DNA of 23,430 nucleotides from a virus (lineage: Duplodnaviria; Heunggongvirae; Uroviricota; Caudoviricetes). Positions 1-23,430 of this stretch are shown here, one piece after another. How positions within the stretch are numbered: position 1 is the first letter of the stretch; each line of letters begins with the position of its first letter. The notes below the pieces were generated by a model. That model was given only the letters and a program-made list of their open reading frames with translations, was not told the DNA's origin and did not search any database. Where the stretch lies: the IMG/VR virus record IMGVR_UViG_2671181100_000007, positions 1 through 23,430 of that record; one strand, 5' to 3'. Position numbers and translations under genes: made by a program.

Positions 1-933
1 ATGGACAACGACAAAATTGATCAACACAGCGACGAAATTGAAGTTGAGAGCGAAGAAAAAGAGCGCGGCAAAAAAATAGAAATAGATGAAGACCGACTCC
101 CCTCCCGGGCGATGGCAATTCATGAGCATATCCGCCAGGATGGTGAAAAAGAGCTGGAACGCGACGCAATGGCGCTACTGTGGTCAGCCATTGCGGCGGG
201 TCTGTCGATGGGCGCTTCGTTACTGGCAAAAGGGATATTTCATGTCGAACTGGAAGGTGTGCCGGGCAGCTTCTTACTGGAGAATCTCGGTTATACCTTT
301 GGTTTTATTATCGTCATAATGGCCCGCCAGCAATTATTTACCGAAAACACCGTGACTGCGGTACTACCCGTCATGCAAAAACCGACAATGAGCAACGTTG
401 GCTTACTTATGCGGTTATGGGGAGTCGTGCTGCTGGGTAATATTCTCGGGACTGGTATTGCTGCGTGGGCATTTGAATATATGCCTATCTTCAATGAAGA
501 AACTCGCGATGCATTTGTCAAAATCGGCATGGATGTGATGAAGAACACCCCCAGCGAGATGTTTGCCAACGCGATCATTTCCGGCTGGCTGATCGCCACT
601 ATGGTATGGATGTTTCCTGCAGCAGGTGCGGCAAAGATTGTGGTGATTATATTGATGACCTGGCTTATTGCCCTGGGTGACACCACCCATATCGTGGTCG
701 GTTCTGTTGAAATCCTCTATCTGGTGTTTAACGGTACGCTGCACTGGAGCGATTTCATCTGGCCCTTCGCACTACCTACTTTAGCGGGGAACATCTGCGG
801 CGGCACCTTTATCTTCGCGTTAATGAGTCATGCACAGATTCGTAACGACATGAGCAACAAGCGTAAAGCAGAAGCACGCCAAAAAGCAGAACGTGCGGAA
901 AACATTAAGAAAAATGATAAAAACCCGGCATAA
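1..933 (+). CDS. yfdC: Formate/nitrite transporter (FNT) family inner-membrane protein, YfdC-like; host gene flanking the island
   Basis: Complete 310-aa ORF from ATG at nt 1 to TAA at 931-933; several hydrophobic helical stretches; translation matches my recollection of E. coli YfdC; composition looks like core enterobacterial DNA. Confidence 0.85.
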   Translation: MDNDKIDQHSDEIEVESEEKERGKKIEIDEDRLPSRAMAIHEHIRQDGEKELERDAMALLWSAIAAGLSMGASLLAKGIFHVELEGVPGSFLLENLGYTFGFIIVIMARQQLFTENTVTAVLPVMQKPTMSNVGLLMRLWGVVLLGNILGTGIAAWAFEYMPIFNEETRDAFVKIGMDVMKNTPSEMFANAIISGWLIATMVWMFPAAGAAKIVVIILMTWLIALGDTTHIVVGSVEILYLVFNGTLHWSDFIWPFALPTLAGNICGGTFIFALMSHAQIRNDMSNKRKAEARQKAERAENIKKNDKNPA

Positions 934-1005
934 ATGGCGAGGGTTTAAGCAATCGAGCGGCAGCGTACTTACCCCGCACTCCATTAGCGGGTATACTCAT
1001 GCCGC

Positions 1006-1027
1006 ATTGTCCTCTTAGTTAAATGGA
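1006..1027 (+). pseudogene. argW: 5' fragment (22 nt) of a tRNA-Arg gene (argW-like); cloverleaf cannot be completed, so not a functional tRNA
   Basis: GTCCTCTTAGTTAAATGGATAT matches the remembered 5' end of argW (acceptor stem plus D-arm start), about 70 bp after the yfdC stop as in K-12. The following sequence (GGTTATAAAACAATC...) cannot pair as D-stem, anticodon or T-arm. Confidence 0.45.
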
Positions 1028-1125
1028 TATGGTTATAAAACAATCTAATATATTGTTTTAAAAAGAGAAACATCAAAATAAATCACTTTCATTGTACTCG
1101 TTTATGTACACACAATCCGTTGACT

Positions 1126-1518
1126 TTATATGACAGGGCATTCGTCATCAGTAGGCCAAGCTCGATTGATGACGAATGTCACCACCCCGACAACTGTAAC
1201 ATCATCCAAAGCCTCGCCTTCCAGAGCCTCACCGTCTCTTGTAATGAATGCCCGGCCCATAATTTTTGCAAAATCAGTGCCGCCGCCGTATTGAATTAAA
1301 ACGGTATCTCCTTGCTTTGGTTTACCGGAGACATCGACTACGGTGTAACCAGTTTCTGTCTGAACGAGCCTGGTATTTGGGCCGGTACCGCAGAGTTTAT
1401 CGACGGTCAGTCGTACTTCTACATAGTCTGCTGCTGGCGACGGAAATCCCACGTTATAGCCCTCCGTTCGGGTTGTATAACTGGAACGTGCGCTCATCGC
1501 CTTCCTGCGTTGAGACAT
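1126..1518 (-). CDS. UmuD/LexA-like S24 peptidase-fold protein, orphan (no umuC/polV gene downstream); start codon uncertain (ATG 1518 or 1497)
   Basis: 130-aa ORF with about 23 residues preceding GFPSPAADYVE, the hallmark block that follows the self-cleavage site in UmuD/LexA-family proteins. A Lys candidate is present (DFAKIM); the Ser nucleophile position appears to be Thr (TGYTV versus UmuD SGDSM). Confidence 0.5.
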   Translation of the reverse strand: MSQRRKAMSARSSYTTRTEGYNVGFPSPAADYVEVRLTVDKLCGTGPNTRLVQTETGYTVVDVSGKPKQGDTVLIQYGGGTDFAKIMGRAFITRDGEALEGEALDDVTVVGVVTFVINRAWPTDDECPVI

Positions 1519-1693
1519 CCCGGAATGTCGTCACATAGTGCTCTATCCACTGGTTAGCCTGGCGTGGCGACCAGTGCCAGTTAACTTTTGCGAGTTCCCG
1601 GATAAAACCGGACGTTGTCACGGTGCGGCGGCCATTAGGCTCAATGACCATTGCCTGACGCCAGGCTATTTCGATATCTGAGTTTCGCGGCAT
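1454..1693 (-). CDS. Hypothetical 79-aa protein, first ORF of the LexA-box-controlled cassette; overlaps the UmuD-like ORF by 65 nt in another frame (possible frameshifted single gene)
   Basis: ATG at 1693 preceded by a strong SD (AAGGAGGTG, 7-nt spacer); LexA box 2 nt upstream of the SD; no recognisable family. Confidence 0.5.
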   Translation of the reverse strand: MPRNSDIEIAWRQAMVIEPNGRRTVTTSGFIRELAKVNWHWSPRQANQWIEHYVTTFRDVSTQEGDERTFQLYNPNGGL

Positions 1694-1710
1694 AATTTCA
1701 CCTCCTTAAA

Positions 1711-1730
1711 TACTGTTTTTATATACAGTA
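1711..1730 (-). promoter_or_regulatory. LexA operator (SOS box) TACTGTTTTTATATACAGTA
   Basis: 20-bp palindrome with CTGT-N8-ACAG spacing, near-perfect to the E. coli LexA consensus TACTGTATATATATACAGTA; sits directly upstream of the RBS of the 1693 start and overlaps candidate -10 hexamers. Confidence 0.7.
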
Positions 1731-1802
1731 GATTTAATGAGGGATCTGATCAATACAGGTTACAGCTATCGATCAGACGCACCGACGCAACGCAATGATT
1801 TT

Positions 1803-1868
1803 AAGAGGCGGGCAGGTACTTGTAGGCTGTCTTCACCTTTCCCCTCATCACACTCCTGCTGACGATTG
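1803..1868. repeat. Decayed copy (D) of the serine-invertase 3'-terminal coding sequence; direct repeat of 4295-4365
   Basis: About 65 bp alignable to the invertase 3' end (GGTACTTGTAG..TGT.TTCAC); reverse strand translates ...VKTAYKYLPAS* versus invertase ...VKTIYKYLPAT*. Confidence 0.5.
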
Positions 1869-1903
1869 GACCTCCTTTCCTCATGGTGAAGTAGTAACCG
1901 CAT

Positions 1904-1932
1904 AAAAAAAGGCACCTATTAGGTGCCTTTTT
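1904..1932. terminator. Bidirectional rho-independent terminator
   Basis: A7 - GGCACCT ATT AGGTGCC - T5: perfect 7-bp GC-rich stem flanked by an A-run and a T-run. Confidence 0.7.
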
Positions 1933-2212
1933 AATATACTTTCTTAGCAACGAACCAAGAAAGCCCAAGCCTCGTAGCCATAATCATGCGCATCAAGGAC
2001 TTTTGCGGACTTCCCGCGAACCTTACGGTAGCGACAGAAGACCCAGCGGAATCCCTTCGGAGCCGCTTTTGAAACAACTGACTTTAAACCCATCCATAAA
2101 CACCTCCTTACCGAGAGAGATTTTTCCTTGAACCTACTCTCCCGAAGTGTTATGTTCGGGTTGCTTATAGAGAAGTTCACGGTGCGATGCCTCTTGGTAT
2201 CATCGCCTAGTT

Positions 2213-2250
2213 AAACCCTGATGGTTGGCGCCGTCAGGGTTTTACTTTTT
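2213..2250 (+). terminator. Intrinsic terminator hairpin (strong on plus strand, weak on minus strand just after the ImmA stop)
   Basis: AACCCTGA-N12-TCAGGGTT followed by TTTACTTTTTT on the plus strand. Confidence 0.5.
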
Positions 2251-2770
2251 TAATAACTGTTTTTGATAATCTGCTGCGTGTGCAGAAACCCCACACGCTT
2301 CAGCTATTTCTTCTACAGACATGCCTCTTAGTAGAGCTGCATGGCTGTAGGGGACGAGCAACTCTCCACTAAAGCACTTTGCCTGCCACTCGCTGCTTTC
2401 AAAAGCTCGAATTTCCACTCCTGGCTCAGCTCGAGCAAAAGCAATATTTTTATGCATTAGTAGATGTCCAATCTCATGAGCAACCGTCATACGATCACGC
2501 CCGTTTCCTTCATGAGCTCCCTCATAAACATCTTCACGAAGGATGATAAGCGAGTCCTGAGGCATAGTTAGCCCATGTGTCCCCCCCCATCTCCTTTTCA
2601 GAAGCTGTTTCAAACGAAAAGTTAGGTAAGATCTGCGGTAGTGCGAACTCCAGCATTTCAATTACGGGAAAATACAAATCATGTATTTTCAGCATCGAGC
2701 GTAATTTGCTTGTTAAACCACGCACCGCGTTGCGGCTTAAAGGTGGTACTCGATAATCTTGTCCGCTCAA
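2242..2770 (-). CDS. ImmA/IrrE-family zinc metallopeptidase (HEIGH motif), reading frame split at a C8/G8 homopolymer (2581-2588); intact only if the tract is 7 nt
   Basis: TTG start at 2770 with AGGAGG SD gives the N-terminal 78 codons; the C-terminal 139-codon ORF (2242-2661) contains TVAHEIGHLLMH (HExxH). The two frames join if one G is removed from the G8 run (minus-strand GAG ATG GGG GGG ACA CAT ... reads EMGGTHGLTMPQ). Confidence 0.7.
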
Positions 2771-2784
2771 ACAGAGCCTCCTAC

Positions 2785-3144
2785 TTATTGTTTTTTAGTT
2801 AACAATTCACGTAGACGTTTAAACTCATCATCACTTAATTCATCGAAATTACGTGCAAATGCCATCGCTACTTCACGAGCATTTTGATTCTTACCCGATA
2901 GATTAATCTCAACAGATTGTTGAGAATCACGCGCCGCTTTTGTTAACTCATCTCCTGCATGAACGCCTTCATTAGTGAAATAGCTAATGATACTTTTCAA
3001 TACAGGATCGGTTACAGCCCGCTTTCCTGTTTCAATTGCTGAGAGGTAAGACGAGGTCACGCCCATAGCATCAGCCATGCTTTTCAGCGTGACACCGACG
3101 TCTATACGTAATTTCCTTACTTTCTTACCAAACGGCGTTAACAT
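2785..3144 (-). CDS. XRE-family helix-turn-helix transcriptional regulator (ImmR-like partner of the metallopeptidase)
   Basis: 119 aa; N-terminal block VRKLRIDVGVTLKSMADAMGVTSSYLSAIETGKR fits the Cro/C1-type HTH pattern; ATG at 3144 with AGAGG SD; stop 12 nt upstream of the ImmA start (operon). Confidence 0.8.
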   Translation of the reverse strand: MLTPFGKKVRKLRIDVGVTLKSMADAMGVTSSYLSAIETGKRAVTDPVLKSIISYFTNEGVHAGDELTKAARDSQQSVEINLSGKNQNAREVAMAFARNFDELSDDEFKRLRELLTKKQ

Positions 3145-3520
3145 ATTTTTGCCTCTCTAATGTGCGTGAGAGTCAGGTACAACTCGACTCTGAGTGCAAG
3201 ATAACAAGCCGCAGATGAAAAATCAACTGATTTCTGTTAATTTTTGCATCGAGCTTTAGTTCATCAATGTAGACAGATGATAGTTCATATTGTTCTACTT
3301 AGCTTGCCAGAGAATGCTAAAAGTACTTGCGATATCCCATTACTCATTGATGTATATAGATACAAGTACCTTGCGACATCGGAAATGGAGCAGCTTCAGC
3401 GTTATGAAAGCTGCTCCACGGGATTTCTGGGGGCGTATAATCAAGGCTCTGAAGTTATAGCAAATTGCTCATCTGAGGGCTCTGGCATACAGTTCGCAGG
3501 TGAGCAAACTTAACCGGCTG

Positions 3521-3568
3521 GAAAATATTTATAAATCGTCTTCACCCCCTCCTATTACATCGGCTACC
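3521..3568. repeat. Decayed copy (A) of the invertase 3'-end sequence
   Basis: AAATCGTCTTCACCCC...ACATCGGC; reverse strand reads ..VADVIGGGEDDL*; about 80% identical to copy B. Confidence 0.5.
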
Positions 3569-3638
3569 GACCCAATGTTTTAACTGCTCAGACCAGAAAT
3601 ATCTGGAAGCTTTAGGCATCTTCTTGGAAGATAGATGA

Positions 3639-3712
3639 GCGCAAAGACGCACACAGCAATGATGTTATGTAGTATTTTCCCCTTGAGTGTGCCTGCTCAA
3701 GGGGATTTTTTA
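3639..3712 (+). repeat. IR2 left copy (~74 bp), inverted copy of 7724-7798; contains terminator hairpin 3678-3711 (TCCCCTTGAG-N8-CTCAAGGGGA + T6)
   Basis: Aligns base-for-base with the reverse complement of 7724-7798 with about 4 mismatches; hairpin followed by TTTTTT on the plus strand. Confidence 0.65.
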
Positions 3713-3728
3713 TCGCCGTATTGTACTG

Positions 3729-3780
3729 GCAAATATTAGTAAATCGTCTTCACCCCACGCCTGTCACATCGGCCACACGC
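3729..3780. repeat. Decayed copy (B) of the invertase 3'-end sequence, abutting the stop of the recombinase-like fragment
   Basis: CACGCCTGTCACATCGGCCAC matches the invertase 3' coding sequence CACGCCTGTCACATCAGCCAC; reverse strand reads ..VADVTGVG* and, one frame over, VKTIY*. Confidence 0.55.
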
Positions 3781-3794
3781 GGCTGGACAGGCGG

Positions 3795-4217
3795 TTAGTC
3801 CGGTATGTTTCTCGCGCTACTACTGCTTACGTTAACGTCTGGTAATGATCTAGCGGCGCGACGTAAAGCGGCGTTGAAAGCAATTATAGTGACCGGCCGG
3901 CGTTGGTACTTCACACGGTTAGAATGGCTCTGAAATAAAAAAACATCTTCTGGATAGCGTTCTCTTCTACGAGCAATGATCCCCTCCACTGGAGGGGTTG
4001 ATTCAACACGTAGCTCTTTCAGGTGATCCTGTTTTCGTATCAGTATCAAGCCATCATCAATATCATCATATCGAATACTCAGCAGCCTTCCAGCGCTTAA
4101 ACCTGTGTGAAAAATTAACGCCCACAAGTCTGCCCATGTATCCGAGATGGAAACAAGATTGCTGTTAATAGTTAAAAATTGTTCAAAACTTATTGTTTTC
4201 TTACCGTTCACGAACAA
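3795..4217 (-). pseudogene. Tyrosine-recombinase-like fragment (FimB/FimE/Xer-type catalytic-domain N-terminal half; lacks the HxxR and Tyr region); TTG start, no SD
   Basis: 140-aa ORF with HTGLSAGRLLSIRYDDIDDGLILIRKQ resembling the first conserved box of tyrosine recombinases (TGxRxSELxxLxxxDID); ends before any H-x-x-R ... Y motif. Confidence 0.4.
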
Positions 4218-4294
4218 ACCAAACTGTTTTCAAAGCTGAATGAATTGATTAAGCCAAACGTAACATATCAGGAAAAGTAGTGAAATCTTTGTCT

Positions 4295-4842
4295 TCAAGT
4301 CGCCGGGAGGTACTTGTAGATTGTTTTCACGTCCACGCCTGTCACATCAGCCACCTGCTGCCGGGTAGCGCCAGTACCCAACATCCTGCGGCATCGCTCC
4401 ACAACCTCAGTGGTCATTACCCGCCGGCGGCCACCAATACACCCTGCTCTCTCGCCGCCACCAGGCCTGCGCGGGTCCTCTCCACAATCAGCTCTCGTTC
4501 CATCTCTACCAGCGCGCTCATGACGTGGAAGAAGAAGCGGCCGGCGGCCGTGCTGGTATCGATGCTATCGGTCAGGCTTCGGAAATTTACCCCGCGGGCC
4601 TGCAGCTCCGAGACCAGAGTGATTAAGTCGCGCACGCTGCGCCCCAGCCGATCCCGTTTCCAGACCACCAGCACATCGCCCGGGCGGAGCCGCCGTAAGG
4701 CGCGCTTTAACCCTGGCCGCCGGGCATTTTTCCCGCTGGCCATATCCTCAAAAACCAGCTCACATTCTGCGCGGAGCAGCGCGTTTTTCTGTAAATCGAG
4801 GTTTTGATCCCCGGTGGATACCCTCGCATAGCCAATCAGCAC
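4295..4842 (-). CDS. Serine DNA invertase (Gin/Pin/Hin/Cin family); frameshifted near 4436-4440 (catalytic domain ORF 4417-4842; C-terminal HTH continues in another frame to TGA at 4295-4297)
   Basis: GTG start with AGGAG SD; MLIGYARVSTGDQNLDLQ...VVWKRDRLGRS...SLTDSIDTSTAAGRFFFHVMSALVEMEREL is near-collinear with Mu Gin as recalled, including the catalytic Ser in RVSTGDQ. The shifted frame after codon ~135 reads IGGRRRVMTTEVVERCRRMLGTGATRQQVADVTGVDVKTIYKYLPAT (HTH domain). Confidence 0.85.
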
Positions 4843-4885
4843 TATCTAACTCCTTGAAATAGCTGATTGTAAAAAGCCACGGCCA

Positions 4886-4939
4886 TTCGCTCAAACCCTC
4901 GTTTGAGCGAACGCCTTTTTTGGAGCAAAAAACATGGCC
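4886..4939. repeat. Left inverted repeat (54 bp) containing a 26-bp gix/hix-like crossover site TTCGCTCAAACC-CT-CGTTTGAGCGAA (4886-4911), plus the RBS and ATGGCC start of the SGNH tail-fibre gene
   Basis: 53/54 identical to the reverse complement of 11198-11251; site has the Hin/Gin-type architecture (12-bp imperfect inverted half-sites with AAACC/GGTTT cores around a 2-bp centre). Confidence 0.75.
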
Positions 4940-6880
4940 TTTAACCCGGAGCTGGGGAGCACGTCTCCCGCTGTGTTGCTCGATAACGCCGAGCGCCTGG
5001 ATAAGCTGGTCAATGGGGATGCGGCCACCGTTCCCGACCGGGCCGGACAACCGCTGGACTCCTGGCGTCTTATGCTGCAGACCTTCGCTGCTGTTGTCGA
5101 AAATACCCGCCAGAACCTGATCCCACTTGGCAAGCAATACCAGAGTGTGGAAGAGGCTCAGGCTGATATTGCCAGTATTCCAGAAGGTGCCACCACCTAT
5201 GCACGCAGTCCGGATGATTCTGCTCTGGCGATCGAATACCGAAATGTCTCCGGGACGCTGACGGAAACCGGGCGCAGGATGCCATCACAGAGCTCTGTCG
5301 ACGCAGTTATCCAGTTTATCGATGAGTTTATTGCCAGTGGGGCTGTCAGTGGTGACTTCTTCCCTTTCTTTGTCGATGGGGCCGGGAACGTGCCTGTGTA
5401 CTGGGATAACGGTTTTGCGGTTTCCCGGATTGCCGCATCGTTGTATCAGATGATCTATGAGGATGTTCATGCGCGGCTGGGGGATGCGTTGAATGTGCAG
5501 GTAACAGGGGTTTCCCCTCTGTTTTTCCCGTTATTCATGGACAGCGCCGGCAATGTACCGGTGTACTGGAATGGTGGGCTGGATGCGTCGGCAATTGCGA
5601 CGGGGCTGCTGGAAAAAATATGGGCTTATATCAACGATATCATCGCCAGCGCGCTTAACCAGAATGTCCCTCTGGTTTCCCCTGGTTTTGTACCAGGGAT
5701 GATGGATGCCGCCGGAAACGTCCCGTTCTGGTTCCAGGATGGCGAGCTTGATGCGACGGGCATCGGGCCAAACATCAGGGGAATTTTTGCAAGATGGTAT
5801 CAGCGGCGTATGTACACCGCTGCTTACAACATTCCTCTGCATACCGACGGGCGAACTCTGTGGCGCTGGAAAGCGAAGAAAGCTCAGCTCAAAGCTGGCC
5901 TTGCAACCCGGCCACACTTCATGCTGACGGGTGACAGCTGGACGCAGAATAACGAACTGGCGACCGCTATCGCCGGGCTGCTGCATGATGATTATGGTGA
6001 TGCCGGTCTTGGCTGGCGCACGGTTAACTACGGAGCGGCACGCGATGGCTCGAATATCAACCGCTCTGCAGGGTGGAATTTGTATGACTCATCGCCGACA
6101 AGTGGTGCGCCGCTGTACGGCTGCGGAATTGATGGTCAGTCAGTCAATACGACCATGGCGACCGACTATTTCAGGGTGACGAATGTCCGCTGCACGGACT
6201 ACCGTATTTACTACCAGGATTTGAACGGGCGTTTCCAGTACGGCTACGACGCTGGCGGGATCACTCAGTGGACAGAGGTTGTCTGCGGGAATACCGGCAC
6301 GACAAAATCGGTGTTGCTGACAGGCATGGCCGACGAGGTCAGAACCATATACATCAAAACCGATGGCAACACGGGGCGTGTCGCTATCCACGGGTTTTAT
6401 CTGTGGCGCAGCGGCGTTGCGGGGTGTGTGATGAGCAAGGCGGGGAATTCCGGGATTCTTGCCGATCAGTTCCTGCTGTTCTCCGACAAAATCGCAGAGT
6501 ACCTGAGCACAATGCAGCCTGACGTGATTGCGATTGTCATCGGGAATAACGATTACAGGATTTCTGAATCGACAGCCACATTCCGTACTGCTCTGCAAAC
6601 GTACATTGCTGCCTGTCGCGCCGTGCTCCCTGATGTGAGCTTTATTCTGATGGCACCACCCCGCACGAACGGAACAGCAATAACGCCCATCGTTGATTTC
6701 CGTGATGTCATGTACGACCTGTCACAGACGCTGAATGTCGAGTTTTTCAGCATCTATGACCTTTTCGACTCCTGGGCTGAAATGAACAGCCTCGGCTGCT
6801 TTCTCGATAACCTGCACCCGAATGCTACGGGCAGCAACCTGGTCGCAACGTCACTCTACAATGCACTGATTAAAGGCTAA
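4934..6880 (+). CDS. Tail fibre/tailspike protein (648 aa): shared N-terminal anchor domain, three tandem ~55-aa repeats, C-terminal SGNH/GDSL hydrolase (esterase) domain
   Basis: N-terminal ~115 aa homologous to the N-terminus of the 1113-aa fibre. Repeats FPFFVDGAGNVPVYWDNG / FPLFMDSAGNVPVYWNGG / VPGMMDAAGNVPFWFQDG. SGNH blocks: MLTGDSWTQ (GDS), VIGNNDY (GxND), DNLHPN (DxxH). Confidence 0.8.
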   Translation: MAFNPELGSTSPAVLLDNAERLDKLVNGDAATVPDRAGQPLDSWRLMLQTFAAVVENTRQNLIPLGKQYQSVEEAQADIASIPEGATTYARSPDDSALAIEYRNVSGTLTETGRRMPSQSSVDAVIQFIDEFIASGAVSGDFFPFFVDGAGNVPVYWDNGFAVSRIAASLYQMIYEDVHARLGDALNVQVTGVSPLFFPLFMDSAGNVPVYWNGGLDASAIATGLLEKIWAYINDIIASALNQNVPLVSPGFVPGMMDAAGNVPFWFQDGELDATGIGPNIRGIFARWYQRRMYTAAYNIPLHTDGRTLWRWKAKKAQLKAGLATRPHFMLTGDSWTQNNELATAIAGLLHDDYGDAGLGWRTVNYGAARDGSNINRSAGWNLYDSSPTSGAPLYGCGIDGQSVNTTMATDYFRVTNVRCTDYRIYYQDLNGRFQYGYDAGGITQWTEVVCGNTGTTKSVLLTGMADEVRTIYIKTDGNTGRVAIHGFYLWRSGVAGCVMSKAGNSGILADQFLLFSDKIAEYLSTMQPDVIAIVIGNNDYRISESTATFRTALQTYIAACRAVLPDVSFILMAPPRTNGTAITPIVDFRDVMYDLSQTLNVEFFSIYDLFDSWAEMNSLGCFLDNLHPNATGSNLVATSLYNALIKG

Positions 6881-6886
6881 TTTCTT

Positions 6887-7687
6887 ATGAACAATATCTA
6901 TATCCCAAAACTCGGTGACGTCGTAATTCCGGGAACTCATCCGAAAAAAGGGCATTTCATGCAGCCGGATTTACCTGTTATCGCAGGGTTGAAAGCGATG
7001 TACATCCACGGCGGAACCTTAGAGCTGAGCATGAGAAACCGTGCCGACAACACCGCTCCACTGACCAAAGTCGGTTCGCCATCGATCCAGGCTGATTTCG
7101 GGGCGGTCTGTAGTTTCGGTAACTGTTTTGATACCGGGAAAGTTTCTACCAAAAACCAGACCCATATCGTGATCTGTAAGCCGGTAAAACCAACGGCGGC
7201 TACCGAAACCCAGCAGGCCTTCATGATGGGTAACTACAGCTATTCCGGCTCACCGGCAGTGTATCGCGGCGACGGACTCGCTTTTCTGTTTTCCGGGCAA
7301 AGTCTTTACGGGGCCTTTGTAGAGGACAATAACGTCACGCCAACGAACATGATCAACTACTACAGCGCGGCATACGACACAACGAAGTGGGCCGCTTTTG
7401 TGGAGCTGGTTGATGGTGACAATGGGATTGCCAGGATTGCTGCCAGGCAGGGAGGACCGCTTAACTGGCAGAACTCGAAAGCGTTGGTCAACCGAACCGC
7501 TTATACCGACCGCACGATCCGGATAGGTTCGCATCATGCGCCCGCTGCATACCCTGCAGGCGCTGCCATTACGATGGGGATGGAGCTGATTTTCGAGACA
7601 GCGCTGACACAGGCGCAGGTTGCTTCCGTTCTCGACAGTATAAGTGCCTATCTCAGTTCGGCATGGGGAATTACCGATTTAGGTTAA
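6887..7687 (+). CDS. Hypothetical protein co-encoded 6 nt downstream of the SGNH fibre gene (possible fibre-associated accessory or second receptor-binding subunit)
   Basis: 266-aa ORF, same strand and cassette as the fibre gene; no recognisable catalytic motif; weak SD. Confidence 0.45.
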   Translation: MNNIYIPKLGDVVIPGTHPKKGHFMQPDLPVIAGLKAMYIHGGTLELSMRNRADNTAPLTKVGSPSIQADFGAVCSFGNCFDTGKVSTKNQTHIVICKPVKPTAATETQQAFMMGNYSYSGSPAVYRGDGLAFLFSGQSLYGAFVEDNNVTPTNMINYYSAAYDTTKWAAFVELVDGDNGIARIAARQGGPLNWQNSKALVNRTAYTDRTIRIGSHHAPAAYPAGAAITMGMELIFETALTQAQVASVLDSISAYLSSAWGITDLG

Positions 7688-7723
7688 ATATATACGTTAC
7701 TGATTACCAGACGGGCAGGTAGA

Positions 7724-7798
7724 GAAAAAATCCCCCTGAGCAGGCACACTCAGGGGGAAAGTACTGCATAACATCATTGCTGTGTGCGTCTTTGCGCG
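7724..7798 (-). repeat. IR2 right copy; contains minus-strand intrinsic terminator (hairpin 7731-7758, U-run from 7725-7730) downstream of the 1113-aa fibre gene
   Basis: TCCCCCTGAG-N8-CTCAGGGGGA with A6 on the plus strand (T6 on minus); about 74 bp inverted identity to 3639-3712. Confidence 0.65.
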
Positions 7799-7861
7799 CA
7801 GCATATTTTCAGAGAAAACCTCCATCGTTTCCAGATGTTTCTTACTATTTCAGACTGTGTA

Positions 7862-10800
7862 CTAACCCTGGTTGTAAAAAAGCCACAAATCAGACAACGT
7901 TGACGCCACAAAACTGATCTCTGACAGCGTGTCTCCCGCAGCATTCGTGCCGTCGAATCCAAAGAACCGTTTAGGGAAGCCAGGCTTTGGCCCGTACTGC
8001 GTTTTCAGTTTATCCAGCAGACTGCCCGCTGCCGATAACGCTGATGGCCGGTCTGAAAAAAACAGCGGCAGCAGCGCAAAGGTGATGGTATTGGCAGCAC
8101 CCCGGCGGCTTTCGGAAATGCAAAAATCCACCTCCTTAAACGCCCCCATTCCGCTGGTCGCGGACAGAATGAAATTAACCAGGTCAAAGGCCGGTTTACG
8201 GTCCAGCAGTCTGCAGGCTAACAGATAGTTGTTAACGGCATAGCTGGCGTAGTGCAGGTACATCGCCCGGCTCGGGTATTCCGTCGCTGCATCCTGCAGA
8301 ATTCCTTCCGCCTTCATAAACTGGTTACGGTCCGTCAGCAGCGCCTCAACAGCATTAAAGGCTGTCAGGTAATGCCCGCTGCTGTCCTGCCCGGTATAAA
8401 TCCCCAGCGCCAGCGCCCGCAGTCCCGTGGCATTGGCATTACTGGCACCAATCCCGGTGGCTGTGCCAGCAATCTGAATACCGCCGTTGGCGGCCCAGTA
8501 CGTATAGACGGCATCCGCCAGGCTTTTTATCCCCGCCTTCAGCTCGGTAATTTTGGCCGGGTCACCCGCCTTCACCGCCATTTTGTAGAGCCACTCGTAA
8601 CAGGGAATGCTCAGACGCGACTGAAACTGCAGCCCCCACCACCCGCCGGTATACGCGGCCCCCGGATTGATGATGGAGCCCTTATCCAGTGCCATGTAAT
8701 TTTTAAAGGTGGCGTACACCGTATCCAGATCACCGGTGCCATAACGGGCCAGCAGGAAAATGTCCGCCGGTACACAATAAAATGCCGGATATTCCAGTTT
8801 ACCTTCACCGTTGATGAATGGCATGCCACCGCCATATTGGCGGGCGTCTTCCGATTTCCACCACTCCACTGAACCGCGAATATGGCAGGCCATTTTTTCC
8901 AGCAGATCCTGACGGATAACGCCCGCATAACCACAGTCACCCGCAAATCCTACCGGGCGGTTAAGTGCCTGGCTGTTAATGAGGGCATTCGTGGCATTCG
9001 ACGCCGCCGCTGTCACACTGTTATCGCAGTCAATCCACAGCTCGTGTGTCCAGGTCCAGCCTTTTTTCACCGGCCAGTTCAGGAACGAATAATCGGTAAT
9101 ATTCGATGAACCATACCGCCATCCGGCATCAATGCGGGTGTACGCTGCCCCGTCGGGTACCAGCGCCGTACCGCGAACCGGACGGTTTGGCCCGTAGGTT
9201 GGCCCGTCCCGGTGAACGTCTCCGTTTGCATAGACCAGCGCCGCCGTAAAGCGTTTACCCGTTGTGGCATCGGTAAAGTAAGCCAGCGCACGGGAGGTGT
9301 CGTAGGTGTACACTCCGTCGTTAAGCAGAAGTCGGGAGTACACCCCGAACAGCACGCCAACGGGAATATCCTGCATCGCCGTATTCATGACACGGACAGA
9401 AACCTTCCCGTTTCTGAACAGACGGTACCGGACTGTTGCCATCAGGGCGCCCTCTGCCAGCGTGTTTCCGGCCCGGTTACGTACCGTCATTTCCAGCTCG
9501 GTAAAGACCGGCCCTGTGTTCACCAGCCGGATGGATGCCCCCAGAATAAGCCGCTCATCCACCGCCACCCCGGCAACCACCTGGCTGTAATAGCAGCCGT
9601 GTGTAATGTTATGAACAATACCCGCCGGGTCGGTAATGCTGGTCAGGGCAAATCCCTGCTGGCGTAAAAAGGTGTATTTGTACCCGCTGACCGTCACGCT
9701 GTAACCGTCGGCAGTCTTCACCAGCTGCGGCCAGGAGCCAGAGGCCAGATCAGTCCGGCGACGGTTCCAGGCTTTCACCTCGTAATACTTCTGCGCACCA
9801 CTGGACAGCGAATCCAGAATGAAAACAGACCCTGCCGCCAGGGAGCCATCCGCGTGATAGCTGATATTCGACTTCTGACGCGGGTTAACATGGATATCAT
9901 CAGCAAACTGGGCATCAAACGTATTACCGTCAGTATCTGTCACCAGCAGGGCATCGGAATCCGGGACGTCACCGGGTGAGAAACTGACCCTGATTTCTAC
10001 CGGATAATTAACGTACCCGGCTGAAAGGGTATTTTTGACGTCCGTACCTTTTCGCTGATAGTTACCCACCCGCACCGATCGCACCACTTTACGCCGCCAG
10101 ACGGCATAACTTCCTGCCGGAAGGACAGCCAGACCGGATGTGGTGAAGCCTTCAGTGCTGACGGTATAGTCACCGGCAGGCAACAGGGCTTTGAAATAAT
10201 CCTCAAACCCGGTCTGTGCGATAGTGGTATCGTACGCCGCATATCCGGCAAACAGGCAATCCGGAGCAATAGTTTTCAGGTAGTCTCCCACCGTGGCGGC
10301 AGTAAAGCCCGCAGCAGTCAGCTCTGCCAGGGTGACCACAAACTGAATGGCATTCGCAATTGCCGTACCCGAAATGGACTTCCTCGTCACCGACGTGACC
10401 AGTCCGGCCTGAGCGGGGGCGAATTTCCCGGTTAAGTCCAGCGCGATATAGTTTGAACCGGCCACCGGGACGCCGAAGCCAGCAGGCAGGTCATAGCGCA
10501 CCCGGACCAGCGTTGCGGTGGTTTCCAGAATGCCCACATACTTCAGGTCCCGGAACCGGAAGAGGCGATAGGCTGACCAGAATTTTCCCTGAGCGTACTG
10601 CGTCTTTGTTCCCGGCAGTACAAAGGCCATCACTTCAGAACCCGCTGAAGAAAATACCAGCCGACTGTAAACCGTGTTCACATCCGACGTTGTCGCCAGG
10701 GTACGCAGTTCAATTACTGAATCTTCCGGTAGCATCAGCGCAGGGTCGTCCAGCAGCTTTAACCCTGTCAGATCCTGGTAGTCGCCATATTGTCGCTTAA

Positions 10801-11203
10801 TACCTTCCCGGTCTGTCAGCGTCGCTGTATATGCCAGCCCCGCTTCAACCCCTTCCTGCGAGAGCATTTTCCGCCCCGTGGCCGTTAGTGTCCCTGCCAC
10901 GTTCATATACTCTGTAGCCAGCGCGCTGCCGTCCTGGCTGCGCACGTAGGTTGTGGCGTTCACAGGGATATTCGCGATATCTGCCTGCGCTGCCGTCAGG
11001 GTCATGTACTGCTTACTGAGCGGGATGATGTTCTGCCGAATTTCGTCATTCTTTGCCATCATCTGGCGCCAGGTATCGAGCGGTTCGCCTGCGCGGTCGT
11101 TAACCGTTCCGGCCGGACCGTTAACCAGCTCGTCAGCGCGCTTGACGTTATCCAGGAATATTTCAGGCGTCGTCGTTCCCAAAGGCGGGTTAAGTTCGGC
11201 CAT
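7862..11203 (-). CDS. Tail fibre/tailspike protein (1113 aa) with shared N-terminal anchor domain and large unassigned C-terminal region (candidate receptor-binding or polysaccharide-degrading domain); the cassette currently in the expressed orientation
   Basis: ATGGCC start inside the right IR, 23 bp after the gix-like site; same strand as the upstream tail operon; N-terminal ~115 aa homologous to the 4934 ORF. Confidence 0.8.
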   Translation of the reverse strand: MAELNPPLGTTTPEIFLDNVKRADELVNGPAGTVNDRAGEPLDTWRQMMAKNDEIRQNIIPLSKQYMTLTAAQADIANIPVNATTYVRSQDGSALATEYMNVAGTLTATGRKMLSQEGVEAGLAYTATLTDREGIKRQYGDYQDLTGLKLLDDPALMLPEDSVIELRTLATTSDVNTVYSRLVFSSAGSEVMAFVLPGTKTQYAQGKFWSAYRLFRFRDLKYVGILETTATLVRVRYDLPAGFGVPVAGSNYIALDLTGKFAPAQAGLVTSVTRKSISGTAIANAIQFVVTLAELTAAGFTAATVGDYLKTIAPDCLFAGYAAYDTTIAQTGFEDYFKALLPAGDYTVSTEGFTTSGLAVLPAGSYAVWRRKVVRSVRVGNYQRKGTDVKNTLSAGYVNYPVEIRVSFSPGDVPDSDALLVTDTDGNTFDAQFADDIHVNPRQKSNISYHADGSLAAGSVFILDSLSSGAQKYYEVKAWNRRRTDLASGSWPQLVKTADGYSVTVSGYKYTFLRQQGFALTSITDPAGIVHNITHGCYYSQVVAGVAVDERLILGASIRLVNTGPVFTELEMTVRNRAGNTLAEGALMATVRYRLFRNGKVSVRVMNTAMQDIPVGVLFGVYSRLLLNDGVYTYDTSRALAYFTDATTGKRFTAALVYANGDVHRDGPTYGPNRPVRGTALVPDGAAYTRIDAGWRYGSSNITDYSFLNWPVKKGWTWTHELWIDCDNSVTAAASNATNALINSQALNRPVGFAGDCGYAGVIRQDLLEKMACHIRGSVEWWKSEDARQYGGGMPFINGEGKLEYPAFYCVPADIFLLARYGTGDLDTVYATFKNYMALDKGSIINPGAAYTGGWWGLQFQSRLSIPCYEWLYKMAVKAGDPAKITELKAGIKSLADAVYTYWAANGGIQIAGTATGIGASNANATGLRALALGIYTGQDSSGHYLTAFNAVEALLTDRNQFMKAEGILQDAATEYPSRAMYLHYASYAVNNYLLACRLLDRKPAFDLVNFILSATSGMGAFKEVDFCISESRRGAANTITFALLPLFFSDRPSALSAAGSLLDKLKTQYGPKPGFPKRFFGFDGTNAAGDTLSEISFVASTLSDLWLFYNQG

Positions 11204-11251
11204 GTTTTTTGCTCCAAAAAAGGCGTTCGCCCAAACGAGGGTTTGAGCGAA
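11198..11251. repeat. Right inverted repeat (54 bp) containing gix/hix-like site (11226-11251; minus strand TTCGCTCAAACC-CT-CGTTTGGGCGAA)
   Basis: Inverted copy of 4886-4939 with one mismatch; lies between the J-like gene stop (11280) and the fibre start (11203). Confidence 0.75.
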
Positions 11252-11279
11252 AGAAAAGTTGAAAGGGATTTTTTTGGTA

Positions 11280-14200
11280 TTAAGCAGCGTCGCCGGGGTA
11301 TGTGGCGTCGTCGTACTGGTAGAACGATTCGAGGTATTCTTTAGCGGTGACCTGGCATGTTCCGTCAGACTGCGGGGCGATCTCCTCTACAATGGCGTCG
11401 TAGACGTGGCGCGTTGATCCGCAGAACACCAGGCGGATCGGCTCGATGGTTGCCGACGACAGGTCAACCTTCATCGGGTCATCAAACTCGCTCAGGTGCG
11501 GGACTGACAGCTGAAAATCGCCTACCCTGCTCGCCACCATCAGCCCGGATGCAGAACCATCCTGATAGCGGATCAGCGCGCGGGGATTTTCGAAAGACCA
11601 GTCCAGCGGCTCCGTAACGGTGAACGTTGTCACGCCACCAGCCGTTGTCATCGCCTCCACCAGACAGGAAATCGTGTTGTTACCCGGAATATCATCCGTG
11701 AGCACAATGCGATCGCCCAAGTTGTAGCACAGCGCGTCCAGCTCGGTAGTGGTCTGGAACGTCACCCGCTGCTGCAGGTATTTCATCAGGCGACGCATGC
11801 CGAGCTGGTAGGCGTGATCCTGATTCAGTACCCCATCGAGTTTGTAGTTTTCGATTTTCACTGGCGTTGGATTGTCCGACGTCCGGCATTTAACGGTCTC
11901 CTCTGCCCAGGTGACGCCGTTGATGTACGTCACGTCGACGCCATCAAAATCATCGTCAGACGGTACGATAAATCCGCTTTGCAGCTCCTCCACCATCTCA
12001 TGCGGAGTGATCACGCCAGTCCAGGGCTTAATCCCCTCACGGTTGACCGTCGCCAGGCCATCGCTCAACAGGAAGCGGGACTTCCCGGCATTGGCTATCT
12101 TCTGCAGCATTTCCAGCGCTGAGATACTGTCGCCGGTAGCGAAATCGAAATACTCTCCCCGTGGCGTCCAGTACGCAGACTCCAGCGCGTTGATGGTGTC
12201 GGCATCCATCTCCAGTCCCAGCGAGTTCCCGACATGCAGCAGCGCCCCAGAAATGGTTCTGGCCGTTCCTGAGTCATAGGCCCGCGTGGCCACCACGTTT
12301 ACGCGGCGGTCCGACTGAGCCGCCAATTTGCCCCCCGTCTCAACGGTCACCGCCATCAGCGACACGCCGGGATAGGATGAAGGGCGCGTCAGCAGTCGCC
12401 CGCGCAGTGCCTGCCAGTACATCGAATCCCTGGCGTTGTTTGAGCCCTGCTCATTGCGCCGGCGACAGCGAACCTCTACCAGCCCTGGTGAGCTGAGGGT
12501 GATCCGCTCAGTGAATCCCAGCCCGTTGACGTTTTTAAGCGCATACTCTCCCTGGTGACTCACCCACCCCGATCCGGAACCGTAGACGCGATACTGAATC
12601 TCCCACTCCACGTGGCGGATCCGTTTTTTGCCCTTACTGTCAAAGCCACAGATGCCGTTCGGGAAGGAGAAATTCACCTCGAATGCATCCACCACTTCAT
12701 TCTCAGGGCAAACCAGGAACGGCCCCAGCCAGCTCAGCGTGTCGTTAAGACCAGTGGCCTCATAGTCGATCATCGTCCGGGCGGAGAATCCCGGCCATGA
12801 CTCATCAACGGCACCGGAAACCAGGCGCACCACCGTCGCCGTCGTGCCGTCAGCTGACACAATCCGGTACTCATTCCCGCGGTGAGCAAGTGAAAGCCGT
12901 TGCACCCCCTCCGGCATCCCGGAGAATGCAGTGCCCGTGGCGCTGTTATAGGCAAGCGTCACATTCGCCGTTACCGCCGGGCTGCCGCCGGTTGATGCCG
13001 TGCCGGAGGTGTAAACCGGAGCATCACCGAAAACAGCTGCAGGCAGCGAAGAGGACGTGATCGCCCCACCCGCGAACGGACTGGCCGACTCGGTTATCAG
13101 TACGGTGCCGCCGTTGTCCTGTGCAACCAGGCCGGAGCCAGTGAGTCCCTCGGTGATGGCCGCCAGCAGTCCCGACATCGAGACATAGTTAGCCACCAGC
13201 GACACCGGGTAGGTAACCCCCTGCCAGGTGATCGTGAACGTGCTGGAGCTGGTCGAAAAATCGTAGGTGGTCGGGGCCGCACTGGCCTGGACTTTTGCCG
13301 CACTCCCCCCGGTGCCGGGCACTGCAGCCTGACCGGGGGTATATGACGCGATAAACAGATCGTAATCGACAGAGTTAAACCCCAGCGTCACCGGCATTCC
13401 AACCACCGGCGCGATCTCCGTCAGCAGCGGGCTGGCGATAACGCTGTATCCAGCCGCCGTGGTGATCTGGTAGTTCGCCGGGGCTTTCAGTTCGACCACG
13501 GCGCCAGCGACCCAACTGGGCGGCAGTGCGTTATCGTTCTCGTCATTATCGTCATCATCATCCGTATCCAGCCCGGTAAACGTTACGCTCGAACCGGATA
13601 CGGTCATGCTGTCTGCGATAATGTCGTCTGCGTCCGGCGACGTCTGGGCCATATCCAGCCCGGTGCCGGATGACGTCCCGCCCACTTCGGTGGAGTTGAC
13701 CCAGTTTTCGCTGCGCTCATCACCGGAAACGTCCGCGCCTGGCGGGTAATGGGTGCTGCTGAATCCCGGTAGCGTTGAAGCTGGCGTACTGCCAACCCGG
13801 ATATCGCCATTGGTATAAATCAGATCACCGACACCGAGACACAGCAGCATCTGGACGCGCATTTTCGTAGGATCGGCGGCATCAAACCGGGTAACGGGCT
13901 GCACGACATAATCCGGATAAATACGCACGCGCCCAAAAACTTCACGAATCGCATCACCCAGTTTCGCGCTGTTTCCTTTAGCGGGGTTCAGGTCGAGGCT
14001 TCGACCTGTGGATGACGTATAGCCGCCGGCATCAATGTTACTCATCATGAACAATGAATAAGCCGCAGATGCGACGGCAATGCCCACTCCTATCCAGGCA
14101 ATTGTCGCGGCCTCAAGCCCGAAAGGCACCGGATAAAGCCGGACATCACTATCAGGGTGGATCACGAAAATAGCCCATTCGCCTGGCGGAATTGACTGCC

Positions 14201-14348
14201 CCTCAACCTCAACGGTCAGCGGTGGGACATCCCGATCCTCGTAGCCTTCAACATTTGCCACCAGCCAGCTGCGAATACTGGTTACACCATGCTCATGCGT
14301 TTCGAGTGGTTCACCGGGAAGCCGGGACGGGTAAAAACGAATGGTCAT
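11280..14348 (-). CDS. Tail tip / host-specificity protein (J-like central fibre, 1022 aa)
   Basis: Large ORF at the distal end of the tail module, translationally coupled (ATGA overlap) to the NlpC/P60 gene; N-terminal hydrophobic segment; acidic run TDDDDDNDEND. Confidence 0.7.
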   Translation of the reverse strand: MTIRFYPSRLPGEPLETHEHGVTSIRSWLVANVEGYEDRDVPPLTVEVEGQSIPPGEWAIFVIHPDSDVRLYPVPFGLEAATIAWIGVGIAVASAAYSLFMMSNIDAGGYTSSTGRSLDLNPAKGNSAKLGDAIREVFGRVRIYPDYVVQPVTRFDAADPTKMRVQMLLCLGVGDLIYTNGDIRVGSTPASTLPGFSSTHYPPGADVSGDERSENWVNSTEVGGTSSGTGLDMAQTSPDADDIIADSMTVSGSSVTFTGLDTDDDDDNDENDNALPPSWVAGAVVELKAPANYQITTAAGYSVIASPLLTEIAPVVGMPVTLGFNSVDYDLFIASYTPGQAAVPGTGGSAAKVQASAAPTTYDFSTSSSTFTITWQGVTYPVSLVANYVSMSGLLAAITEGLTGSGLVAQDNGGTVLITESASPFAGGAITSSSLPAAVFGDAPVYTSGTASTGGSPAVTANVTLAYNSATGTAFSGMPEGVQRLSLAHRGNEYRIVSADGTTATVVRLVSGAVDESWPGFSARTMIDYEATGLNDTLSWLGPFLVCPENEVVDAFEVNFSFPNGICGFDSKGKKRIRHVEWEIQYRVYGSGSGWVSHQGEYALKNVNGLGFTERITLSSPGLVEVRCRRRNEQGSNNARDSMYWQALRGRLLTRPSSYPGVSLMAVTVETGGKLAAQSDRRVNVVATRAYDSGTARTISGALLHVGNSLGLEMDADTINALESAYWTPRGEYFDFATGDSISALEMLQKIANAGKSRFLLSDGLATVNREGIKPWTGVITPHEMVEELQSGFIVPSDDDFDGVDVTYINGVTWAEETVKCRTSDNPTPVKIENYKLDGVLNQDHAYQLGMRRLMKYLQQRVTFQTTTELDALCYNLGDRIVLTDDIPGNNTISCLVEAMTTAGGVTTFTVTEPLDWSFENPRALIRYQDGSASGLMVASRVGDFQLSVPHLSEFDDPMKVDLSSATIEPIRLVFCGSTRHVYDAIVEEIAPQSDGTCQVTAKEYLESFYQYDDATYPGDAA

Positions 14349-14725
14349 TGCCAGAACTCCACGCGAACAAAGCGCCGCTTAAATCGCGGCAACGGCAGAA
14401 AAGTTACGTTCGTGCCTGGGTTGCATTCCGCCACATGCAACAGACCATCGATACTGACTACGATCCCTACATGGGTGACAGTCGACCCGGAATAACAGGC
14501 CACCCCGGCCCCTTCGCAGGGTTCGCAGCGCTCAAGGGTAAGCATCATCCGGCGCGCTTCCCGGTCGAGGCCGCCGTTGTCTTTGGTGACCCCGGCAAAA
14601 TCGGGCCAGACGGGTAAATTCAGGTCGCGGCGTATCTCGTTCACAATGCCGAAACAGTCGAGTTGCGGGTATACGCGCCCGCCCTTCAGCCAGGTGACTG
14701 AACGGTATTTATCAGGGTTAAACAT
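14345..14725 (-). CDS. NlpC/P60 (C40 peptidase)-family tail protein
   Basis: 126 aa with Cys in DCFGIV and His in THVGIVV, spaced as in NlpC/P60 catalytic cores; position matches tail-tip assembly genes. Confidence 0.65.
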   Translation of the reverse strand: MFNPDKYRSVTWLKGGRVYPQLDCFGIVNEIRRDLNLPVWPDFAGVTKDNGGLDREARRMMLTLERCEPCEGAGVACYSGSTVTHVGIVVSIDGLLHVAECNPGTNVTFLPLPRFKRRFVRVEFWQ

Positions 14726-14734
14726 TGGAATTCC

Positions 14735-15217
14735 TTAGCTGATATAACGCAGTCCGGGGAATACAGGGAGCGTGTAGCGGTAACGCGGCCAGGCGGTATC
14801 AAGGATATTCATATAACCCGCGGTAATCTGCACCTCTGTCGCCGTCCAGGAGCCCGACTTGATTTTCAGCGTATACGGCACTTCCGCAGGGGCCGCCAAA
14901 TCCGTGGAGATATAACGCCGGTACGTCAGCGATGCAGGCAATCTGTTAGCCAGGGCATTGCGGATCGCCGTGGACACAACACCATCGATATTGCACAGGG
15001 CAAATTTGAGGTCCTGCGTGCCGTCCGCATTGCGCGCCGGCAGAGCAATGTCTATCGCACAGGCGGAAAACGTTACGGTATCGCCGTTCTCCGTCGTTGC
15101 CGTAATACCCTCGTAGCCCTGGCACAGATAATGGACGTCAGAACCAATGGTGATCTGCAGCGTTTCAATGATCACCTCCGGTCCGCTGCTGGCGTAGAGG
15201 CGTTTAATCTGCGTCAT
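14735..15217 (-). CDS. Minor tail protein (distal tail), start taken at internal ATG 15217
   Basis: ORF in the tail operon between the M-like and NlpC/P60 genes; longer ORF-track version (to 15304) would overlap the upstream gene by 100 nt. Confidence 0.5.
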   Translation of the reverse strand: MTQIKRLYASSGPEVIIETLQITIGSDVHYLCQGYEGITATTENGDTVTFSACAIDIALPARNADGTQDLKFALCNIDGVVSTAIRNALANRLPASLTYRRYISTDLAAPAEVPYTLKIKSGSWTATEVQITAGYMNILDTAWPRYRYTLPVFPGLRYIS

Positions 15218-15677
15218 GCTTCGGCCACTCCTTATTAAGCGCAATATCCAGAAGAGACTGTCCCGCAAGCCATTCCGGGTAATGGCCCCAACCAACTGGG
15301 GCAAGAGGTCTCTCTCTTAATTCAACTATTGCCGAATAACGCCACAAGCCTGGTTTAATGAATGAGGGTCCCTTATAAATCCCTTTAAATCGACATTTAA
15401 AAAACTTTAATCCAACTGGAGTTTTACATTTCATGTAAAACCATGCTGCACCATCAGTTAAAACGTCTCTATACCACGATTCAAATACCTGTGCATGCGC
15501 ATCACTTTTAAATTGCCATACAACAGTATTATTAGTTGGTACTGATGTATATTTTCTACGCTGTCTGGCAAGCCCTCCAATCCTGTCGGTTCTAATCATT
15601 GGATCTATTGGTTCAAATCCATAATTATCGTACGTCGGTCCGGGTATGTATTCATGAGGATAATATATATCGGTCAT
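15204..15677 (-). CDS. Minor tail protein (possibly lambda gpM-like); low-GC patch
   Basis: ATG overlaps the tape-measure stop (TAATG coupling); weak resemblance to the gpM pattern; clearly more AT-rich than its neighbours. Confidence 0.5.
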   Translation of the reverse strand: MTDIYYPHEYIPGPTYDNYGFEPIDPMIRTDRIGGLARQRRKYTSVPTNNTVVWQFKSDAHAQVFESWYRDVLTDGAAWFYMKCKTPVGLKFFKCRFKGIYKGPSFIKPGLWRYSAIVELRERPLAPVGWGHYPEWLAGQSLLDIALNKEWPKHDAD

Positions 15678-18373
15678 TATTTAATACGCCTCCCCCGATA
15701 TACTGCATTGAGTGAGCGTCCATAATCCTCAGTAGGGTTAATTATCTGAGAAGTGAAATAGTGCTTTAGCCTTTTCTCTGATTCCCTCATTTGCTGATTT
15801 ACCATTTGCATAGTGGTATCATCAGGTTTTCCCGAGAAATTATTATGGAATTCTGCAACTAGATGTTTACCCCCGAGAGTTCTTTGTTGACGAACTTCAT
15901 CGAGGGTCGCATCCAGTTTTGCAGACGTTCCAGCGGTAGTTACCCTTTCTCCTTTTTTCAATAGCCAAGTCCCCGTCTCAGGTATTTTATCAATACCATC
16001 GTGAGCCATACCGGCTAAAGCTGATGCTGAGATAGCAGCAACAAGAGGGGTAGTGACACCAGCAGCCGCAGCCAGTGCTGCAGGTGCCAGACCCGGACCA
16101 ACTATTGGGATAGCAGCGGTGGATGCATACGCTGCAAGTTGGGCCTGAAGCGCTGTAGCCTGCGCATTAGCGATCAACGGAGCAACAGCGGTTGCCTGAG
16201 TGGTCTTCCCAACCAGAAGCTGAACGCCCTGATAAACCAGCCACTGTGCGGCCAGTTGAGCCAGCGTCTGAATAACTGTCTTACCAAAACCTTCAACCAT
16301 GTTACTCAGGGCATCGCCAGCATCTTCAGACTGAGTTGCAAGGTCATATAACCCCTGCTGGAGATTGCTTGTTACTCCTCCGAGCGCAGTATTGGTTGTA
16401 TCCGCAGCGATCTGATTGTAATTGGTGGCCATGTCAGCATAGTTTTCCCATGACGACTGAACGCCGGCCAACCAGTTATTACGCATTTCATCCTGTGCAG
16501 CGTAATAACCCTCAAGTGCGGAAAGCTCTTTCTGATACCCTTCATCTTCCAGGCTTCCACCCTGATTTTTCCATCCCTGCCTTAATTGCGCCCTCTCGCT
16601 ATTACGTTGTGCGTCCTTGTCACTTAACCCAGCACTATCTGTCAGTGCTGCAGTCTTTTCCTGCATCTGAGTAACATATTTTAACGAGTTATCCTGAAGC
16701 TTATTCAGACGCTCCTGAGCAACAATCTGATCGCCAAGTTTCGCATTAACCTCAGCCTGCGCCAGAACCTTATCCTTGCTGGCGAGTAAAGATTGTTCAT
16801 CTTTACTCAGTGCGCGTGTTTTCGACGCCTCTTCTATAACCGCGAATTTTGACTGTAAAGACCACAAATTTTTACGTTGCTGACTGATGGTATCGTTAAG
16901 CCCCGTATGCTGTTGCAGCAACTTTAACTGCGTCATCAACTGCAGGGTTTCGGCATCAGTCTGATCAGAAGAACGATCACCAGCAGAAACTTTAACGCCT
17001 TTTGGTTTCGGAGTTTTTTTTAAGGTGGCCTCATATTCTTTCTTGGCTGCGGCCATATTGATGGCGTAATCAGCCTGTAGGATATGTCCTTCTTTCAGAG
17101 CTTTATTTAATTCATTCTGCCTGGTAGTATACTTTTCAAGCGCAGTCTGCGATTTAGCATAATTGGCTTGTGCTTGAGCGGCATATTTCTGTTTTTCAGA
17201 TTCTGCCTCCGCTTCCTTTTCGGCCGCTGCTGCGCTGGCTTTGGCAATACCTGCTTGCTGCTGCGCCATATCAAGAGCCAGTCGGGCCGACTCCCTGTCA
17301 TTCCAGAAACGGGCTCTGGCTTCATCGTTTACATAGCGATCATTTTTCCTGAGATTCCAGATGTCATCAGCCTGCTTAAAAGCTGATTGCGCCTTGCTTA
17401 CCATCTCCTCTGCGGTATCAGGCCGCCCCAAATCCAAAGCAGCATCCCACATGGATTTAAACGCGCGTTTCAACGAATCAGCAGAGCGCTCAATCGTCCC
17501 CATGTTATCGATCAGGCTCTGAGTCTGGATGTTAAATCCCTTCGTCGCCGCATCATTAGCCGCCTGAAGTGCAGCGGCTTCATCTCCTGAACGTTGTAAC
17601 TGAGCAACGTAATCAATCTGCTCTGCTGTCACATTATGAAATTGTTGCGCCATCGCAATCAGGCCGGACGTCGGGTCGTTGGTCAGTTTCCCGAACGCTT
17701 CCGCAACCTTCTCAATGGGGATACCAGATGCCGTAGAAAATTTTGCAACTGACTGGCTTAGGTCATCAAAACGCGCACCCGCCCCCACACCAGCATTAAT
17801 TAATGCAGTCAGAGAATCAGTGGTTTGATCAAAGGTGAGTCCTGCTTGCTGTCCCGATTTTGCCAGTGCCAGCATTCTGTCGGTGGTCAGACCAGCCGTG
17901 TTACCTGATAGCGTCAACGTCTTATTAAAATCGGAAAGGGTTGACGTTCCCTGATAGAAGATATATCCAATTCCGGCACCTGCGGCGGTCAAAGCTGCAA
18001 CCCCAACGGCCAACGGACTTACAGCTCCAAGTAATCCTCGAAATGTTGGAATCAGGCCACCAAATGAGTCTTTAACCTGACCGCCTTGCTGGAGCAAAAT
18101 TAGCCATGGGCTTTGCCCACCAGCTAACTGAGTTGCGACATCAGTAAGCTGCGCAGGCAACATGCGCATTGCATTATTGTATTGGCCGATTGAAATACCG
18201 GCACGTTTTGCAGCACGCTCCTGCCGCGTGAAAGCTGCGGTTACCTGGGCTGTACTGTCGTTCGCGGCTCTACCTAACCCGCTCAGCTGCTTATTCAGAT
18301 GAGCAACTTCCTCATCAAATTTTGCGCTATCGCCGTCAATTTTAACGACCAGATCACCCACTGGCTGGGACAT
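15677..18373 (-). CDS. Tail tape measure protein (lambda gpH-like, 898 aa)
   Basis: N-terminus MSQPVGDLVV...RAGISIGQYNNAMRMLPAQLTDVATQLAGGQSPWLILLQQGGQVKDSFGGLIP is near-identical in pattern to lambda H as recalled; long coiled-coil middle; follows G/T. Confidence 0.9.
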   Translation of the reverse strand: MSQPVGDLVVKIDGDSAKFDEEVAHLNKQLSGLGRAANDSTAQVTAAFTRQERAAKRAGISIGQYNNAMRMLPAQLTDVATQLAGGQSPWLILLQQGGQVKDSFGGLIPTFRGLLGAVSPLAVGVAALTAAGAGIGYIFYQGTSTLSDFNKTLTLSGNTAGLTTDRMLALAKSGQQAGLTFDQTTDSLTALINAGVGAGARFDDLSQSVAKFSTASGIPIEKVAEAFGKLTNDPTSGLIAMAQQFHNVTAEQIDYVAQLQRSGDEAAALQAANDAATKGFNIQTQSLIDNMGTIERSADSLKRAFKSMWDAALDLGRPDTAEEMVSKAQSAFKQADDIWNLRKNDRYVNDEARARFWNDRESARLALDMAQQQAGIAKASAAAAEKEAEAESEKQKYAAQAQANYAKSQTALEKYTTRQNELNKALKEGHILQADYAINMAAAKKEYEATLKKTPKPKGVKVSAGDRSSDQTDAETLQLMTQLKLLQQHTGLNDTISQQRKNLWSLQSKFAVIEEASKTRALSKDEQSLLASKDKVLAQAEVNAKLGDQIVAQERLNKLQDNSLKYVTQMQEKTAALTDSAGLSDKDAQRNSERAQLRQGWKNQGGSLEDEGYQKELSALEGYYAAQDEMRNNWLAGVQSSWENYADMATNYNQIAADTTNTALGGVTSNLQQGLYDLATQSEDAGDALSNMVEGFGKTVIQTLAQLAAQWLVYQGVQLLVGKTTQATAVAPLIANAQATALQAQLAAYASTAAIPIVGPGLAPAALAAAAGVTTPLVAAISASALAGMAHDGIDKIPETGTWLLKKGERVTTAGTSAKLDATLDEVRQQRTLGGKHLVAEFHNNFSGKPDDTTMQMVNQQMRESEKRLKHYFTSQIINPTEDYGRSLNAVYRGRRIK

Positions 18374-19087
18374 AGCGAACTCCTCCAGGAATGCTTTCGG
18401 CTATCGACATAAGTTGCTCGTCTGAATCCAACTCACTTTCTCCCTCACGTTTTGATAACAAACTAAAATCAAGGGAGGTAATTCCGTGTTTATCCGGATC
18501 GGTGAAGAGACTGACAGCAAGATAACTAAGATTGGCAAAATGAGAGTCCAGGAGGTCGTCGCTAAAACAATTATCCTGGTAATACTCAATCCATTCGAAC
18601 CATTCAGAGGAAGACATTTCCGAAAGCATTGCGCGCCAGTCTGGCCGTCCAAACTCCCTGGCTAATCGCATAGCAAAGCGACGTGAGCGGGTCAGGACTT
18701 TTCCAAATCTGGCTCTTCCTCTTCTTCAGTTTTCTCAGTGTCATTATTAACTGGTGGGATCATCCCTGAAAGCATACGCACAAGTAATGCAGCGCTGCCC
18801 AATAACCCTGGTGGATATTTTCGTATAATTTCAGGGAAAATATCTTTCCCTTCACGTTGCTCTTCATCAGCCTCGCTCAAGGATAATGCAACGAGCATGG
18901 CCTGATCACGCATAGTCAACAAGGTGGCCAATTTAAAGTTTTCTTCAGGTGTGCTTTCCTCTGACGGTAATGACTTCCTCTCTTCAACCATAAATTCAAT
19001 ATATTGCATTCTACTGTAAGCCGATAACTCAAACAGTAAAATATTCTCACCATCGGGATTTAATGTGTCTTTTTTAAGATAAGTCAT
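18354..19087 (-). CDS. Tail assembly chaperone G-T fusion made by programmed -1 ribosomal frameshift near the 3' end of G (window 18698-18726)
   Basis: The T ORF (MRLAREFGRPDWRAMLSEMSS... like lambda gpT) is in the -1 frame relative to G; that frame is open across the last ~11 codons of G; candidate slip heptamer GGAAAAG at 18698-18704. Confidence 0.65.
18692..19087 (-). CDS. Tail assembly chaperone (lambda gpG-like)
   Basis: 131 aa, acidic C-terminus (TEKTEEEEEPDLEKS), between major tail and tape measure genes; resembles lambda G. Confidence 0.8.
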   Translation of the reverse strand: MTYLKKDTLNPDGENILLFELSAYSRMQYIEFMVEERKSLPSEESTPEENFKLATLLTMRDQAMLVALSLSEADEEQREGKDIFPEIIRKYPPGLLGSAALLVRMLSGMIPPVNNDTEKTEEEEEPDLEKS

Positions 19088-19129
19088 TTCATTACCTTTC
19101 GCGGTGCCTTAGCACCGCTGACGAATATA

Positions 19130-19612
19130 TTAAGGGTTAGTCGAAGCGTTATCTTCAGCCAGAGAAGGTTTACCTTTATTGGTGATTTGTGCACTACGGG
19201 TAATAACTTCGTTTCGTGAAATAGTCTTACCCAAACTATTTACCCAGCCGGTGAAAACATCAACTGCCCCATTTGGATATTTAATTTTGTAAGATTTTTC
19301 ATCACCACTCATAAACCAGTCAACCAGATCCTTCTGGCCAGATTCACCAGGTTTCCAGGCAAGTGTTACGCTGGTTTGACCGGCTGACTTAACACCCTGA
19401 GCTGTTGCATCCCAGTCAGGCGCATCATCATCAATATACGAATCATCATATGATTCTGCAGTCAGTTCCCCAGGTGTTAATTCCTTAACCTTTGCCGTTC
19501 GTGTCCAGCCGACATCACTTAACGGATCATCGTAGGGATCACCAGTTCCGGTATAAATCCAAAAAGTTGTCCCGGCACCTTTCGTCGGCGTGGTAGGTGT
19601 TGGAGTTGGCAT
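19130..19612 (-). CDS. Major tail protein (lambda gpV-like N-domain, without the C-terminal Ig-like domain)
   Basis: [59 protein letters not shown]... closely parallels lambda V as recalled; 160 aa. Confidence 0.85.
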
Positions 19613-19619
19613 ATAGTCC

Positions 19620-20018
19620 TCACATAATATAAGTCAGGGAATATTGGAGATCGGCGGAGCCCCATGTAGTGGCTTCATCGTCACGTTGGTAGTCGTACCC
19701 GGCAACGCTGATGGTTTCAACGATACTGGCAAGCTCAGGAACGTCAGCCATGGCCGGATAGATGCGGGTTTCCATCCATTTATCCAGCTCGCTATCGGTA
19801 GCAGTTGCTTTAAGGAATACTTCAATGTGAAGGACAGCCTCCCACTCTTCCTCATCAATACTGCCGCCCGTCGCCTTTGCATCAGTAAGATATACAGCGA
19901 CCGCAGGTAACTCTTCTGGAGCCAGGAAAGCTGGCCGACCGTCATACCAGAATATTTTTCCGGAGTTGATTGACTTCAGTTTATCCAGAACAGCTTTTCG
20001 TACTTGCGGGTGAATCAT
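19620..20018 (-). CDS. Tail terminator protein (lambda gpU-like)
   Basis: 132 aa; RKAVLDKL...FWYDGRPAF...[11 protein letters not shown]...LHIEVFL...[15 protein letters not shown]...GYDYQRDD...[10 protein letters not shown] is collinear with lambda U. Confidence 0.85.
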
Positions 20019-20566
20019 TTTGTTACCAGCCTTATCTGATTTTTGATCGCAGCCATCATTTCTTTTGGCATATCAGATGCCATCAGTTTGGGAAGTTCTT
20101 CTTTGAATGCAGCAGTCAGGGGGGTGGCCAGAGGTACTTTCACCACTTCTACCGGGTAACGAGATTTACTGGTTCGTCGAAGAACATGCCAGCGACCATT
20201 ATTAAGCTGTTGCACAAAAGCACCAGGGAAGCTGAAATTCCCAATCTTCAGAACGCTTCCAGAACTACCGTTGTCGCGCTTTCGTCGTGAAAGTTGAACT
20301 CGTACTGGCCCCAGCTTTATCGCCGGGAGGTTGCCGCGATTTACCCGGATGGTAGCCATTGGTTTTTTAGGGCTTGCCCGTTTAAGTTTGGCGCGCTGCA
20401 TGACCAGTTTTCGCTTAACCTTAGTCTCTTTCGCCACTCGCGTAGAGCTGCGGCTGATTGCCCTTCCAGCCACCCGGTTAATGGACTGGGATGTCGCCCG
20501 AGGAATGGCATTTTTACTGATATTGCTCAGGTTCTGCCTGAGATCTTCCAGCCCTTTAATCGTCAC
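20015..20566 (-). CDS. Tail completion protein (lambda gpZ-like); GTG start with GGAGGT SD
   Basis: VTIKGLEDLRQNLSNISKNAIP...RVAKETKVKRKLV...LKRA...GAFVQQLNNGRWHV is collinear with lambda Z; the ORF-track N-terminal extension (to 20770) overlaps the upstream gene and lacks an RBS. Confidence 0.8.
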   Translation of the reverse strand: MTIKGLEDLRQNLSNISKNAIPRATSQSINRVAGRAISRSSTRVAKETKVKRKLVMQRAKLKRASPKKPMATIRVNRGNLPAIKLGPVRVQLSRRKRDNGSSGSVLKIGNFSFPGAFVQQLNNGRWHVLRRTSKSRYPVEVVKVPLATPLTAAFKEELPKLMASDMPKEMMAAIKNQIRLVTK

Positions 20567-20849
20567 CTGTGACCTCCTCAATCCAGATTTGCGGCTTACC
20601 ATTAAAGAGGAGCCATCGGGTAACGGTGTAAACCTGACTTTTATAAATAACCTCATCTCCCCGCGCCGACTGATAGCCAGCGCTGAAGATAACCAGGTTA
20701 ATCCCATCCCCCGCGACTGGCCCCAGCTCAGGCAGCAGGTGACTTTCAACAGCAATATGCTCATCGCCATTAATAGTCACCGTTCTGCCCAGCCTTTTCG
20801 CCGTCAGTTCATCCATTCTGCCAGCCATATTGTCAAAGGCATTAGCCAT
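20556..20849 (-). CDS. Head-tail joining protein (lambda gpFII-like); start taken at second ATG
   Basis: MANAFDNMAGRMDEL... resembles lambda FII (MADFDNLFDAAIARADE...); position between the capsid-associated gene and Z. Confidence 0.6.
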   Translation of the reverse strand: MANAFDNMAGRMDELTAKRLGRTVTINGDEHIAVESHLLPELGPVAGDGINLVIFSAGYQSARGDEVIYKSQVYTVTRWLLFNGKPQIWIEEVTGDD

Positions 20850-21168
20850 TGATTTTGACTTCCAGGACGGTAACGCCTGCCGCAGCATCCTCCCAGGCAG
20901 TCCCGGCTAACACCGCATCGGTGTCATCCAGCTGAACATTTCCAGCTTTGAGATATACCTTTTCCCCGGCGGTCACGGCATCCGTTGGCAACTTAGGTAA
21001 AAGAAAGACACCTTCAGCGAATCCGTCGCCTACATCACCCGGCTGAATATCGGTAATTGCAACCGCAATCATCCCGCCTAAAGAAACGGGTGTACCGCTG
21101 AGAATTTCCTCGGTACCAGAATTTTTCACGGGGATGGTTTTGCCGTCTTGCACATAATTTTTAGCCAT
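20842..21168 (-). CDS. Small capsid-associated protein (DUF2190-like; possible head decoration/cement protein)
   Basis: 108-aa Gly/Ala/Val-rich ORF immediately downstream of the capsid gene, a conserved position for this family. Confidence 0.55.
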   Translation of the reverse strand: MAKNYVQDGKTIPVKNSGTEEILSGTPVSLGGMIAVAITDIQPGDVGDGFAEGVFLLPKLPTDAVTAGEKVYLKAGNVQLDDTDAVLAGTAWEDAAAGVTVLEVKING

Positions 21169-21248
21169 AACGTCTCCTGTCAGCCCCGCAGGGCTGATTT
21201 CAGGTATAAAAAAAGCCCTTCCGGGCGTCGTTTTCAGAACTGTAATGA

Positions 21249-23144
21249 TTACTGGCCGCTGGATTTCACCAGGCCGCGGTAATCAAGCGGCGCCACACCA
21301 GCATCGATACGAACTTTTGTAGCGATACCGTCAGTGGTAAACCCTTCCTGTTGATCAATGTAAGGAGTATCAACACCATTCAGATACGCAACTTCGATGG
21401 TGTCCGTCCCTTTTGCCGCCATCAGATACCAGGCTTTTGCGTCAGCTTCGTCAAGGCGGGCCTCTGCAATCACATCTGCAAAATTCTGGATCGGGTTAAT
21501 AATCCCGGCGTTAATATCCGCCCCTTTTACGCTCGCTGATTTAATCGTCTGGTTAGCCAGTGTCTCCAGCGCGACCGGCACCAGCATAAATGCCGGGCGG
21601 ATGTTCAGAGATCGTTCTCCCTCTTTCTGCAGGCGCATCAGTTTACGGGCATCGTCCAGGCTGCTGACGGAAATAGCACCGGTGGACAGGTTCTTGTGGT
21701 CTGCATGGAATAACGCCTTACCATCTGAGAGTTTTGGATTTTTGGTCAGAATGGCGTAAACAAGGTCACCGATAGTCGCCTTAGCGGCACGGCCCATTTT
21801 CATCGGAACATCTGTGAGCTGGTTCAGATCATCATTAATGATTGCCTGGCGAGTGATGGAAAAAATTTCTCCGTAGGTGGCTAGCGCGATGGTTTCCCCT
21901 TTATCGCCGGTAGTCACATACTTATATTCAGCGCCTTCGCGAACCTGCCGCAGAGACGGGAATCCGCCCATCCCCACACGATGCGCTGTCTTAAAGTCCG
22001 ACAACTGGCCTTTCTTTGTCCACTGCTCAAAGGTTTCTGCAGCTTCGTCCCAGCCCTGCAAAATCGATTTGTTGGCGACATCAAGAAGGATGTTGCCAAA
22101 ATCAGAGGTGCTGTGCGTCAGCGCCAGCCCTACCATCTGCATCGGGTTATAGCTGGATACGCCAATTCCCCGCTCAGTCAGGGCCATGCGGGCATATTCA
22201 CGCAGGGTCATGCCGTTGTAGACATTGTCACGTTCCTGATCTTCAAATCCGGCACGCGCCATCAATGCCTGGCGAATACCATCGGCGACAAAATTACCGT
22301 TACCTGCATGAATATGCGCTGGTGTGGTTTTCGCCGATGGTGAAGCATCTTTACCCAGCAGCGCCAGCAGTTTGTCTTTAGCCTGATCGACAGAGCAGTC
22401 CATATCTGCTACACACTGCGCCTGCAGTTCGGCGTGTTTACCACCAAACATCGCAAAGAGGTTGTTAATACCATTAACGCGATCCTTTTGCTCAGCGATT
22501 ACCTGAGCACGAATGGTGTTTTCGTCAATTACGGAAGGTTGGCTCACCACCGGCTGCTGCATTTGTGGTTGCTGGGGATCGCGTTGCGTGGTAGCTCGCG
22601 GCGGCGTTAACATGTTGCGAATATTTTTTGGCATCTTTTCGAAGTCCTCAATACGTTTAGACTGGATACAGGCCATAGCCTGAAGAGAGGGGGTGACCTG
22701 GTCGGCAAAACCCATAGCGACGCATTCTTTGCCGTCCATCCATGTTTCATCTTCCAGCATCGCCGCTATTTCATCGGGGCTCTTACCCGTTTTCTCTGCA
22801 TAAGCAGGGATCAGAACAGACTCAACCTTGTCCAGAAGCTCTGCGTAGTCACGCATATCGTTGGCATCGCCACCAGCAAAGCCCCAGGGCTTATGGATCA
22901 TCATCATGGTGTTTTCAGGCATGATGACCGGATTACCTACCATAGCAATGACAGAGGCCATAGACGCGGCCAGACCGTCGATATGAACGGTAATTGACGC
23001 ACCATGATGTTTAAGAGCATTAAAAATGGCGATGCCGTCAAAGACATCGCCACCAGGCGAATTGATATGAAGATTAATATGGGTCACATCACCAAGCGCT
23101 TTAAGGTCGTTAACAAACTGCCGGGCGGTCACGCCCCAGTAGCC
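21249..23144 (-). CDS. Prohead protease (ClpP/S14-like) - scaffold-like linker - major capsid protein (HK97 fold) fusion; 5' end truncated by the IS insertion at 23145
   Basis: N-terminal HINLHINSPGGDVFDGIAIFNAL...MASVIAMVG...MMIHKPW matches ClpP-type prohead protease blocks; Gln/Pro-rich linker; C-terminal ~350 aa with capsid-like character. The frame stays open upstream of the GTG at 23132 into IS-derived sequence, and the conserved block before ..GYWGVTA is missing. Confidence 0.8.
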   Translation of the reverse strand, partial: GYWGVTARQFVNDLKALGDVTHINLHINSPGGDVFDGIAIFNALKHHGASITVHIDGLAASMASVIAMVGNPVIMPENTMMMIHKPWGFAGGDANDMRDYAELLDKVESVLIPAYAEKTGKSPDEIAAMLEDETWMDGKECVAMGFADQVTPSLQAMACIQSKRIEDFEKMPKNIRNMLTPPRATTQRDPQQPQMQQPVVSQPSVIDENTIRAQVIAEQKDRVNGINNLFAMFGGKHAELQAQCVADMDCSVDQAKDKLLALLGKDASPSAKTTPAHIHAGNGNFVADGIRQALMARAGFEDQERDNVYNGMTLREYARMALTERGIGVSSYNPMQMVGLALTHSTSDFGNILLDVANKSILQGWDEAAETFEQWTKKGQLSDFKTAHRVGMGGFPSLRQVREGAEYKYVTTGDKGETIALATYGEIFSITRQAIINDDLNQLTDVPMKMGRAAKATIGDLVYAILTKNPKLSDGKALFHADHKNLSTGAISVSSLDDARKLMRLQKEGERSLNIRPAFMLVPVALETLANQTIKSASVKGADINAGIINPIQNFADVIAEARLDEADAKAWYLMAAKGTDTIEVAYLNGVDTPYIDQQEGFTTDGIATKVRIDAGVAPLDYRGLVKSSGQ

Positions 23145-23430
23145 GTAAGCGTAAACTGACCGCCGTATGTAGCCATCAGACGAGAATTGGTAACTTAGAC
23201 GCCCATCTGATATAGACGGACATCTAAGTATGGAATTACAGGACTGGCGAAAAGAACCTCGTAAAAACTATTCGAATGAATTCAAACTTCGTATGGTGGA
23301 ACTGGCATCACAACCTGGAGCTTGTGTTGCACAGATTGCACGTGAAAATGGCGTCAATGATAATGTTATTTTCAAATGGCTCAGGCTCTGGCAGAACGAA
23401 GGGCGTGTTTCACGGCGTCTTCCGGTAACG
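23145..23430 (+). mobile_element. Left end of an IS element (IS66-family-like: terminus GTAAGCG..., orfA about 85 bp inside); continues beyond the window
   Basis: Abrupt loss of prophage coding at 23145; terminal sequence GTAAGCGTAAACTGACC; HTH-type transposase accessory ORF starts at 23230. Confidence 0.55.
23230..23430 (+). CDS. IS transposase accessory protein (OrfA/TnpA-type HTH), partial (runs off window end)
   Basis: MELQDWRKEPRKNYSNEFKLRMVELASQPGACVAQIARENGVNDNVIFKWLRLWQNEG: typical IS OrfA pattern (R/K-x-YSxEFK ... G.SVAQIAR..GV..N..FKW). Confidence 0.6.
   Translation, partial: MELQDWRKEPRKNYSNEFKLRMVELASQPGACVAQIARENGVNDNVIFKWLRLWQNEGRVSRRLPVT

Follow-up and report, generated by a model that had tools for sequence, protein, structure and literature searches.

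A 22-nt argW stump beside yfdC very likely marks the attL site of a Klebsiella-type siphovirus prophage recombining in the D-arm of the tRNA-Arg(CCU) gene

The stretch of DNA analysed here (the window, 23,430 nt) leads from an Escherichia coli chromosomal segment, ending in the first nucleotides of the tRNA gene argW, directly into a prophage. Very likely, the argW stump and the phage-derived arm following it constitute the attL site of a temperate Klebsiella-type siphovirus of approximately 40 to 45 kb, which rebuilds argW at its far end. In the proposed mechanism, a tyrosine integrase would recombine in the D-arm of the tRNA-Arg(CCU) gene argW instead of its 3′ half. The phage attP site would carry, beside the integrase gene, its own copy of argW nt 1 to 22 (up to nt 27 in other variants), and owing to this copy the host promoter together with host nt 1 to 22 would stay beside yfdC as the stump after integration. 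At the integrase end, about 40 kb away, the 5′ part delivered by the phage and host nt 23 to 75 would make up a complete argW. The features of the window that bear on this reading are compiled in Table 1.

Table 1. Features at the host-prophage junction and in the adjoining prophage (positions in the window)
Feature	Position	Strand	Description
yfdC	1..933	+	310-aa ORF; bacterial side of the junction; annotated so in matching genomes
Presumed native argW promoter	969..997	+	-35 TTACCC (969-974), 17-nt spacer, -10 TATACT (992-997); read by eye
argW stump	1009..1030	+	5′ strand of acceptor stem, nt 8-9, 5′ strand of D-stem, D-loop, first base of 3′ strand of D-stem
Core block common to attB and attP	1014..1030		argW nt 6-22; strand exchange would lie inside
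Phage-derived att arm	1031..1125		attP side distal to the integrase gene; 26% GC
A-T-only hairpin	1036..1060		UAAAACAAU / AUUGUUUUA, 7-nt loop, directly past the core; minimum-free-energy structure
Candidate tandem arm-type integrase-binding sites	1094..1111	+	GTACTC (1094-1099) and GTACAC (1106-1111)
Prophage body in window	1126..23430	-	Cargo ORFs, regulators, invertase/fibre segment, tail, ClpP-capsid fusion; from ORFs and Pfam

On the host side, the gene bordering the prophage is annotated as yfdC in all genomes matching the window, and the K-12 sequence from yfdC through argW nt 20 aligns with window positions 1-1028 without gaps at 98.7% identity. The argW gene of K-12, an annotated tRNA-Arg(CCU) beginning with GTCCTCTTAGTTAAATGGATATAACGAG, is matched exactly over its nt 1-22 (22/22). 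Past nt 22, the window reads GGTTATAAAAC / GGTTATAAAACAATC and departs from argW. Folding of the intact gene assigns nt 10-13/22-25 to the D-stem and nt 14-21 to the D-loop, and the break thus falls after the first base of the 3′ strand of the D-stem. The GC content is 26% in 1031-1125 versus 49.5% in 934-1030. These data bear out the initial annotation of this DNA, which had recognised host sequence through yfdC, no more than the first 22 nt of argW, a break in the D-arm and AT-rich foreign DNA behind it; only its feature start at position 1006 lies 3 nt too early, as the match to argW begins at 1009. Since the fragment lies at the syntenic position after yfdC, it is not a chance match. As is characteristic of an attL site, a displaced tRNA-end fragment is found at the normal locus with phage genes adjoining. 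Upstream of it, the presumed native argW promoter, identical in sequence in K-12 where it precedes the intact gene, would now be severed from the tRNA body; it scored below the threshold in a simple sigma-70 scan.

Sequences joining both phage arms through the shared core were found in viral contigs. The search with the core and the window-type arm as query gave 11 stretches. The contig IMGVR_UViG_3300045988_110545 (36.6 kb) is regarded as circular because of a 55-nt terminal overlap. Across its join, cagtaagttctatGTCCCCTTAGTTAAATGGATATAgttataaaacaat combines the integrase-side arm, 23 nt of argW and a variant of the window arm, the attP core between both arms being GTCCCCTTAGTTAAATGGATATA; in this circular metagenomic contig, an attP thus connects the two arms by way of the shared core. 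Its arm is 95.9% identical to window positions 1008-1736. Internal attP sites are present in three more metagenomic viral contigs (L063, L102, L103), which have the same integrase arm and other distal arms, and eight viral contigs from isolates show a window-type attL at one end and the integrase, with no tRNA seen, at the other. The nearest records in phage collections, such as ON470608.1, are extracted prophages with yfdC and argW flanks. They were rejected as evidence for attP, not being packaged genomes, and were used as extra lysogens.

The phage arm next to the stump has further properties of an attachment site. The hairpin directly past the core is kept, with an altered loop, in all window-type arms, and it gave no match to a terminator pattern. 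Farther on, a tandem GTAC(T/C/A)(C/T)-N6-GTACAC stands 61-63 nt beyond the core end in seven of the eight arms that could be read that far (the window, L001, L003, L063, L102, L103 and L038), and the eighth arm (733R5 record, L006) has a single GTACAC plus a degenerate second copy. Apart from these tandem sites at a fixed distance, the distal arms show no sequence relationship to one another. The integrase-side arms of Klebsiella-type, E. coli-type and Proteus phages likewise have GTACAC and GTACTC at conserved positions, and over the two strands of the entire window the arm-site motif is met no more than 17 times. Because the integrase, a tyrosine recombinase of 389 aa with Arm-DNA-bind_3 and Phage_integrase domains, possesses an arm-binding domain, GTACTC and GTACAC at 1094-1111 are good candidates for arm-type integrase sites, as judged from the sequence. 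At this level, the arm holds what an arm-binding integrase should find in an attL.

The far end of this genome (attR) lies outside the window, and its intact argW is deduced from relatives. Eight complete E. coli genomes carry the window-type junction, and in all eight the integrase is located beside an annotated tRNA-Arg; the distance from stump to integrase is 37-45 kb in seven of them. The whole prophage can be followed in strain 184/2aE, where yfdC and a 23-nt argW stump are succeeded by tail, head, lysis and replication genes, the integrase, an intact argW and the host csc genes. Here, the intact tRNA-Arg gene is divergent from a 389-aa tyrosine integrase gene at a distance of 195 bp. EC31 is organised in the same way, but its stump measures 24 nt and its distal arm is of another type, and the record ON470608.1 contains the prophage with its flanks, a 27-nt stump, and integrase plus intact argW at the far end. 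The first 16.9 kb of the window are 100% identical to two draft contigs, LOOH01000056.1 (GCA_001575545.1) and AASDSY010000080.1 (GCA_012379775.1), the latter stopping within the prophage. From the yfdC start to the end of LOOH01000056.1, the distance equals the length of the window with a deviation of no more than 2 nt, and the window end at 23430 is therefore probably an assembly break inside the prophage head genes. In E. coli p10A (NZ_CP049081.1), 1.9 Mb separate the yfdC-side junction (3.32 Mb) from the integrase-argW end (1.39 Mb), compared with 42 kb in the sister strain p10B (NZ_CP103758.1). The chromosome of p10A thus seems to have undergone a large inversion, one breakpoint of which lies inside the prophage.

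The origin of the two parts of the rebuilt gene can be read from single nucleotides. In all three E. coli lysogens inspected (184/2aE, EC31 and the 733R5 record), the rebuilt argW starts with GTCCCC, whereas the yfdC-side stump of E. coli lysogens retains the host GTCCTC. The rebuilt gene bears the phage C5 while attL keeps the host T5, and its 5′ end is therefore phage-derived. C5 is found at attL in hosts with a yfdC only 81-84% identical to that of the window, and these hosts are taken to be Klebsiella-type on the basis of this identity. At nt 23, the window has a phage-derived G where argW has an A, which sets the right limit of the exchange. Together with C5 in the rebuilt gene, this confines strand exchange to argW nt 6-22 (17 nt). 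Within this block, the overlap region would most plausibly be the 8-nt D-loop, with the D-stem inverted repeat GTTA/TAAC as core-type sites. In the hybrid tRNA, a C5-G68 pair replaces the U5-G68 wobble and the cloverleaf is retained at -29 kcal/mol.

Homologues of the integrase fall into Klebsiella-type contigs (98% identity), E. coli (86%) and Proteus (75%), and all three lineages have a divergent tRNA-Arg(CCT) gene about 195 bp away. The 5′ copy carried by the phage matches the usual host tRNA of each lineage, with GTCCC in the Klebsiella-type, GTCCT in the E. coli and GTTCC in the Proteus representatives. The linkage to a tRNA-Arg target is established for homologues down to about 75% identity. 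An E. coli integrase cluster of 55% identity is located at contig ends. The Orbaceae bacterium CP133583.1 encodes a homologue of 63% identity without a tRNA gene in its vicinity; 171 bp separate it from a divergently oriented exonuclease I (sbcB-like) gene, a hint that the 5′ side of a protein-coding gene is the target of this related integrase.

A target site of this kind has a consequence for transcription: because the D-loop belongs to the 5′ part of argW, what has to come from the phage is a 5′ end and a promoter and not a 3′ end and a terminator. The spacer between integrase and tRNA contains, amid poorly conserved sequence, a motif TTGAT(G/T)-N18-TA(A/T/C)(C/T)AT, which is directed at the tRNA, has its end 39 nt ahead of nt 1 and is kept in the three lineages with 75-98% integrase identity. 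We hypothesise that this motif is a phage-borne promoter driving the rebuilt argW, and transcription of the rebuilt gene probably does start from a phage-borne promoter in the 195-bp spacer. The proposal is derived from conservation, since the simple sigma-70 scan of the spacer made no tRNA-directed call and returned only one site, facing the integrase gene. The motif could instead serve integrase binding or be the integrase gene's own promoter.

Two other histories of the locus would lead to a cell lacking a functional argW, and we consider both very improbable. In one of them, argW nt 23-75 were removed by a deletion or rearrangement after a classical integration in the 3′ half, leaving a strain without argW. 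The rest of the gene is indeed absent from the window, with no further argW k-mers of at least 10 nt on either strand, and rearrangement at the locus does occur, as is evident from the prophage ends 1.9 Mb apart in p10A. However, the same or nearly the same junction recurs in independent E. coli assemblies and in the hosts with 81-84% identical yfdC, the DNA past the break is the distal arm of an observed attP with its conserved candidate arm-type sites, and every complete genome with the junction keeps an intact argW at the integrase end. The initial annotation had left two explanations side by side. An exact and recurrent junction with an att arm beyond it does not support the secondary loss of argW that it had considered, and its other proposal, a 5′ crossover with an intact tRNA expected at the far end of the island, gains support from the eight of eight complete E. 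coli relatives, the C5 marker and the attP.

In the other history, an equally improbable one, the crossover took place on the 5′ side as proposed here and the integrase end was lost afterwards, so that the window would belong to a decayed remnant and argW would be absent or promoterless. It draws on the position of the far end outside the window and on IS and group II intron insertions in related prophages, but the 22 kb seen contain long intact tail and head ORFs, and integrase and argW are retained in all complete relatives. A chimeric contig joined via a short repeat is hardly credible: the source resembles a draft assembly whose contig ends inside the prophage, and some short contigs (L022, L094) end at the core, but such an assembly artefact is ruled out by closed genomes with the same junction and by its recurrence, at 99.6-100% identity, in four or more independent assemblies.

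A complete tRNA of unusual structure at 1009-1083, implying that the argW sequence assumed in the initial annotation was wrong, has next to no probability, as the annotated argW of K-12 agrees with the assumed sequence, ARAGORN detected no tRNA and Rfam gave no match at gathering score in the whole window, and 1009-1083 folds at only -7.3 kcal/mol (z -0.48, no better than shuffled sequence), compared with -26 kcal/mol for the intact argW cloverleaf. The earlier statement that the stump cannot complete a cloverleaf is thereby confirmed, and the case named there as its refutation, a different argW allowing a full tRNA fold, was checked and does not apply. An attL site generated by integration through the D-arm is accordingly the reading we retain.

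The remainder of the window was examined for the nature of the prophage. Its backbone matches Klebsiella siphovirus prophages, and the late genes (TipJ, tape measure, tail, ClpP-capsid fusion) are encoded on the minus strand. Of the complete relatives, the E. coli EC31 prophage comes closest, covering 59% of the window at 96.9% identity. Near the prophage end, an ORF for an ImmA/IrrE-type Peptidase_M78 (2242-2661, minus strand) adjoins an HTH_3 regulator (2785-3144, minus strand); by its domains, this is a typical accessory regulator or anti-repressor pair (2242-3144).

The prophage also contains an invertible segment of 6.3 kb, at whose borders stand inverted repeats of 54 nt (4886-4939 and 11198-11251) that are 98% complementary. 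Just outside it, a serine invertase is encoded (4417-4842; Resolvase domain, E 7e-47). Two alternative genes have their start codons inside these repeats: a 1113-aa ORF (7862-11203) that currently stands in line behind TipJ, and a 648-aa ORF (4934-6880), which encodes a C-terminal SGNH/GDSL hydrolase domain and is succeeded by an ORF of 266 aa. In GCA_052207375.1, the segment is flipped, with flanks 99.97-99.99% identical. This organisation resembles that of a Gin/Cin/Pin-type switch, by which receptor-binding proteins would be exchanged. Another pair of inverted repeats (3636-3714 / 7722-7800; 79 nt, 92% complementary) partly overlaps the first segment.

Integration on the 5′ side of tRNA-Arg(CCU) through the D-arm is an already described class, to which the window adds one more lysogen; it is known from both the Klebsiella arg2A elements and the argW prophage of strain TW14359. 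Integrases of clade I.d target the 5′ acceptor half, D-stem and D-loop of Klebsiella arg2A with their islands upstream, and the D-loop has been called a novel sublocation beside anticodon-loop, T-loop and 3′-end (10.1101/2020.11.02.365908). The tDNA arg2A can be occupied at both ends (10.1101/2020.11.02.365908). [quoted passage not shown] It differs from them in its host, E. coli, and for this reason the rebuilt tRNA is a hybrid with the phage-type C5 (C5-G68 versus host U5-G68). The likeness to clade I.d is one of description, the link in sequence being the integrase cluster of 98% identity, which its source names Klebsiella pneumoniae.

With regard to the classical sublocations, the symmetric ones of the Williams classification (anticodon loop and T-loop) have the crossover in a stem-flanked loop, and the present site with GTTA/TAAC around the D-loop AATGGATA conforms to this; it deviates in the choice of the loop, since the D-loop lies towards the 5′ end of the gene. 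A crossover in the 3′ half with the integrase downstream, as in the classical sublocations, was not found, the crossover lying within nt 6-22 and the integrase gene being upstream and divergent. The statement in the initial annotation that classical tRNA-targeting phages use the 3′ half is in line with the literature (10.1101/2020.11.02.365908). The dusA-specific integrases (PMC4482086) likewise act at the 5′ end of their target gene, and differ in having a protein-coding target and in belonging to another integrase family.

At argW itself, the Stx2a prophage of the O157:H7 strain TW14359 lies between the gene upstream of argW (spelled yfcD) and argW-intS, with an integrase 'intW' at the right junction, the argW-proximal end (PMC8309913). 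It thus occupies the same side of argW as the prophage described here and has its integrase proximal to argW as well, but it has another backbone and an integrase more distantly related to the present one. Neither an stx gene nor a lambdoid Stx late region was seen in the window, and no Stx-like product was found among the 13 window ORFs scanned with Pfam, which represent the window half of the prophage. The IntS protein of KplE1/CPS-53 (PMC2951348) shares with the integrase studied the target argW, the tyrosine recombinase type and the Arm-DNA-bind_3 domain; in contrast, it uses the 3′ end of argW, the K-12 prophage starting from nt 61 with intS downstream, and the two proteins are 22% identical.

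The gene order phage, integrase, tRNA-Arg, intS is found in O157:H7 7.1_Anguil. A single argW flanked by two elements was observed in EC31, O157:H7 7.1_Anguil, L016 and L019, with the D-arm type on the 5′ side; the partner on the 3′ side is an IntS-type element in EC31 and 7.1_Anguil, and one with another integrase in L016 and L019.

Among complete E. coli genomes, 5191 of 5426 contain a contiguous unit of upstream region plus argW, and 235 of 5426 do not, so that, as an upper bound, about 4% are without a contiguous promoter-argW unit. In two of the listed genomes of the latter group, the match stops at argW nt 23 and nt 27, respectively, with the remainder elsewhere. At megablast sensitivity, this integrase type stands beside argW in at least 86 E. 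coli genomes; among them are STEC of serotypes O157:H7, O145:H28, O103:H2 and O26, which match the query of integrase plus argW with approximately 76% DNA identity.

Per 1000 codons, the phage ORFs in 1126-23132 contain 5.6 AGG and 4.3 AGA (38 and 29 out of 6813 codons), and both codons are unused in yfdC. For AGG, which is decoded by the tRNA from the rebuilt gene, this usage exceeds the E. coli average several-fold. Lysogeny might accordingly rewire argW and not merely preserve it, with the host promoter and nt 1-5 being replaced and a hybrid C5-G68 tRNA placed under a phage-borne promoter; in that case, the phage could control how much of this rare AGG-reading tRNA is available to its own genes. 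We hold this proposition to be rather unlikely.

To the known class of D-arm integration, the present analysis adds two small details, namely the C5 marker, by which the crossover is narrowed to the D-arm, and a conserved promoter-like motif as a candidate for driving the rebuilt gene. The 22-nt stump beside yfdC is a precise marker of the prophage boundary and not evidence of the loss of argW. In genome annotation, the intact argW is to be sought beside the integrase, about 40 kb away. Finally, the double occupancy of argW by unrelated integrase families bears on the typing of Stx and other prophages located at this gene.

Follow-up and report, generated by a model that had tools for sequence, protein, structure and literature searches.

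What would a phage use a UmuD-like gene for, when the gene stands behind an SOS box and no polymerase gene follows it? The question is raised by two neighboring minus-strand open reading frames (ORFs) in a 23,430-nucleotide stretch of DNA, referred to here as the window, which corresponds to positions 1 to 23,430 of the virus record IMGVR_UViG_2671181100_000007 (Caudoviricetes). A preliminary description of the window had read a 79-aa ORF (gene 1 below) and a UmuD-like ORF (gene 2) as a decayed umuDC-type mutagenesis operon, as an SOS-induced S24-fold regulator with a novel N-terminal domain, or as the two halves of a latent ~200-aa fusion. We have compared both genes with related phages and chromosomes, with protein family profiles, and with known structures.

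Setting of the cassette and its SOS operator

The bacterial part of the window is short. Positions 1-933 are yfdC, and the match of bases 1-1030 to E. coli chromosomes, at 99.9-100% identity, ends at 1030 with a 22-nt argW stub (Table 1); in prophage-free E. coli, the same stretch is annotated as yfdC with a tRNA-Arg at its end. ARAGORN found no complete tRNA in the window. Everything past 1030 belongs to a siphovirus prophage whose genes, read on the minus strand, include a head protease/major head gene, tape measure, J-like tip protein, and tail fibers; then comes a short accessory region, after which the gene pair is the last element before the bacterial junction. The stub is thus the next feature after the cassette and no umuC follows in the window, both as the preliminary description had it; the host umuC lies outside the window. 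A search for an intrinsic terminator between gene 2 and the argW stub was negative, an Rfam scan of window positions 1-5000 gave nothing near threshold within the cassette, and PADLOC matched neither gene 1 nor gene 2.

Table 1. Coordinates of the cassette, its control elements, and its borders in the window
Feature	Position	Strand	Remark
argW (tRNA-Arg) 5′ stub, 22 nt	1009-1030	+	Prophage/chromosome junction; identity to prophage-free E. coli ends there
Gene 2, 108 aa, UmuD′-like (HumD-like), (M)GFPSPAADYVE...DDECPVI	1126-1452	-	Putative GTG start at 1452
Open upstream extension of gene 2 frame, ATGs 1518 and 1497	1453-1518	-	Judged untranslated as part of gene 2
Gene 1, 79 aa, predicted winged helix, PHROG 3893	1454-1693	-	ORF from ATG 1693; stop TAA 1456-1454
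Shine-Dalgarno GGAGGG of gene 2	1460-1465	-	7 nt 5′ of GTG; inside the Gly-Gly codons ending gene 1
Shine-Dalgarno AAGGAGG of gene 1	1701-1707	-	7 nt 5′ of ATG, read from sequence
LexA operator TACTGTTTTTATATACAGTA	1711-1730		Sole match in window, even allowing 2 mismatches
-35-like hexamer TTGATC	1748-1753	-	Conserved TTGAT(C) 17 nt 5′ of TACTGT in a box-anchored alignment of related loci
Bidirectional hairpin terminator	1906-1932		Insulates cassette from upstream accessory genes

Compared with the gammaproteobacterial SOS box TACTG(TA)5CAGTA, the CTGT arm, the ACAG arm, and the TA flanks of the operator are all exact. Its conservation was assessed in 74 loci from species-representative genomes, each encoding a relative of the 79-aa protein. 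An exact CTGT-N8-ACAG lies 5′ of gene 1 in 65 of them, with 13-24 nt between the end of the box and the gene 1 start in 64 of those loci, against a background of 0.004 per 100 nt elsewhere in the same loci. The box consensus derived from the relatives is TACTGTATATATATACAGTA, and relatives from E. coli and from phages (L001-L007) share the same LexA box. The near-consensus operator noticed earlier is therefore both unique in the window and widely conserved, and the ORF beside it is indeed strongly initiated (Table 1).

The cassette promoter escaped a consensus promoter scan and was therefore deduced from conservation. The minus-strand hexamer TACTGT (1730-1725) is at once an operator half and the likely -10 hexamer, giving a promoter of the form TTGATC-17-TACTGT. 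Owing to this double use of the left operator half, the promoter would be blocked by bound LexA. Together, these features place the SOS operator over a conserved putative promoter and predict LexA control. The P1 and phiKO2 records also annotate LexA sites 5′ of their umuD-like genes.

Start site, fold, and active site of gene 2

The frame of gene 2 is open from 1518 to 1126 and carries GFPSPAADYVE, as first described; the start at 1518, an incidental ATG, does not stand. GTG 1452 lies one base past the gene 1 stop codon, leaving the two genes without overlap, and relatives have an equivalent G-rich stretch 5′ of their gene 2 start. MGFPSPA is the start of most called gene 2 homologues, and in 34 related loci, the ATG of MGFPSPA is found at -1 to +3 nt from the gene 1 stop; since this gap varies among relatives, the relative frame of the two genes varies too. 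The upstream extension is seen only in a close Klebsiella and E. coli clade, where its ATGs are by-products of gene 1 codons. In locus L006, whose gene 2 is 94% identical, an intergenic gap of 2 nt puts the extension in another frame, and accordingly tblastn matches only residues 23-130. PGAP calls for the cassette genes are inconsistent among genomes, some having a 123-aa version of gene 2. Together, these observations argue that the true start of gene 2 is GTG 1452 and that the 130-aa reading is an ORF-extension artefact. The 65-nt overlap of the ORFs claimed at first, and the ~23 residues before the motif that would have made a cleavable leader, disappear with this start: the protein appears to begin at the cleavage-site Gly and in this resembles UmuD′ and HumD.

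Several comparisons connect gene 2 with UmuD. It matches PHROG 3469, "UmuD-like protein," at 4.7e-47, and PDB UmuD by sequence at 4e-4, and hhalign of the gene 2 family profile against UmuD residues 25-99 gives 96% probability. The NCBIfam HumD model (NF051876) aligns through its positions 1-128 with residues 23-129 of the long ORF at 36.1 bits (E 5.5e-9), below its curated cutoff of 120 bits, and the NCBIfam UmuD match is sub-threshold too. Pfam gave no significant family for gene 2, and Peptidase_S24 (PF00717) did not match it even at E ≤1. An AlphaFold model of moderate confidence (pLDDT 72.5) retrieved UmuD′ (1ay9, 1umu) first in Foldseek, with TM 0.57-0.62 and E 3.5e-3, and the top 24 matches are all UmuD′, LexA, or CI C-terminal domains. 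The profile check proposed for the second ORF thus returned a UmuD relative, with no match to the Pfam S24 model, and the protein is predicted to have an S24 fold whose closest structure is UmuD′.

Gene 2 is ~29% identical to UmuD, with a 12-residue deletion. The Thr that had been noted at the position of the Ser nucleophile is found opposite UmuD Ser60 in the phmmer alignment, whereas the hhalign and MAFFT alignments run the 12-residue deletion across the Ser60 loop instead, and the Thr-aligned residue is Ala in 81% of the gene 2 family. A Lys of gene 2 aligns with UmuD Lys98 (hhalign), which adjoins the catalytic Lys97; this residue is absent in phiES15 and hence not universally kept. Gene 2, then, has no conserved Ser-Lys dyad and is predicted to be protease-dead, a loss that is expected because the protein would never need self-cleavage. 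The GFPSPAxDY arm near the cleavage site is the most conserved part of the protein. The C-terminal tail is disordered in the model (pLDDT <50 at 98-108), yet its Pro is 98% conserved, which suggests that it may hold a short binding motif. The family is acidic, with a median pI of 4.4, and dN/dS of gene 2 against relatives is 0.09-0.16.

The closest known counterparts are P1 HumD (NF051876), phiKO2 gp23, and N15 gp26. Like gene 2, they are phage-borne behind a LexA box, have no adjacent umuC, start with MGFPSPAxDYVE at the position of UmuD Gly25 so that no cleavage is needed, and combine an S24 fold with an acidic ...DDCPV(I/M) tail. In a joint alignment of gene 2, UmuD, P1 HumD, phiKO2 gp23, N15 gp26, HK140 gp28, and the mEp390 and phiES15 proteins, every phage protein begins with MGFPSPAxD(Y/F), and the acidic tail is found in most of them and not in UmuD, those of HK140 and phiES15 deviating. 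However, HumD-type proteins are 127-129 aa long, compared with 108 aa and the Ser60-loop deletion in gene 2; gene 2 is ~32% identical to HumD and reaches 36 of the 120 bits that the HumD cutoff demands; and the two fall in different families (PHROG 3469 for gene 2, PHROG 811 for HumD). Furthermore, gene 2 is preceded by a 79-aa gene to which it is probably coupled translationally, a gene that P1, N15, and phiKO2 do not have. McLenigan and colleagues reportedly found in 1999 that P1 HumD functionally replaces UmuD′ together with the host UmuC, and a note in the P1 record states that HumD complements UmuD′.

E. coli UmuD′ itself, the polymerase V accessory subunit formed by processing of UmuD and the best structural match, shares with gene 2 an identical N-terminal GFPSPAADYVE and an acidic character. 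The two differ in that gene 2 would be made directly, whereas UmuD′ arises from a precursor by RecA-assisted cleavage, and in that gene 2 has neither a conserved catalytic Ser nor Lys, carries an extra C-terminal tail, and is not in an operon with umuC.

Gene 1 and its neighbors across genera

The protein encoded by gene 1 belongs to PHROG 3893, a family without assigned function; NCBI and UniRef name it "DNA polymerase V," a label that no domain backs. It has no Pfam or NCBIfam family, its sequence profile returned only noise from the PDB, a BFVD fold search returned only its own family (K7P7N3), and hhalign detected no similarity to the LexA N-terminal domain. The structural model shows an H1-b1-H2-H3-b2-b3 arrangement, that of a winged-helix fold, and the protein is accordingly described here as a predicted winged helix. 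We also considered membership in the DinI/ImpC family and rejected it: a DinI query detected separate dinI genes in six loci (L004, L008, L009, L014, L015, L017) and never gene 1, and PHROG 3893 is a separate family. In full-text literature searches, neither work on the gene 1 family nor a description of its link to polymerase V came up.

The family is small: 182 clusters at 50% identity were retrieved when 1.84 billion representatives were searched with its profile. Its proteins are almost always ~79 aa long, and nearly all clusters lie between 40 and 130 aa. The median net charge is 0 and the median pI 6.65, with acidic residues invariant in the wing. In three of the 182 clusters (P0312, P0358, P0272), gene 1 looks fused; all three read the C-terminal half of gene 1 in another frame and were judged artefacts or pseudogenes. 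This result, the variable relative frame, and the uniform ~79-aa length of the family speak against the latent ~200-aa fusion. Nor is a single protein that joins an S24 regulator to a novel N-terminal domain supported, although gene 1 has a predicted winged-helix product of its own. In E. coli HS, the gene 1 copy is frameshifted.

dN/dS of gene 1 against relatives is 0.11-0.25, and both genes are under purifying selection. The range for the two genes taken together, 0.09-0.25, and the presence of the pair in viable phages indicate that the cassette is not decaying, in disagreement with the proposed remnant of a umuDC operon. In mEp390 and HK140, the gene pair lies directly before attP, and a divergent dinI shares the intergenic region, which holds the LexA box in mEp390; in phiES15, the pair follows the tail-fiber gene at the end of the record, an equivalent tail-fiber-distal position. 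The cassette is present in 83 of 5426 complete E. coli genomes (~1.5%), where its integration site varies (yfdC/argW and zinT-yodB), as well as in many Klebsiella prophages.

The 74 loci were classed by the gene immediately 3′ of gene 1. This is a short UmuD′-like gene of the window type in 32 loci (including L065, where the match covers the first 30 residues only), a HumD-type gene of 125-129 aa in 13, a umuC remnant in 4, a full-length umuC overlapping the gene 1 stop (TGATG) in 8, and a complete umuD-umuC in 3. Gene 1 is thus followed by a UmuD′ analogue, umuC (full or remnant), or umuDC in 60/74 loci. The other 14 have nothing polymerase V-like within 80 nt of gene 1, a class in which at least two loci (L043 and L073) show an MGF start just past the gene 1 stop that the search had missed, truncated in L073. 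Pantoea loci that carry umuC mostly have an "armless" core of the window-type protein encoded next after it; in L062, umuC and this core overlap as ATGA, and in L045, a prophage integrase comes next after the two genes. L055 has one LexA box ahead of gene 1, a normal cleavable umuD, and umuC, and its flanks, which encode a ~350-aa protein with a signal-peptide-like N terminus and a multi-pass membrane protein, show no obvious phage genes.

The distribution of these classes indicates that gene 1 is tied to polymerase V genes in phage settings and apparently in non-phage ones as well. The partners are not obligate, since HumD-type genes occur without gene 1 in P1, N15, and phiKO2 and gene 1 occurs alone in the 14 loci above; gene 1 would accordingly be an accessory component. 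That gene 1 repeatedly shares an operon with a UmuD′ analogue, umuC, or umuDC suggests that it is an accessory or regulator of polymerase V. The linkage between gene 1 and polymerase V genes is new with respect to the literature searched, whereas the HumD-type UmuD′ analogue was already known as a phage module.

Small genes next to umuDC-like genes have a precedent in impCAB of plasmid TP110, a three-gene SOS mutagenesis operon in which a small gene precedes UmuD-like and UmuC-like genes; the product of that small gene, ImpC, is DinI-like. The order gene 1-umuD-umuC in L055 mirrors impCAB, which PMC11541004 cites as its reference 46. Gene 1 differs from ImpC in not being DinI-like, in its PHROG, and in its predicted winged-helix fold. 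A UmuD-family protein with a small partner is also found in Acinetobacter, where umuDAb and ddrR are divergently transcribed. UmuDAb and the small co-repressor DdrR, a partner of ~80 aa, act in the DNA-damage response, and DdrR is reported to be unique to Acinetobacter (PMC11332147). Unlike gene 2, UmuDAb keeps an N-terminal DNA-binding extension and self-cleaves, and no sequence link between the UmuDAb/DdrR system and gene 1 was found. We tentatively propose, while considering it somewhat less probable than its opposite, that gene 1 acts in polymerase V-type translesion systems of Enterobacterales, as a third component not recognized so far or as their dedicated regulator, the window cassette being the portable two-thirds of a polymerase V variant that the host UmuC completes. 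Gene 1 would then be under SOS control and coupled in translation to the polymerase V part behind it, be it a UmuD′ analogue, UmuC, or UmuD.

Proposed role of the cassette

In the undamaged cell, LexA would sit on the box over the -10/start region and keep the operon off. DNA damage would lead to LexA cleavage and to one short transcript, from which gene 1 and gene 2 would presumably be translated in a coupled manner, given that the TAA and the GTG are 1 nt apart. The gene 2 product would be a 108-aa protease-dead S24-fold protein beginning where RecA-mediated cleavage leaves UmuD, and because it starts at the cleavage-site Gly, it would need no activation step. As a UmuD′ analogue, it would pair with the host UmuC, resulting in polymerase V-type lesion bypass and mutagenesis upon SOS induction. 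Such early lesion bypass would make it easier to replicate damaged DNA of prophage and host, and the gene 1 product would act with or on this polymerase. The locus is thus best explained, with a probability of roughly 0.55, as a two-gene operon that is intact, repressed by LexA, and located at the att-proximal end of a siphovirus prophage in E. coli argW, with gene 2 most likely serving as a HumD-like UmuD′ substitute that arms the host UmuC on SOS induction.

The uncleavable UmuD′-like protein, with or without gene 1, might instead occupy the RecA filament groove, or form a heterodimer with host UmuD or UmuD′, and thereby modulate LexA, CI, or UmuD cleavage or block polymerase V, like DinI. 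UmuD, LexA, CI, and DinI bind the same RecA filament groove elements (PMC9945995), and a dinI homologue is divergent from the same LexA-box region not only in mEp390 and HK140 but also in phiKO2 and some chromosomal loci. The strong conservation of the GFPSPAxDY arm, in a protein that would never be cleaved, could be understood in the same way. Nevertheless, we consider such a damping role unlikely. P1 HumD, which has the same N terminus and tail, complements UmuD′ according to the P1 record, and in Pantoea, the gene family is found in one operon with full umuC, an arrangement that a polymerase subunit fits better than an inhibitor.

The predicted winged helix of gene 1 and its occurrence alone behind a LexA box in 14 loci raise another possibility, that gene 1 is an SOS-induced regulator or antirepressor and gene 2 heterodimerizes with the S24 C-terminal domain of a CI-type repressor, the cassette then switching on prophage induction. 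Gifsy phages, N15, and 186 are known to encode LexA-controlled antirepressors outside the immunity region; the N15 case is cited in PMC9043618. However, mEp390 has both the cassette and a 218-aa LexA-family (S24) repressor of its own, which should answer RecA directly and so weakens an antirepressor role. Gene 1 is also found ahead of a umuDC operon that looks chromosomal and, in some loci, is coupled to umuC in translation, and its family is not basic. We rate this switch as less likely than interference with RecA or polymerase V. Finally, we give very little credence to a ~130-aa self-cleaving UmuD-like protein with a leader, to a ~200-aa frameshift-split or programmed-frameshift protein, or to a decaying umuDC remnant: the frame open from ATG 1518, the 123-aa PGAP calls, the one-base change that would join both frames, and the frameshifted E. 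coli HS copy are outweighed by homologues that start with MGFPSPA at variable gaps and frames, by the loss of the upstream extension in L006, by the missing Ser-Lys dyad, by fusions that are rare and out of frame, and by the low dN/dS.

Together, these comparisons indicate that the cassette is a real and intact phage accessory operon under predicted SOS control, consisting of a minimal, divergent UmuD′-like protein and a conserved partner gene. For annotation, this corrects the gene model where PGAP calls disagree and makes plain that the "DNA polymerase V" label of the 79-aa protein is uninformative. For the family, gene 1, which tracks polymerase V genes across genera, becomes a candidate new accessory factor. 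In enterobacteria, damage-induced mutations come mainly from polymerase V, whose activity normally has to wait until UmuD is processed, a slow step that depends on RecA. With a prophage supplying an already processed UmuD′ analogue under LexA control, this delay could become shorter, and a shorter delay would raise mutagenesis as well as survival of damaged DNA in lysogens, including under SOS-inducing antibiotics.

The prophage around the cassette

At the end of the prophage that carries the argW stub, the junction lies inside argW, of which just 22 nt of the 5′ end remain, and we found no reconstitution of the tRNA there; an intact argW, if present, must lie at the opposite prophage end, beyond the window.

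The LexA-box cassette is adjoined by a putative second DNA-damage-responsive gene pair, consisting of an XRE-type HTH protein and an ImmA/CapP-like metalloprotease with a HEIGH motif (table). The protease is broken by a frameshift into two overlapping ORFs at a run of eight C residues; the gene may be a pseudogene, the tract may be prone to slippage, or the run may have been misread in sequencing. The region 1899-2250 contains a small conserved ORF flanked by a bidirectional terminator and by a structured stretch; the latter includes a further terminator and also matches the P22 sar antisense RNA model, although only weakly and below threshold (E 0.29).

Two tail-fibre genes in opposed orientation share N-terminal PHROG matches, and in both, the ribosome-binding site and the first codons fall inside a 54-nt inverted repeat whose arms are 98% complementary. 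The 6.3-kb segment with these genes has the appearance of an invertible host-range switch. A DNA invertase is encoded near this segment in relatives; the window offers nothing beyond an integrase-like ORF of 140 aa.

Features of the window discussed in the text
Feature	Position	Strand	Match
argW remnant at prophage junction	1009-1030
Acidic tail of gene 2	1126-1158	minus
Bidirectional terminator	1906-1932
Small conserved ORF	1944-2102	minus	PHROG 33859
sar-like match	2181-2247		P22 sar model
Terminator within structured stretch	2213-2242	plus
HTH/metalloprotease pair	2242-3144	minus
Metalloprotease, two ORFs	2534-2770 + 2242-2661	minus	PADLOC capP, 1.3e-11
Eight-C run	~2581-2589
XRE-type HTH protein	2785-3144	minus	PADLOC capH, 1.9e-9
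Integrase-like ORF	3795-4217
Inverted repeat, arms	4886-4939 and 11198-11251
Tail-fibre gene	4934-6880	plus
Tail-fibre gene, opposed	7862-11203	minus

The C-terminal tail of UmuD′ analogues

Gene 2, which encodes the UmuD′-like protein of the cassette, is named either 'hypothetical protein' or 'S24/S26 family peptidase' by PGAP, which starts it at an upstream ATG. Its product and the phage UmuD′ analogues HumD (P1), gp23 (phiKO2) and gp26 (N15) share an acidic, disordered tail at the C-terminus in which a Pro is nearly invariant; E. coli UmuD lacks such a tail. The same type of tail is found in many chromosomal UmuD′ analogue copies and in the related loci L008-L011, with endings such as ...DDCPVI, ...DDNPVI and ...RPTI, or ...DDTPF in some. 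This tail may resemble the SSB C-terminal tip, DDDIPF.

Gene 1 beside umu genes

In NCBI and UniRef the 79-aa family of gene 1 (P0001-P0120), the predicted winged-helix protein of the cassette, is commonly labelled 'DNA polymerase V', and no polymerase or UmuD domain was found in it. Some relatives of gene 1 stand next to umu genes. In L055 (Candidatus Pantoea symbiotica, 2961-4984), gene 1 is followed by a normal cleavable umuD and umuC, with the sole LexA box upstream of gene 1. The flanking genes, for a ~350-aa protein whose N-terminus resembles a signal peptide and for a multi-pass membrane protein, suggest a chromosomal three-gene umu operon.

Eight further loci from Pantoea and relatives (L032, L040, L045-L048, L062 and L075; ~2960-4800) have a LexA-box operon in which gene 1 precedes a 420-aa umuC, the two overlapping at TGATG. 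In all of these except L040 (7/8), umuC is followed by a gene for an ORF2-like core protein, related to the gene 2 product and without its N-terminal GFPSPA arm; this gene overlaps umuC at ATGA in L062 and is followed directly by an integrase in L045. The gene order and composition gene 1-umuC-ORF2-like core may represent a polymerase V arrangement that is as yet undescribed.

Follow-up and report, generated by a model that had tools for sequence, protein, structure and literature searches.

Four copies of an invertase gene end border accessory cassettes at the tail-fibre end of a Klebsiella-type prophage

The Prophage End and Its Invertible Tailspike Segment

The window (the whole stretch of DNA analysed, 23,430 nucleotides in length) is the tail-fibre end of a Klebsiella-type prophage, adjoining the E. 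coli gene yfdC; the phage is of the temperate siphovirus type. Its features are collected in Table 1. The invertible segment carries two convergent tailspike genes, with 58% identity over the first 125 amino acids only. The inverted repeats that bound the segment (4886–4939 and 11198–11251) each hold the 26-bp crossover site TTCGCTCAAACCCTCGTTTGAGCGAA, a ribosome-binding site and an ATG, and within the window the 26-bp site has matches only at 4886–4911 and 11226–11251. The invertase gene is frameshifted in the window: a base is missing near 4441, and the gene reads as 141 aa plus 40 aa. When the intact 182-aa invertase of a related locus (L004) was used in tblastn, the match in the window was split over two frames; the frameshift was also examined by base-level comparison with a second locus (L026).

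On the other side of the array lies the left arm of the prophage end, which adjoins different host genes in different genomes, and in which the sequence TACTGTTTTTATATACAGTA was read directly from the letters of the window. Accessory genes occupy the stretch that runs from the tail-fibre invertase to the SOS-regulated umuD-like operon. The window has no tRNA genes; a tRNA-type attachment site is thus without a candidate and was rejected.

Table 1. Features of the prophage end, in order of position in the window
Feature	Position	Strand	Evidence or remark
Left arm of prophage end	1126–1798	-	constant flank beyond the array
UmuD/HumD-like S24 protein	1126–1518	-	PHROG UmuD-like, NCBIfam HumD
79-aa ORF	1454–1693	-	within left arm
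LexA box	1711–1730		within left arm
Copy D, oldest vestige	1801–1867	-	nhmmer, 29.8 bits, E 1e-8
Cassette 1 (XRE/ImmA)	1868–3510	-	Pfam, PADLOC, PHROGs
Terminator hairpins, cassette 1	1906–1932, 2213–2242
Small ORF, cassette 1	1944–2096	-	phrog_33859
ImmA/M78 peptidase	2242–2770	-	Pfam Peptidase_M78; frameshifted
XRE regulator	2785–3144	-	Pfam HTH_3
Hairpin after copy A	3457–3510
Copy A, A-type invertase 3′-end vestige	3511–3568	-	nhmmer, 33.1 bits, E 1e-9
Cassette 2 (terminator, "term", module)	3572–3721	.	hairpin terminator and flanks
Hairpin terminator of term module	3678–3705		terminator scan; T-run on + strand
Copy B, B-type invertase 3′-end vestige	3725–3790	-	nhmmer match 3725–3780, 34.1 bits, E 5e-10
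Cassette 3	3795–4217, 4218–4294	-	ORF140 (-) and 77-nt spacer
ORF140, tyrosine-recombinase catalytic-domain fold	3795–4217	-	AlphaFold and Foldseek
Copy C, live gene end	4295–4383	-	last ~70–90 nt of invertase; nhmmer match 4297–4383, 59.2 bits, E 7e-18
Serine DNA invertase (Hin/Gin/Pin type)	4295–4842	-	Pfam Resolvase (E 7e-47), HTH_7
Invertible tailspike segment	4886–11251		served by the invertase; bounded by 54-nt inverted repeats

Copies of the Invertase 3′ End

Besides the live gene end (copy C), there are three vestiges (copies A, B and D), each corresponding to the last 60–70 or so bases of the DNA-invertase gene. A repeat search of the window recovered them as the families D/A/C, A/B/C and B/C. 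An nhmmer profile was built from five cassette-free loci (L004, L005, L007, L008 and L009) whose invertase 3′ ends are intact and, since it was made only from the ends of other genomes, it is independent of the window. The profile has exactly four matches in the window, all on the minus strand, the next best scoring 4.3 bits; the best score in 200 shuffled windows was 12.7 bits. Chance similarity of the copies was rejected on the independent profile and the shuffles. The four copies had been given in a preliminary description of this DNA, in the same orientation and at essentially these positions, and both searches bear this out (30–59 bits in the profile search); the C-terminal peptides quoted there, ...VKTAYKYLPAS for D, VADVIGGGEDDL for A and VADVTGVG for B, each followed by a stop, are correct.

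Copy A begins with GGTAGCC (at −62) and has a 1-nt deletion, and copy D has a 5-nt deletion and many substitutions. Copy D lies where the invertase gene ends in cassette-free relatives, and copy B is still joined to the native downstream terminator module of its B-type gene. Copy B starts only 5–15 nt beyond the stop codon of ORF140 (3795–3797), so that its earlier description as directly abutting that stop was fair. Copies C and A are about 70% identical, with identical runs of at most 14 nt. The copies differ in synonymous codons (AAGTACCT vs AAATATTT), which indicates that they come from different invertase alleles, not from one duplicated unit.

Cassettes Between the Copies

Depending on the locus, up to three cassettes lie between the copies: the XRE/ImmA pair, the terminator module, and a gene for a 140-aa protein (ORF140). 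PADLOC classes the XRE/ImmA pair as capH/capP-like; its ImmA frameshift is due to a run of eight G residues at about 2581–2588 of the window vs seven in relatives. This cassette is 99–100% identical across loci L018–L027, which differ in their ORF140 and term content, and among the matches listed it was not found outside this prophage context (10 of 10 places were in the same context). The XRE/ImmA pair of phage ST846-OXA48phi9.2 is only 35–37% identical, and lies elsewhere in the genome of that phage. In relatives, reverse transcriptases and acyltransferases are carried as cassettes; the window has the CapH/CapP-like regulator pair.

Within the term module, positions 3636–3714 are an inverted copy (79 nt, 92%) of positions 7722–7800, downstream of the tailspike gene, and the module directly follows the invertase in L008–L012 and L030. 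Annotation with Pfam, PADLOC and PHROGs found no recombinase genes in the XRE and terminator cassettes.

ORF140 belongs to a conserved family of proteins of 138–144 aa, with members down to 60% identity. The family has no match in Pfam, and a search of PDB sequences with its profile found nothing; ORF140 falls into phrog_19751 and has remote similarity to the integrase family phrog_1. The AlphaFold model (pLDDT 82) has as its top Foldseek matches the catalytic domains of lambda Int, XerH and XerA (TM 0.7–0.76). The protein ends where the HxxR box sits (…SSSSAR), without the Tyr-bearing C-terminus, and lacks all N-terminal DNA-binding domains. It had been described as a truncated tyrosine recombinase: the integrase catalytic fold, without the Tyr tail, is confirmed, but a recently truncated integrase was rejected because the length of the family is constant, being 138–144 aa also in L008–L012, where the gene is not flanked by repeats. 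None of the cassettes codes for a working recombinase.

Comparison with Related Loci

Truncated copies were surveyed in 204 related loci, a sample biased by the two search patterns used, and only about four upstream junction types were found. Copy B always follows the stop of ORF140 (124 loci), the junction of the term module with copy A occurs in 128 loci, and the block C–ORF140–B–term–A is conserved across over 100 viral contigs.

For every vestige there is a relative in which it forms the live 3′ end of an intact invertase. The D-type end is live, with the same downstream context, in L004, L005 and L007 (window 1301–1852 is colinear with L004 2902–3453, the intact 182-aa invertase lying at L004 3402–3950); the A-type end is live in L018 and L020, where it is likewise followed by the hairpin and the XRE cassette; and the B-type end is live in L030, L056, L106, L123 and L103, behind intact invertases and with the same downstream context. 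The C-type end matches L024 and L026. L004, L018, L030 and the window, in which the live end is D, A, B and C respectively, form a nested series, each step of which may be a gain or a loss: L030, L018 and L004 have successively emptier states, with the cassettes bounded by the copies. Almost every combination of cassette presence and absence occurs across the loci, and the break is always inside a copy; the presence/absence polymorphisms that the preliminary description proposed to look for in relatives are bounded exactly by the repeats.

Three different tails are found on invertase bodies that are 93–97% identical (L007, L018, L026), and one tail is shared by bodies of 80% identity (L024, L026); the change from body to tail falls at about −72 to −62. 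Other hybrid copies switch allele at −45, −35, −15 and −13. Such variable exchange points (−13 to −72) are expected of homologous exchange, not of a fixed core. The A-vestiges follow the polymorphisms of the live A-type alleles, e.g., the vestige of L019 is the live end of L020. The three founding junctions lie close together, between −57 and −78 (within about 20 nt), near the motif CAGGT(A/G)GCC.

Origin of the Array

The array can probably be explained by a few old splice events that displaced the resident gene end, after which homologous recombination between the short direct repeats shuffled the cassettes. On few occasions, foreign phage DNA would have been spliced into the resident invertase about 60–75 nt before the stop; the incoming DNA would have begun with the donor's invertase 3′ end, followed by whatever lay downstream, so that the invertase remained whole, its tail replaced, while the former tail ended up downstream as a short untranslated vestige, without a function of its own. 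In this manner an A end with the XRE/ImmA cassette may have displaced D, a B end with the terminator module may then have displaced A, and a C end with ORF140 may finally have displaced B. The founding joins were probably illegitimate, of the microhomology type. Thereafter, the 60–75-nt direct repeats, together with the live gene ends that related phages carry, would have served as portable homology, and general or phage-encoded homologous recombination between them would add, remove and re-assort cassettes; the comparative pattern among the sequences shows this later step. The copies come from different alleles, each with its own downstream context, and are thus read as scars that splicing between distinct phages left behind, in preference to serial duplication inside a single genome. 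Of the two explanations in the preliminary description, the one that saw remnants of invertase genes comes closest and is partly supported: each copy is a displaced gene end, with the invertase intact there in other genomes, whereas the serial duplication that it invoked does not fit the different alleles and contexts.

Two observations count against this explanation by splicing and homologous exchange. The clustering of the founding junctions is not predicted by purely random illegitimate joins; it is tentatively attributed to the limits set by detectability (at least about 35 nt) and repeat stability (at most about 80 nt), together with possible microhomology, in 3–4 events. Also, with about 70% identity and runs of at most 14 nt, copies C and A would make a poor substrate for RecA. 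Homology-driven mosaic formation that tolerates divergence has been established experimentally in temperate phages (PMC3945230), and repeat-bounded cassette shuffling with mini-circles is documented in T4-type phages (PMC2839356).

The other explanation in the preliminary description was that the invertase 3′ end is an attachment site hit repeatedly by small integrating elements, in the manner of genomic islands at tRNA genes: each element would integrate site-specifically, its attP bringing a replacement gene end, and ORF140 would be a decayed integrase. Direct repeats of the 3′ end flank each cassette, the incoming copy restores the gene, empty sites exist, and a gene with an integrase fold lies beside the gene-proximal repeat. 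A catalytically competent integrase was not found beside the site, however: ORF140 is incomplete, and has the same length where no repeats flank it, and neither the XRE cassette nor the 150-nt terminator "cassette" has a recombinase. Nor is there a fixed crossover core, the switches being spread as described above, and instead of many independent elements there are about four junction types in 204 loci of a search-biased sample. Because of the few junctions, the variable exchange, the terminator-only cassette and the lack of a functional integrase, the idea is not supported and must be considered unlikely; what probability it keeps, it owes to the clustering of the three founding junctions and of the body/tail switch at −57 to −78. 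The copies have no attC-like fold, and an integron cassette array was rejected, the copy DNA folding with z scores of −1.5 to +1.7 and IntI being absent.

It is similarly doubtful that invertase positions −60 to −75 are a genuine recombination hotspot or a cryptic attachment site, at which accessory or defence cassettes are loaded while the gene is spared. Such a hotspot could be recognised by a trans-acting recombinase, or with the Tyr-less ORF140 as accessory factor, or it could be stimulated by the Chi-like motif GCAGGTGG, which is found in some alleles. If true, it would be a phage-borne platform for cassette loading.

Serial tandem duplication of the invertase within one genome, followed by deletions that spared the 3′ ends, would account for copies that are all direct and all from the invertase coding sequence. 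A within-genome origin would give near-identical copies and repeated flanks, whereas the copies belong to several alleles that differ in synonymous codons, and each runs on into its own native downstream context, which is found behind intact invertases of other phages; this origin is already disfavoured, and improbable.

That the copies are kept because the downstream cassettes need them for a function, be it as a promoter, a terminator or a protein-binding site, is less probable again. The conservation of the five-part block in viral contigs would suit such a function, as would one weak promoter-like match that overlaps the distal end of B, but such matches are no commoner than in shuffled sequence. 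Promoter and terminator scans found no signal above background in the copies, folding revealed no stable or significant structure in them, and Rfam gave only sub-threshold matches over the window, none in the copies. Moreover, B is followed by a terminator only, and no conserved non-coding signature is seen in the vestiges, which have undergone frameshifts, deletions and allele swaps.

Din-family invertases such as P1 Cin use quasi-sites. That the invertase itself rearranged the DNA via cryptic crossover sites in its own 3′ end can nevertheless be practically dismissed: with 2–3 mismatches allowed, neither the 26-bp site nor its 12-bp half-site has a match in or near any copy (for which reason the copies were also rejected as hix/gix/cix-type crossover sites), and the family acts on inverted sites within one molecule and does not insert DNA.

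The array is a tidy but fairly ordinary record of prophages picking up and swapping extra genes, and does not reveal a new mechanism. It shows with unusual clarity how temperate phages place accessory genes beside a gene that is essential for function without breaking that gene: each of the four stages of the stack is still found in one or another of the E. coli and Klebsiella prophages, and the short scars then serve as handles for the swapping of cassettes. The series lends itself to measuring the amount of homology, and identifying the recombinases, behind the gain and loss of cassettes in the variable regions of prophages.

Comparison with Known Systems

A literature search found no specific description of an invertase-end array or of Klebsiella tailspike inversion. 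The invertible segment itself resembles Mu G, P1 C and p15B Min (Gin, Cin, Min), in which a serine invertase likewise lies beside an invertible tail-fibre segment with 26-bp sites inside inverted repeats. Those systems switch C-terminal exons, whereas here the units switched are entire tailspike genes, each with its own start codon; in addition, the direct repeats here lie outside the invertible segment and are not crossover sites.

Arrays that arise by tandem accretion of integrative islands or prophages at tRNA or protein genes, with attL/attR duplicating the 3′ end of the target, likewise have direct partial copies of a gene 3′ end, the gene being kept intact by the incoming copy, with the oldest copy furthest from the gene and with empty and partly filled sites. 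Unlike those arrays, the one described here lacks both a functional integrase and a fixed crossover core, one of its "elements" is only a terminator, and its founding junctions are a handful.

As in Rad52-like mosaicism (PMC3945230), diverged sequences are exchanged with traces of homology at the mosaic borders, and prophages of E. coli and its relatives re-assort their accessory ("moron") regions. That process is allelic replacement, whereas here cassettes are added or removed when a vestige and a live end undergo non-allelic exchange; it is driven by Rad52-like recombinases, whereas the prophage's own recombinase was not seen within the window.

The shuffling by PeSLs in T4-type phages (PMC2839356, PMC4122927) is similar in that short repeats border non-essential cassettes in a hyperplastic region, and in that cassettes are gained, lost and replaced by recombination between the repeats. 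At the present locus, too, the repeats border variable, non-essential modules that are present or absent between close relatives, some repeats are hybrids with variable exchange points, and vestiges have been converted by live alleles. PeSLs are functional promoter/terminator units that recur across a T4-type genome in which mini-circles are known, whereas the repeats here are non-functional vestiges of one coding sequence in a temperate siphovirus. The array thus works in the manner of PeSL shuffling, but its repeats, which show no regulatory signal above background, are not PeSLs.

Organization of the Prophage End

The window starts in host DNA carrying yfdC, an Escherichia coli gene, with 99.5% identity to E. 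coli 184/2aE (locus L006) and 98% identity to the prophage record vB_EcoS-733R5 (L028). Beyond this host flank lies the tail-fibre end of a siphovirus-type prophage, the nearest relatives of which are Klebsiella prophages and phages. Every gene in the region of interest is on the minus strand, so that the coding order runs from high to low coordinates.

Features of the prophage end in coding order, with nhmmer scores for the copies of the invertase 3′ end
Feature	Position	Strand	Remark
gpJ-like tail gene	11280–14348	minus	first in coding order
Invertible segment	4886–11251		6.3 kb, two convergent tailspike genes; after gpJ-like gene
Serine DNA invertase	4842 down to 4295	minus	
Copy C (live gene end)	4297–4383	minus	59 bits, E 7e-18
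ORF140 (140 aa)	4217 down to 3795	minus	
Copy B	3725–3780	minus	34 bits, E 5e-10
Terminator module			between ORF140 and XRE/ImmA cassette
Copy A	3511–3568	minus	33 bits, E 1e-9
XRE/ImmA cassette			between terminator module and LexA-box operon
Copy D	1801–1867	minus	30 bits, E 1e-8
LexA-box operon	1693 down to 1126	minus	79-aa ORF + UmuD/HumD-like protein
yfdC (E. coli host gene)	1–933		start of window

At either end of the invertible segment lies a 54-nt inverted repeat; the two are 98% identical, and both contain the 26-bp crossover site, a ribosome-binding site and an ATG. Inversion thus exchanges one whole tailspike gene (648 aa, SGNH/GDSL-type) for another (1113 aa) behind the gpJ-like gene, and their products are alike over the first ~125 aa only (58% identity). 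This is whole-gene switching, whereas Mu and P1 switch C-terminal exons. The invertase lacks one base at 4417–4445 (CAGGGT-GTATTGG) compared with intact relatives and, as sequenced, is without its DNA-binding domain. The missing base may be a sequencing error, or the frameshift may have locked the tailspike switch; the invertase copy of E. coli SCU-308 is also annotated as a pseudogene.

Four Copies from Different Phages

The preliminary description reported four direct copies of the invertase 3′ end. A repeat search linked 1800–1836, 3509–3545 and 4294–4330, likewise 3518–3548, 3726–3756 and 4303–4333, and paired 3755–3786 with 4333–4364. To avoid circularity, an nhmmer profile was built from the 3′-terminal 90 nt of intact invertase genes at five cassette-free loci; it gave four matches in the window, all on the minus strand, the fifth-ranked match scoring 4 bits and the best of 200 shuffled windows 12.7 bits. 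The four copies are real, and the invertase-like residual peptides quoted for them proved correct.

Judged by sequence, the copies do not stem from duplication of a single unit. The YKYL codons are AAG TAC CTx in C and D versus AAA TAT TTx in A and B, each copy is contiguous with its own, different, native downstream sequence, and the terminator module of B also lies directly 3′ of the invertase in L008–L012 (Klebsiella michiganensis/oxytoca-type prophages). Therefore, the array was assembled from different phages. The suggestion that the copies are remnants of serial invertase duplication and deletion was right in spirit, as they are invertase remnants, but their source is splicing between phages rather than duplication within a genome. 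The hairpin terminator module occurs between A and B and, inverted, between the two convergent genes of the invertible segment (3636–3714 versus 7722–7800, 92% over 79 nt); many related phages carry it in both contexts.

A Nested Series of Array States

The relatives form a nested series (L004, L018, L030, window). At the position of D, an intact 182-aa invertase terminates exactly in L004, L005 and L007 (E. coli ES4, E. coli SX45 and Klebsiella phage Kpn_R1), and the flank beyond it is the one found past D (window 1301–1852 is colinear with L004 2902–3453). In L018 and L020, the A sequence is the end of an intact invertase, followed by the same hairpin, the XRE/ImmA cassette (99–100% identical), D and the flank. 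In L030, L056, L106, L123 and L103, it is the B sequence that ends an intact invertase, reading …YKYLPVQYGDKKSP with the stop codon inside the terminator hairpin, followed by the terminator module and A. Finally, L024, L026 and the window have invertase end C, ORF140, B, the terminator module, A, the XRE cassette and D. Thus, each vestige is a former live gene end, which, on this sequence evidence, was pushed downstream when a new gene end and cassette were placed ahead of it. Among related loci, the cassettes are found in most combinations: none (e.g. L004), XRE only (L018), terminator only (L101), terminator and XRE (L030), ORF140 and terminator (L099, E. coli SCU-308, E. coli HS) and all three (window). 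Presence/absence polymorphism bounded by the repeats, which the preliminary description had proposed to look for, is therefore present.

ORF140

ORF140 has no match in Pfam or NCBIfam and belongs to phrog_19751, with remote similarity to integrases. Structure prediction (pLDDT 82) gives a fold matching the catalytic domains of lambda Int, XerH and XerA (TM 0.7–0.76, normalised to query). Of its earlier description as a truncated tyrosine recombinase, the predicted recombinase catalytic fold stands, but a fresh integrase fragment is rejected: every homologue at 60% identity or more is 138–144 aa long, even in L008–L012, where no repeat follows the gene. Arginine 44 (nearly invariant), lysine 67 and arginine 136 are conserved, and the C-terminus falls at the HxxR-box position (…SSSSAR). 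As ORF140 has neither a tyrosine-bearing C-terminus nor N-terminal DNA-binding domains, it cannot be the recombinase that built the array. Together with homologues P0001–P0120, the gene at 3795–4217 represents a widespread prophage family with the tyrosine-recombinase catalytic fold, in which Arg/Lys/Arg are kept and the catalytic Tyr segment is absent.

Other Cargo

The XRE and ImmA pair (2242–3144) best matches the PADLOC CapH/CapP regulator models (E 2e-9 and 2e-12). In the ImmA/M78 peptidase gene, a G8 run at 2581–2588 (G7 in relatives) splits the 175-aa ORF; the extra G reflects either a sequencing error in the homopolymer or a tract prone to slippage. After the pair comes a small basic ORF with a strong RBS (1944–2096, phrog_33859), and 2181–2247 on the opposite strand has a sub-threshold Rfam match to the P22 sar antisense RNA, with a terminator at its end. 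These elements may make up a small regulated module of a toxin-like or defence kind. At 1711–1730, a perfect LexA box (TACTGTTTTTATATACAGTA) precedes the 79-aa ORF and UmuD/HumD-like gene, so the operon is probably SOS-induced; L003 and L016 have full umuDC at the corresponding place.

Across relatives, this end of the prophage is a general hotspot for cargo (L013–L017, L028, L006, L016/L026, L001). An acyltransferase takes the place of the invertase and tailspike switch, with 62 nt of invertase left as a vestige. A retron-type reverse transcriptase either substitutes for the invertase body or lies in the flank as an insertion that no invertase-end repeat accompanies. Further cargo includes an ISKox3 insertion and, in E. 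coli SCU-308, a small membrane-protein gene after the A′ vestige.

Probable Homologous Exchange and Founding Joins

L007, L018 and L026 have three different tails on invertase bodies that are 93–97% identical, and L024 and L026 have identical tails on bodies just 80% identical; in both comparisons, body switches to tail ~72–62 nt before the stop. Counted likewise from the stop, the switch is at ~−45 in a terminator–A vestige whose distal half is of type I, at ~−35 in the L014 copy after ORF140 (to an L004/L029-type distal part), and at ~−15 and ~−13 where A and D vestiges change to other flank alleles. Polymorphisms of A-vestiges follow those of live A-type alleles: in L019, the vestige is the same as the L020 live end. 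Such variation in exchange points, with conversion by live alleles, argues for homologous exchange and not a fixed-core site-specific reaction.

A sample of 204 loci was drawn with two degenerate patterns matching the unit's conserved distal part; in these loci, the upstream junctions of truncated copies are of only about four kinds: terminator–A (128 loci), ORF140–B (124), XRE cassette–D (4) and tailspike–C (3). Copies within a locus share one direction, the sole exception being one contig with two arrays, and the commonest architecture is the three-copy block C–ORF140–B–terminator–A. The few junction kinds and this dominant block point to a few old founding joins, widely propagated and re-assorted: the joins would have come first, followed by spread and re-assortment of cassettes between phages.

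An attachment site hit repeatedly by small integrating elements, the other explanation put forward previously, is unsupported, given the varying exchange points and the few junction kinds. The invertase's own 26-bp crossover site or half-site was not found in or near the copies, which have no attC-like folding, no promoter or terminator signal above background and no Rfam matches; the window has no tRNA genes.

The founding junctions of A, B and D cluster in position. A starts at GGTAGCC (−62), B between ~−57 and −78, immediately past the ORF140 stop, and D at ~−70, with a 5-nt deletion at the same GGTAGCC motif. The array would gain interest if this clustering at −60 to −75, behind which are three or four founding events, were a true hotspot. 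Part of it can be explained in that vestiges shorter than ~35 nt would escape detection and longer direct repeats would soon disappear via recombination with the live gene. Longer remnants (159–456 nt) are present only where destruction of the invertase body has removed the live copy (E. coli HS, L021, L023, L027, L028). For the A and B joins, the donor flank (as in L008) plausibly shares microhomology with the invertase motif CAGGT(A/G)GCC.

In temperate phages, homology-driven, divergence-tolerant mosaic formation has been experimentally established, and the propagated, re-assorted joins of the array fit that process (PMC3945230). In the way it works, the array also resembles the shuffling of repeat-bounded cassettes in T4-type phages (PMC2839356). 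It is a clear, well-populated case of a known process: mosaic accretion of accessory genes and scar-mediated shuffling.

Follow-up and report, generated by a model that had tools for sequence, protein, structure and literature searches.

The M78 peptidase gene of a prophage-borne accessory operon was probably broken by a heritable +1 slippage mutation, which expanded a run of seven guanines to eight (G7 to G8, in the sense of the gene). The gene lies in a window of 23,430 nucleotides (the whole stretch of viral DNA that was analysed), where a sequence-only reading had noticed a regulator–peptidase pair with the peptidase split at a homopolymer, and had left three options for the split: a phase-variable switch, a fixed pseudogene or a sequencing error. 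A stable, slippage-generated loss-of-function allele is the best supported of the three, sequencing error is refuted, and phase variation is weakly contradicted and unlikely.

Organisation of the cassette

The cassette occupies positions 1777..3550 on the minus strand, inside the prophage end, and comprises a promoter region, an XRE-family repressor gene, the peptidase gene, a structured element and a gene for a 49-aa protein (p49). The repressor gene (2785..3144, minus strand) is intact and encodes a helix-turn-helix protein of 119 aa, which matches Pfam HTH_3 (37.3 bits, cut-off 23) and PADLOC capH (E=1.9e-9; PADLOC profiles are without curated cut-offs). The peptidase, once its frame is repaired, matches Pfam PF06114 (Peptidase_M78; 40.7 bits, cut-off 22), and both matches, being above their cut-offs, bear out the pairing of an XRE regulator with an ImmA/IrrE-type M78 peptidase that had been read from the letters. 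The gene order, helix-turn-helix first and HExxH peptidase second, was also as read, but the peptidase start follows the XRE stop codon after 14 nt (GTAGGAGGCTCTGT) and not after the 12 nt given there. The module is indeed poorer in GC than its surroundings, with 41.6-43.4% against 47-58%.

An inverted-repeat search identified an imperfect palindrome (AAATTAAC-N8-GTTGATTT) at 3218-3245, whose right half-site contains a -35 hexamer (TTGATT, 3226-3221), followed after a 17-nt spacer by a -10 hexamer (TATCTT, 3203-3198). The consensus AAATCAAC-N8-GTTGATTT with TTGATT, 17 nt and a TAT-like -10 is present in the same place upstream of other XRE genes, and this palindrome/promoter layout is shared by Yersinia, Morganella, Aeromonas, Escherichia sp. 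and several viral contigs. The region 3198..3245 (minus strand) is, on this arrangement of palindrome and hexamers, the putative promoter and operator through which the cassette would be autoregulated.

In the repaired peptidase, the zinc site HEIGH (H98, E99 and H102) and the third ligand, E127 in the SEWQA motif, are invariant in alignments of 31 and 42 sequences, and the N-terminal residues R17, R24, P35, E41 and M61 are conserved family-wide. The AlphaFold model (pLDDT 93.5), whose C-terminal part ends in an HTH-like helical region, matches CapP and IrrE along its whole length; CapP 7t5t (E=8e-5) and IrrE 3dti (E=7e-4) were the top Foldseek matches, with TM of ~0.55-0.58 over 175 residues, and the IrrE-type structures 3dti and 8sln were both among the best structural matches. 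By sequence, CapP 7t5t was the only PDB match, and the PADLOC capP profile was matched with E=1.9e-12 over its positions 10-146 of 242.

The frameshift at the homopolymer tract

The peptidase gene starts with a TTG codon at position 2770, preceded by a strong Shine-Dalgarno sequence (GGAGG), in agreement with the earlier reading. In the window its coding sequence is interrupted, as the frame is lost after residue 63. The N-terminal frame (2534..2770, minus strand) gives a 78-aa product, formed by 63 authentic residues, 15 out-of-frame residues and a stop, and the C-terminal part, with the HEIGH zinc site, lies in the +1 frame (2242..2580, minus strand, with the stop at 2242) and would give, if translated, a product of 107 aa. 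The two halves meet, as had been proposed, exactly at the 8-nt run at 2581..2588, which is C8 on the plus strand and G8 in gene sense. Replacing the tract by 7 or 10 bases yields a single 175-aa ORF, whereas 6, 8 or 9 bases do not, and the prediction that a 7-nt tract restores a protein of about 175 aa proved right, since this ORF is the same as relatives encode. G8 is a +1 expansion of the wild-type G7, which encodes Met-Gly-Gly (ATG GGG GGG). The tract is the only G/C run of at least 7 bases within the 23.4-kb window; by our own estimate, roughly 0.4 G/C 8-mers are expected by chance in 23 kb, so that such a run is not improbable, and what counts is that it coincides exactly with the frame junction of a gene whose relatives are intact.

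The interruption might be bypassed, by slippage of RNA polymerase within the G run, by a +1 shift of the ribosome at GGG_GGG_G or by association of the 78-aa and 107-aa fragments, and the cassette would then function at reduced dosage. The tract offers identical codons for re-pairing of tRNA-Gly in the +1 frame, the remainder of the cassette is intact, and the 107-aa ORF begins 32 nt before the end of the 78-aa ORF, an overlap that makes coupling conceivable; reinitiation at the internal ATG of the 107-aa ORF is likewise a conceivable route of low-level restoration. Nevertheless, we consider bypass very improbable, since no stimulatory element was found (the next codon is the common GAC and not a rare or stop codon, and no conserved structure follows), a Shine-Dalgarno sequence is not evident before the internal ATG, G8 is derived and rare and not conserved, and the break at residues 63/64 falls inside the β-sheet of the modelled catalytic domain, between β1 (52-56) and β2 (66-69).

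Tract alleles among relatives

The loci found via the exact XRE protein, which is recorded in 4,662 index blocks, carry G7 and an intact peptidase gene in 10/10 cases. Among the contigs listed, ~1,660 intact forms stand against ~41 tract variants and ~97% of the close relatives are G7, the other tract alleles having been deduced from truncated protein products and not from DNA. The close relatives with an intact peptidase are mostly Klebsiella prophages, and full-length homologues of the peptidase are widespread. The intact genes are under purifying selection, which is strong for the peptidase (dN/dS 0.028); the ratios of XRE and p49 are 0.052 and 0.036.

The G8 allele is present in at least ten independent records from different projects and pipelines, and 23 contigs from independent samples (ENA, NCBI and Logan) encode the exact 78-aa product, among them SPAdes contigs with coverages of 144x and 312x; NCBI records also hold the split products KXG58903.1 and KXG58904.1. 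Because a look-up of the G8 product itself would be circular, loci were gathered instead through the neighbouring tail spike (648 aa), which samples them without bias for the tract, and 5/5 of the module-bearing loci recovered in this way carry G8. All G8 copies belong to one identical 1.85-kb haplotype, separated from the nearest G7 haplotype by three differences (2 SNPs and the indel). The chromosomal flanks of these copies diverge by up to 78/4,587 nt (up to 2%), and therefore the allele has persisted as G8 on distinct E. coli backgrounds. Homopolymer runs are well-known sources of error, and the nearest G7 haplotype is only 2 SNPs and the indel away, as would suit a sequencing or assembly error in a genome that is truly G7. 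However, such an error would have to recur in all these independent records, in high-coverage SPAdes contigs, in the loci reached through an unrelated neighbouring protein and in strains with differing flanks, and to have produced the split products in the NCBI records as well; a single erroneous reference behind all G8 assemblies is excluded because their flanks differ. On these comparisons, we regard sequencing error as effectively refuted, with next to no probability left to it.

Alleles G5, G6, G8 and G9 occur on several SNP backgrounds, in both Klebsiella and E. coli, and tract indels cause most disruptions of the peptidase gene in the clade, although the tract makes up only 7/528 nt; other disruptions are a +1 elsewhere in the gene in one locus (L002) and a nonsense codon in another (L205). 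These alleles mark the tract as a mutational hotspot, confined to one clade because other orthologues encode the same Gly-Gly without a run: those with the same Met-Gly-Gly-Thr use GGTGGC, GGAGGA, GGTGGT, GGCGGC or GGGGGA, and the second Gly of the tract-encoded pair is itself variable among orthologues. Orthologues elsewhere carry a non-repetitive intact sequence, and rare length variants occur within the Klebsiella-type clade.

These length alleles on several backgrounds and the excess of tract indels, together with a G7/G8 run within the length range of known poly-G switches, would suit a phase-variable contingency locus, with reversible and frequent switching between G7 (ON) and G8 (OFF) and a cassette inducible in some cells only. 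For the G8 tracts of C. jejuni, the switching rate is about 2-7 x 10^-4 per generation, and mismatch repair affects mutability. In mismatch-repair-proficient enterobacteria, as the present hosts are, such tracts are far more stable than in Campylobacter. Moreover, ~97% of the listed contigs are G7, the run is not kept among orthologues, which have interrupted Gly codons or a different residue, and some of the singleton alleles may be homopolymer assembly errors. Within the G8 lineage, no G7/G8 mixture was seen, as every sampled copy of the haplotype in the assemblies was G8, across backgrounds whose flanks are up to 2% apart. As far as assemblies can show, frequent switching is for these reasons unlikely, and the stable loss-of-function allele remains the preferred reading. 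In this G8 lineage, XRE, the structured element and p49 are identical to the Klebsiella copies, and since the rest of the cassette is undamaged, either the event is recent or the remainder is still useful.

A megablast of the module against 5,426 complete E. coli genomes gave no match, and a distant-mode search of the same genomes found 13 that carry most of an intact cassette, 69% identical; because only these 69%-identical cassettes matched, this collection is unusable for tract statistics. The phage collection held one unannotated phage at 67% identity and the plasmid collection none, and DNA-pattern scans of the viral and metagenome collections added only five loci; the species-representative genomes yielded none.

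Genomic context

The cassette lies at the very end of the prophage, past the tail-spike and invertase genes and adjoining the chromosome junction, away from the stretch between the genes for integration and those for replication. The prophage end of E. coli Ec42 (L003) has flanks of 92-96% identity but lacks the cassette, an unrelated segment of 330 bp taking the place of its 1.77 kb, and in three otherwise homologous prophage ends (L024, L027 and L032) umuDC-like genes stand in place of the cassette. The Aeromonas cassette lies in the nin-like region of a lambdoid prophage that encodes an S24 CI repressor of its own, the Yersinia one is found outside the integrase gene, and that of Paenibacillus follows the holin-lysin genes. 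The neighbours gave no PADLOC matches and included no CBASS or other known defence operon, the contexts being formed by p49 and phage genes. This distribution identifies the module, as far as placement can tell, as a mobile cargo cassette and not as the master switch of the prophage. The likeness to ImmR/ImmA proposed in the sequence-only reading therefore holds for the repressor/peptidase pair and fails for its placement, and the layout departs from the classic one because the cassette occupies a prophage cargo slot and not the lysis-lysogeny switch.

Were the pair a true ImmR/ImmA master immunity switch, the frameshift would lock the prophage in lysogeny, non-inducible and domesticated. The gene order is the same as in immR-immA, ImmA-type proteases control the induction of phi105 and ICEBs1, and a second pseudogene, that of the invertase, is nearby; nonetheless, a terminal position away from the integration and replication genes, homologous ends that lack the cassette or carry umuDC-like genes instead, an Aeromonas prophage with a CI repressor of its own, the other slots used in Yersinia and Paenibacillus and the presence of the G8 prophage in several E. 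coli backgrounds make this quite improbable, and we retain the cargo reading.

The invertase gene, ~1.8 kb from the tract, contains a second inherited frameshift, which is not at a homopolymer and fits local decay of the prophage end.

The structured element and p49

Contrary to the earlier impression that no obvious regulated cargo lies downstream of the pair, a conserved structured element of ~155 nt (2090..2246, minus strand) and a conserved gene for a basic protein of 49 aa (p49, 1944..2093, minus strand; MGLKSVVSKAAPKGFRWVFCRYRKVRGKSAKVLDAHDYGYEAWAFLVRC) follow the peptidase. The element, defined by a covariance model, lies between the peptidase stop codon and p49 and is composed of hairpin T (loop GGCGCCAAC), hairpin H1, helix P2, which is long and ends in a TAACAC loop, and hairpin P3, which encloses the Shine-Dalgarno sequence of p49. 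The model matches once in each of 47 loci, in every case immediately behind the stop codon of the peptidase; 87.4% of the cells are paired, against 42-52% in slid controls, and 38/48 pairs show compensatory changes, with the observed covariation reached by 0/500 shuffles, although realignment to the covariance model favours the model in pair counts. This realignment was used because the stems vary in length, for which reason MAFFT/RNAalifold alone recovered only two helices. Rfam 15 gave no match at E<=1 on the element, either in the window or in six divergent loci. Wobble-pair counting assigns the strand for the Shine-Dalgarno hairpin only, not for helices 1-5, and the folding energies of the element do not separate the strands.

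Two other candidate signals in this region were rejected. The TTGAAC/TTGAAT sequence in the intergenic region, considered as a -35 hexamer for p49, is one arm of helix P2, and the hairpin after the peptidase stop, considered as the operon terminator, has no T-run on the sense strand and is terminator-like on the antisense strand only. A hairpin with A-/T-run flanks at 1906..1932 (AAAAAGGCACCTATTAGGTGCCTTTTT), 11 nt past the p49 stop codon, is the likely end of the operon.

The p49 gene follows the peptidase in four Gammaproteobacteria loci, and an M78 peptidase lies directly upstream in ~73/78 of the viral loci found via p49. The AlphaFold model of p49 (pLDDT 89) is a small β-sheet fold without a PDB match, and the protein has no Pfam, NCBIfam or PADLOC family and belongs only to phrog_33859, of unknown function; searches of Pfam, NCBIfam and PADLOC with the 79-aa and 140-aa proteins also returned nothing. 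From its linkage and position, p49 is likely to be the regulated output of the cassette.

The repressor is linked to the peptidase as well: a specific XRE homologue precedes it in 27/27 loci across phyla and adjoins it in 66/68 viral loci, and in the remaining two the contig ends too early to tell. Comparative genomics has led to the prediction that XRE-COG2856 pairs are toxin-antitoxin systems, and one such pair was investigated in that light in Brucella (PMC2701414, PMC10538038); a type II-like system, in which XRE would be the antitoxin and the COG2856 protease the toxin, would make of the frameshift a common case of toxin-first decay. The antitoxin-first gene order, the autoregulated look of the promoter and the repeated hits to the peptidase and not to XRE (G8, G6, the +1 in L002 and the nonsense codon in L205) agree with it. 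Even so, it is an unlikely reading: the best-characterised relatives, ImmA, IrrE and CapP, are regulators that cleave repressors and are not toxins, a conserved third gene and a conserved leader element suggest a regulated output rather than two-gene addiction, and the peptidase is intact in ~97% of copies under strong purifying selection.

Proposed mechanism

Taking the cassette as a regulated cargo operon with a stably broken peptidase gene, we propose a circuit that is inferred from ImmR/ImmA, DdrO/IrrE and CapH/CapP and from the layout of the sequence. An XRE dimer would bind the palindrome overlapping its own -35 hexamer and keep the operon low. Upon an inducing signal, which by analogy with ImmA, IrrE and CapP may be DNA damage or infection, the intact peptidase would cleave XRE and derepress the operon, and the downstream 49-aa protein would be made, its translation being further gated by the structured leader, which would sequester its ribosome-binding site. 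As the frameshift cuts the peptidase between β-strands 1 and 2, the repressor should be uncleavable in the G8 allele, and the cassette would be locked in a repressed and uninducible state.

More broadly, and as a tentative proposal that may well not hold in full, this would be a new and widespread prophage cargo operon, in which an autorepressed XRE protein and a minimal, GAF-less M78 protease control a conserved 49-aa β-sheet protein via a structured RNA element of ~155 nt that is not in Rfam; it would act as an inducible accessory module, possibly anti-phage or host-modulating, and the G-run of the Klebsiella/E. coli clade would yield heritable uninducible variants.

By itself, the finding is an ordinary one, a further case of a pseudogene allele that arose by slippage in prophage cargo. 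Its main use is as a worked example of how population comparison alone can distinguish a homopolymer frameshift from both a sequencing error and a contingency locus. What surrounds the tract is worth more. Of the two-gene modules in mobile elements that still lack an explanation, XRE-M78 pairs are one of the commonest, with an output that is usually unknown, and the tight linkage of the present pair to a conserved small protein and a covarying element therefore provides a concrete, testable output for this subfamily. The natural protease-null alleles (G8, G6 and nonsense), in otherwise near-identical backgrounds, allow comparison.

Comparison with known systems

The cassette resembles ImmR/ImmA of Bacillus ICEBs1 and phage phi105, where an HTH repressor gene is followed by a co-oriented, near-abutting gene for a COG2856/M78 HExxH peptidase of ~170 aa and where cleavage of the repressor by the protease derepresses the element; the present pair agrees with these in size, order and predicted autoregulation, and the relatedness of the present peptidase to Bacillus ImmA is that of shared Pfam family membership. 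In contrast to ImmR/ImmA, the present pair is cargo in variable prophage slots and not a central switch beside int/xis, and a conserved structured element and a 49-aa gene are added downstream.

CapH/CapP, the DNA-damage-responsive regulators of CBASS and other defence operons, provided the best profile and structure matches, with HExxH in the same register (residues 98-102 here, 96-100 in CapP). CapP has a C-terminal GAF domain, a cysteine-switch loop in a third of cases and is activated by ssDNA, whereas the present protein, of 175 aa, has no GAF domain and its model ends after the HTH-like helices; accordingly partial are the TM normalised to the target, only 0.37, and the profile match noted above (10-146 of 242). 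Unlike CapH/CapP, the present pair adjoins no CBASS or other known defence operon. With IrrE (PprI)/DdrO of Deinococcus it shares the pairing of an M78 peptidase with an XRE repressor, which IrrE cleaves and the present peptidase would be expected to cleave; IrrE differs in having a GAF domain, in being chromosomal and unlinked to the regulon of its repressor, and in controlling DNA-repair genes.

RosmerTA RmrA, a fused XRE+M78 protein, and the XRE-COG2856 toxin-antitoxin pairs have the same domain pair. The PADLOC matches to RmrA were weaker (E 5e-8) and the NCBIfam spr1629 repressor/antitoxin match (E 9e-7) was far below its cut-off, both spanning the HExxH core only (residues ~85-145); unlike in RosmerTA, the cassette encodes two separate small proteins and has no RmrT-like toxin gene. 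Finally, as in the poly-G/C contingency loci of Campylobacter, Neisseria and Haemophilus, an intragenic G run of 7-8 bases sets the frame and is polymorphic in length in the population, but here the hosts have mismatch repair, orthologues have not kept the tract, OFF alleles make up only about 2-3%, and the sampled copies of the G8 lineage do not vary.

The XRE-peptidase module and its frame break

The module is formed by an XRE-family HTH gene (3144..2785, minus strand; 119 aa), which matches Pfam HTH_3, and by a gene of the M78 (ImmA/IrrE) peptidase family, as proposed in the sequence-only reading; the gap between them is of 14 nt and not of 12 nt, as stated there. The peptidase N-terminal ORF (2770..2534, minus strand) has the TTG start and strong Shine-Dalgarno sequence (GGAGG) noticed before, and its 78-aa product comprises 63 authentic residues, after which the frame crosses a homopolymer (2581-2588; C8 on the plus strand, G8 in the gene sense) and ends 15 codons on. 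The HEIGH metallopeptidase domain is read in the +1 frame, down to position 2242 (minus strand). In-silico replacement of the tract agrees with a split located exactly at the C8 and with the restoration of a ~175-aa protein by 7 bases: tracts of 7 or 10 bases give one 175-aa ORF, those of 6, 8 or 9 do not, and the repaired peptidase scores 40.7 bits against Pfam Peptidase_M78 (cut-off 22). This tract is the sole G/C run of at least 7 bases in the whole window, and the GC content of the module is indeed lower than that of its surroundings, by 5-15 percentage points.

The wild-type tract is G7. The exact XRE protein is present in 4,662 index blocks, mainly from Klebsiella pneumoniae going by the names of the sources, and in a sample of ten loci taken through this protein, every one has G7 and encodes the complete 175-aa peptidase (two genes there are called shorter, owing to the choice of start codon and not to a lesion). 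The nearest G7 haplotype shows 3 differences from the window in 1.85 kb, indel counted. Intact full-length peptidase homologues were identified in Enterobacterales, Aeromonas, Vibrio, Clostridia, Spirochaetes and Bacillales. The dN/dS values of the intact peptidase (0.028), of XRE (0.052) and of p49 (0.036), a protein encoded 3' of the peptidase gene, point to strong purifying selection on all three.

The G8 allele

Phase switch, fixed pseudogene and homopolymer sequencing error had been put forward as explanations for the C8 tract. The last one is refuted by the presence of G8 in independent assemblies and in E. coli strains of different backgrounds. An exact match to the truncated 78-aa product is encoded by 23 contigs; these come from independent samples in ENA, NCBI and Logan and include contigs assembled by SPAdes at 144x and 312x coverage. 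Since a look-up by the 78-aa product is circular, loci were also fetched through the neighbouring 648-aa tail-spike protein, and G8 was present in all five module-containing loci so obtained. Contigs of GCA_001575545.1 and GCA_012379775.1 match the window without a single difference over 13.9 kb. One identical 1.85-kb haplotype is common to all G8 copies and the adjoining chromosomal genes differ at up to 78 of 4,587 nt; therefore, several different E. coli backgrounds carry G8 in unaltered form. The frameshift is real and inherited.

Slippage and the phase-switch hypothesis

Other tract alleles were inferred from truncated N-terminal products clustered at 90% identity, which fit the respective tract lengths exactly: G5 (77-aa product, "MGDTW…"), G6 (66-aa product, "MGGHMG*", 12 contigs), G8 (four out-of-frame tails that differ with the SNP background) and G9 (67-aa product, "MGGGHMG*"). 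Among the matches listed, ~1,660 contigs have intact forms versus ~41 with tract variants (roughly 2-3%), approximate counts that cover part of the cluster and miss pseudogenes annotated without a protein. Tract indels outnumber the other lesions of the peptidase gene, such as those of L002 and L205 below and a few more, yet just 7 of its 528 nt belong to the tract, which is therefore a genuine slippage hotspot. Independent inactivations of the peptidase gene, with XRE intact, were also observed in three homologous loci: in a Logan contig of 99% identity (L002:1175-1703), ATG has become ATGG by a +1 insertion immediately ahead of HEIGH; an IMG/VR contig (L205:339-899) has a TAG stop within the gene; and in an Acutalibacteraceae MAG (L065:4980-5494) the ORF is split.

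Comparison of orthologues, set beforehand as a check, revealed intact, non-repetitive Gly-Gly codons outside the Klebsiella-type clade, to which the G run is restricted; at Met-Gly-Gly-Thr, orthologues have GGTGGC, GGAGGA, GGTGGT, GGCGGC or GGGGGA, with the second Gly variable. A G8 tract in Campylobacter changes at a rate of 2-7 x 10^-4 per generation. No G7 or G9 was found among the sampled copies of the G8 lineage across diverged hosts, a uniformity not to be expected at rates like those of Campylobacter. In mismatch-repair-proficient enterobacteria, tracts are expected to be much more stable than in Campylobacter. The restriction of the run to one clade, the rarity of OFF alleles and the uniformity of the G8 lineage argue against the tract being an evolved contingency locus and make a phase switch unlikely; of the explanations put forward, the fixed pseudogene is the best supported. 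G8 is a real, inherited, slippage-generated loss-of-function allele, in a known kind of gene and ordinary in itself.

Location of the cassette in the prophage

Window positions 1-933 correspond to yfdC (99% identical to E. coli), and the part from ~4.9 kb on belongs to a prophage of siphovirus type, with genes for tail spike, host specificity (J-like) and tape measure. The module is located between the chromosome junction and the tail-spike/invertase region, within a discrete 1.77-kb cassette (~1777-3550), in place of which an E. coli prophage sharing both flanks has an unrelated 330 bp and other copies of the same tail region have umuDC-like genes. In Yersinia, the cassette lies on the outer side of the integrase gene; in Aeromonas, a lambdoid prophage with an S24 CI repressor of its own has it in the nin-like region; and in Paenibacillus it follows the holin-lysin genes. 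Because other members of the prophage family do without the cassette, and because it occupies cargo slots in other hosts, the module is not the prophage's master switch.

Several neighbouring genes were also noticed. The ~330-bp slot of the cassette-less E. coli prophage (L003:7778-8108) contains a short hydrophobic ORF (MSQTDLLIVVFTLGILAFGYSIWFISNRILCSIFHRLTKNI), possibly a small membrane peptide. The stretch that separates yfdC from the cassette encodes two proteins on the minus strand (1126-1518 and 1454-1693), a UmuD/HumD-like one (phrog_3469; no obvious catalytic Ser/Lys, NCBIfam HumD far below cut-off) and a 79-aa phage protein (phrog_3893); at the corresponding end, sister prophages L024, L027 and L032 have a complete umuD-umuC-like pair. 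A 140-aa ORF (3795-4217, minus strand; phrog_19751), conserved within this prophage group, weakly resembles the tyrosine integrase catalytic domain (PF00589 E=0.024, phrog_1 E=1e-8) and represents either what remains of an integrase or a small family of its own. Two Klebsiella copies of this region have insertions: in one, a reverse-transcriptase gene (RVT_1, 495 aa; L012:7797-9284), probably of a group II intron, is inserted just 3' of the peptidase, and in the other a DDE transposase and a beta-lactamase gene (L009:2394-4787) are just upstream of the cassette.

A 6.3-kb invertible segment (4886-11251) is delimited by 54-nt inverted repeats (4886-4939 and 11198-11251; 98% complementary), which include the ribosome-binding site and the initial codons of two alternative tail-spike genes (4934-6880, plus strand, 648 aa; 11203-7862, minus strand, 1113 aa) with a common N-terminus. 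The segment has the opposite orientation in L028 (GCA_052207375.1), and its inversion is a whole-gene tail-spike switch. The adjoining DNA invertase gene (4295-4842, minus strand; Resolvase and HTH_7) is split by a 1-nt deletion into 141 aa and a 40-aa HTH ORF; the 141-aa form recurs among the gene calls of several independent assemblies, and an intact 182-aa allele, 86% identical, is present in L016 and L017. This second inherited frameshift does not involve a homopolymer and lies ~1.8 kb away from the tract; it is in keeping with local decay of the prophage end.

Structured element and p49

The peptidase had been described as having no obvious regulated cargo downstream, but it is followed by a conserved structured element and by p49. 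The element, of ~155 nt (2090-2246, minus strand), lies between the peptidase stop codon and p49 and has four helical parts, the last enclosing the p49 Shine-Dalgarno sequence; independent folds of divergent sequences gave the same architecture. With a covariance model, exactly one copy per locus was found at constant position in 47 loci, which comprise the window, L119:6535-6701, L131:889-1052, L045:5535-5688 and 43 more. The conserved loops are GGCGCCAAC, A-CC-AGAGG and TAACAC. In an alignment itself fitted to the covariance model, 87.4% of the cells are paired, versus 42-52% in slid controls, compensatory changes occur in 38 of 48 pairs, and none of 500 shuffles reached the observed covariation. 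No Rfam 15 family matches the element. Wobble pairs make the Shine-Dalgarno hairpin sense-specific, and helices 1-5 show no such strand signal; the first hairpin resembles a terminator for antisense transcription, and an antisense RNA may end there.

The p49 gene (1944-2093, minus strand) encodes a 49-aa basic protein conserved in Gammaproteobacteria. An M78 peptidase is directly upstream in ~73 of 78 viral loci fetched through p49, nearly all with XRE; three of the remaining four loci have defence-like ATPase or HNH-type genes instead. AlphaFold confidently predicts a small beta-sheet protein (pLDDT 89), for which structure and family searches gave no PDB fold match and no curated family. In Paenibacillus, one cassette includes a 56-aa gene whose core motif is similar. 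Both p49 and the structured element appear to be undescribed and to deserve follow-up.

Putative promoter and proposed mechanism

A palindrome (consensus AAATCAAC-N8-GTTGATTT) upstream of XRE overlaps, in many orthologues, a conserved -35 hexamer, TTGATT, with the -10 hexamer 17 nt downstream. This operator-like palindrome and putative promoter (3198-3245) are kept in position and sequence in Klebsiella, Yersinia, Morganella and Aeromonas, and the overlap with the -35 corresponds, as judged from sequence, to the layout of an autorepressed promoter. In the intact state, XRE would keep its own operon repressed until some signal led to its cleavage by the peptidase, as may be inferred by analogy; derepression, together with leader-controlled translation, would then allow p49 to be made. 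Because the peptidase is null in the window, the cassette would be locked in the repressed state.

Comparison with ImmA, CapP and IrrE

XRE and the M78 peptidase are always inherited together, in 27 of 27 loci from different phyla. For the intact peptidase, AlphaFold gave a confident model (pLDDT 93.5), which matches CapP (7t5t), IrrE (3dti) and PprI over its whole length, CapP being the peptidase's only sequence-detectable PDB relative. According to model and alignment, two helices and strand beta1 make up residues 1-63, with family-invariant residues among them, and the frameshift falls between beta1 (52-56) and beta2 (66-69); an active enzyme is not expected from either fragment. Among profiles, the best matches are PADLOC capP for the peptidase (E=1.9e-12) and capH for XRE (E=1.9e-9). 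Unlike in CapH/CapP-regulated systems, no defence operon adjoins the module at this locus. CapP and IrrE have a defining GAF domain, whereas the window's peptidase is devoid of it, being a minimal, ImmA-sized member that would act, by analogy, like ImmA/CapP.

Follow-up and report, generated by a model that had tools for sequence, protein, structure and literature searches.

A probable Gin-type inversion switch for complete tail-fibre genes in a siphovirus prophage of Escherichia coli

Two facing fibre cassettes within an inverted repeat

The window, by which we mean the whole 23,430-nt stretch of DNA that was analysed, contains two complete fibre cassettes, which are opposed (convergent) and bracketed by a 54-nt inverted repeat (Table 1). 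A repeat search of the window placed the arms at 4886-4939 and 11198-11251 with a spacing of 6258 nt. The arms are 98% complementary: 53 of the 54 positions match, the only mismatch being A at 4906 versus C at 11231, and such a match makes a chance origin impossible in 23 kb. Each arm opens with a 26-bp site of the 12-2-12 architecture of the gix/cix type, the right one reading TTCGCTCAAACC CT CGTTTGGGCGAA as reverse complement (11251-11226), and alignment of the sites gave 15/26 identical positions to gix and 16-17/26 to cix. The outer edge of the site is at the same time the exact boundary of the repeat, and in the window the flanks beyond the two sites are unrelated. In both arms a leader of 22 nt, GGAG included, separates the site from the start codon. 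The near-perfect repeat, the sites of Hin/Gin-type architecture and the ribosome-binding site with ATGGCC downstream of them had all been noted in a preliminary description of this DNA, and our data agree with it on these points. In the promoter/terminator scan both sites were scored, in addition, as terminator-like hairpins with a T-run behind them: they may have a second role of this kind, or the palindrome may have been partly shaped by it.

Table 1. Positions of the genes and sequence elements of the fibre locus in the window
Feature	Position	Strand	Details
Gin-family serine DNA invertase gene, inactivated	4295-4842	-	PF00239 Resolvase, E 7.2e-47; 1-nt deletion
Invertase frameshift	4442-4444	-	G-run GGG versus GGGG in intact relatives (GAGCAGGGG -> GAGCA-GGG)
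Fis-like 15-mer GCGCAGAATGTGAGC	4758-4772	-	Midpoint at invertase nt 78; candidate for one half of a recombinational enhancer
Promoter-like element for the invertase	4866-4894	-	TTGAGC, 17 nt, TACAAT; consensus match only
Left (invertase-proximal) 26-bp crossover site	4886-4911		TTCGCTCAAACC CT CGTTTGAGCGAA; starts the left arm
Shared leader of cassette B	4912-4939	+	22 nt with GGAG ribosome-binding site, then ATGGCC at 4934; inner part of the left arm
Cassette B fibre / receptor-binding protein, 648 aa	4934-6880	+	PF13472, E 7e-11; PF00657, E 4e-8; phrog_14987
266-aa partner of cassette B	6887-7687	+	phrog_4390, E 2e-65
Convergent terminator-like hairpins between the cassettes	7731-7803		Promoter/terminator scan
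Cassette A fibre / receptor-binding protein, 1113 aa	7862-11203	-	phrog_20877, E 5e-173
Leader, ribosome-binding site and ATGGCC of cassette A	11198-11225	-	Start at 11203; inner part of the right arm
Right (J-proximal) 26-bp crossover site	11226-11251		+ strand: TTCGCCCAAACG AG GGTTTGAGCGAA
J-like tip-attachment (TipJ) gene, fixed, 1022 aa	11280-14348	-	PF24801 FNIII-A_GpJ, E 6e-10; phrog_469, E 8e-294

The fibre of cassette B combines a conserved N-terminal anchor of about 125 aa with a C-terminal SGNH/GDSL esterase domain. Its 266-aa partner is weakly related (16-24% identity) to the 238-252-aa proteins that follow the fibres in the loci L014, L015, L024, L027 and L029; Laminin_G_3 is a faint hint only (E 0.1), and the AF2 model, with a pLDDT of 41, is too low in quality to be used. 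The 1113-aa protein of cassette A gave no sequence match in Pfam, NCBIfam or PDB; it has the same type of N-terminal anchor, and its remainder belongs to no recognised family. The N-terminal 125 or so residues of the two fibres are 58% identical. The sites lie in the 5' leaders and each cassette carries its own diverged anchor, as had been described. Behind the 1113-aa gene lies a hairpin at 7758-7731 (- strand) and behind the 266-aa gene another at 7778-7803 (+ strand).

The J-like gene is the last of the tail operon and reads into the segment between the repeats; its RefSeq relatives are annotated as "host specificity factor TipJ family phage tail protein". The right site begins 28 nt after its stop codon and lies, as originally placed, between this gene and the 1113-aa fibre gene. 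Directly behind J, the 1113-aa fibre would occupy the position to be expressed, and cassette B, which faces the invertase in the window, is presumably silent. The promoter/terminator scan found no promoter-like site adjoining the crossover sites inside the segment.

The inactivated invertase gene

The GTG start codon of the invertase gene (4842, - strand) lies 43 nt beyond the left site, close to the 45 bp or so first estimated. The assignment to the Gin family is well supported by the resolvase domain (E 7e-47) and by the best PDB matches of an intact relative, the Gin structures 4m6f and 3uj3 (E 2.5e-72). In the window the catalytic domain lies in a 141-aa ORF (4417-4842) and the HTH can be read only in the -1 frame, up to the stop at 4295-4297; intact relatives are 182-189 aa long. 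The frameshift was located by a MAFFT alignment of the window gene with those of L013, L014 and L015. The window invertase is a pseudogene whose DNA-binding domain is cut off by a 1-nt deletion, and with this domain lost the window prophage cannot flip itself.

Scanning of cin and gin revealed Fis-like 15-mers at nt 30 and nt 78 of both genes, and in the P7 record the annotated enhancer spans cin nt 19-86. The Fis-like 15-mer of the window occupies a position homologous to the distal Fis-like site of both enhancers. It is conserved in the window's invertase family, where the nt-30 position is GC-rich, and the second of the two expected enhancer Fis sites was not recognisable in the 15-mer scan of the invertase gene. 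The -35 hexamer of the promoter-like element sits within the outer half of the left crossover site. The neighbourhood also holds a relic of the 3' end of a second invertase (3726-3790, from the repeat search) and an integrase fragment, an ORF at 3795-4217 which matches only part of the integrase profile phrog_1.

Both orientations in related genomes

The interval 4886-11251 is found inverted in assemblies of the same prophage (99.97-100% identity). One of them, L008 (GCA_052207375.1), differs from the window only by this inversion: the segment is 100% identical, and the flanks show one difference each (4906 and 11231), explained by the mismatch of the repeat, which moves along with the segment. 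The junction modelled with a crossover at the central CT was recovered in L008 at 801/801 positions, and L010 has the same junction between J and the 648-aa fibre gene. The crossover in these natural isomers maps to the 20-bp block 4886-4905, so it lies within an interval containing the site centre. E. coli WP2-S18-ESBL-08 carries, at the same yfdC site, an intact 187-aa invertase and a 97.1%-identical segment in the opposite orientation. The arrangement that had been foreseen, in which J is followed by the SGNH fibre and the 266-aa partner, is found in L008, L010 and WP2-S18-ESBL-08. A second lineage with an intact invertase behaves likewise: between the complete genomes of E. coli EC28 and ES4 the flanks are collinear at 99.93-99.95% identity and a 6.16-kb segment is inverted at 99.92%. 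Since both orientations are present in related genomes, the flip really happens.

We consider it very likely that 4886-11251, about 6.4 kb, forms the invertible segment of a site-specific switch of the Gin type in a siphovirus prophage integrated next to yfdC in E. coli. Each cassette would be a self-contained unit with its own anchor domain, the same 22-nt leader with ribosome-binding site, its own terminator and a 26-bp site immediately upstream. Late transcription through the tail operon and the J-like gene would enter the J-adjacent cassette, and expression would be confined to it. The invertase would cut both sites at the central CT/AG, a chemistry that we infer from the invertase family, and rotate the segment, bringing the other cassette behind J. 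After a flip the virions would carry the other receptor-binding protein, and inversion would thereby change the host range.

All members of the window's lineage share the frameshift; the same allele occurs in 9 distinct contigs, and as the inverted L008 is one of them and is otherwise identical to the window, its inversion must be younger than the frameshift and very recent. The predicted switch is supported in its structure and in the reality of the inversion, with the qualification that the window copy cannot operate itself. Because the flips postdate the deletion, another invertase probably acts in trans, most likely that of a co-resident prophage of the same family. Such a supply is plausible, since 8 isolate genomes among the 80 family loci described below contain two invertase loci of this Gin-like family.

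One could argue that an inversion which took place although the invertase of the lineage is broken is due to rare RecA-dependent homologous recombination at the 54-nt repeat, which would then be a leader shared by paralogous fibre genes, with the invertase uninvolved. The repeat with its 33-nt exact block does exceed the minimum length for RecA, and the 5CRE51 lineage, whose invertase is intact, has one orientation in 10/10 complete genomes, so flipping is not fast enough to randomise assemblies. However, the crossover in L008 and L010 fell in the 20-bp outer block; RecA would have favoured the inner block, which is longer (33 bp). A survey of 80 IMG/VR loci with an invertase at least 88% identical points in the same direction. 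Two inverted sites were present in 48 of them and two large inward-facing ORFs in 45; in 18/48 loci the exact repeat extends no further than the inner edge of the site, which argues against RecA, and the longest exact block is at most 29 nt in 27/48. The latter include the pair L091/L094, where the segment is 100% identical and inverted although the exact repeat measures 26 nt. Beyond the sites the sequences are unrelated (median 5/30 identical). RecA would also leave unexplained why the non-palindromic central dinucleotide is CT in 108/108 sites and why dozens of loci have an intact invertase at a distance of 43 nt from one site. The start codon follows the site after 20-24 nt in 101/102 cassettes, recurring cassette pairs occur in both orientations in 4 of 5 cases, and 17 of 46 fibre types were found in both positions. 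We therefore regard recombination by RecA as very unlikely.

It is also highly improbable that the locus is a decaying element which no longer switches and whose inverted isomers go back to one old event without present function. The frameshift itself and the neighbouring integrase and invertase remnants would fit such decay, as would the prevalence of the window orientation in the lineage (7 of the 9 listed places, plus 15 collapsed places under representatives of that orientation). Against it stand the recent date of the inversion in L008 and the integrity of both sites, both leaders and both ORFs. Additionally, the inversion of L010 sits on another J background, one with a recombinant patch at 12891-14197, and this suggests that inversion occurred more than once. 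An assembly artefact as the source of the repeat or of the alternative orientation has practically no probability left: some contigs do break within the repeat (L010 ends at 11230) and the Logan contig L035 consists of the segment alone, as expected for small k-mers, but the repeat is present in every assembly, and single contigs and finished genomes from independent laboratories (L008, EC28, ES4, WP2-S18-ESBL-08) span both orientations, which already refutes this reading.

Relation to known inversion systems and earlier occurrences

The Gin-type switch that we favour resembles the G segment of phage Mu in several respects: the invertases belong to the same serine family (63% identity between the intact relative and Gin), the invertase gene adjoins one site on its outer side and points away from the segment, the 26-bp 12-2-12 sites are in inverted orientation, and two opposed fibre modules alternate behind a fixed late operon, switching the host range, as would be the case in the window. 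The position of the crossover is different. The Mu boundary falls within gene S, 509 nt from its edge (record AF083977), the constant N-terminal Sc stays outside, and only C-terminal parts with their chaperones are swapped, whereas in the window the site is 22 nt upstream of the start codon and complete genes with their own diverged anchors are exchanged. Mu is a myovirus with Mu-type fibres and U-type chaperones; the window phage is a siphovirus with a J-type tip, and its cassettes carry enzyme domains (an SGNH esterase among others). The C segment of P1/P7 shares the site architecture, its Cin is 67% identical to the intact relative, and the Fis-like 15-mer of the window corresponds in position to the distal part of the enhancer annotated in cin; a second Fis-like site is recognisable there, unlike in the window. 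In P7, too, gene S contains the crossover and the constant Sc remains outside, so that the placement of the classical crossovers within a fibre gene is borne out by the annotation of both phages. The 3' end of cin abuts cixL, whereas the invertase gene of the window has its 5' end towards the site. In the H segment of Salmonella, which is switched by Hin and stands here for the invertible-promoter switches, inversion moves a promoter, while the genes that it serves lie beyond the invertible segment. Hin likewise is a serine-family invertase acting on 26-bp sites and switches whole genes with unchanged coding sequences, but the window has the reverse arrangement: the source of transcription is outside and the genes are inside.

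The layout had been thought distinct and possibly undescribed. It does differ from Mu and P7 in its leader crossover, but it is not peculiar to the window: the 5'-leader arrangement is the norm across a large family of siphovirus prophages of Klebsiella and E. coli. The same module is found in related deposited prophages (Kpn_R1, E. coli EC28, ES4 and WP2-S18-ESBL-08) and in Klebsiella phage KPP5665-2 (MF695815), an isolated, plaque-forming temperate siphovirus. There J is followed by a 1220-aa fibre, opposite which stand a 650-aa fibre and its 252-aa partner; next come an invertase that shares 97.8% identity with that of the family and, after it, the integrase. KPP5665-2 differs from the window in having other cassettes and an intact invertase. 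Its genome announcement mentions neither the invertase nor an inversion (PMC5658490). The whole-gene switch layout is already present, undescribed, in deposited phages such as this one.

The claim of novelty is further narrowed by a 2025 preprint on laboratory evolution of K. pneumoniae ST14, which had noticed, without explaining it as a switch, an inversion of about 5 kb in "phage #4" next to a DNA invertase (bioRxiv 10.64898/2025.12.17.694638). It covers five ORFs, fibre genes among them, and "does not disrupt any ORF"; its authors propose reduced fibre production and not alternation of two receptor-binding proteins (bioRxiv 10.64898/2025.12.17.694638). Going by this published description, the ST14 inversion is like that of the window in being invertase-adjacent and in preserving the ORFs.

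Architecture of the switch locus

The preliminary description had pointed to a near-perfect 54-nt inverted repeat with 26-bp sites, a ribosome-binding site in the leader and an ATGGCC start, and the repeat search of the window matches it in sequence: the arms at 4886-4939 and 11198-11251 are 98% complementary, and their sole mismatch is an A at 4906 against a C at 11231. The outer end of each arm is a 26-bp near-palindrome, TTCGCTCAAACC CT CGTTTG(A/G)GCGAA, so that the segment is bordered, as in invertase systems, by two inverted imperfect palindromes of the 12-2-12 form with an identical asymmetric central dinucleotide. The sites share 15 of 26 positions with gix and 16-17 of 26 with cix (gix and cix being taken from the Mu and P7 records). 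After the site each arm continues with a leader containing GGAG and then ATGGCC; the ATG lies 22 nt downstream of the site end at both segment ends, with stop codons upstream. The flanking sequences beyond the two sites bear no relation to each other in the window.

Positions of the open reading frames and crossover sites in the window
Feature	Position	Strand	Source	Remark
648-aa ORF	4934-6880	+	ORF list	
266-aa ORF	6887-7687	+	ORF list	
1113-aa ORF	7862-11203	-	ORF list	
J-like gene, 1022 aa	11280-14348	-	ORF list	
Left crossover site	4886-4911			inverted relative to right site
Right crossover site	11226-11251			inverted relative to left site

A terminator-like hairpin, found by the terminator scan, closes each cassette in the middle of the segment. 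Alignment reveals an N-terminal domain of about 120 aa which is common to all cassettes and beyond which the sequences diverge. One of the two alternated receptor-binding proteins carries an SGNH esterase domain; the 1113-aa protein has no sequence match in Pfam, NCBIfam or PDB past the anchor domain. The 266-aa partner of the esterase fibre likewise has no match in these three databases and shows a faint hint of Laminin_G_3; its AF2 model reached a pLDDT of 41 and was thus left out of the fold search.

Both sites also score as terminator-like, having an 11-bp stem and a 4-nt loop followed by CGCCTTTTTT in the direction of fibre transcription. The palindrome forms a predicted hairpin in the leader RNA (11190-11285, minus strand; MFE -19.8 kcal/mol, z -2.2), and a second, weak hairpin is predicted over the ribosome-binding site of the same RNA. 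The crossover site may have a dual role in DNA and RNA.

Natural isomers of the segment

The opposite orientation of the segment had been predicted, and it is present in several lineages, the window's own among them. When the exact 648-aa protein was looked up in public assemblies, the same prophage was encountered in both arrangements: seven of the nine places among the matches listed are collinear with the window, 15 more places collapsed onto representatives in the window orientation, and two contigs, L008 (GCA_052207375.1) and L010, have the gene order J, 648, 266 on one strand. The inversion is the only difference between L008 and the window. The segment 4886-11251 is 100% identical in the two, and each flank of L008 shows one difference, at 4906 and 11231, which is the repeat mismatch carried along with the segment. 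The crossover therefore took place within 4886-4905, an interval that includes the central CT, and a junction modelled with the crossover at the central dinucleotide matches L008 at 801 of 801 positions. L010 carries the inverted segment next to a J gene that differs slightly from that of the window. L010 and the window show 59 differences in 10 kb of tail genes, and 57 of these cluster within the J-like gene, in a recombinant patch of the tip protein (12891-14197). Contig breaks in the repeat (L010, L035) were rejected as a sign of mixed orientation, since an assembly with small k-mers is broken by the 33-nt exact block in any case.

The two junctions of the window were also sought in complete E. 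coli genomes, where the exact prophage is absent and relatives were found instead. The complete genomes of EC28 and ES4 share a prophage whose invertase is intact and whose proteins are identical in the two, but whose 6.16-kb segment lies in opposite orientations; the flanks are 99.93-99.95% and the segment 99.92% identical. The prophage of WP2-S18-ESBL-08 occupies the same yfdC site as that of the window; its invertase is intact, and its segment, 97.1% identical, is inverted relative to the window. Ten complete genomes of the 5CRE51 lineage gave 10 native and 0 recombinant junctions, that is, no orientation polymorphism. Natural isomers from several lineages show that the DNA between the sites inverts, and the crossover interval mapped in the window lineage contains the site centre. 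Two isomers exist, their junctions lie at the sites, and the gene next to J, complete and with an identical leader, differs between them.

The wider family was surveyed in 80 IMG/VR loci with an invertase at least 88% identical. Two inverted sites are found in 48 of the 80 loci, and in 45 of these 48 large inward-facing ORFs (515-1360 aa) lie at both sites, with segments of 5.1-8.4 kb. The central dinucleotide is CT in all 108 family sites and the outer half-site is TTCGCTCAAACC in 104 of them. The 45 loci hold 46 fibre types, 17 of which occupy both positions, and of the five cassette pairs seen twice, four occur in both orientations. A site-pattern scan of the GTDB species representatives returned just four single-site enterobacterial loci and chance matches in Mycobacterium and Ruminococcus.

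One could argue that RecA-dependent recombination between the repeat arms would produce the same isomers. However, the exact repeats are often short: across the family the identity beyond the sites is at chance level, in 18 of 48 loci the exact repeat extends no further inward than the 26-bp site, and the longest exact block is at most 29 nt in 27 of 48, among them a flip pair (L091/L094) with 100% identical segments. These observations and the place where the crossover fell in L008 and L010 favour site-specific recombination over RecA.

Decay and cargo are seen at the switch locus in some relatives. In Escherichia phage vB_EcoS-733R5 (L003, ON470608; 3823-5817) a truncated invertase stands beside a retron-type reverse transcriptase, and the J-proximal site is the only one left. 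A TIR-domain gene is inserted in the tail operon of Klebsiella phage ST405-OXA48phi1.3 (L002, 5476-6354), and in E. coli p10A (L026, 10541-11245) IS26 cuts the segment off directly after the invertase-proximal site.

Invertase and relation to known switches

The invertase gene of the window lies on the minus strand with a GTG start at 4842 and encodes a Resolvase catalytic domain (PF00239, E 7e-47) with the motif VLIGYARVSTGDQ; the catalytic domain, with the serine in its RVST motif, and a C-terminal HTH can both be recognised. The ORF ends after 141 codons and the HTH is readable in the -1 frame to 4295; alignment with intact E. coli relatives places a 1-nt deletion in the G-run 4442-4444. 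Since the HTH is out of frame, the gene in the window is a pseudogene of the small serine invertase family. Programmed frameshifting is unlikely to rescue it: the required -1 shift would have to occur at CAG GGT, where inspection reveals no slippery heptamer. The frameshift is common to all nine distinct contigs of the window lineage, including the inverted L008, and the inversion is therefore younger than the frameshift. In this lineage the segment is probably flipped in trans by the invertase of a related prophage in the same cell. Two family invertase loci occur together in eight of the isolate genomes represented among the 80 loci.

Intact relatives (182-189 aa) can be aligned with Gin and Cin over their full length, and one of them is 63% identical to Mu Gin and 67% to P7 Cin. 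In PDB it matches Gin (4m6f/3uj3) at E 2.5e-72 and the gamma-delta and Tn3 resolvases at E 1e-33 to 1e-29; both the identities and the E-values thus place it nearer to invertases than to resolvases. As is expected from the enzyme family, the invertase would cut at the central 2 bp and rotate the segment, and Fis would probably assist the inversion. Inversion systems of the Gin, Cin, Pin and Hin type have in cis a recombinational enhancer to which Fis binds at two sites, 48 bp from each other. A crude Fis consensus scan finds sites at gene nt 30 and 78 in both cin and gin, and these fall inside the annotated P7 enhancer; in the window family the same crude consensus recognises the nt-78 site and none at the GC-rich nt-30 position.

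Two side observations concern the invertase gene and its family. A direct repeat of the invertase 3' end (3726-3790 and 4303-4364, 84-90% identical) flanks a block of about 580 nt containing the ORF 3795-4217 and looks like an insertion or recombination scar. The phages vB_SmeS_BUCT708 and BUCT709 (OM816834, OM816835), labelled as Stenotrophomonas phages, have an invertase 86.7% identical to the enterobacterial family and match window 4317-4873 at 77%, which is unexpected for that host label.

In fibre switches of the Mu G, P1 C and e14 P type the crossover is intragenic and a constant N-terminal Sc part is fused to alternative C-terminal Sv parts. The likeness to Mu G and P1 C lies in the enzyme family, the site type and the way of working; in contrast, the system in the window swaps whole genes. 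The Mu record sets the boundary of G 509 nt inside gene S, and the P7 record sets the crossover inside S with the constant Sc part outside, whereas the crossover of the window lies in the 5' leader, outside the fibre gene, and complete genes are exchanged. The preliminary description had claimed this difference, and it extends to the family, where the spacing from site to start codon is 20-24 nt in 101 of 102 cassettes.

In the Hin H segment and fimS switches the DNA that inverts carries a promoter, and the genes under its control are outside it. A consensus scan found no promoter-like site adjoining either crossover site inside the segment; the sole promoter-like match near a site, TTGAGC-17-TACAAT, has its -35 hexamer within the outer half-site and is directed outward, into the invertase gene. 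The locus is therefore not a promoter switch of the Hin type, because genes and not a promoter are carried on the segment. In the proposed switching of whole genes, late transcription through J would express the proximal cassette alone, and if so, virions would alternate their receptor-binding proteins.

Possible exchange of the segment, and the surrounding genes

The segment also seems to transfer between phage backbones as a unit bounded by the sites. Homology between the window and WP2-S18-ESBL-08 stops exactly at 4886 and 11251, and the segment is 97.1% identical compared with 86.6% for the invertase and 73% for J. In source sequence L013, window 4886-11251 corresponds to 12387-18751, with homology ending exactly at the outer site edges. 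Segments are often better conserved than flanks: the flanks are 98.4% and 96.4% identical in L091/L094, and in another pair (L045/L075) a 98.7%-identical segment lies between flanks of about 92%. Such conservation, with homology bounded at the sites, suggests horizontal exchange of the module. Should the shared sites themselves be the means by which co-resident prophages trade segments, the process would amount to recombinase-mediated cassette exchange in nature; lineages whose own invertase is dead would then be flipped by an enzyme acting in trans, and the system would serve to shuffle host range as well as to switch it. Because the crossover falls in the leader and leaves the gene itself untouched, the position is open to any complete receptor-binding-protein gene that bears the short common leader. 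This fits the reassortment indicated by the number of fibre types and by the segments being more conserved than their flanks. For engineering, the layout could offer a natural chassis on which phage tropism is made switchable or exchangeable.

The capsule or O-antigen types open to attack by a Klebsiella or E. coli phage are set by its receptor-binding proteins. Host range inferred from a genome consequently depends on the orientation of the segment, and catalogues of depolymerases and predictions of host range from prophages should count the 'silent' cassette. What look like rearrangements in evolution experiments may reflect the switch in action.

The layout had been called possibly undescribed. 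This stands for the literature searched, in which no description of a leader-site switch of whole genes was found, but not for deposited records, which already contain the module. The isolated temperate siphovirus KPP5665-2 of Klebsiella (MF695815) has J, a 1220-aa fibre, an opposed 650-aa fibre with a 252-aa partner, the invertase and an integrase, and its genome announcement is silent on the module (PMC5658490). An inversion of about 5 kb with five ORFs beside an invertase was mentioned in passing for a K. pneumoniae ST14 prophage (bioRxiv 10.64898/2025.12.17.694638) and is probably the same kind of module. The architecture, the abundance and the consequences for host-range prediction are undescribed; since the enzyme and the sites are of the ordinary Gin type, the advance lies in architecture and distribution and not in chemistry. 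The broadest reading, that this is an undescribed and widespread class of Gin-type leader-site switch in temperate siphoviruses of Klebsiella and E. coli whose segment is in addition a site-exchanged module, we put forward tentatively, as a possibility with the odds against it.

The window begins with yfdC, 98.7% identical to that of E. coli, and the element is therefore an E. coli prophage that adjoins yfdC; among phages it is most closely related to Klebsiella prophages. Upstream of J are siphovirus tail genes, DUF1833 and the tape-measure gene among them. No full integrase is found between yfdC and the invertase in the window, at the place where KPP5665-2 has one. The ORF 3795-4217 (minus strand, 140 aa, phrog_19751) matches only positions 268-388 of the 611 of the phrog_1 integrase profile (E 1e-8) and is probably an integrase fragment.

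A strong terminator hairpin forms part of a second inverted repeat (3636-3714 and 7722-7800; 79 nt, 92% identical), which has one copy just behind the 1113-aa gene and the other to the left of the invertase region; none of the isomers seen is inverted between these copies. The 79-nt element is found in 70 of the fetched sources. Its usual place is downstream of the invertase stop, at a distance of about 10 nt or about 590 nt, and in some cases it lies between the cassettes; the 580-nt spacing from the invertase stop to the element is the same in most IMG/VR relatives. At the yfdC-side end of the prophage lies a pair formed by an HTH_3 regulator (2785-3144) and a Peptidase_M78 / ImmA-IrrE-like gene (2242-2661), both on the minus strand.

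Follow-up and report, generated by a model that had tools for sequence, protein, structure and literature searches.

In phage Mu (Gin and the G segment) and in phages P1 and P7 (Cin and the C segment), alternative tail-fibre cassettes lie on an invertible segment, and the gene for a small serine invertase adjoins it. The crossover sites of these systems, such as gix (TTCCTGTAAACCGAGGTTTTGGATAA) and cixL, are 26-bp imperfect palindromes with an AAACC-NN-GGTTT-like core. In the Mu G, P1 C and e14 P segments, the crossover site is located within the fibre ORF, so that alternative C-terminal fibre parts are placed on a constant N-terminus, and the opposed receptor-binding cassettes occur in both orientations in nature. 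Both invertase pseudogenes and cross-complementation among the Din invertases have long been known. PinQ, PinR and PinE each invert the P segment of e14, the Salmonella H segment is inverted by Fin of Fels-2, and the Mu G segment is inverted by PinE (PMC12529663).

Another arrangement is found in Klebsiella phage KPP5665-2 (GP19–GP23) and the prophages P0103 and P0106, in which tipJ is followed by a receptor-binding-protein (RBP) cassette, an inverted RBP cassette with a partner gene, and an invertase gene. The invertases of these three are intact (183–192 aa), and an intact version of the architecture is present in KPP5665-2 and many Klebsiella prophages.

Here, a 23,430-nt stretch of viral DNA, referred to as a whole as the window, was analysed. 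It carries a locus with the gene order of KPP5665-2, P0103 and P0106 and, like Mu and P1/P7, has alternative tail-fibre cassettes on an invertible segment beside the gene for a small serine invertase. The 26-bp site is identical to that of KPP5665-2 and the Klebsiella prophage relatives and shares the core type of gix and cixL, the half-site being TTCGCTCAAACC here and TTCCTGTAAACC in gix. The invertase gene and KPP5665-2 GP23 share about 85% DNA identity, and the repaired protein is 92–93% identical to those of P0103 and P0106; the cassettes differ from those of these relatives, and the allele of the window is frameshifted and resides in E. coli. Unlike in Mu and P1/P7, the invertase gene is a pseudogene and the switch lies in a lambda-like siphovirus tail module, and whole genes are swapped here in contrast to the C-terminal fibre parts exchanged in Mu G, P1 C and e14 P. 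As in those three segments, both orientations of the opposed cassettes were found (22 versus 2 contigs; L031 and L034). We propose that, like the e14 PinE/P system with PinQ and PinR and the Hin/Fin pair, this prophage segment is inverted by enzymes whose genes lie elsewhere in the genome. The e14 element has an intact pinE of its own that trans action supplements, whereas here the resident gene is dead and trans action would be the sole source of inversion.

Results

Architecture of the switch and its surroundings

The window comprises E. coli chromosomal DNA and, adjoining it, the tail end of a lambda-like siphovirus prophage of the Klebsiella type. The product of yfdC (1–933) is an exact E. 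coli protein, and the prophage genes include those encoding the tape measure, tail tube and TipJ proteins. Genes for an XRE-type HTH protein (119 aa) and an ImmA/IrrE M78 peptidase (139 aa), a typical prophage regulator pair, are located on the minus strand between the switch and yfdC (2242–3144).

The 6.3-kb segment (4886–11251) is bounded by a 54-nt inverted repeat with 98% identity between its arms, one proximal to the invertase gene (4886–4939, plus strand) and the other proximal to tipJ (11198–11251, minus strand). The outer ends of the repeat are two inverted hix/gix-like crossover sites of 26 bp (4886–4911 and 11226–11251). The site at 4886–4911 is an imperfect palindrome, TTCGCTCAAACC CT CGTTTGAGCGAA, and position 21, in the CGTTTG(A/G)GCGAA half, is A in this copy and G in the copy at 11226–11251. 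The 26-bp site was invariant in all family members examined, with variable sequence on both sides. The inner part of the invertase-proximal arm contains the RBS and ATG of a 648-aa gene, and that of the TipJ-proximal arm contains the RBS and ATG of a 1113-aa gene; in each ORF the repeat covers the first six bases, namely the ATG and one more codon, and the RBS lies downstream of the crossover site. Since the RBS and ATG are within the repeat, inversion swaps whole genes behind tipJ.

The gene for the 1113-aa tail fibre/receptor-binding protein (7862–11203, minus strand) lies directly behind the tail operon, which is the expressed position in the window. Of the fixed tail genes, the last one before the switch, on its upstream side, encodes a TipJ-family tail tip protein of 1022 aa (11280–14348, minus strand). 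The invertase-proximal cassette is composed of the gene for a 648-aa alternative receptor-binding protein with a C-terminal SGNH/GDSL hydrolase domain (4934–6880, plus strand), presumed to be silent in this orientation, and its 266-aa partner gene (6887–7687, plus strand; phrog_4390). The N-terminal 125 aa of the 648-aa and 1113-aa proteins are 58% identical and presumably represent a common tail-attachment domain.

As RNA entering the segment, the crossover site can be drawn as an 11-bp hairpin followed by CGCC and T6, and the scan flagged it as terminator-like; such a hairpin could attenuate read-through from tipJ into the adjacent cassette. Directly downstream of the invertase gene, a 140-aa ORF (3795–4217, minus strand) gives a match to phrog_19751 and a weaker one to tyrosine integrase profiles (phrog_1, E = 1e-8), and it looks like an integrase-derived fragment. 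This ORF also accompanies intact and remnant invertase genes in other phages.

The invertase gene is split between its catalytic and DNA-binding domains

The whole Gin-like serine invertase gene runs from 4842 to 4295 on the minus strand. Its first part (4417–4842) is a 141-codon resolvase catalytic ORF with a GTG start and a TAA stop at 4417–4419. The product matches Pfam PF00239 (Resolvase; E = 7e-47, residues 3–135) and phrog_125 (DNA invertase; E = 6e-66), and S9 within its YARVST motif occupies the place of the Ser nucleophile (residue 9–10). The second part (4295–4438, minus strand) encodes the linker and HTH_7 domain in the −1 frame (IGGRRRVMT...YLPAT*); the translation to 4295 ends with ..IGGRRRVMTTEVVERCRRMLGTGATRQQVADVTGVDVKTIYKYLPAT* and matches HTH_7 (PF02796) with 31 bits against a cut-off of 23.8. 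The two domains are not in one polypeptide, as HTH_7 is in the −1 frame and past the stop at 4417–4419, in agreement with the initial annotation of this DNA, which had described a frameshift between the catalytic and DNA-binding domains. When one base was restored, the resulting 182-aa protein aligned without gaps to residues 1–181 of Mu Gin (PDB 4m6f, E = 5e-67) and was 92–93% identical to intact Klebsiella prophage invertases of 182–197 aa. The gene is of Din-family descent (Gin/Hin/Cin/Pin) but encodes no member protein.

The lesion was placed by two DNA alignments with five related invertase genes, comprising three full-length intact genes and two 5'-truncated remnants. At 4436–4444 (minus strand), the window has GGG+TGTATT where intact relatives have GGG+GAGAGTA: the relatives read CAG GGG AGA GTA GGT GG (Q G R V G G) and the window CAGGG TGTATT GGTGG. 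Seven nucleotides (GAGAGTA) are replaced by six (TGTATT) at 4436–4441, giving a net loss of one base with clustered substitutions. Comparison with related invertase genes, which the initial annotation had proposed as a check, put the lesion at the expected place. Of the single missing nucleotide near 4436–4440 postulated there, the position and the net effect were borne out; the change itself is a 7-to-6-nt replacement in which the Arg135 codon (R in 117 of 119 homologues) is also lost. Judged from these alignments, the lesion is complex and no simple homopolymer slip. Two further substitutions were found in the catalytic ORF, L63R within the WKLDRLGRS motif (L in 119/119 homologues) and A112V (A in 118/119). 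L63R, A112V and the loss of R135 concern essentially invariant columns and thus fit decay after, or together with, inactivation. The invertase pseudogene is almost certainly real.

A 40-codon ORF with an ATG start (4295–4417) shares the sequence TAATG with the stop of the catalytic ORF. This ATG is an ancestral internal Met codon, which is present in intact relatives too. Programmed −1 frameshifting and transcriptional slippage were also considered and were rejected, because neither an X XXY YYZ heptamer nor a homopolymer of at least four nucleotides occurs in the 146-nt frame overlap (4567–4419).

Upstream of the invertase gene, a sigma-70-like promoter match, TTGAGC-17-TACAAT (4866–4894, minus strand), was found by consensus matching, and its −35 hexamer falls within the crossover site, in the outer half. 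A similar overlap of promoter and crossover site exists in cin. Transcription of the pseudogene may be retained. The region at 4757–4824 (minus strand) is homologous to the annotated P7 cin recombinational enhancer (+19 to +86) and is well conserved with respect to relatives with an intact invertase; its promoter-proximal putative Fis site is GC-rich here, as judged by eye. This region is a putative enhancer. The DNA parts of the switch, namely the two 26-bp sites and the 5' gene region corresponding to the cin enhancer, appear to be intact.

The same C-terminal HTH allele was found as remnants in vB_EcoS-733R5 (L001, 1509–1718) and ST846-OXA48phi9.2 (L003, 1603–1725), with a DNA identity of 91–92% in the initial match and 94–95% over about 1 kb through the downstream 140-aa gene. 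In both remnants the 5' part encoding the catalytic domain is deleted and no switch adjoins, whereas the window retains the full gene length and a working switch. The remnant of vB_EcoS-733R5, an E. coli phage, adjoins a retron-type reverse transcriptase gene, and the other remnant is in a Klebsiella phage. Decay of this invertase lineage has occurred repeatedly.

The frameshifted allele is shared by many assemblies

In a collection of 15 billion proteins, the identical 141-aa product was encoded on 24 contigs. The DNA at 4200–4950 was 100% identical in nine of the ten loci retrieved from NCBI, ENA and Logan (L004–L011 and L013), and L012 was a 98.7% variant that kept the frameshift. With the exact-protein and DNA look-ups combined, the allele is found in at least 16 independent assemblies, and the carriers represent two chromosomal contexts, the yfdC side and the umuDC/sap-puu (sapAB-puuP) side. 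One assembly, GCA_019660835.1, matches the window with 100% identity over 14.8 kb and thus represents the same strain or a clonal one. The PGAP-annotated assemblies list no protein product for the invertase gene, as expected where a gene is called as a pseudogene. The exact allele was absent from 5,426 complete E. coli genomes, in which the best full-length matches were intact genes with 86–87% identity. A scan of IMG/VR with the junction of invertase flank and site returned one locus, L036, a different relative with an intact 189-aa invertase.

The L012 locus, a metagenome contig (ERZ28620730), encodes the exact 141-aa product, and its crossover site (744–769) is joined to a different cassette start (CTTTGATCC...); the flank between the crossover site and the invertase gene differs from that of the window. 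The pseudogene allele has undergone cassette or flank exchange in L012. A near-identical 9-kb module is present in two prophage/chromosome contexts (L004/L014 versus window 3457–14880), and the differences among carriers cluster in the N-terminal half of tipJ (12500–14880) and at the left boundary (3457–3500), a mosaic pattern.

The segment is inverted in two carriers of the frameshift

The orientation of the segment was read on the 24 contigs, with the orientation in short-read assemblies representing the majority of reads; 22 were of the window type and two were flipped. The first flipped locus, L019 (GCA_052207375.1), equals the window over 17.5 kb except that 4886–11251 is inverted, so that tipJ is followed by the 648-aa gene, and it encodes the identical truncated ORF and the identical −1-frame tail. 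The second, L021 (GCA_021062205.1), has a different tipJ variant and is also flipped, with tipJ joined to the 648-aa gene. Complete genes were exchanged, and the proteins of both cassettes are unchanged in the flipped loci. The suggestion of the initial annotation that the switch is locked in its current orientation is contradicted by L019, in which the same frameshifted gene is accompanied by an inverted segment, and by the flip in L021.

The flips post-date the frameshift, because the lesion sits on one molecule with one orientation and all carriers share the identical complex lesion. The segment has therefore been inverted at least once, and probably twice, since the frameshift, with the crossover inside the 26-bp site. 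The order of events, frameshift before flips, can be read from the sequences only in relative terms, as the differences among carriers are mosaic and the switch module offers too few SNPs for dating the frameshift. The 9-kb switch module of the carriers is nearly clonal (0–3 SNPs), which indicates that the flips are recent; with 2 of 24 contigs flipped, it also suggests that flipping may be rare. The skew of 22 versus 2 could result from inefficient heterologous flipping or from clonal sampling alone.

Two alternatives would explain these data by errors in the sequences. The frameshift itself might be a sequencing or assembly error of the window, as the initial annotation had allowed for, and a net loss of one base in GC-rich surroundings is what such an error could look like. 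The occurrence of the same lesion, with the exact 141-aa product and DNA, in at least 16 assemblies from NCBI, ENA and Logan and in both chromosomal contexts, its retention in the 98.7% variant, and its nature as a 7-to-6-nt replacement, which is no homopolymer miscount, make this explanation negligible. Alternatively, L019 and L021 might be assembly artefacts and the switch might have been immobile since the frameshift; repeats can break or mis-join short-read graphs, and the L021 contig stops within the repeat. This is highly improbable, since normal reads and the large k-mers of SPAdes and SKESA are longer than the 54-nt repeat, L019 spans both junctions on a single 22.7-kb contig with all three pieces perfectly identical to the window, and two separate assemblies with different tipJ variants agree. 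The L021 contig ends at the equivalent of window position 11230, one base short of the polymorphic position; this end might reflect a branch in the assembly graph caused by both orientations being present in the culture, an observation that is suggestive only.

The junctions point to site-specific recombination

In both flipped loci, the A/G difference at position 21 of the site travelled with the segment. The crossover is consequently placed in the outer 20 nt, a stretch that contains the midpoint of the 26-bp site. A positive control is provided by L031 and L034, which encode an intact 192-aa invertase and carry the same cassettes in opposite orientations. These two loci share a 7,212-bp inverted block with 99.99% identity; the variants just inside the site have swapped sides, and the exchange falls entirely within the 26-bp site, as in the frameshifted carriers.

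A second inverted repeat of 79 nt (3636–3714, plus strand, and 7722–7800, minus strand) is 92% identical with a perfect run of 31 nt and served as a negative control. Each arm is a copy of a strong intrinsic terminator, TCCCC[CT]TGAGTGTGCCTGCTCA[AG]GGGGA with a T6 tract behind it. The 1113-aa gene ends at one of the copies, and the other, to the left of the invertase region and facing rightwards, is possibly a relic of an earlier rearrangement. No recombination at the 79-nt repeat was detected in the loci that are colinear across both copies (L004–L008, L014–L020, L022 and L037–L040). Together, the junction position, the positive control and this negative control favour site-specific over homologous recombination.

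The remaining explanations for the flips differ in the recombinase. In one, the switch is locked and rare flips arise without any invertase, either through RecA acting on the 54-nt repeats or through an exchange with a related phage. The repeats offer 98% identity and a perfect run of 33 nt, and the low number of flipped contigs (2/24) would fit as well. RecA recombination would favour the longer perfect run, that is, the inner one of 33 nt, but the outer 20-nt run was used in both crossovers although it is the shorter. In addition, the adjacent 79-nt repeat, with its 31-nt perfect run, never recombined in the aligned loci, and the junction pattern matches that of relatives with intact invertases. 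This explanation is accordingly unlikely. In another, the frameshifted gene itself acts in cis in L019 and L021, either through a −1 ribosomal shift or as a split enzyme made of the 141-aa and 40-aa peptides. The segment flips where this gene is the only invertase in the sequence examined, the stop and the in-frame ATG overlap as TAATG, and the promoter-like site is kept. However, the overlap zone is devoid of a slippery heptamer or homopolymer, a frame-restored product would lack Arg135 and carry L63R and A112V at invariant positions, and the ATG of TAATG, as an ancestral Met codon, is shared with intact genes. To our knowledge, isolated catalytic domains of resolvases or invertases do not recombine natural sites, and the Hin DNA-binding peptide loses binding when its N-terminal Gly-Arg arm is removed. 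Residual activity in cis is thus very improbable, whether by ribosomal shifting or as a split enzyme.

Discussion

The model that we favour, and consider likely, is that the resident invertase gene is a pseudogene and that the segment is inverted site-specifically in trans by another Din-family invertase. The lesion at codon 135 parts the catalytic from the DNA-binding domain, and the cis DNA, with its two 26-bp sites and the region equivalent to the cin enhancer, would stay usable. A co-resident or cryptic prophage in the cell would supply the small serine invertase that carries out the flipping. Dependence on a trans-acting invertase was part of the biological reading in the initial annotation, and it is the part favoured, if indirectly, by the flipped carriers of the frameshift, from which we infer the trans enzyme. 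PinE-like DNA is present in 4826 of 5426 complete E. coli genomes (89%), at a median of two places per genome, and it is plausible that trans enzymes would be available in the carriers. With the resident gene dead, the switch would be an orphan one that is not locked and whose flip rate is set by foreign enzymes.

A literature search found no description of this whole-gene switch type or of the frameshifted allele. The event itself is ordinary, combining routine prophage gene decay with, most likely, textbook cross-complementation. With this locus, the Klebsiella-type switch of whole receptor-binding-protein genes is documented in E. coli. When genomes are annotated or host ranges predicted, a frameshifted invertase should not be equated with a fixed tail-fibre orientation. 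More generally, the public assemblies provide a natural example of how an inversion switch can persist after the loss of its own recombinase, since its cis-acting DNA is sufficient provided that the cell contains related invertases.

Follow-up and report, generated by a model that had tools for sequence, protein, structure and literature searches.

The right-hand end of this E. coli prophage raises the question of whether its head module still encodes a complete capsid gene, or whether an insertion sequence (IS) has taken the 5' end of the gene and with it the ability of the phage to build heads. The window, which is the whole stretch of 23,430 nt that was analysed, ends in a gene that joins a prohead protease to a major capsid protein; the original prediction was that an IS truncates this gene and probably leaves the prophage defective. 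We propose that a lambdoid prophage received ISEc23 in its head gene by transposition, which very probably leaves it with little or no capsid polyprotein and without heads of its own.

The capsid fusion gene retained in the window

The fusion ORF lies on the minus strand, with its stop codon at 21249-21251 and 631 codons up to position 23144. It comprises the following parts, numbered by the residues of the intact 671-residue protein.

21249..23144, minus strand: 3' part of the fusion gene, codons 41-671 plus the stop codon, 5' end cut off by the IS
22692..23144, minus strand: truncated ClpP-like protease domain, residues 41-191 (Pfam CLP_protease)
22185..22691, minus strand: linker, residues 192-360, joining the protease domain to the capsid domain; rich in Pro and Gln at first, then helical-looking
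21252..22184, minus strand: major capsid protein domain, residues 361-671 (Pfam Phage_capsid_4, 1.7e-60; Mu-like_gpT, 1.7e-8)

The window copy is identical to residues 41-671 of the protein of an uninterrupted relative, L016. Profile search assigned it to the NCBIfam family NF045540, "ClpP-like prohead protease/major capsid protein fusion", with 990.6 bits over positions 11-652 of the 652-position profile (curated cut-off, 475 bits), compared to 1011.4 bits over positions 2-652 for the intact allele. The CLP_protease match (3.5e-37) spans residues 14-151 of the 631-codon window product, and the Phage_capsid_4 match lies at residues 321-628 of the same ORF. Both protease profiles start late in the window copy: CLP_protease is covered from position 37 to 179 versus 4 to 179 in the intact copy, and NF045542 from 16 to 165 versus 2 to 165. 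The protease domain retains GLAASMAS (from 22976) and MMIHKP (from 22904), which we take to be the ClpP-type Ser and His active-site motifs, the catalytic residues being assigned by motif. The Pfam search gave no domain in the linker between CLP_protease and Phage_capsid_4, which is presumed to be a scaffold or delta-like segment by analogy with the tripartite gene of Gifsy-2. A sequence search of the PDB returned cellular ClpP only for the protease part and no match for the capsid part. Since the copy reaches only profile positions 11-652 and has no start codon served by a ribosome-binding site, it is best described as a disrupted member (pseudogene) of the NF045540/PHROG 133 family.

The fusion of protease, linker and capsid in a single ORF, which had been called an uncommon arrangement, turned out not to be so. 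It constitutes a curated family (NCBIfam NF045540/PHROG 133) that is present, at a coverage of at least 80%, in 81 deposited phage genomes, and it has an experimental precedent in Gifsy-2, whose capsid gene is reported to be tripartite (Effantin et al., 2010, as cited in PMC8538268). Like the Gifsy-2-type gene, the present one encodes in a single ORF a ClpP-like protease at the N-terminus, then a linker, and an HK97-fold capsid domain at the C-terminus. The module fits as well, in that a cement gene (Phage_cement_2) and a gene of the Pfam "Gifsy-2" family follow the fusion gene here too. Compared to the Gifsy-2-type gene, the present one, known from sequence, has had its first 40 codons and its translation signals cut off by the IS.

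The ISEc23 terminus and its junction with the prophage

The sequence adjoining the fusion ORF is the left end of an IS66-family element, ISEc23. The plus strand from position 23145 reads GTAAGCGTAAACTGACC, and the left end at this position, GTAAGCGTAAACTG, carries the IS66 terminal inverted repeat 5'-GTAAGCG.

23137..23144: target octamer CAGTAGCC, predicted 8-bp target-site duplication, the copy on the near side of the IS
23145..23430, plus strand: left 286 nt of ISEc23 (IS66 family), 285/286 identity to full copies
23145..23168, plus strand: inverted repeat at the left terminus of the IS, GTAAGCGTAAACTGACCGCCGTAT; 20 of its 24 positions agree with the right end of full copies
23230..23430, plus strand: 5' part of tnpA, 67 codons, helix-turn-helix (HTH_Tnp_1, 1.9e-12), translation MELQDWRKEPRK

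Two full-length copies served as references, L002 in an ST131 chromosome and L003 within hipA. In both, PGAP annotates tnpA, tnpB and an "ISEc23 family transposase" in an element of 2532 bp that runs from GTAAGCG to CGCTTAC, and 8-bp target duplications abut the element, CAGTAGTC in L002 and CCATTGCC in L003. The window is identical at 285 of 286 positions to each of them (4009-4294 of L002 and 4012-4297 of L003, i.e. the first 286 of 2532 nt). It shares with them the GTAAGCG terminus, the 85-nt leader and the TnpA N-terminus, whereas tnpB and the gene of the DDE transposase (tnpC), which lie downstream of tnpA in the full copies, and the right end of the element are outside the window. Comparison with IS66-family termini thus bore out the proposed boundary, at which prophage coding stops at 23144 and the IS begins at 23145 with GTAAGCG. 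The helix-turn-helix ORF of the OrfA type, placed 85 bp further on, is tnpA; its ATG lies 85 nt into the element, at 23230, its product starts MELQDWRKEPRKNYSNEFKLRMVELASQPG, and its context is identical to that of WP_000422741.1, "IS66-like element accessory protein TnpA" (PGAP).

Homology to the intact prophage allele ends at 23144/23145. To the base, this is where the 8-bp duplications of the two full copies place the IS terminus, so chance is not a viable explanation. The octamer CAGTAGCC, which is similar to other ISEc23 target sites, is predicted to be one copy of the target duplication, with the second copy expected beyond the contig end.

Searching 5426 complete E. coli genomes with megablast separated the two sides of the junction. 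Positions 22600-23145 aligned within the fusion gene to three prophages at 99.5-99.6% identity among the matches listed, and a stretch from about 23132-23137 to 23430 aligned to thousands of copies annotated as "IS66-like element accessory protein TnpA". The overlap of a few bases is accounted for by target-site similarity rather than by a different IS boundary. No record among the matches listed extended across the phage/IS junction. ISEc23 is a multi-copy element: matches were found in 3104 of the 5426 genomes, nearly all of them to the IS part, at a median of 2 and a maximum of 21 places per genome. Prophages of this type are rare among complete E. coli genomes, with three phage-part matches among the best 30. 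Among 11 independent ISEc23 copies, the left-flank octamer contains CAGTA in four and a similar string in some others; these sequences suggest that ISEc23 may have a loose target preference.

Uninterrupted relatives and the end of the contig

Uninterrupted relatives were retrieved by an exact-protein look-up with the tape-measure protein of the window. The closest of them is L016, a 118-kb contig of an ENA assembly, which matches window positions 5677..23145 (17,469 nt) at 100.000% identity and carries the fusion gene uninterrupted; L017 and L020 are 99.99% identical to the window and also have an uninterrupted gene. The empty site continues past the 23145 side as GATCTCGTCG. Zero substitutions relative to L016 over 17,469 nt indicate that the insertion is very recent.

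The same head module, with the fusion gene uninterrupted and without an IS, is present in Escherichia phage Eeyore (PP925821.1; 87.7% amino acid identity) and in a prophage of E. coli EC31 (NZ_CP060987.1; 99.6% nucleotide identity). Both have the order portal, fusion gene, head-completion and tail genes; they differ in that the annotation of EC31, but not that of Eeyore, has a DUF2190/cement gene right behind the fusion gene. In every intact relative, L016 included, the portal and large terminase genes are directly upstream of the fusion gene, where the IS now sits, in agreement with the expectation that they lie on the far side of the element. The exact portal protein sequence is common to many Klebsiella genomes, and the named members of the capsid cluster are Klebsiella proteins.

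The window forms the end of draft contig LOOH01000056.1 (135,001 bp; GCA_001575545.1), which stops 2 nt further, inside the IS; short-read assemblies normally break at such multi-copy repeats, which explains the position of the break. The far IS end and the second copy of the duplication are outside this contig, as are codons 1-40 and the genes for portal and terminase. For a simple insertion, the predicted right junction is CGCTTAC followed by CAGTAGCC and GATCTCGTCGTAG, also written CCGTTGACGCTTAC / CAGTAGCC / GATCTCGTCGTAGATATAAATTTC. It was absent from genome_contigs and metagenome_contigs, neither of which is expected to contain the source strain. A scan of genome_contigs for the junction gave no match, and exact-protein look-ups with possible calls of the truncated ORF returned only frameshifted or contig-end copies, all of them without the IS.

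A larger rearrangement might have taken the rest of the prophage, whether ISEc23 copies recombined with one another or the IS caused a deletion next to it. The window would then be a tail-plus-capsid remnant, and codons 1-40 together with the portal, terminase, lysis and regulatory genes would have been removed or relocated. The contig does end in the IS, with the sequence past it lying elsewhere, and an element with matches in 3104 of 5426 genomes offers substrates for recombination. However, short-read contigs normally break in a multi-copy IS without any rearrangement, and 100% identity over 17.5 kb to an uninterrupted copy makes the event very young. Given this recency, a rearrangement is less likely than a simple insertion, and we regard it as unlikely.

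It is scarcely credible that the join is an assembly artefact, a chimera of the prophage contig end with a repeat that hides an intact capsid gene: the IS part is only 288 nt long, sits at the very end of a draft contig and is joined to the prophage in no complete E. coli genome among the matches listed, but a random mis-join would not hit the true IS terminus, GTAAGCG, with single-base precision, the octamer CAGTAGCC resembles other ISEc23 target sites, and the index gives the same contig for two samples.

The translation start and the lost N-terminus

The start of the fusion gene is annotated inconsistently, giving proteins of 648 residues (PGAP), 671 residues (the gene calls of the assembly collection) and 728 residues (Eeyore). 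In the intact gene, the PGAP start is an ATG 50 nt past the junction, and the start of the 671-residue form is a GTG 119 nt past it. Related phages have no start for a complete protease within 23133-23160, where one would have pointed to a naturally short gene; their starts are these two, both beyond the junction. The IS is located exactly between codons 40 and 41 of the 671-residue form, and within codon 17 by the PGAP start.

Several features favor the longer form. AAGGAGG lies 5 nt ahead of the GTG, an arrangement that is conserved in Eeyore; an SWF/SWY motif encoded between the GTG and the ATG recurs in a 61%-identical protein of Pseudomonas phage CF60a; and the PHROG 133 profile alignment starts at residue 14 of the 671-residue form. 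Upstream of the PGAP ATG there is no recognisable ribosome-binding site. On these grounds the 671-residue start is better supported; judged from sequence, the 671-residue gene is most likely the true full-length form, and PGAP probably starts genes of this family 23 codons too late.

What the IS removes is the ribosome-binding site, the start codon and a segment ending SWFRMQASADNQVEIYIYDEI. With it goes the first conserved strand of the protease domain, VEIYIYDEI, at a cost of about 20-33 of the 182 CLP_protease profile positions; all relatives keep the longer N-terminus. The N-terminal block before GYWGVTA is therefore missing, as had been noticed, but it is a short block of only 40 codons (17 by the PGAP start).

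The capsid/protease frame does run into the IS end as described at the outset: the minus-strand ORF stays open past 23144 for 49 codons into the IS, and this IS part contains no ATG, GTG or TTG in frame. The first start codon is found on the prophage side.

23132..23134, minus strand: first remaining in-frame start, GTG, preceded by CTACTGGGGC

Only 1 nt separates the G-run from this GTG, which therefore has no properly spaced ribosome-binding site. The next ATG is at 22961, just past the presumed catalytic serine. A search of 22800-23430 for a sigma-70-like promoter found none.

The gene might conceivably still function, with a start at GTG 23132 or at a non-canonical codon in the IS and a shortened polyprotein that assembles and processes itself. 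Its Ser and His motifs of catalytic type and all of its scaffold and capsid parts are still there, and the reading frame meets no stop over 49 codons of the IS. Nevertheless, initiation would have to proceed without a spaced ribosome-binding site on the prophage side or an ATG, GTG or TTG on the IS side, and the product would be devoid of a conserved first strand of the ClpP fold that belongs to the longer N-terminus of all relatives. We give this scheme very little credence.

The remaining prophage genes

The prophage adjoins yfdC in its E. coli strain (draft assembly GCA_001575545.1). Directly downstream of the fusion gene lies an intact gene of the head module.

20842..21168, minus strand: head decoration (cement) gene, intact (PHROG 122 "head decoration", 3.3e-38)

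The Pfam domain Phage_cement_2 was found in the decoration gene of relatives, and the exact decoration protein occurs in many intact prophages and in 1212 blocks of the assembly collection. The downstream ORFs for the decoration, head-completion, tail tube, tape-measure and gpJ proteins and the tail spikes have the same lengths as in the intact relatives, and the lesion in the fusion gene looks single and fresh from these comparisons.

Further along, a tail-spike segment at 4886-11251 is invertible and is bounded by 54-nt inverted repeats that are 98% complementary. Each repeat ends in a ribosome-binding site and an ATG, which open either a 648-residue SGNH/GDSL protein or a 1113-residue protein. 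In L017/L037 the segment is cleanly inverted at 100% identity. A serine invertase gene adjoins it (4417..4842, minus strand; Pfam Resolvase, 7e-47), in which the helix-turn-helix domain lies in the -1 frame relative to an intact 182-residue homologue; the frame state is base-for-base the same in seven relatives at two chromosomal sites. A programmed frameshift was judged unlikely, with no canonical slippery sequence seen at the site. As the DNA-binding domain is out of frame in every relative and yet the segment inverts, the invertase could be split or trans-complemented.

Probable consequences of the insertion for the prophage

Under the proposed mechanism, ISEc23 (2532 bp; tnpA, tnpB and the DDE transposase gene) would have jumped into the Gifsy-2-type head module of a lambdoid prophage. 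Residues 41-671 would thereby be cut off from the GTG start, its ribosome-binding site and the protease's first conserved strand, and a 2.5-kb antisense IS would be placed between portal and capsid in the late operon. Because tnpA points away from the fusion gene, late transcripts from the portal side would have to cross these 2.5 kb in antisense orientation. Most likely, the capsid polyprotein is made in very small amounts or not at all, as we infer from the lost translation signals, and the phage would then form no heads. In this phage type the protease, the scaffold-like segment and the capsid subunit all come from one gene. The tail and head-completion genes downstream are intact; heads would be lacking unless another phage supplied them or the IS was lost.

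Weak initiation at GTG 23132, or read-through under late antitermination, is possible. That the insertion is not lethal at all, through antiterminated read-through combined with the GTG 23132 start or through precise loss of the IS in a subpopulation, we hold to be very improbable; if it were so, the insertion would act as a reversible or leaky brake on particle production.

The lambdoid prophages of E. coli O157:H7 Sakai that are disrupted by an IS, reportedly described by Asadulghani et al. in PLoS Pathog in 2009 as part of a "defective prophage pool", are said still to excise and to be transferable with the help of other prophages. They resemble the present case in that an IS has hit a morphogenesis gene while the lambdoid prophage looks intact in other respects, and differ from it in that the element is IS629 there and ISEc23 here and in that other phages are concerned. 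In view of these Sakai prophages, the term "defective", which here would follow from the lost start of the single capsid/protease gene, should be taken narrowly to mean that the prophage cannot make its own heads.

Both partners in this event, ISEc23 and the fusion gene, are already well known, and the insertion of an IS into a structural gene of a prophage is a routine event; the importance of the insertion beyond annotation is small. The capsid gene should be annotated as a pseudogene disrupted by an IS, and ISEc23 explains why the contig breaks here. For the biology of such prophages, the locus provides a clean and dated example of inactivation by an IS, with zero substitutions separating the interrupted gene from an uninterrupted copy.

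Start codon of the fusion gene

The start of the protease/capsid fusion gene is annotated inconsistently within its family, at 648 aa by PGAP and at 671 aa in the gene calls of an assembly collection, and the annotated protein has 728 aa in Escherichia phage Eeyore and 693 aa in Pseudomonas phage CF60a. The stretch that the IS removed from the window has its counterpart in the uninterrupted prophage copy L016:

L016 5110-5179, fusion-gene start region

A candidate GTG start is preceded by AAGGAGG and gives an overlap of 56 nt with the 3' end of the portal gene. This GTG is the best supported start, and PGAP's choice probably shortens the gene by 23 codons. Two prophages of the same type, in genomes of ~5.3-5.5 Mb, carry other lesions near the fusion gene: it is called at 451 aa in L006 (CP026013.1), and ~3.6 kb of other DNA separates it from the decoration gene in L008 (CP154186.1).

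Target sites of ISEc23

The octamers immediately left of ISEc23 were compared among 11 independent copies (window 23137-23144, L002, L003 and L024-L031), and read CAGTAGCC, CAGTAGTC, CCATTGCC, AGACGTCT, CCAGTACG, CTGTATCA, GCAGAGAC, ACAGTATC, CCATTACC, CCAGTGGC and CAATAACC. CAGTA occurs in four of the 11, a frequency far above chance for an 8-mer, and similar strings are found in several more. These flanking strings suggest that ISEc23 has a loose target-site preference.

Invertible tail-spike segment and its invertase

Two alternative tail-spike genes lie within a 6.4-kb invertible segment bounded by inverted repeats and adjoined by a serine invertase gene. The chromosomal flank and small prophage-end genes precede them in the window:

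1..933, yfdC, formate/nitrite transporter family, chromosomal flank of the prophage
2242..2661, minus strand, Peptidase_M78/IrrE-like protein gene, small prophage-end gene
2785..3144, minus strand, HTH_3 protein gene, small prophage-end gene
4417..4842, minus strand, serine invertase, 141-aa ORF (Pfam Resolvase, 7e-47)
4886-11251, invertible tail-spike segment
4886-4939 and 11198-11251, inverted repeats of the segment (54 nt, 98% complementary)
4934..6880, plus strand, alternative gene 1, 648-aa SGNH/GDSL ORF
7862..11203, minus strand, alternative gene 2, 1113-aa ORF

Both 54-nt repeats contain the palindromic site TTCGCTCAAACCCTCGTTTGAGCGAA, which resembles Gin/Cin/Hin-type crossover sites, and each ends in GGAGCAAAAAACATGGCC, which supplies one alternative tail-spike gene with its ribosome-binding site and start. 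Relative to gpJ, the segment lies in opposite orientation in the prophage relatives L017/L037 and L020; that of L037 is 100% identical to the window over its whole length, with the orientation reversed. The window holds another pair of inverted repeats at 3636-3714 and 7722-7800 (79 nt, 92% complementary), of which the first arm lies beyond the segment and the second within it.

The small prophage-end genes, including the two listed, are situated after yfdC and before the invertase, in the region 1-4300, and the window holds no tRNA gene. The tail module also occurs at a second chromosomal site (L032, L036 and L039), where umuDC-like cargo replaces these small genes.

E. coli ES4 has a homologue that is intact, with 182 aa; compared with it, the invertase region (4250-4842, minus strand) is 1 nt short, reading GAGCAGGGG versus GAGCA-GGG, and the C-terminal helix-turn-helix domain therefore lies in another frame. 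Seven relatives, which occupy two different chromosomal sites, share this sequence base for base, and both orientations of the segment occur although this domain is out of frame. The window invertase might be a pseudogene whose function another invertase supplies in trans; alternatively, it might be produced through an unusual expression mechanism.
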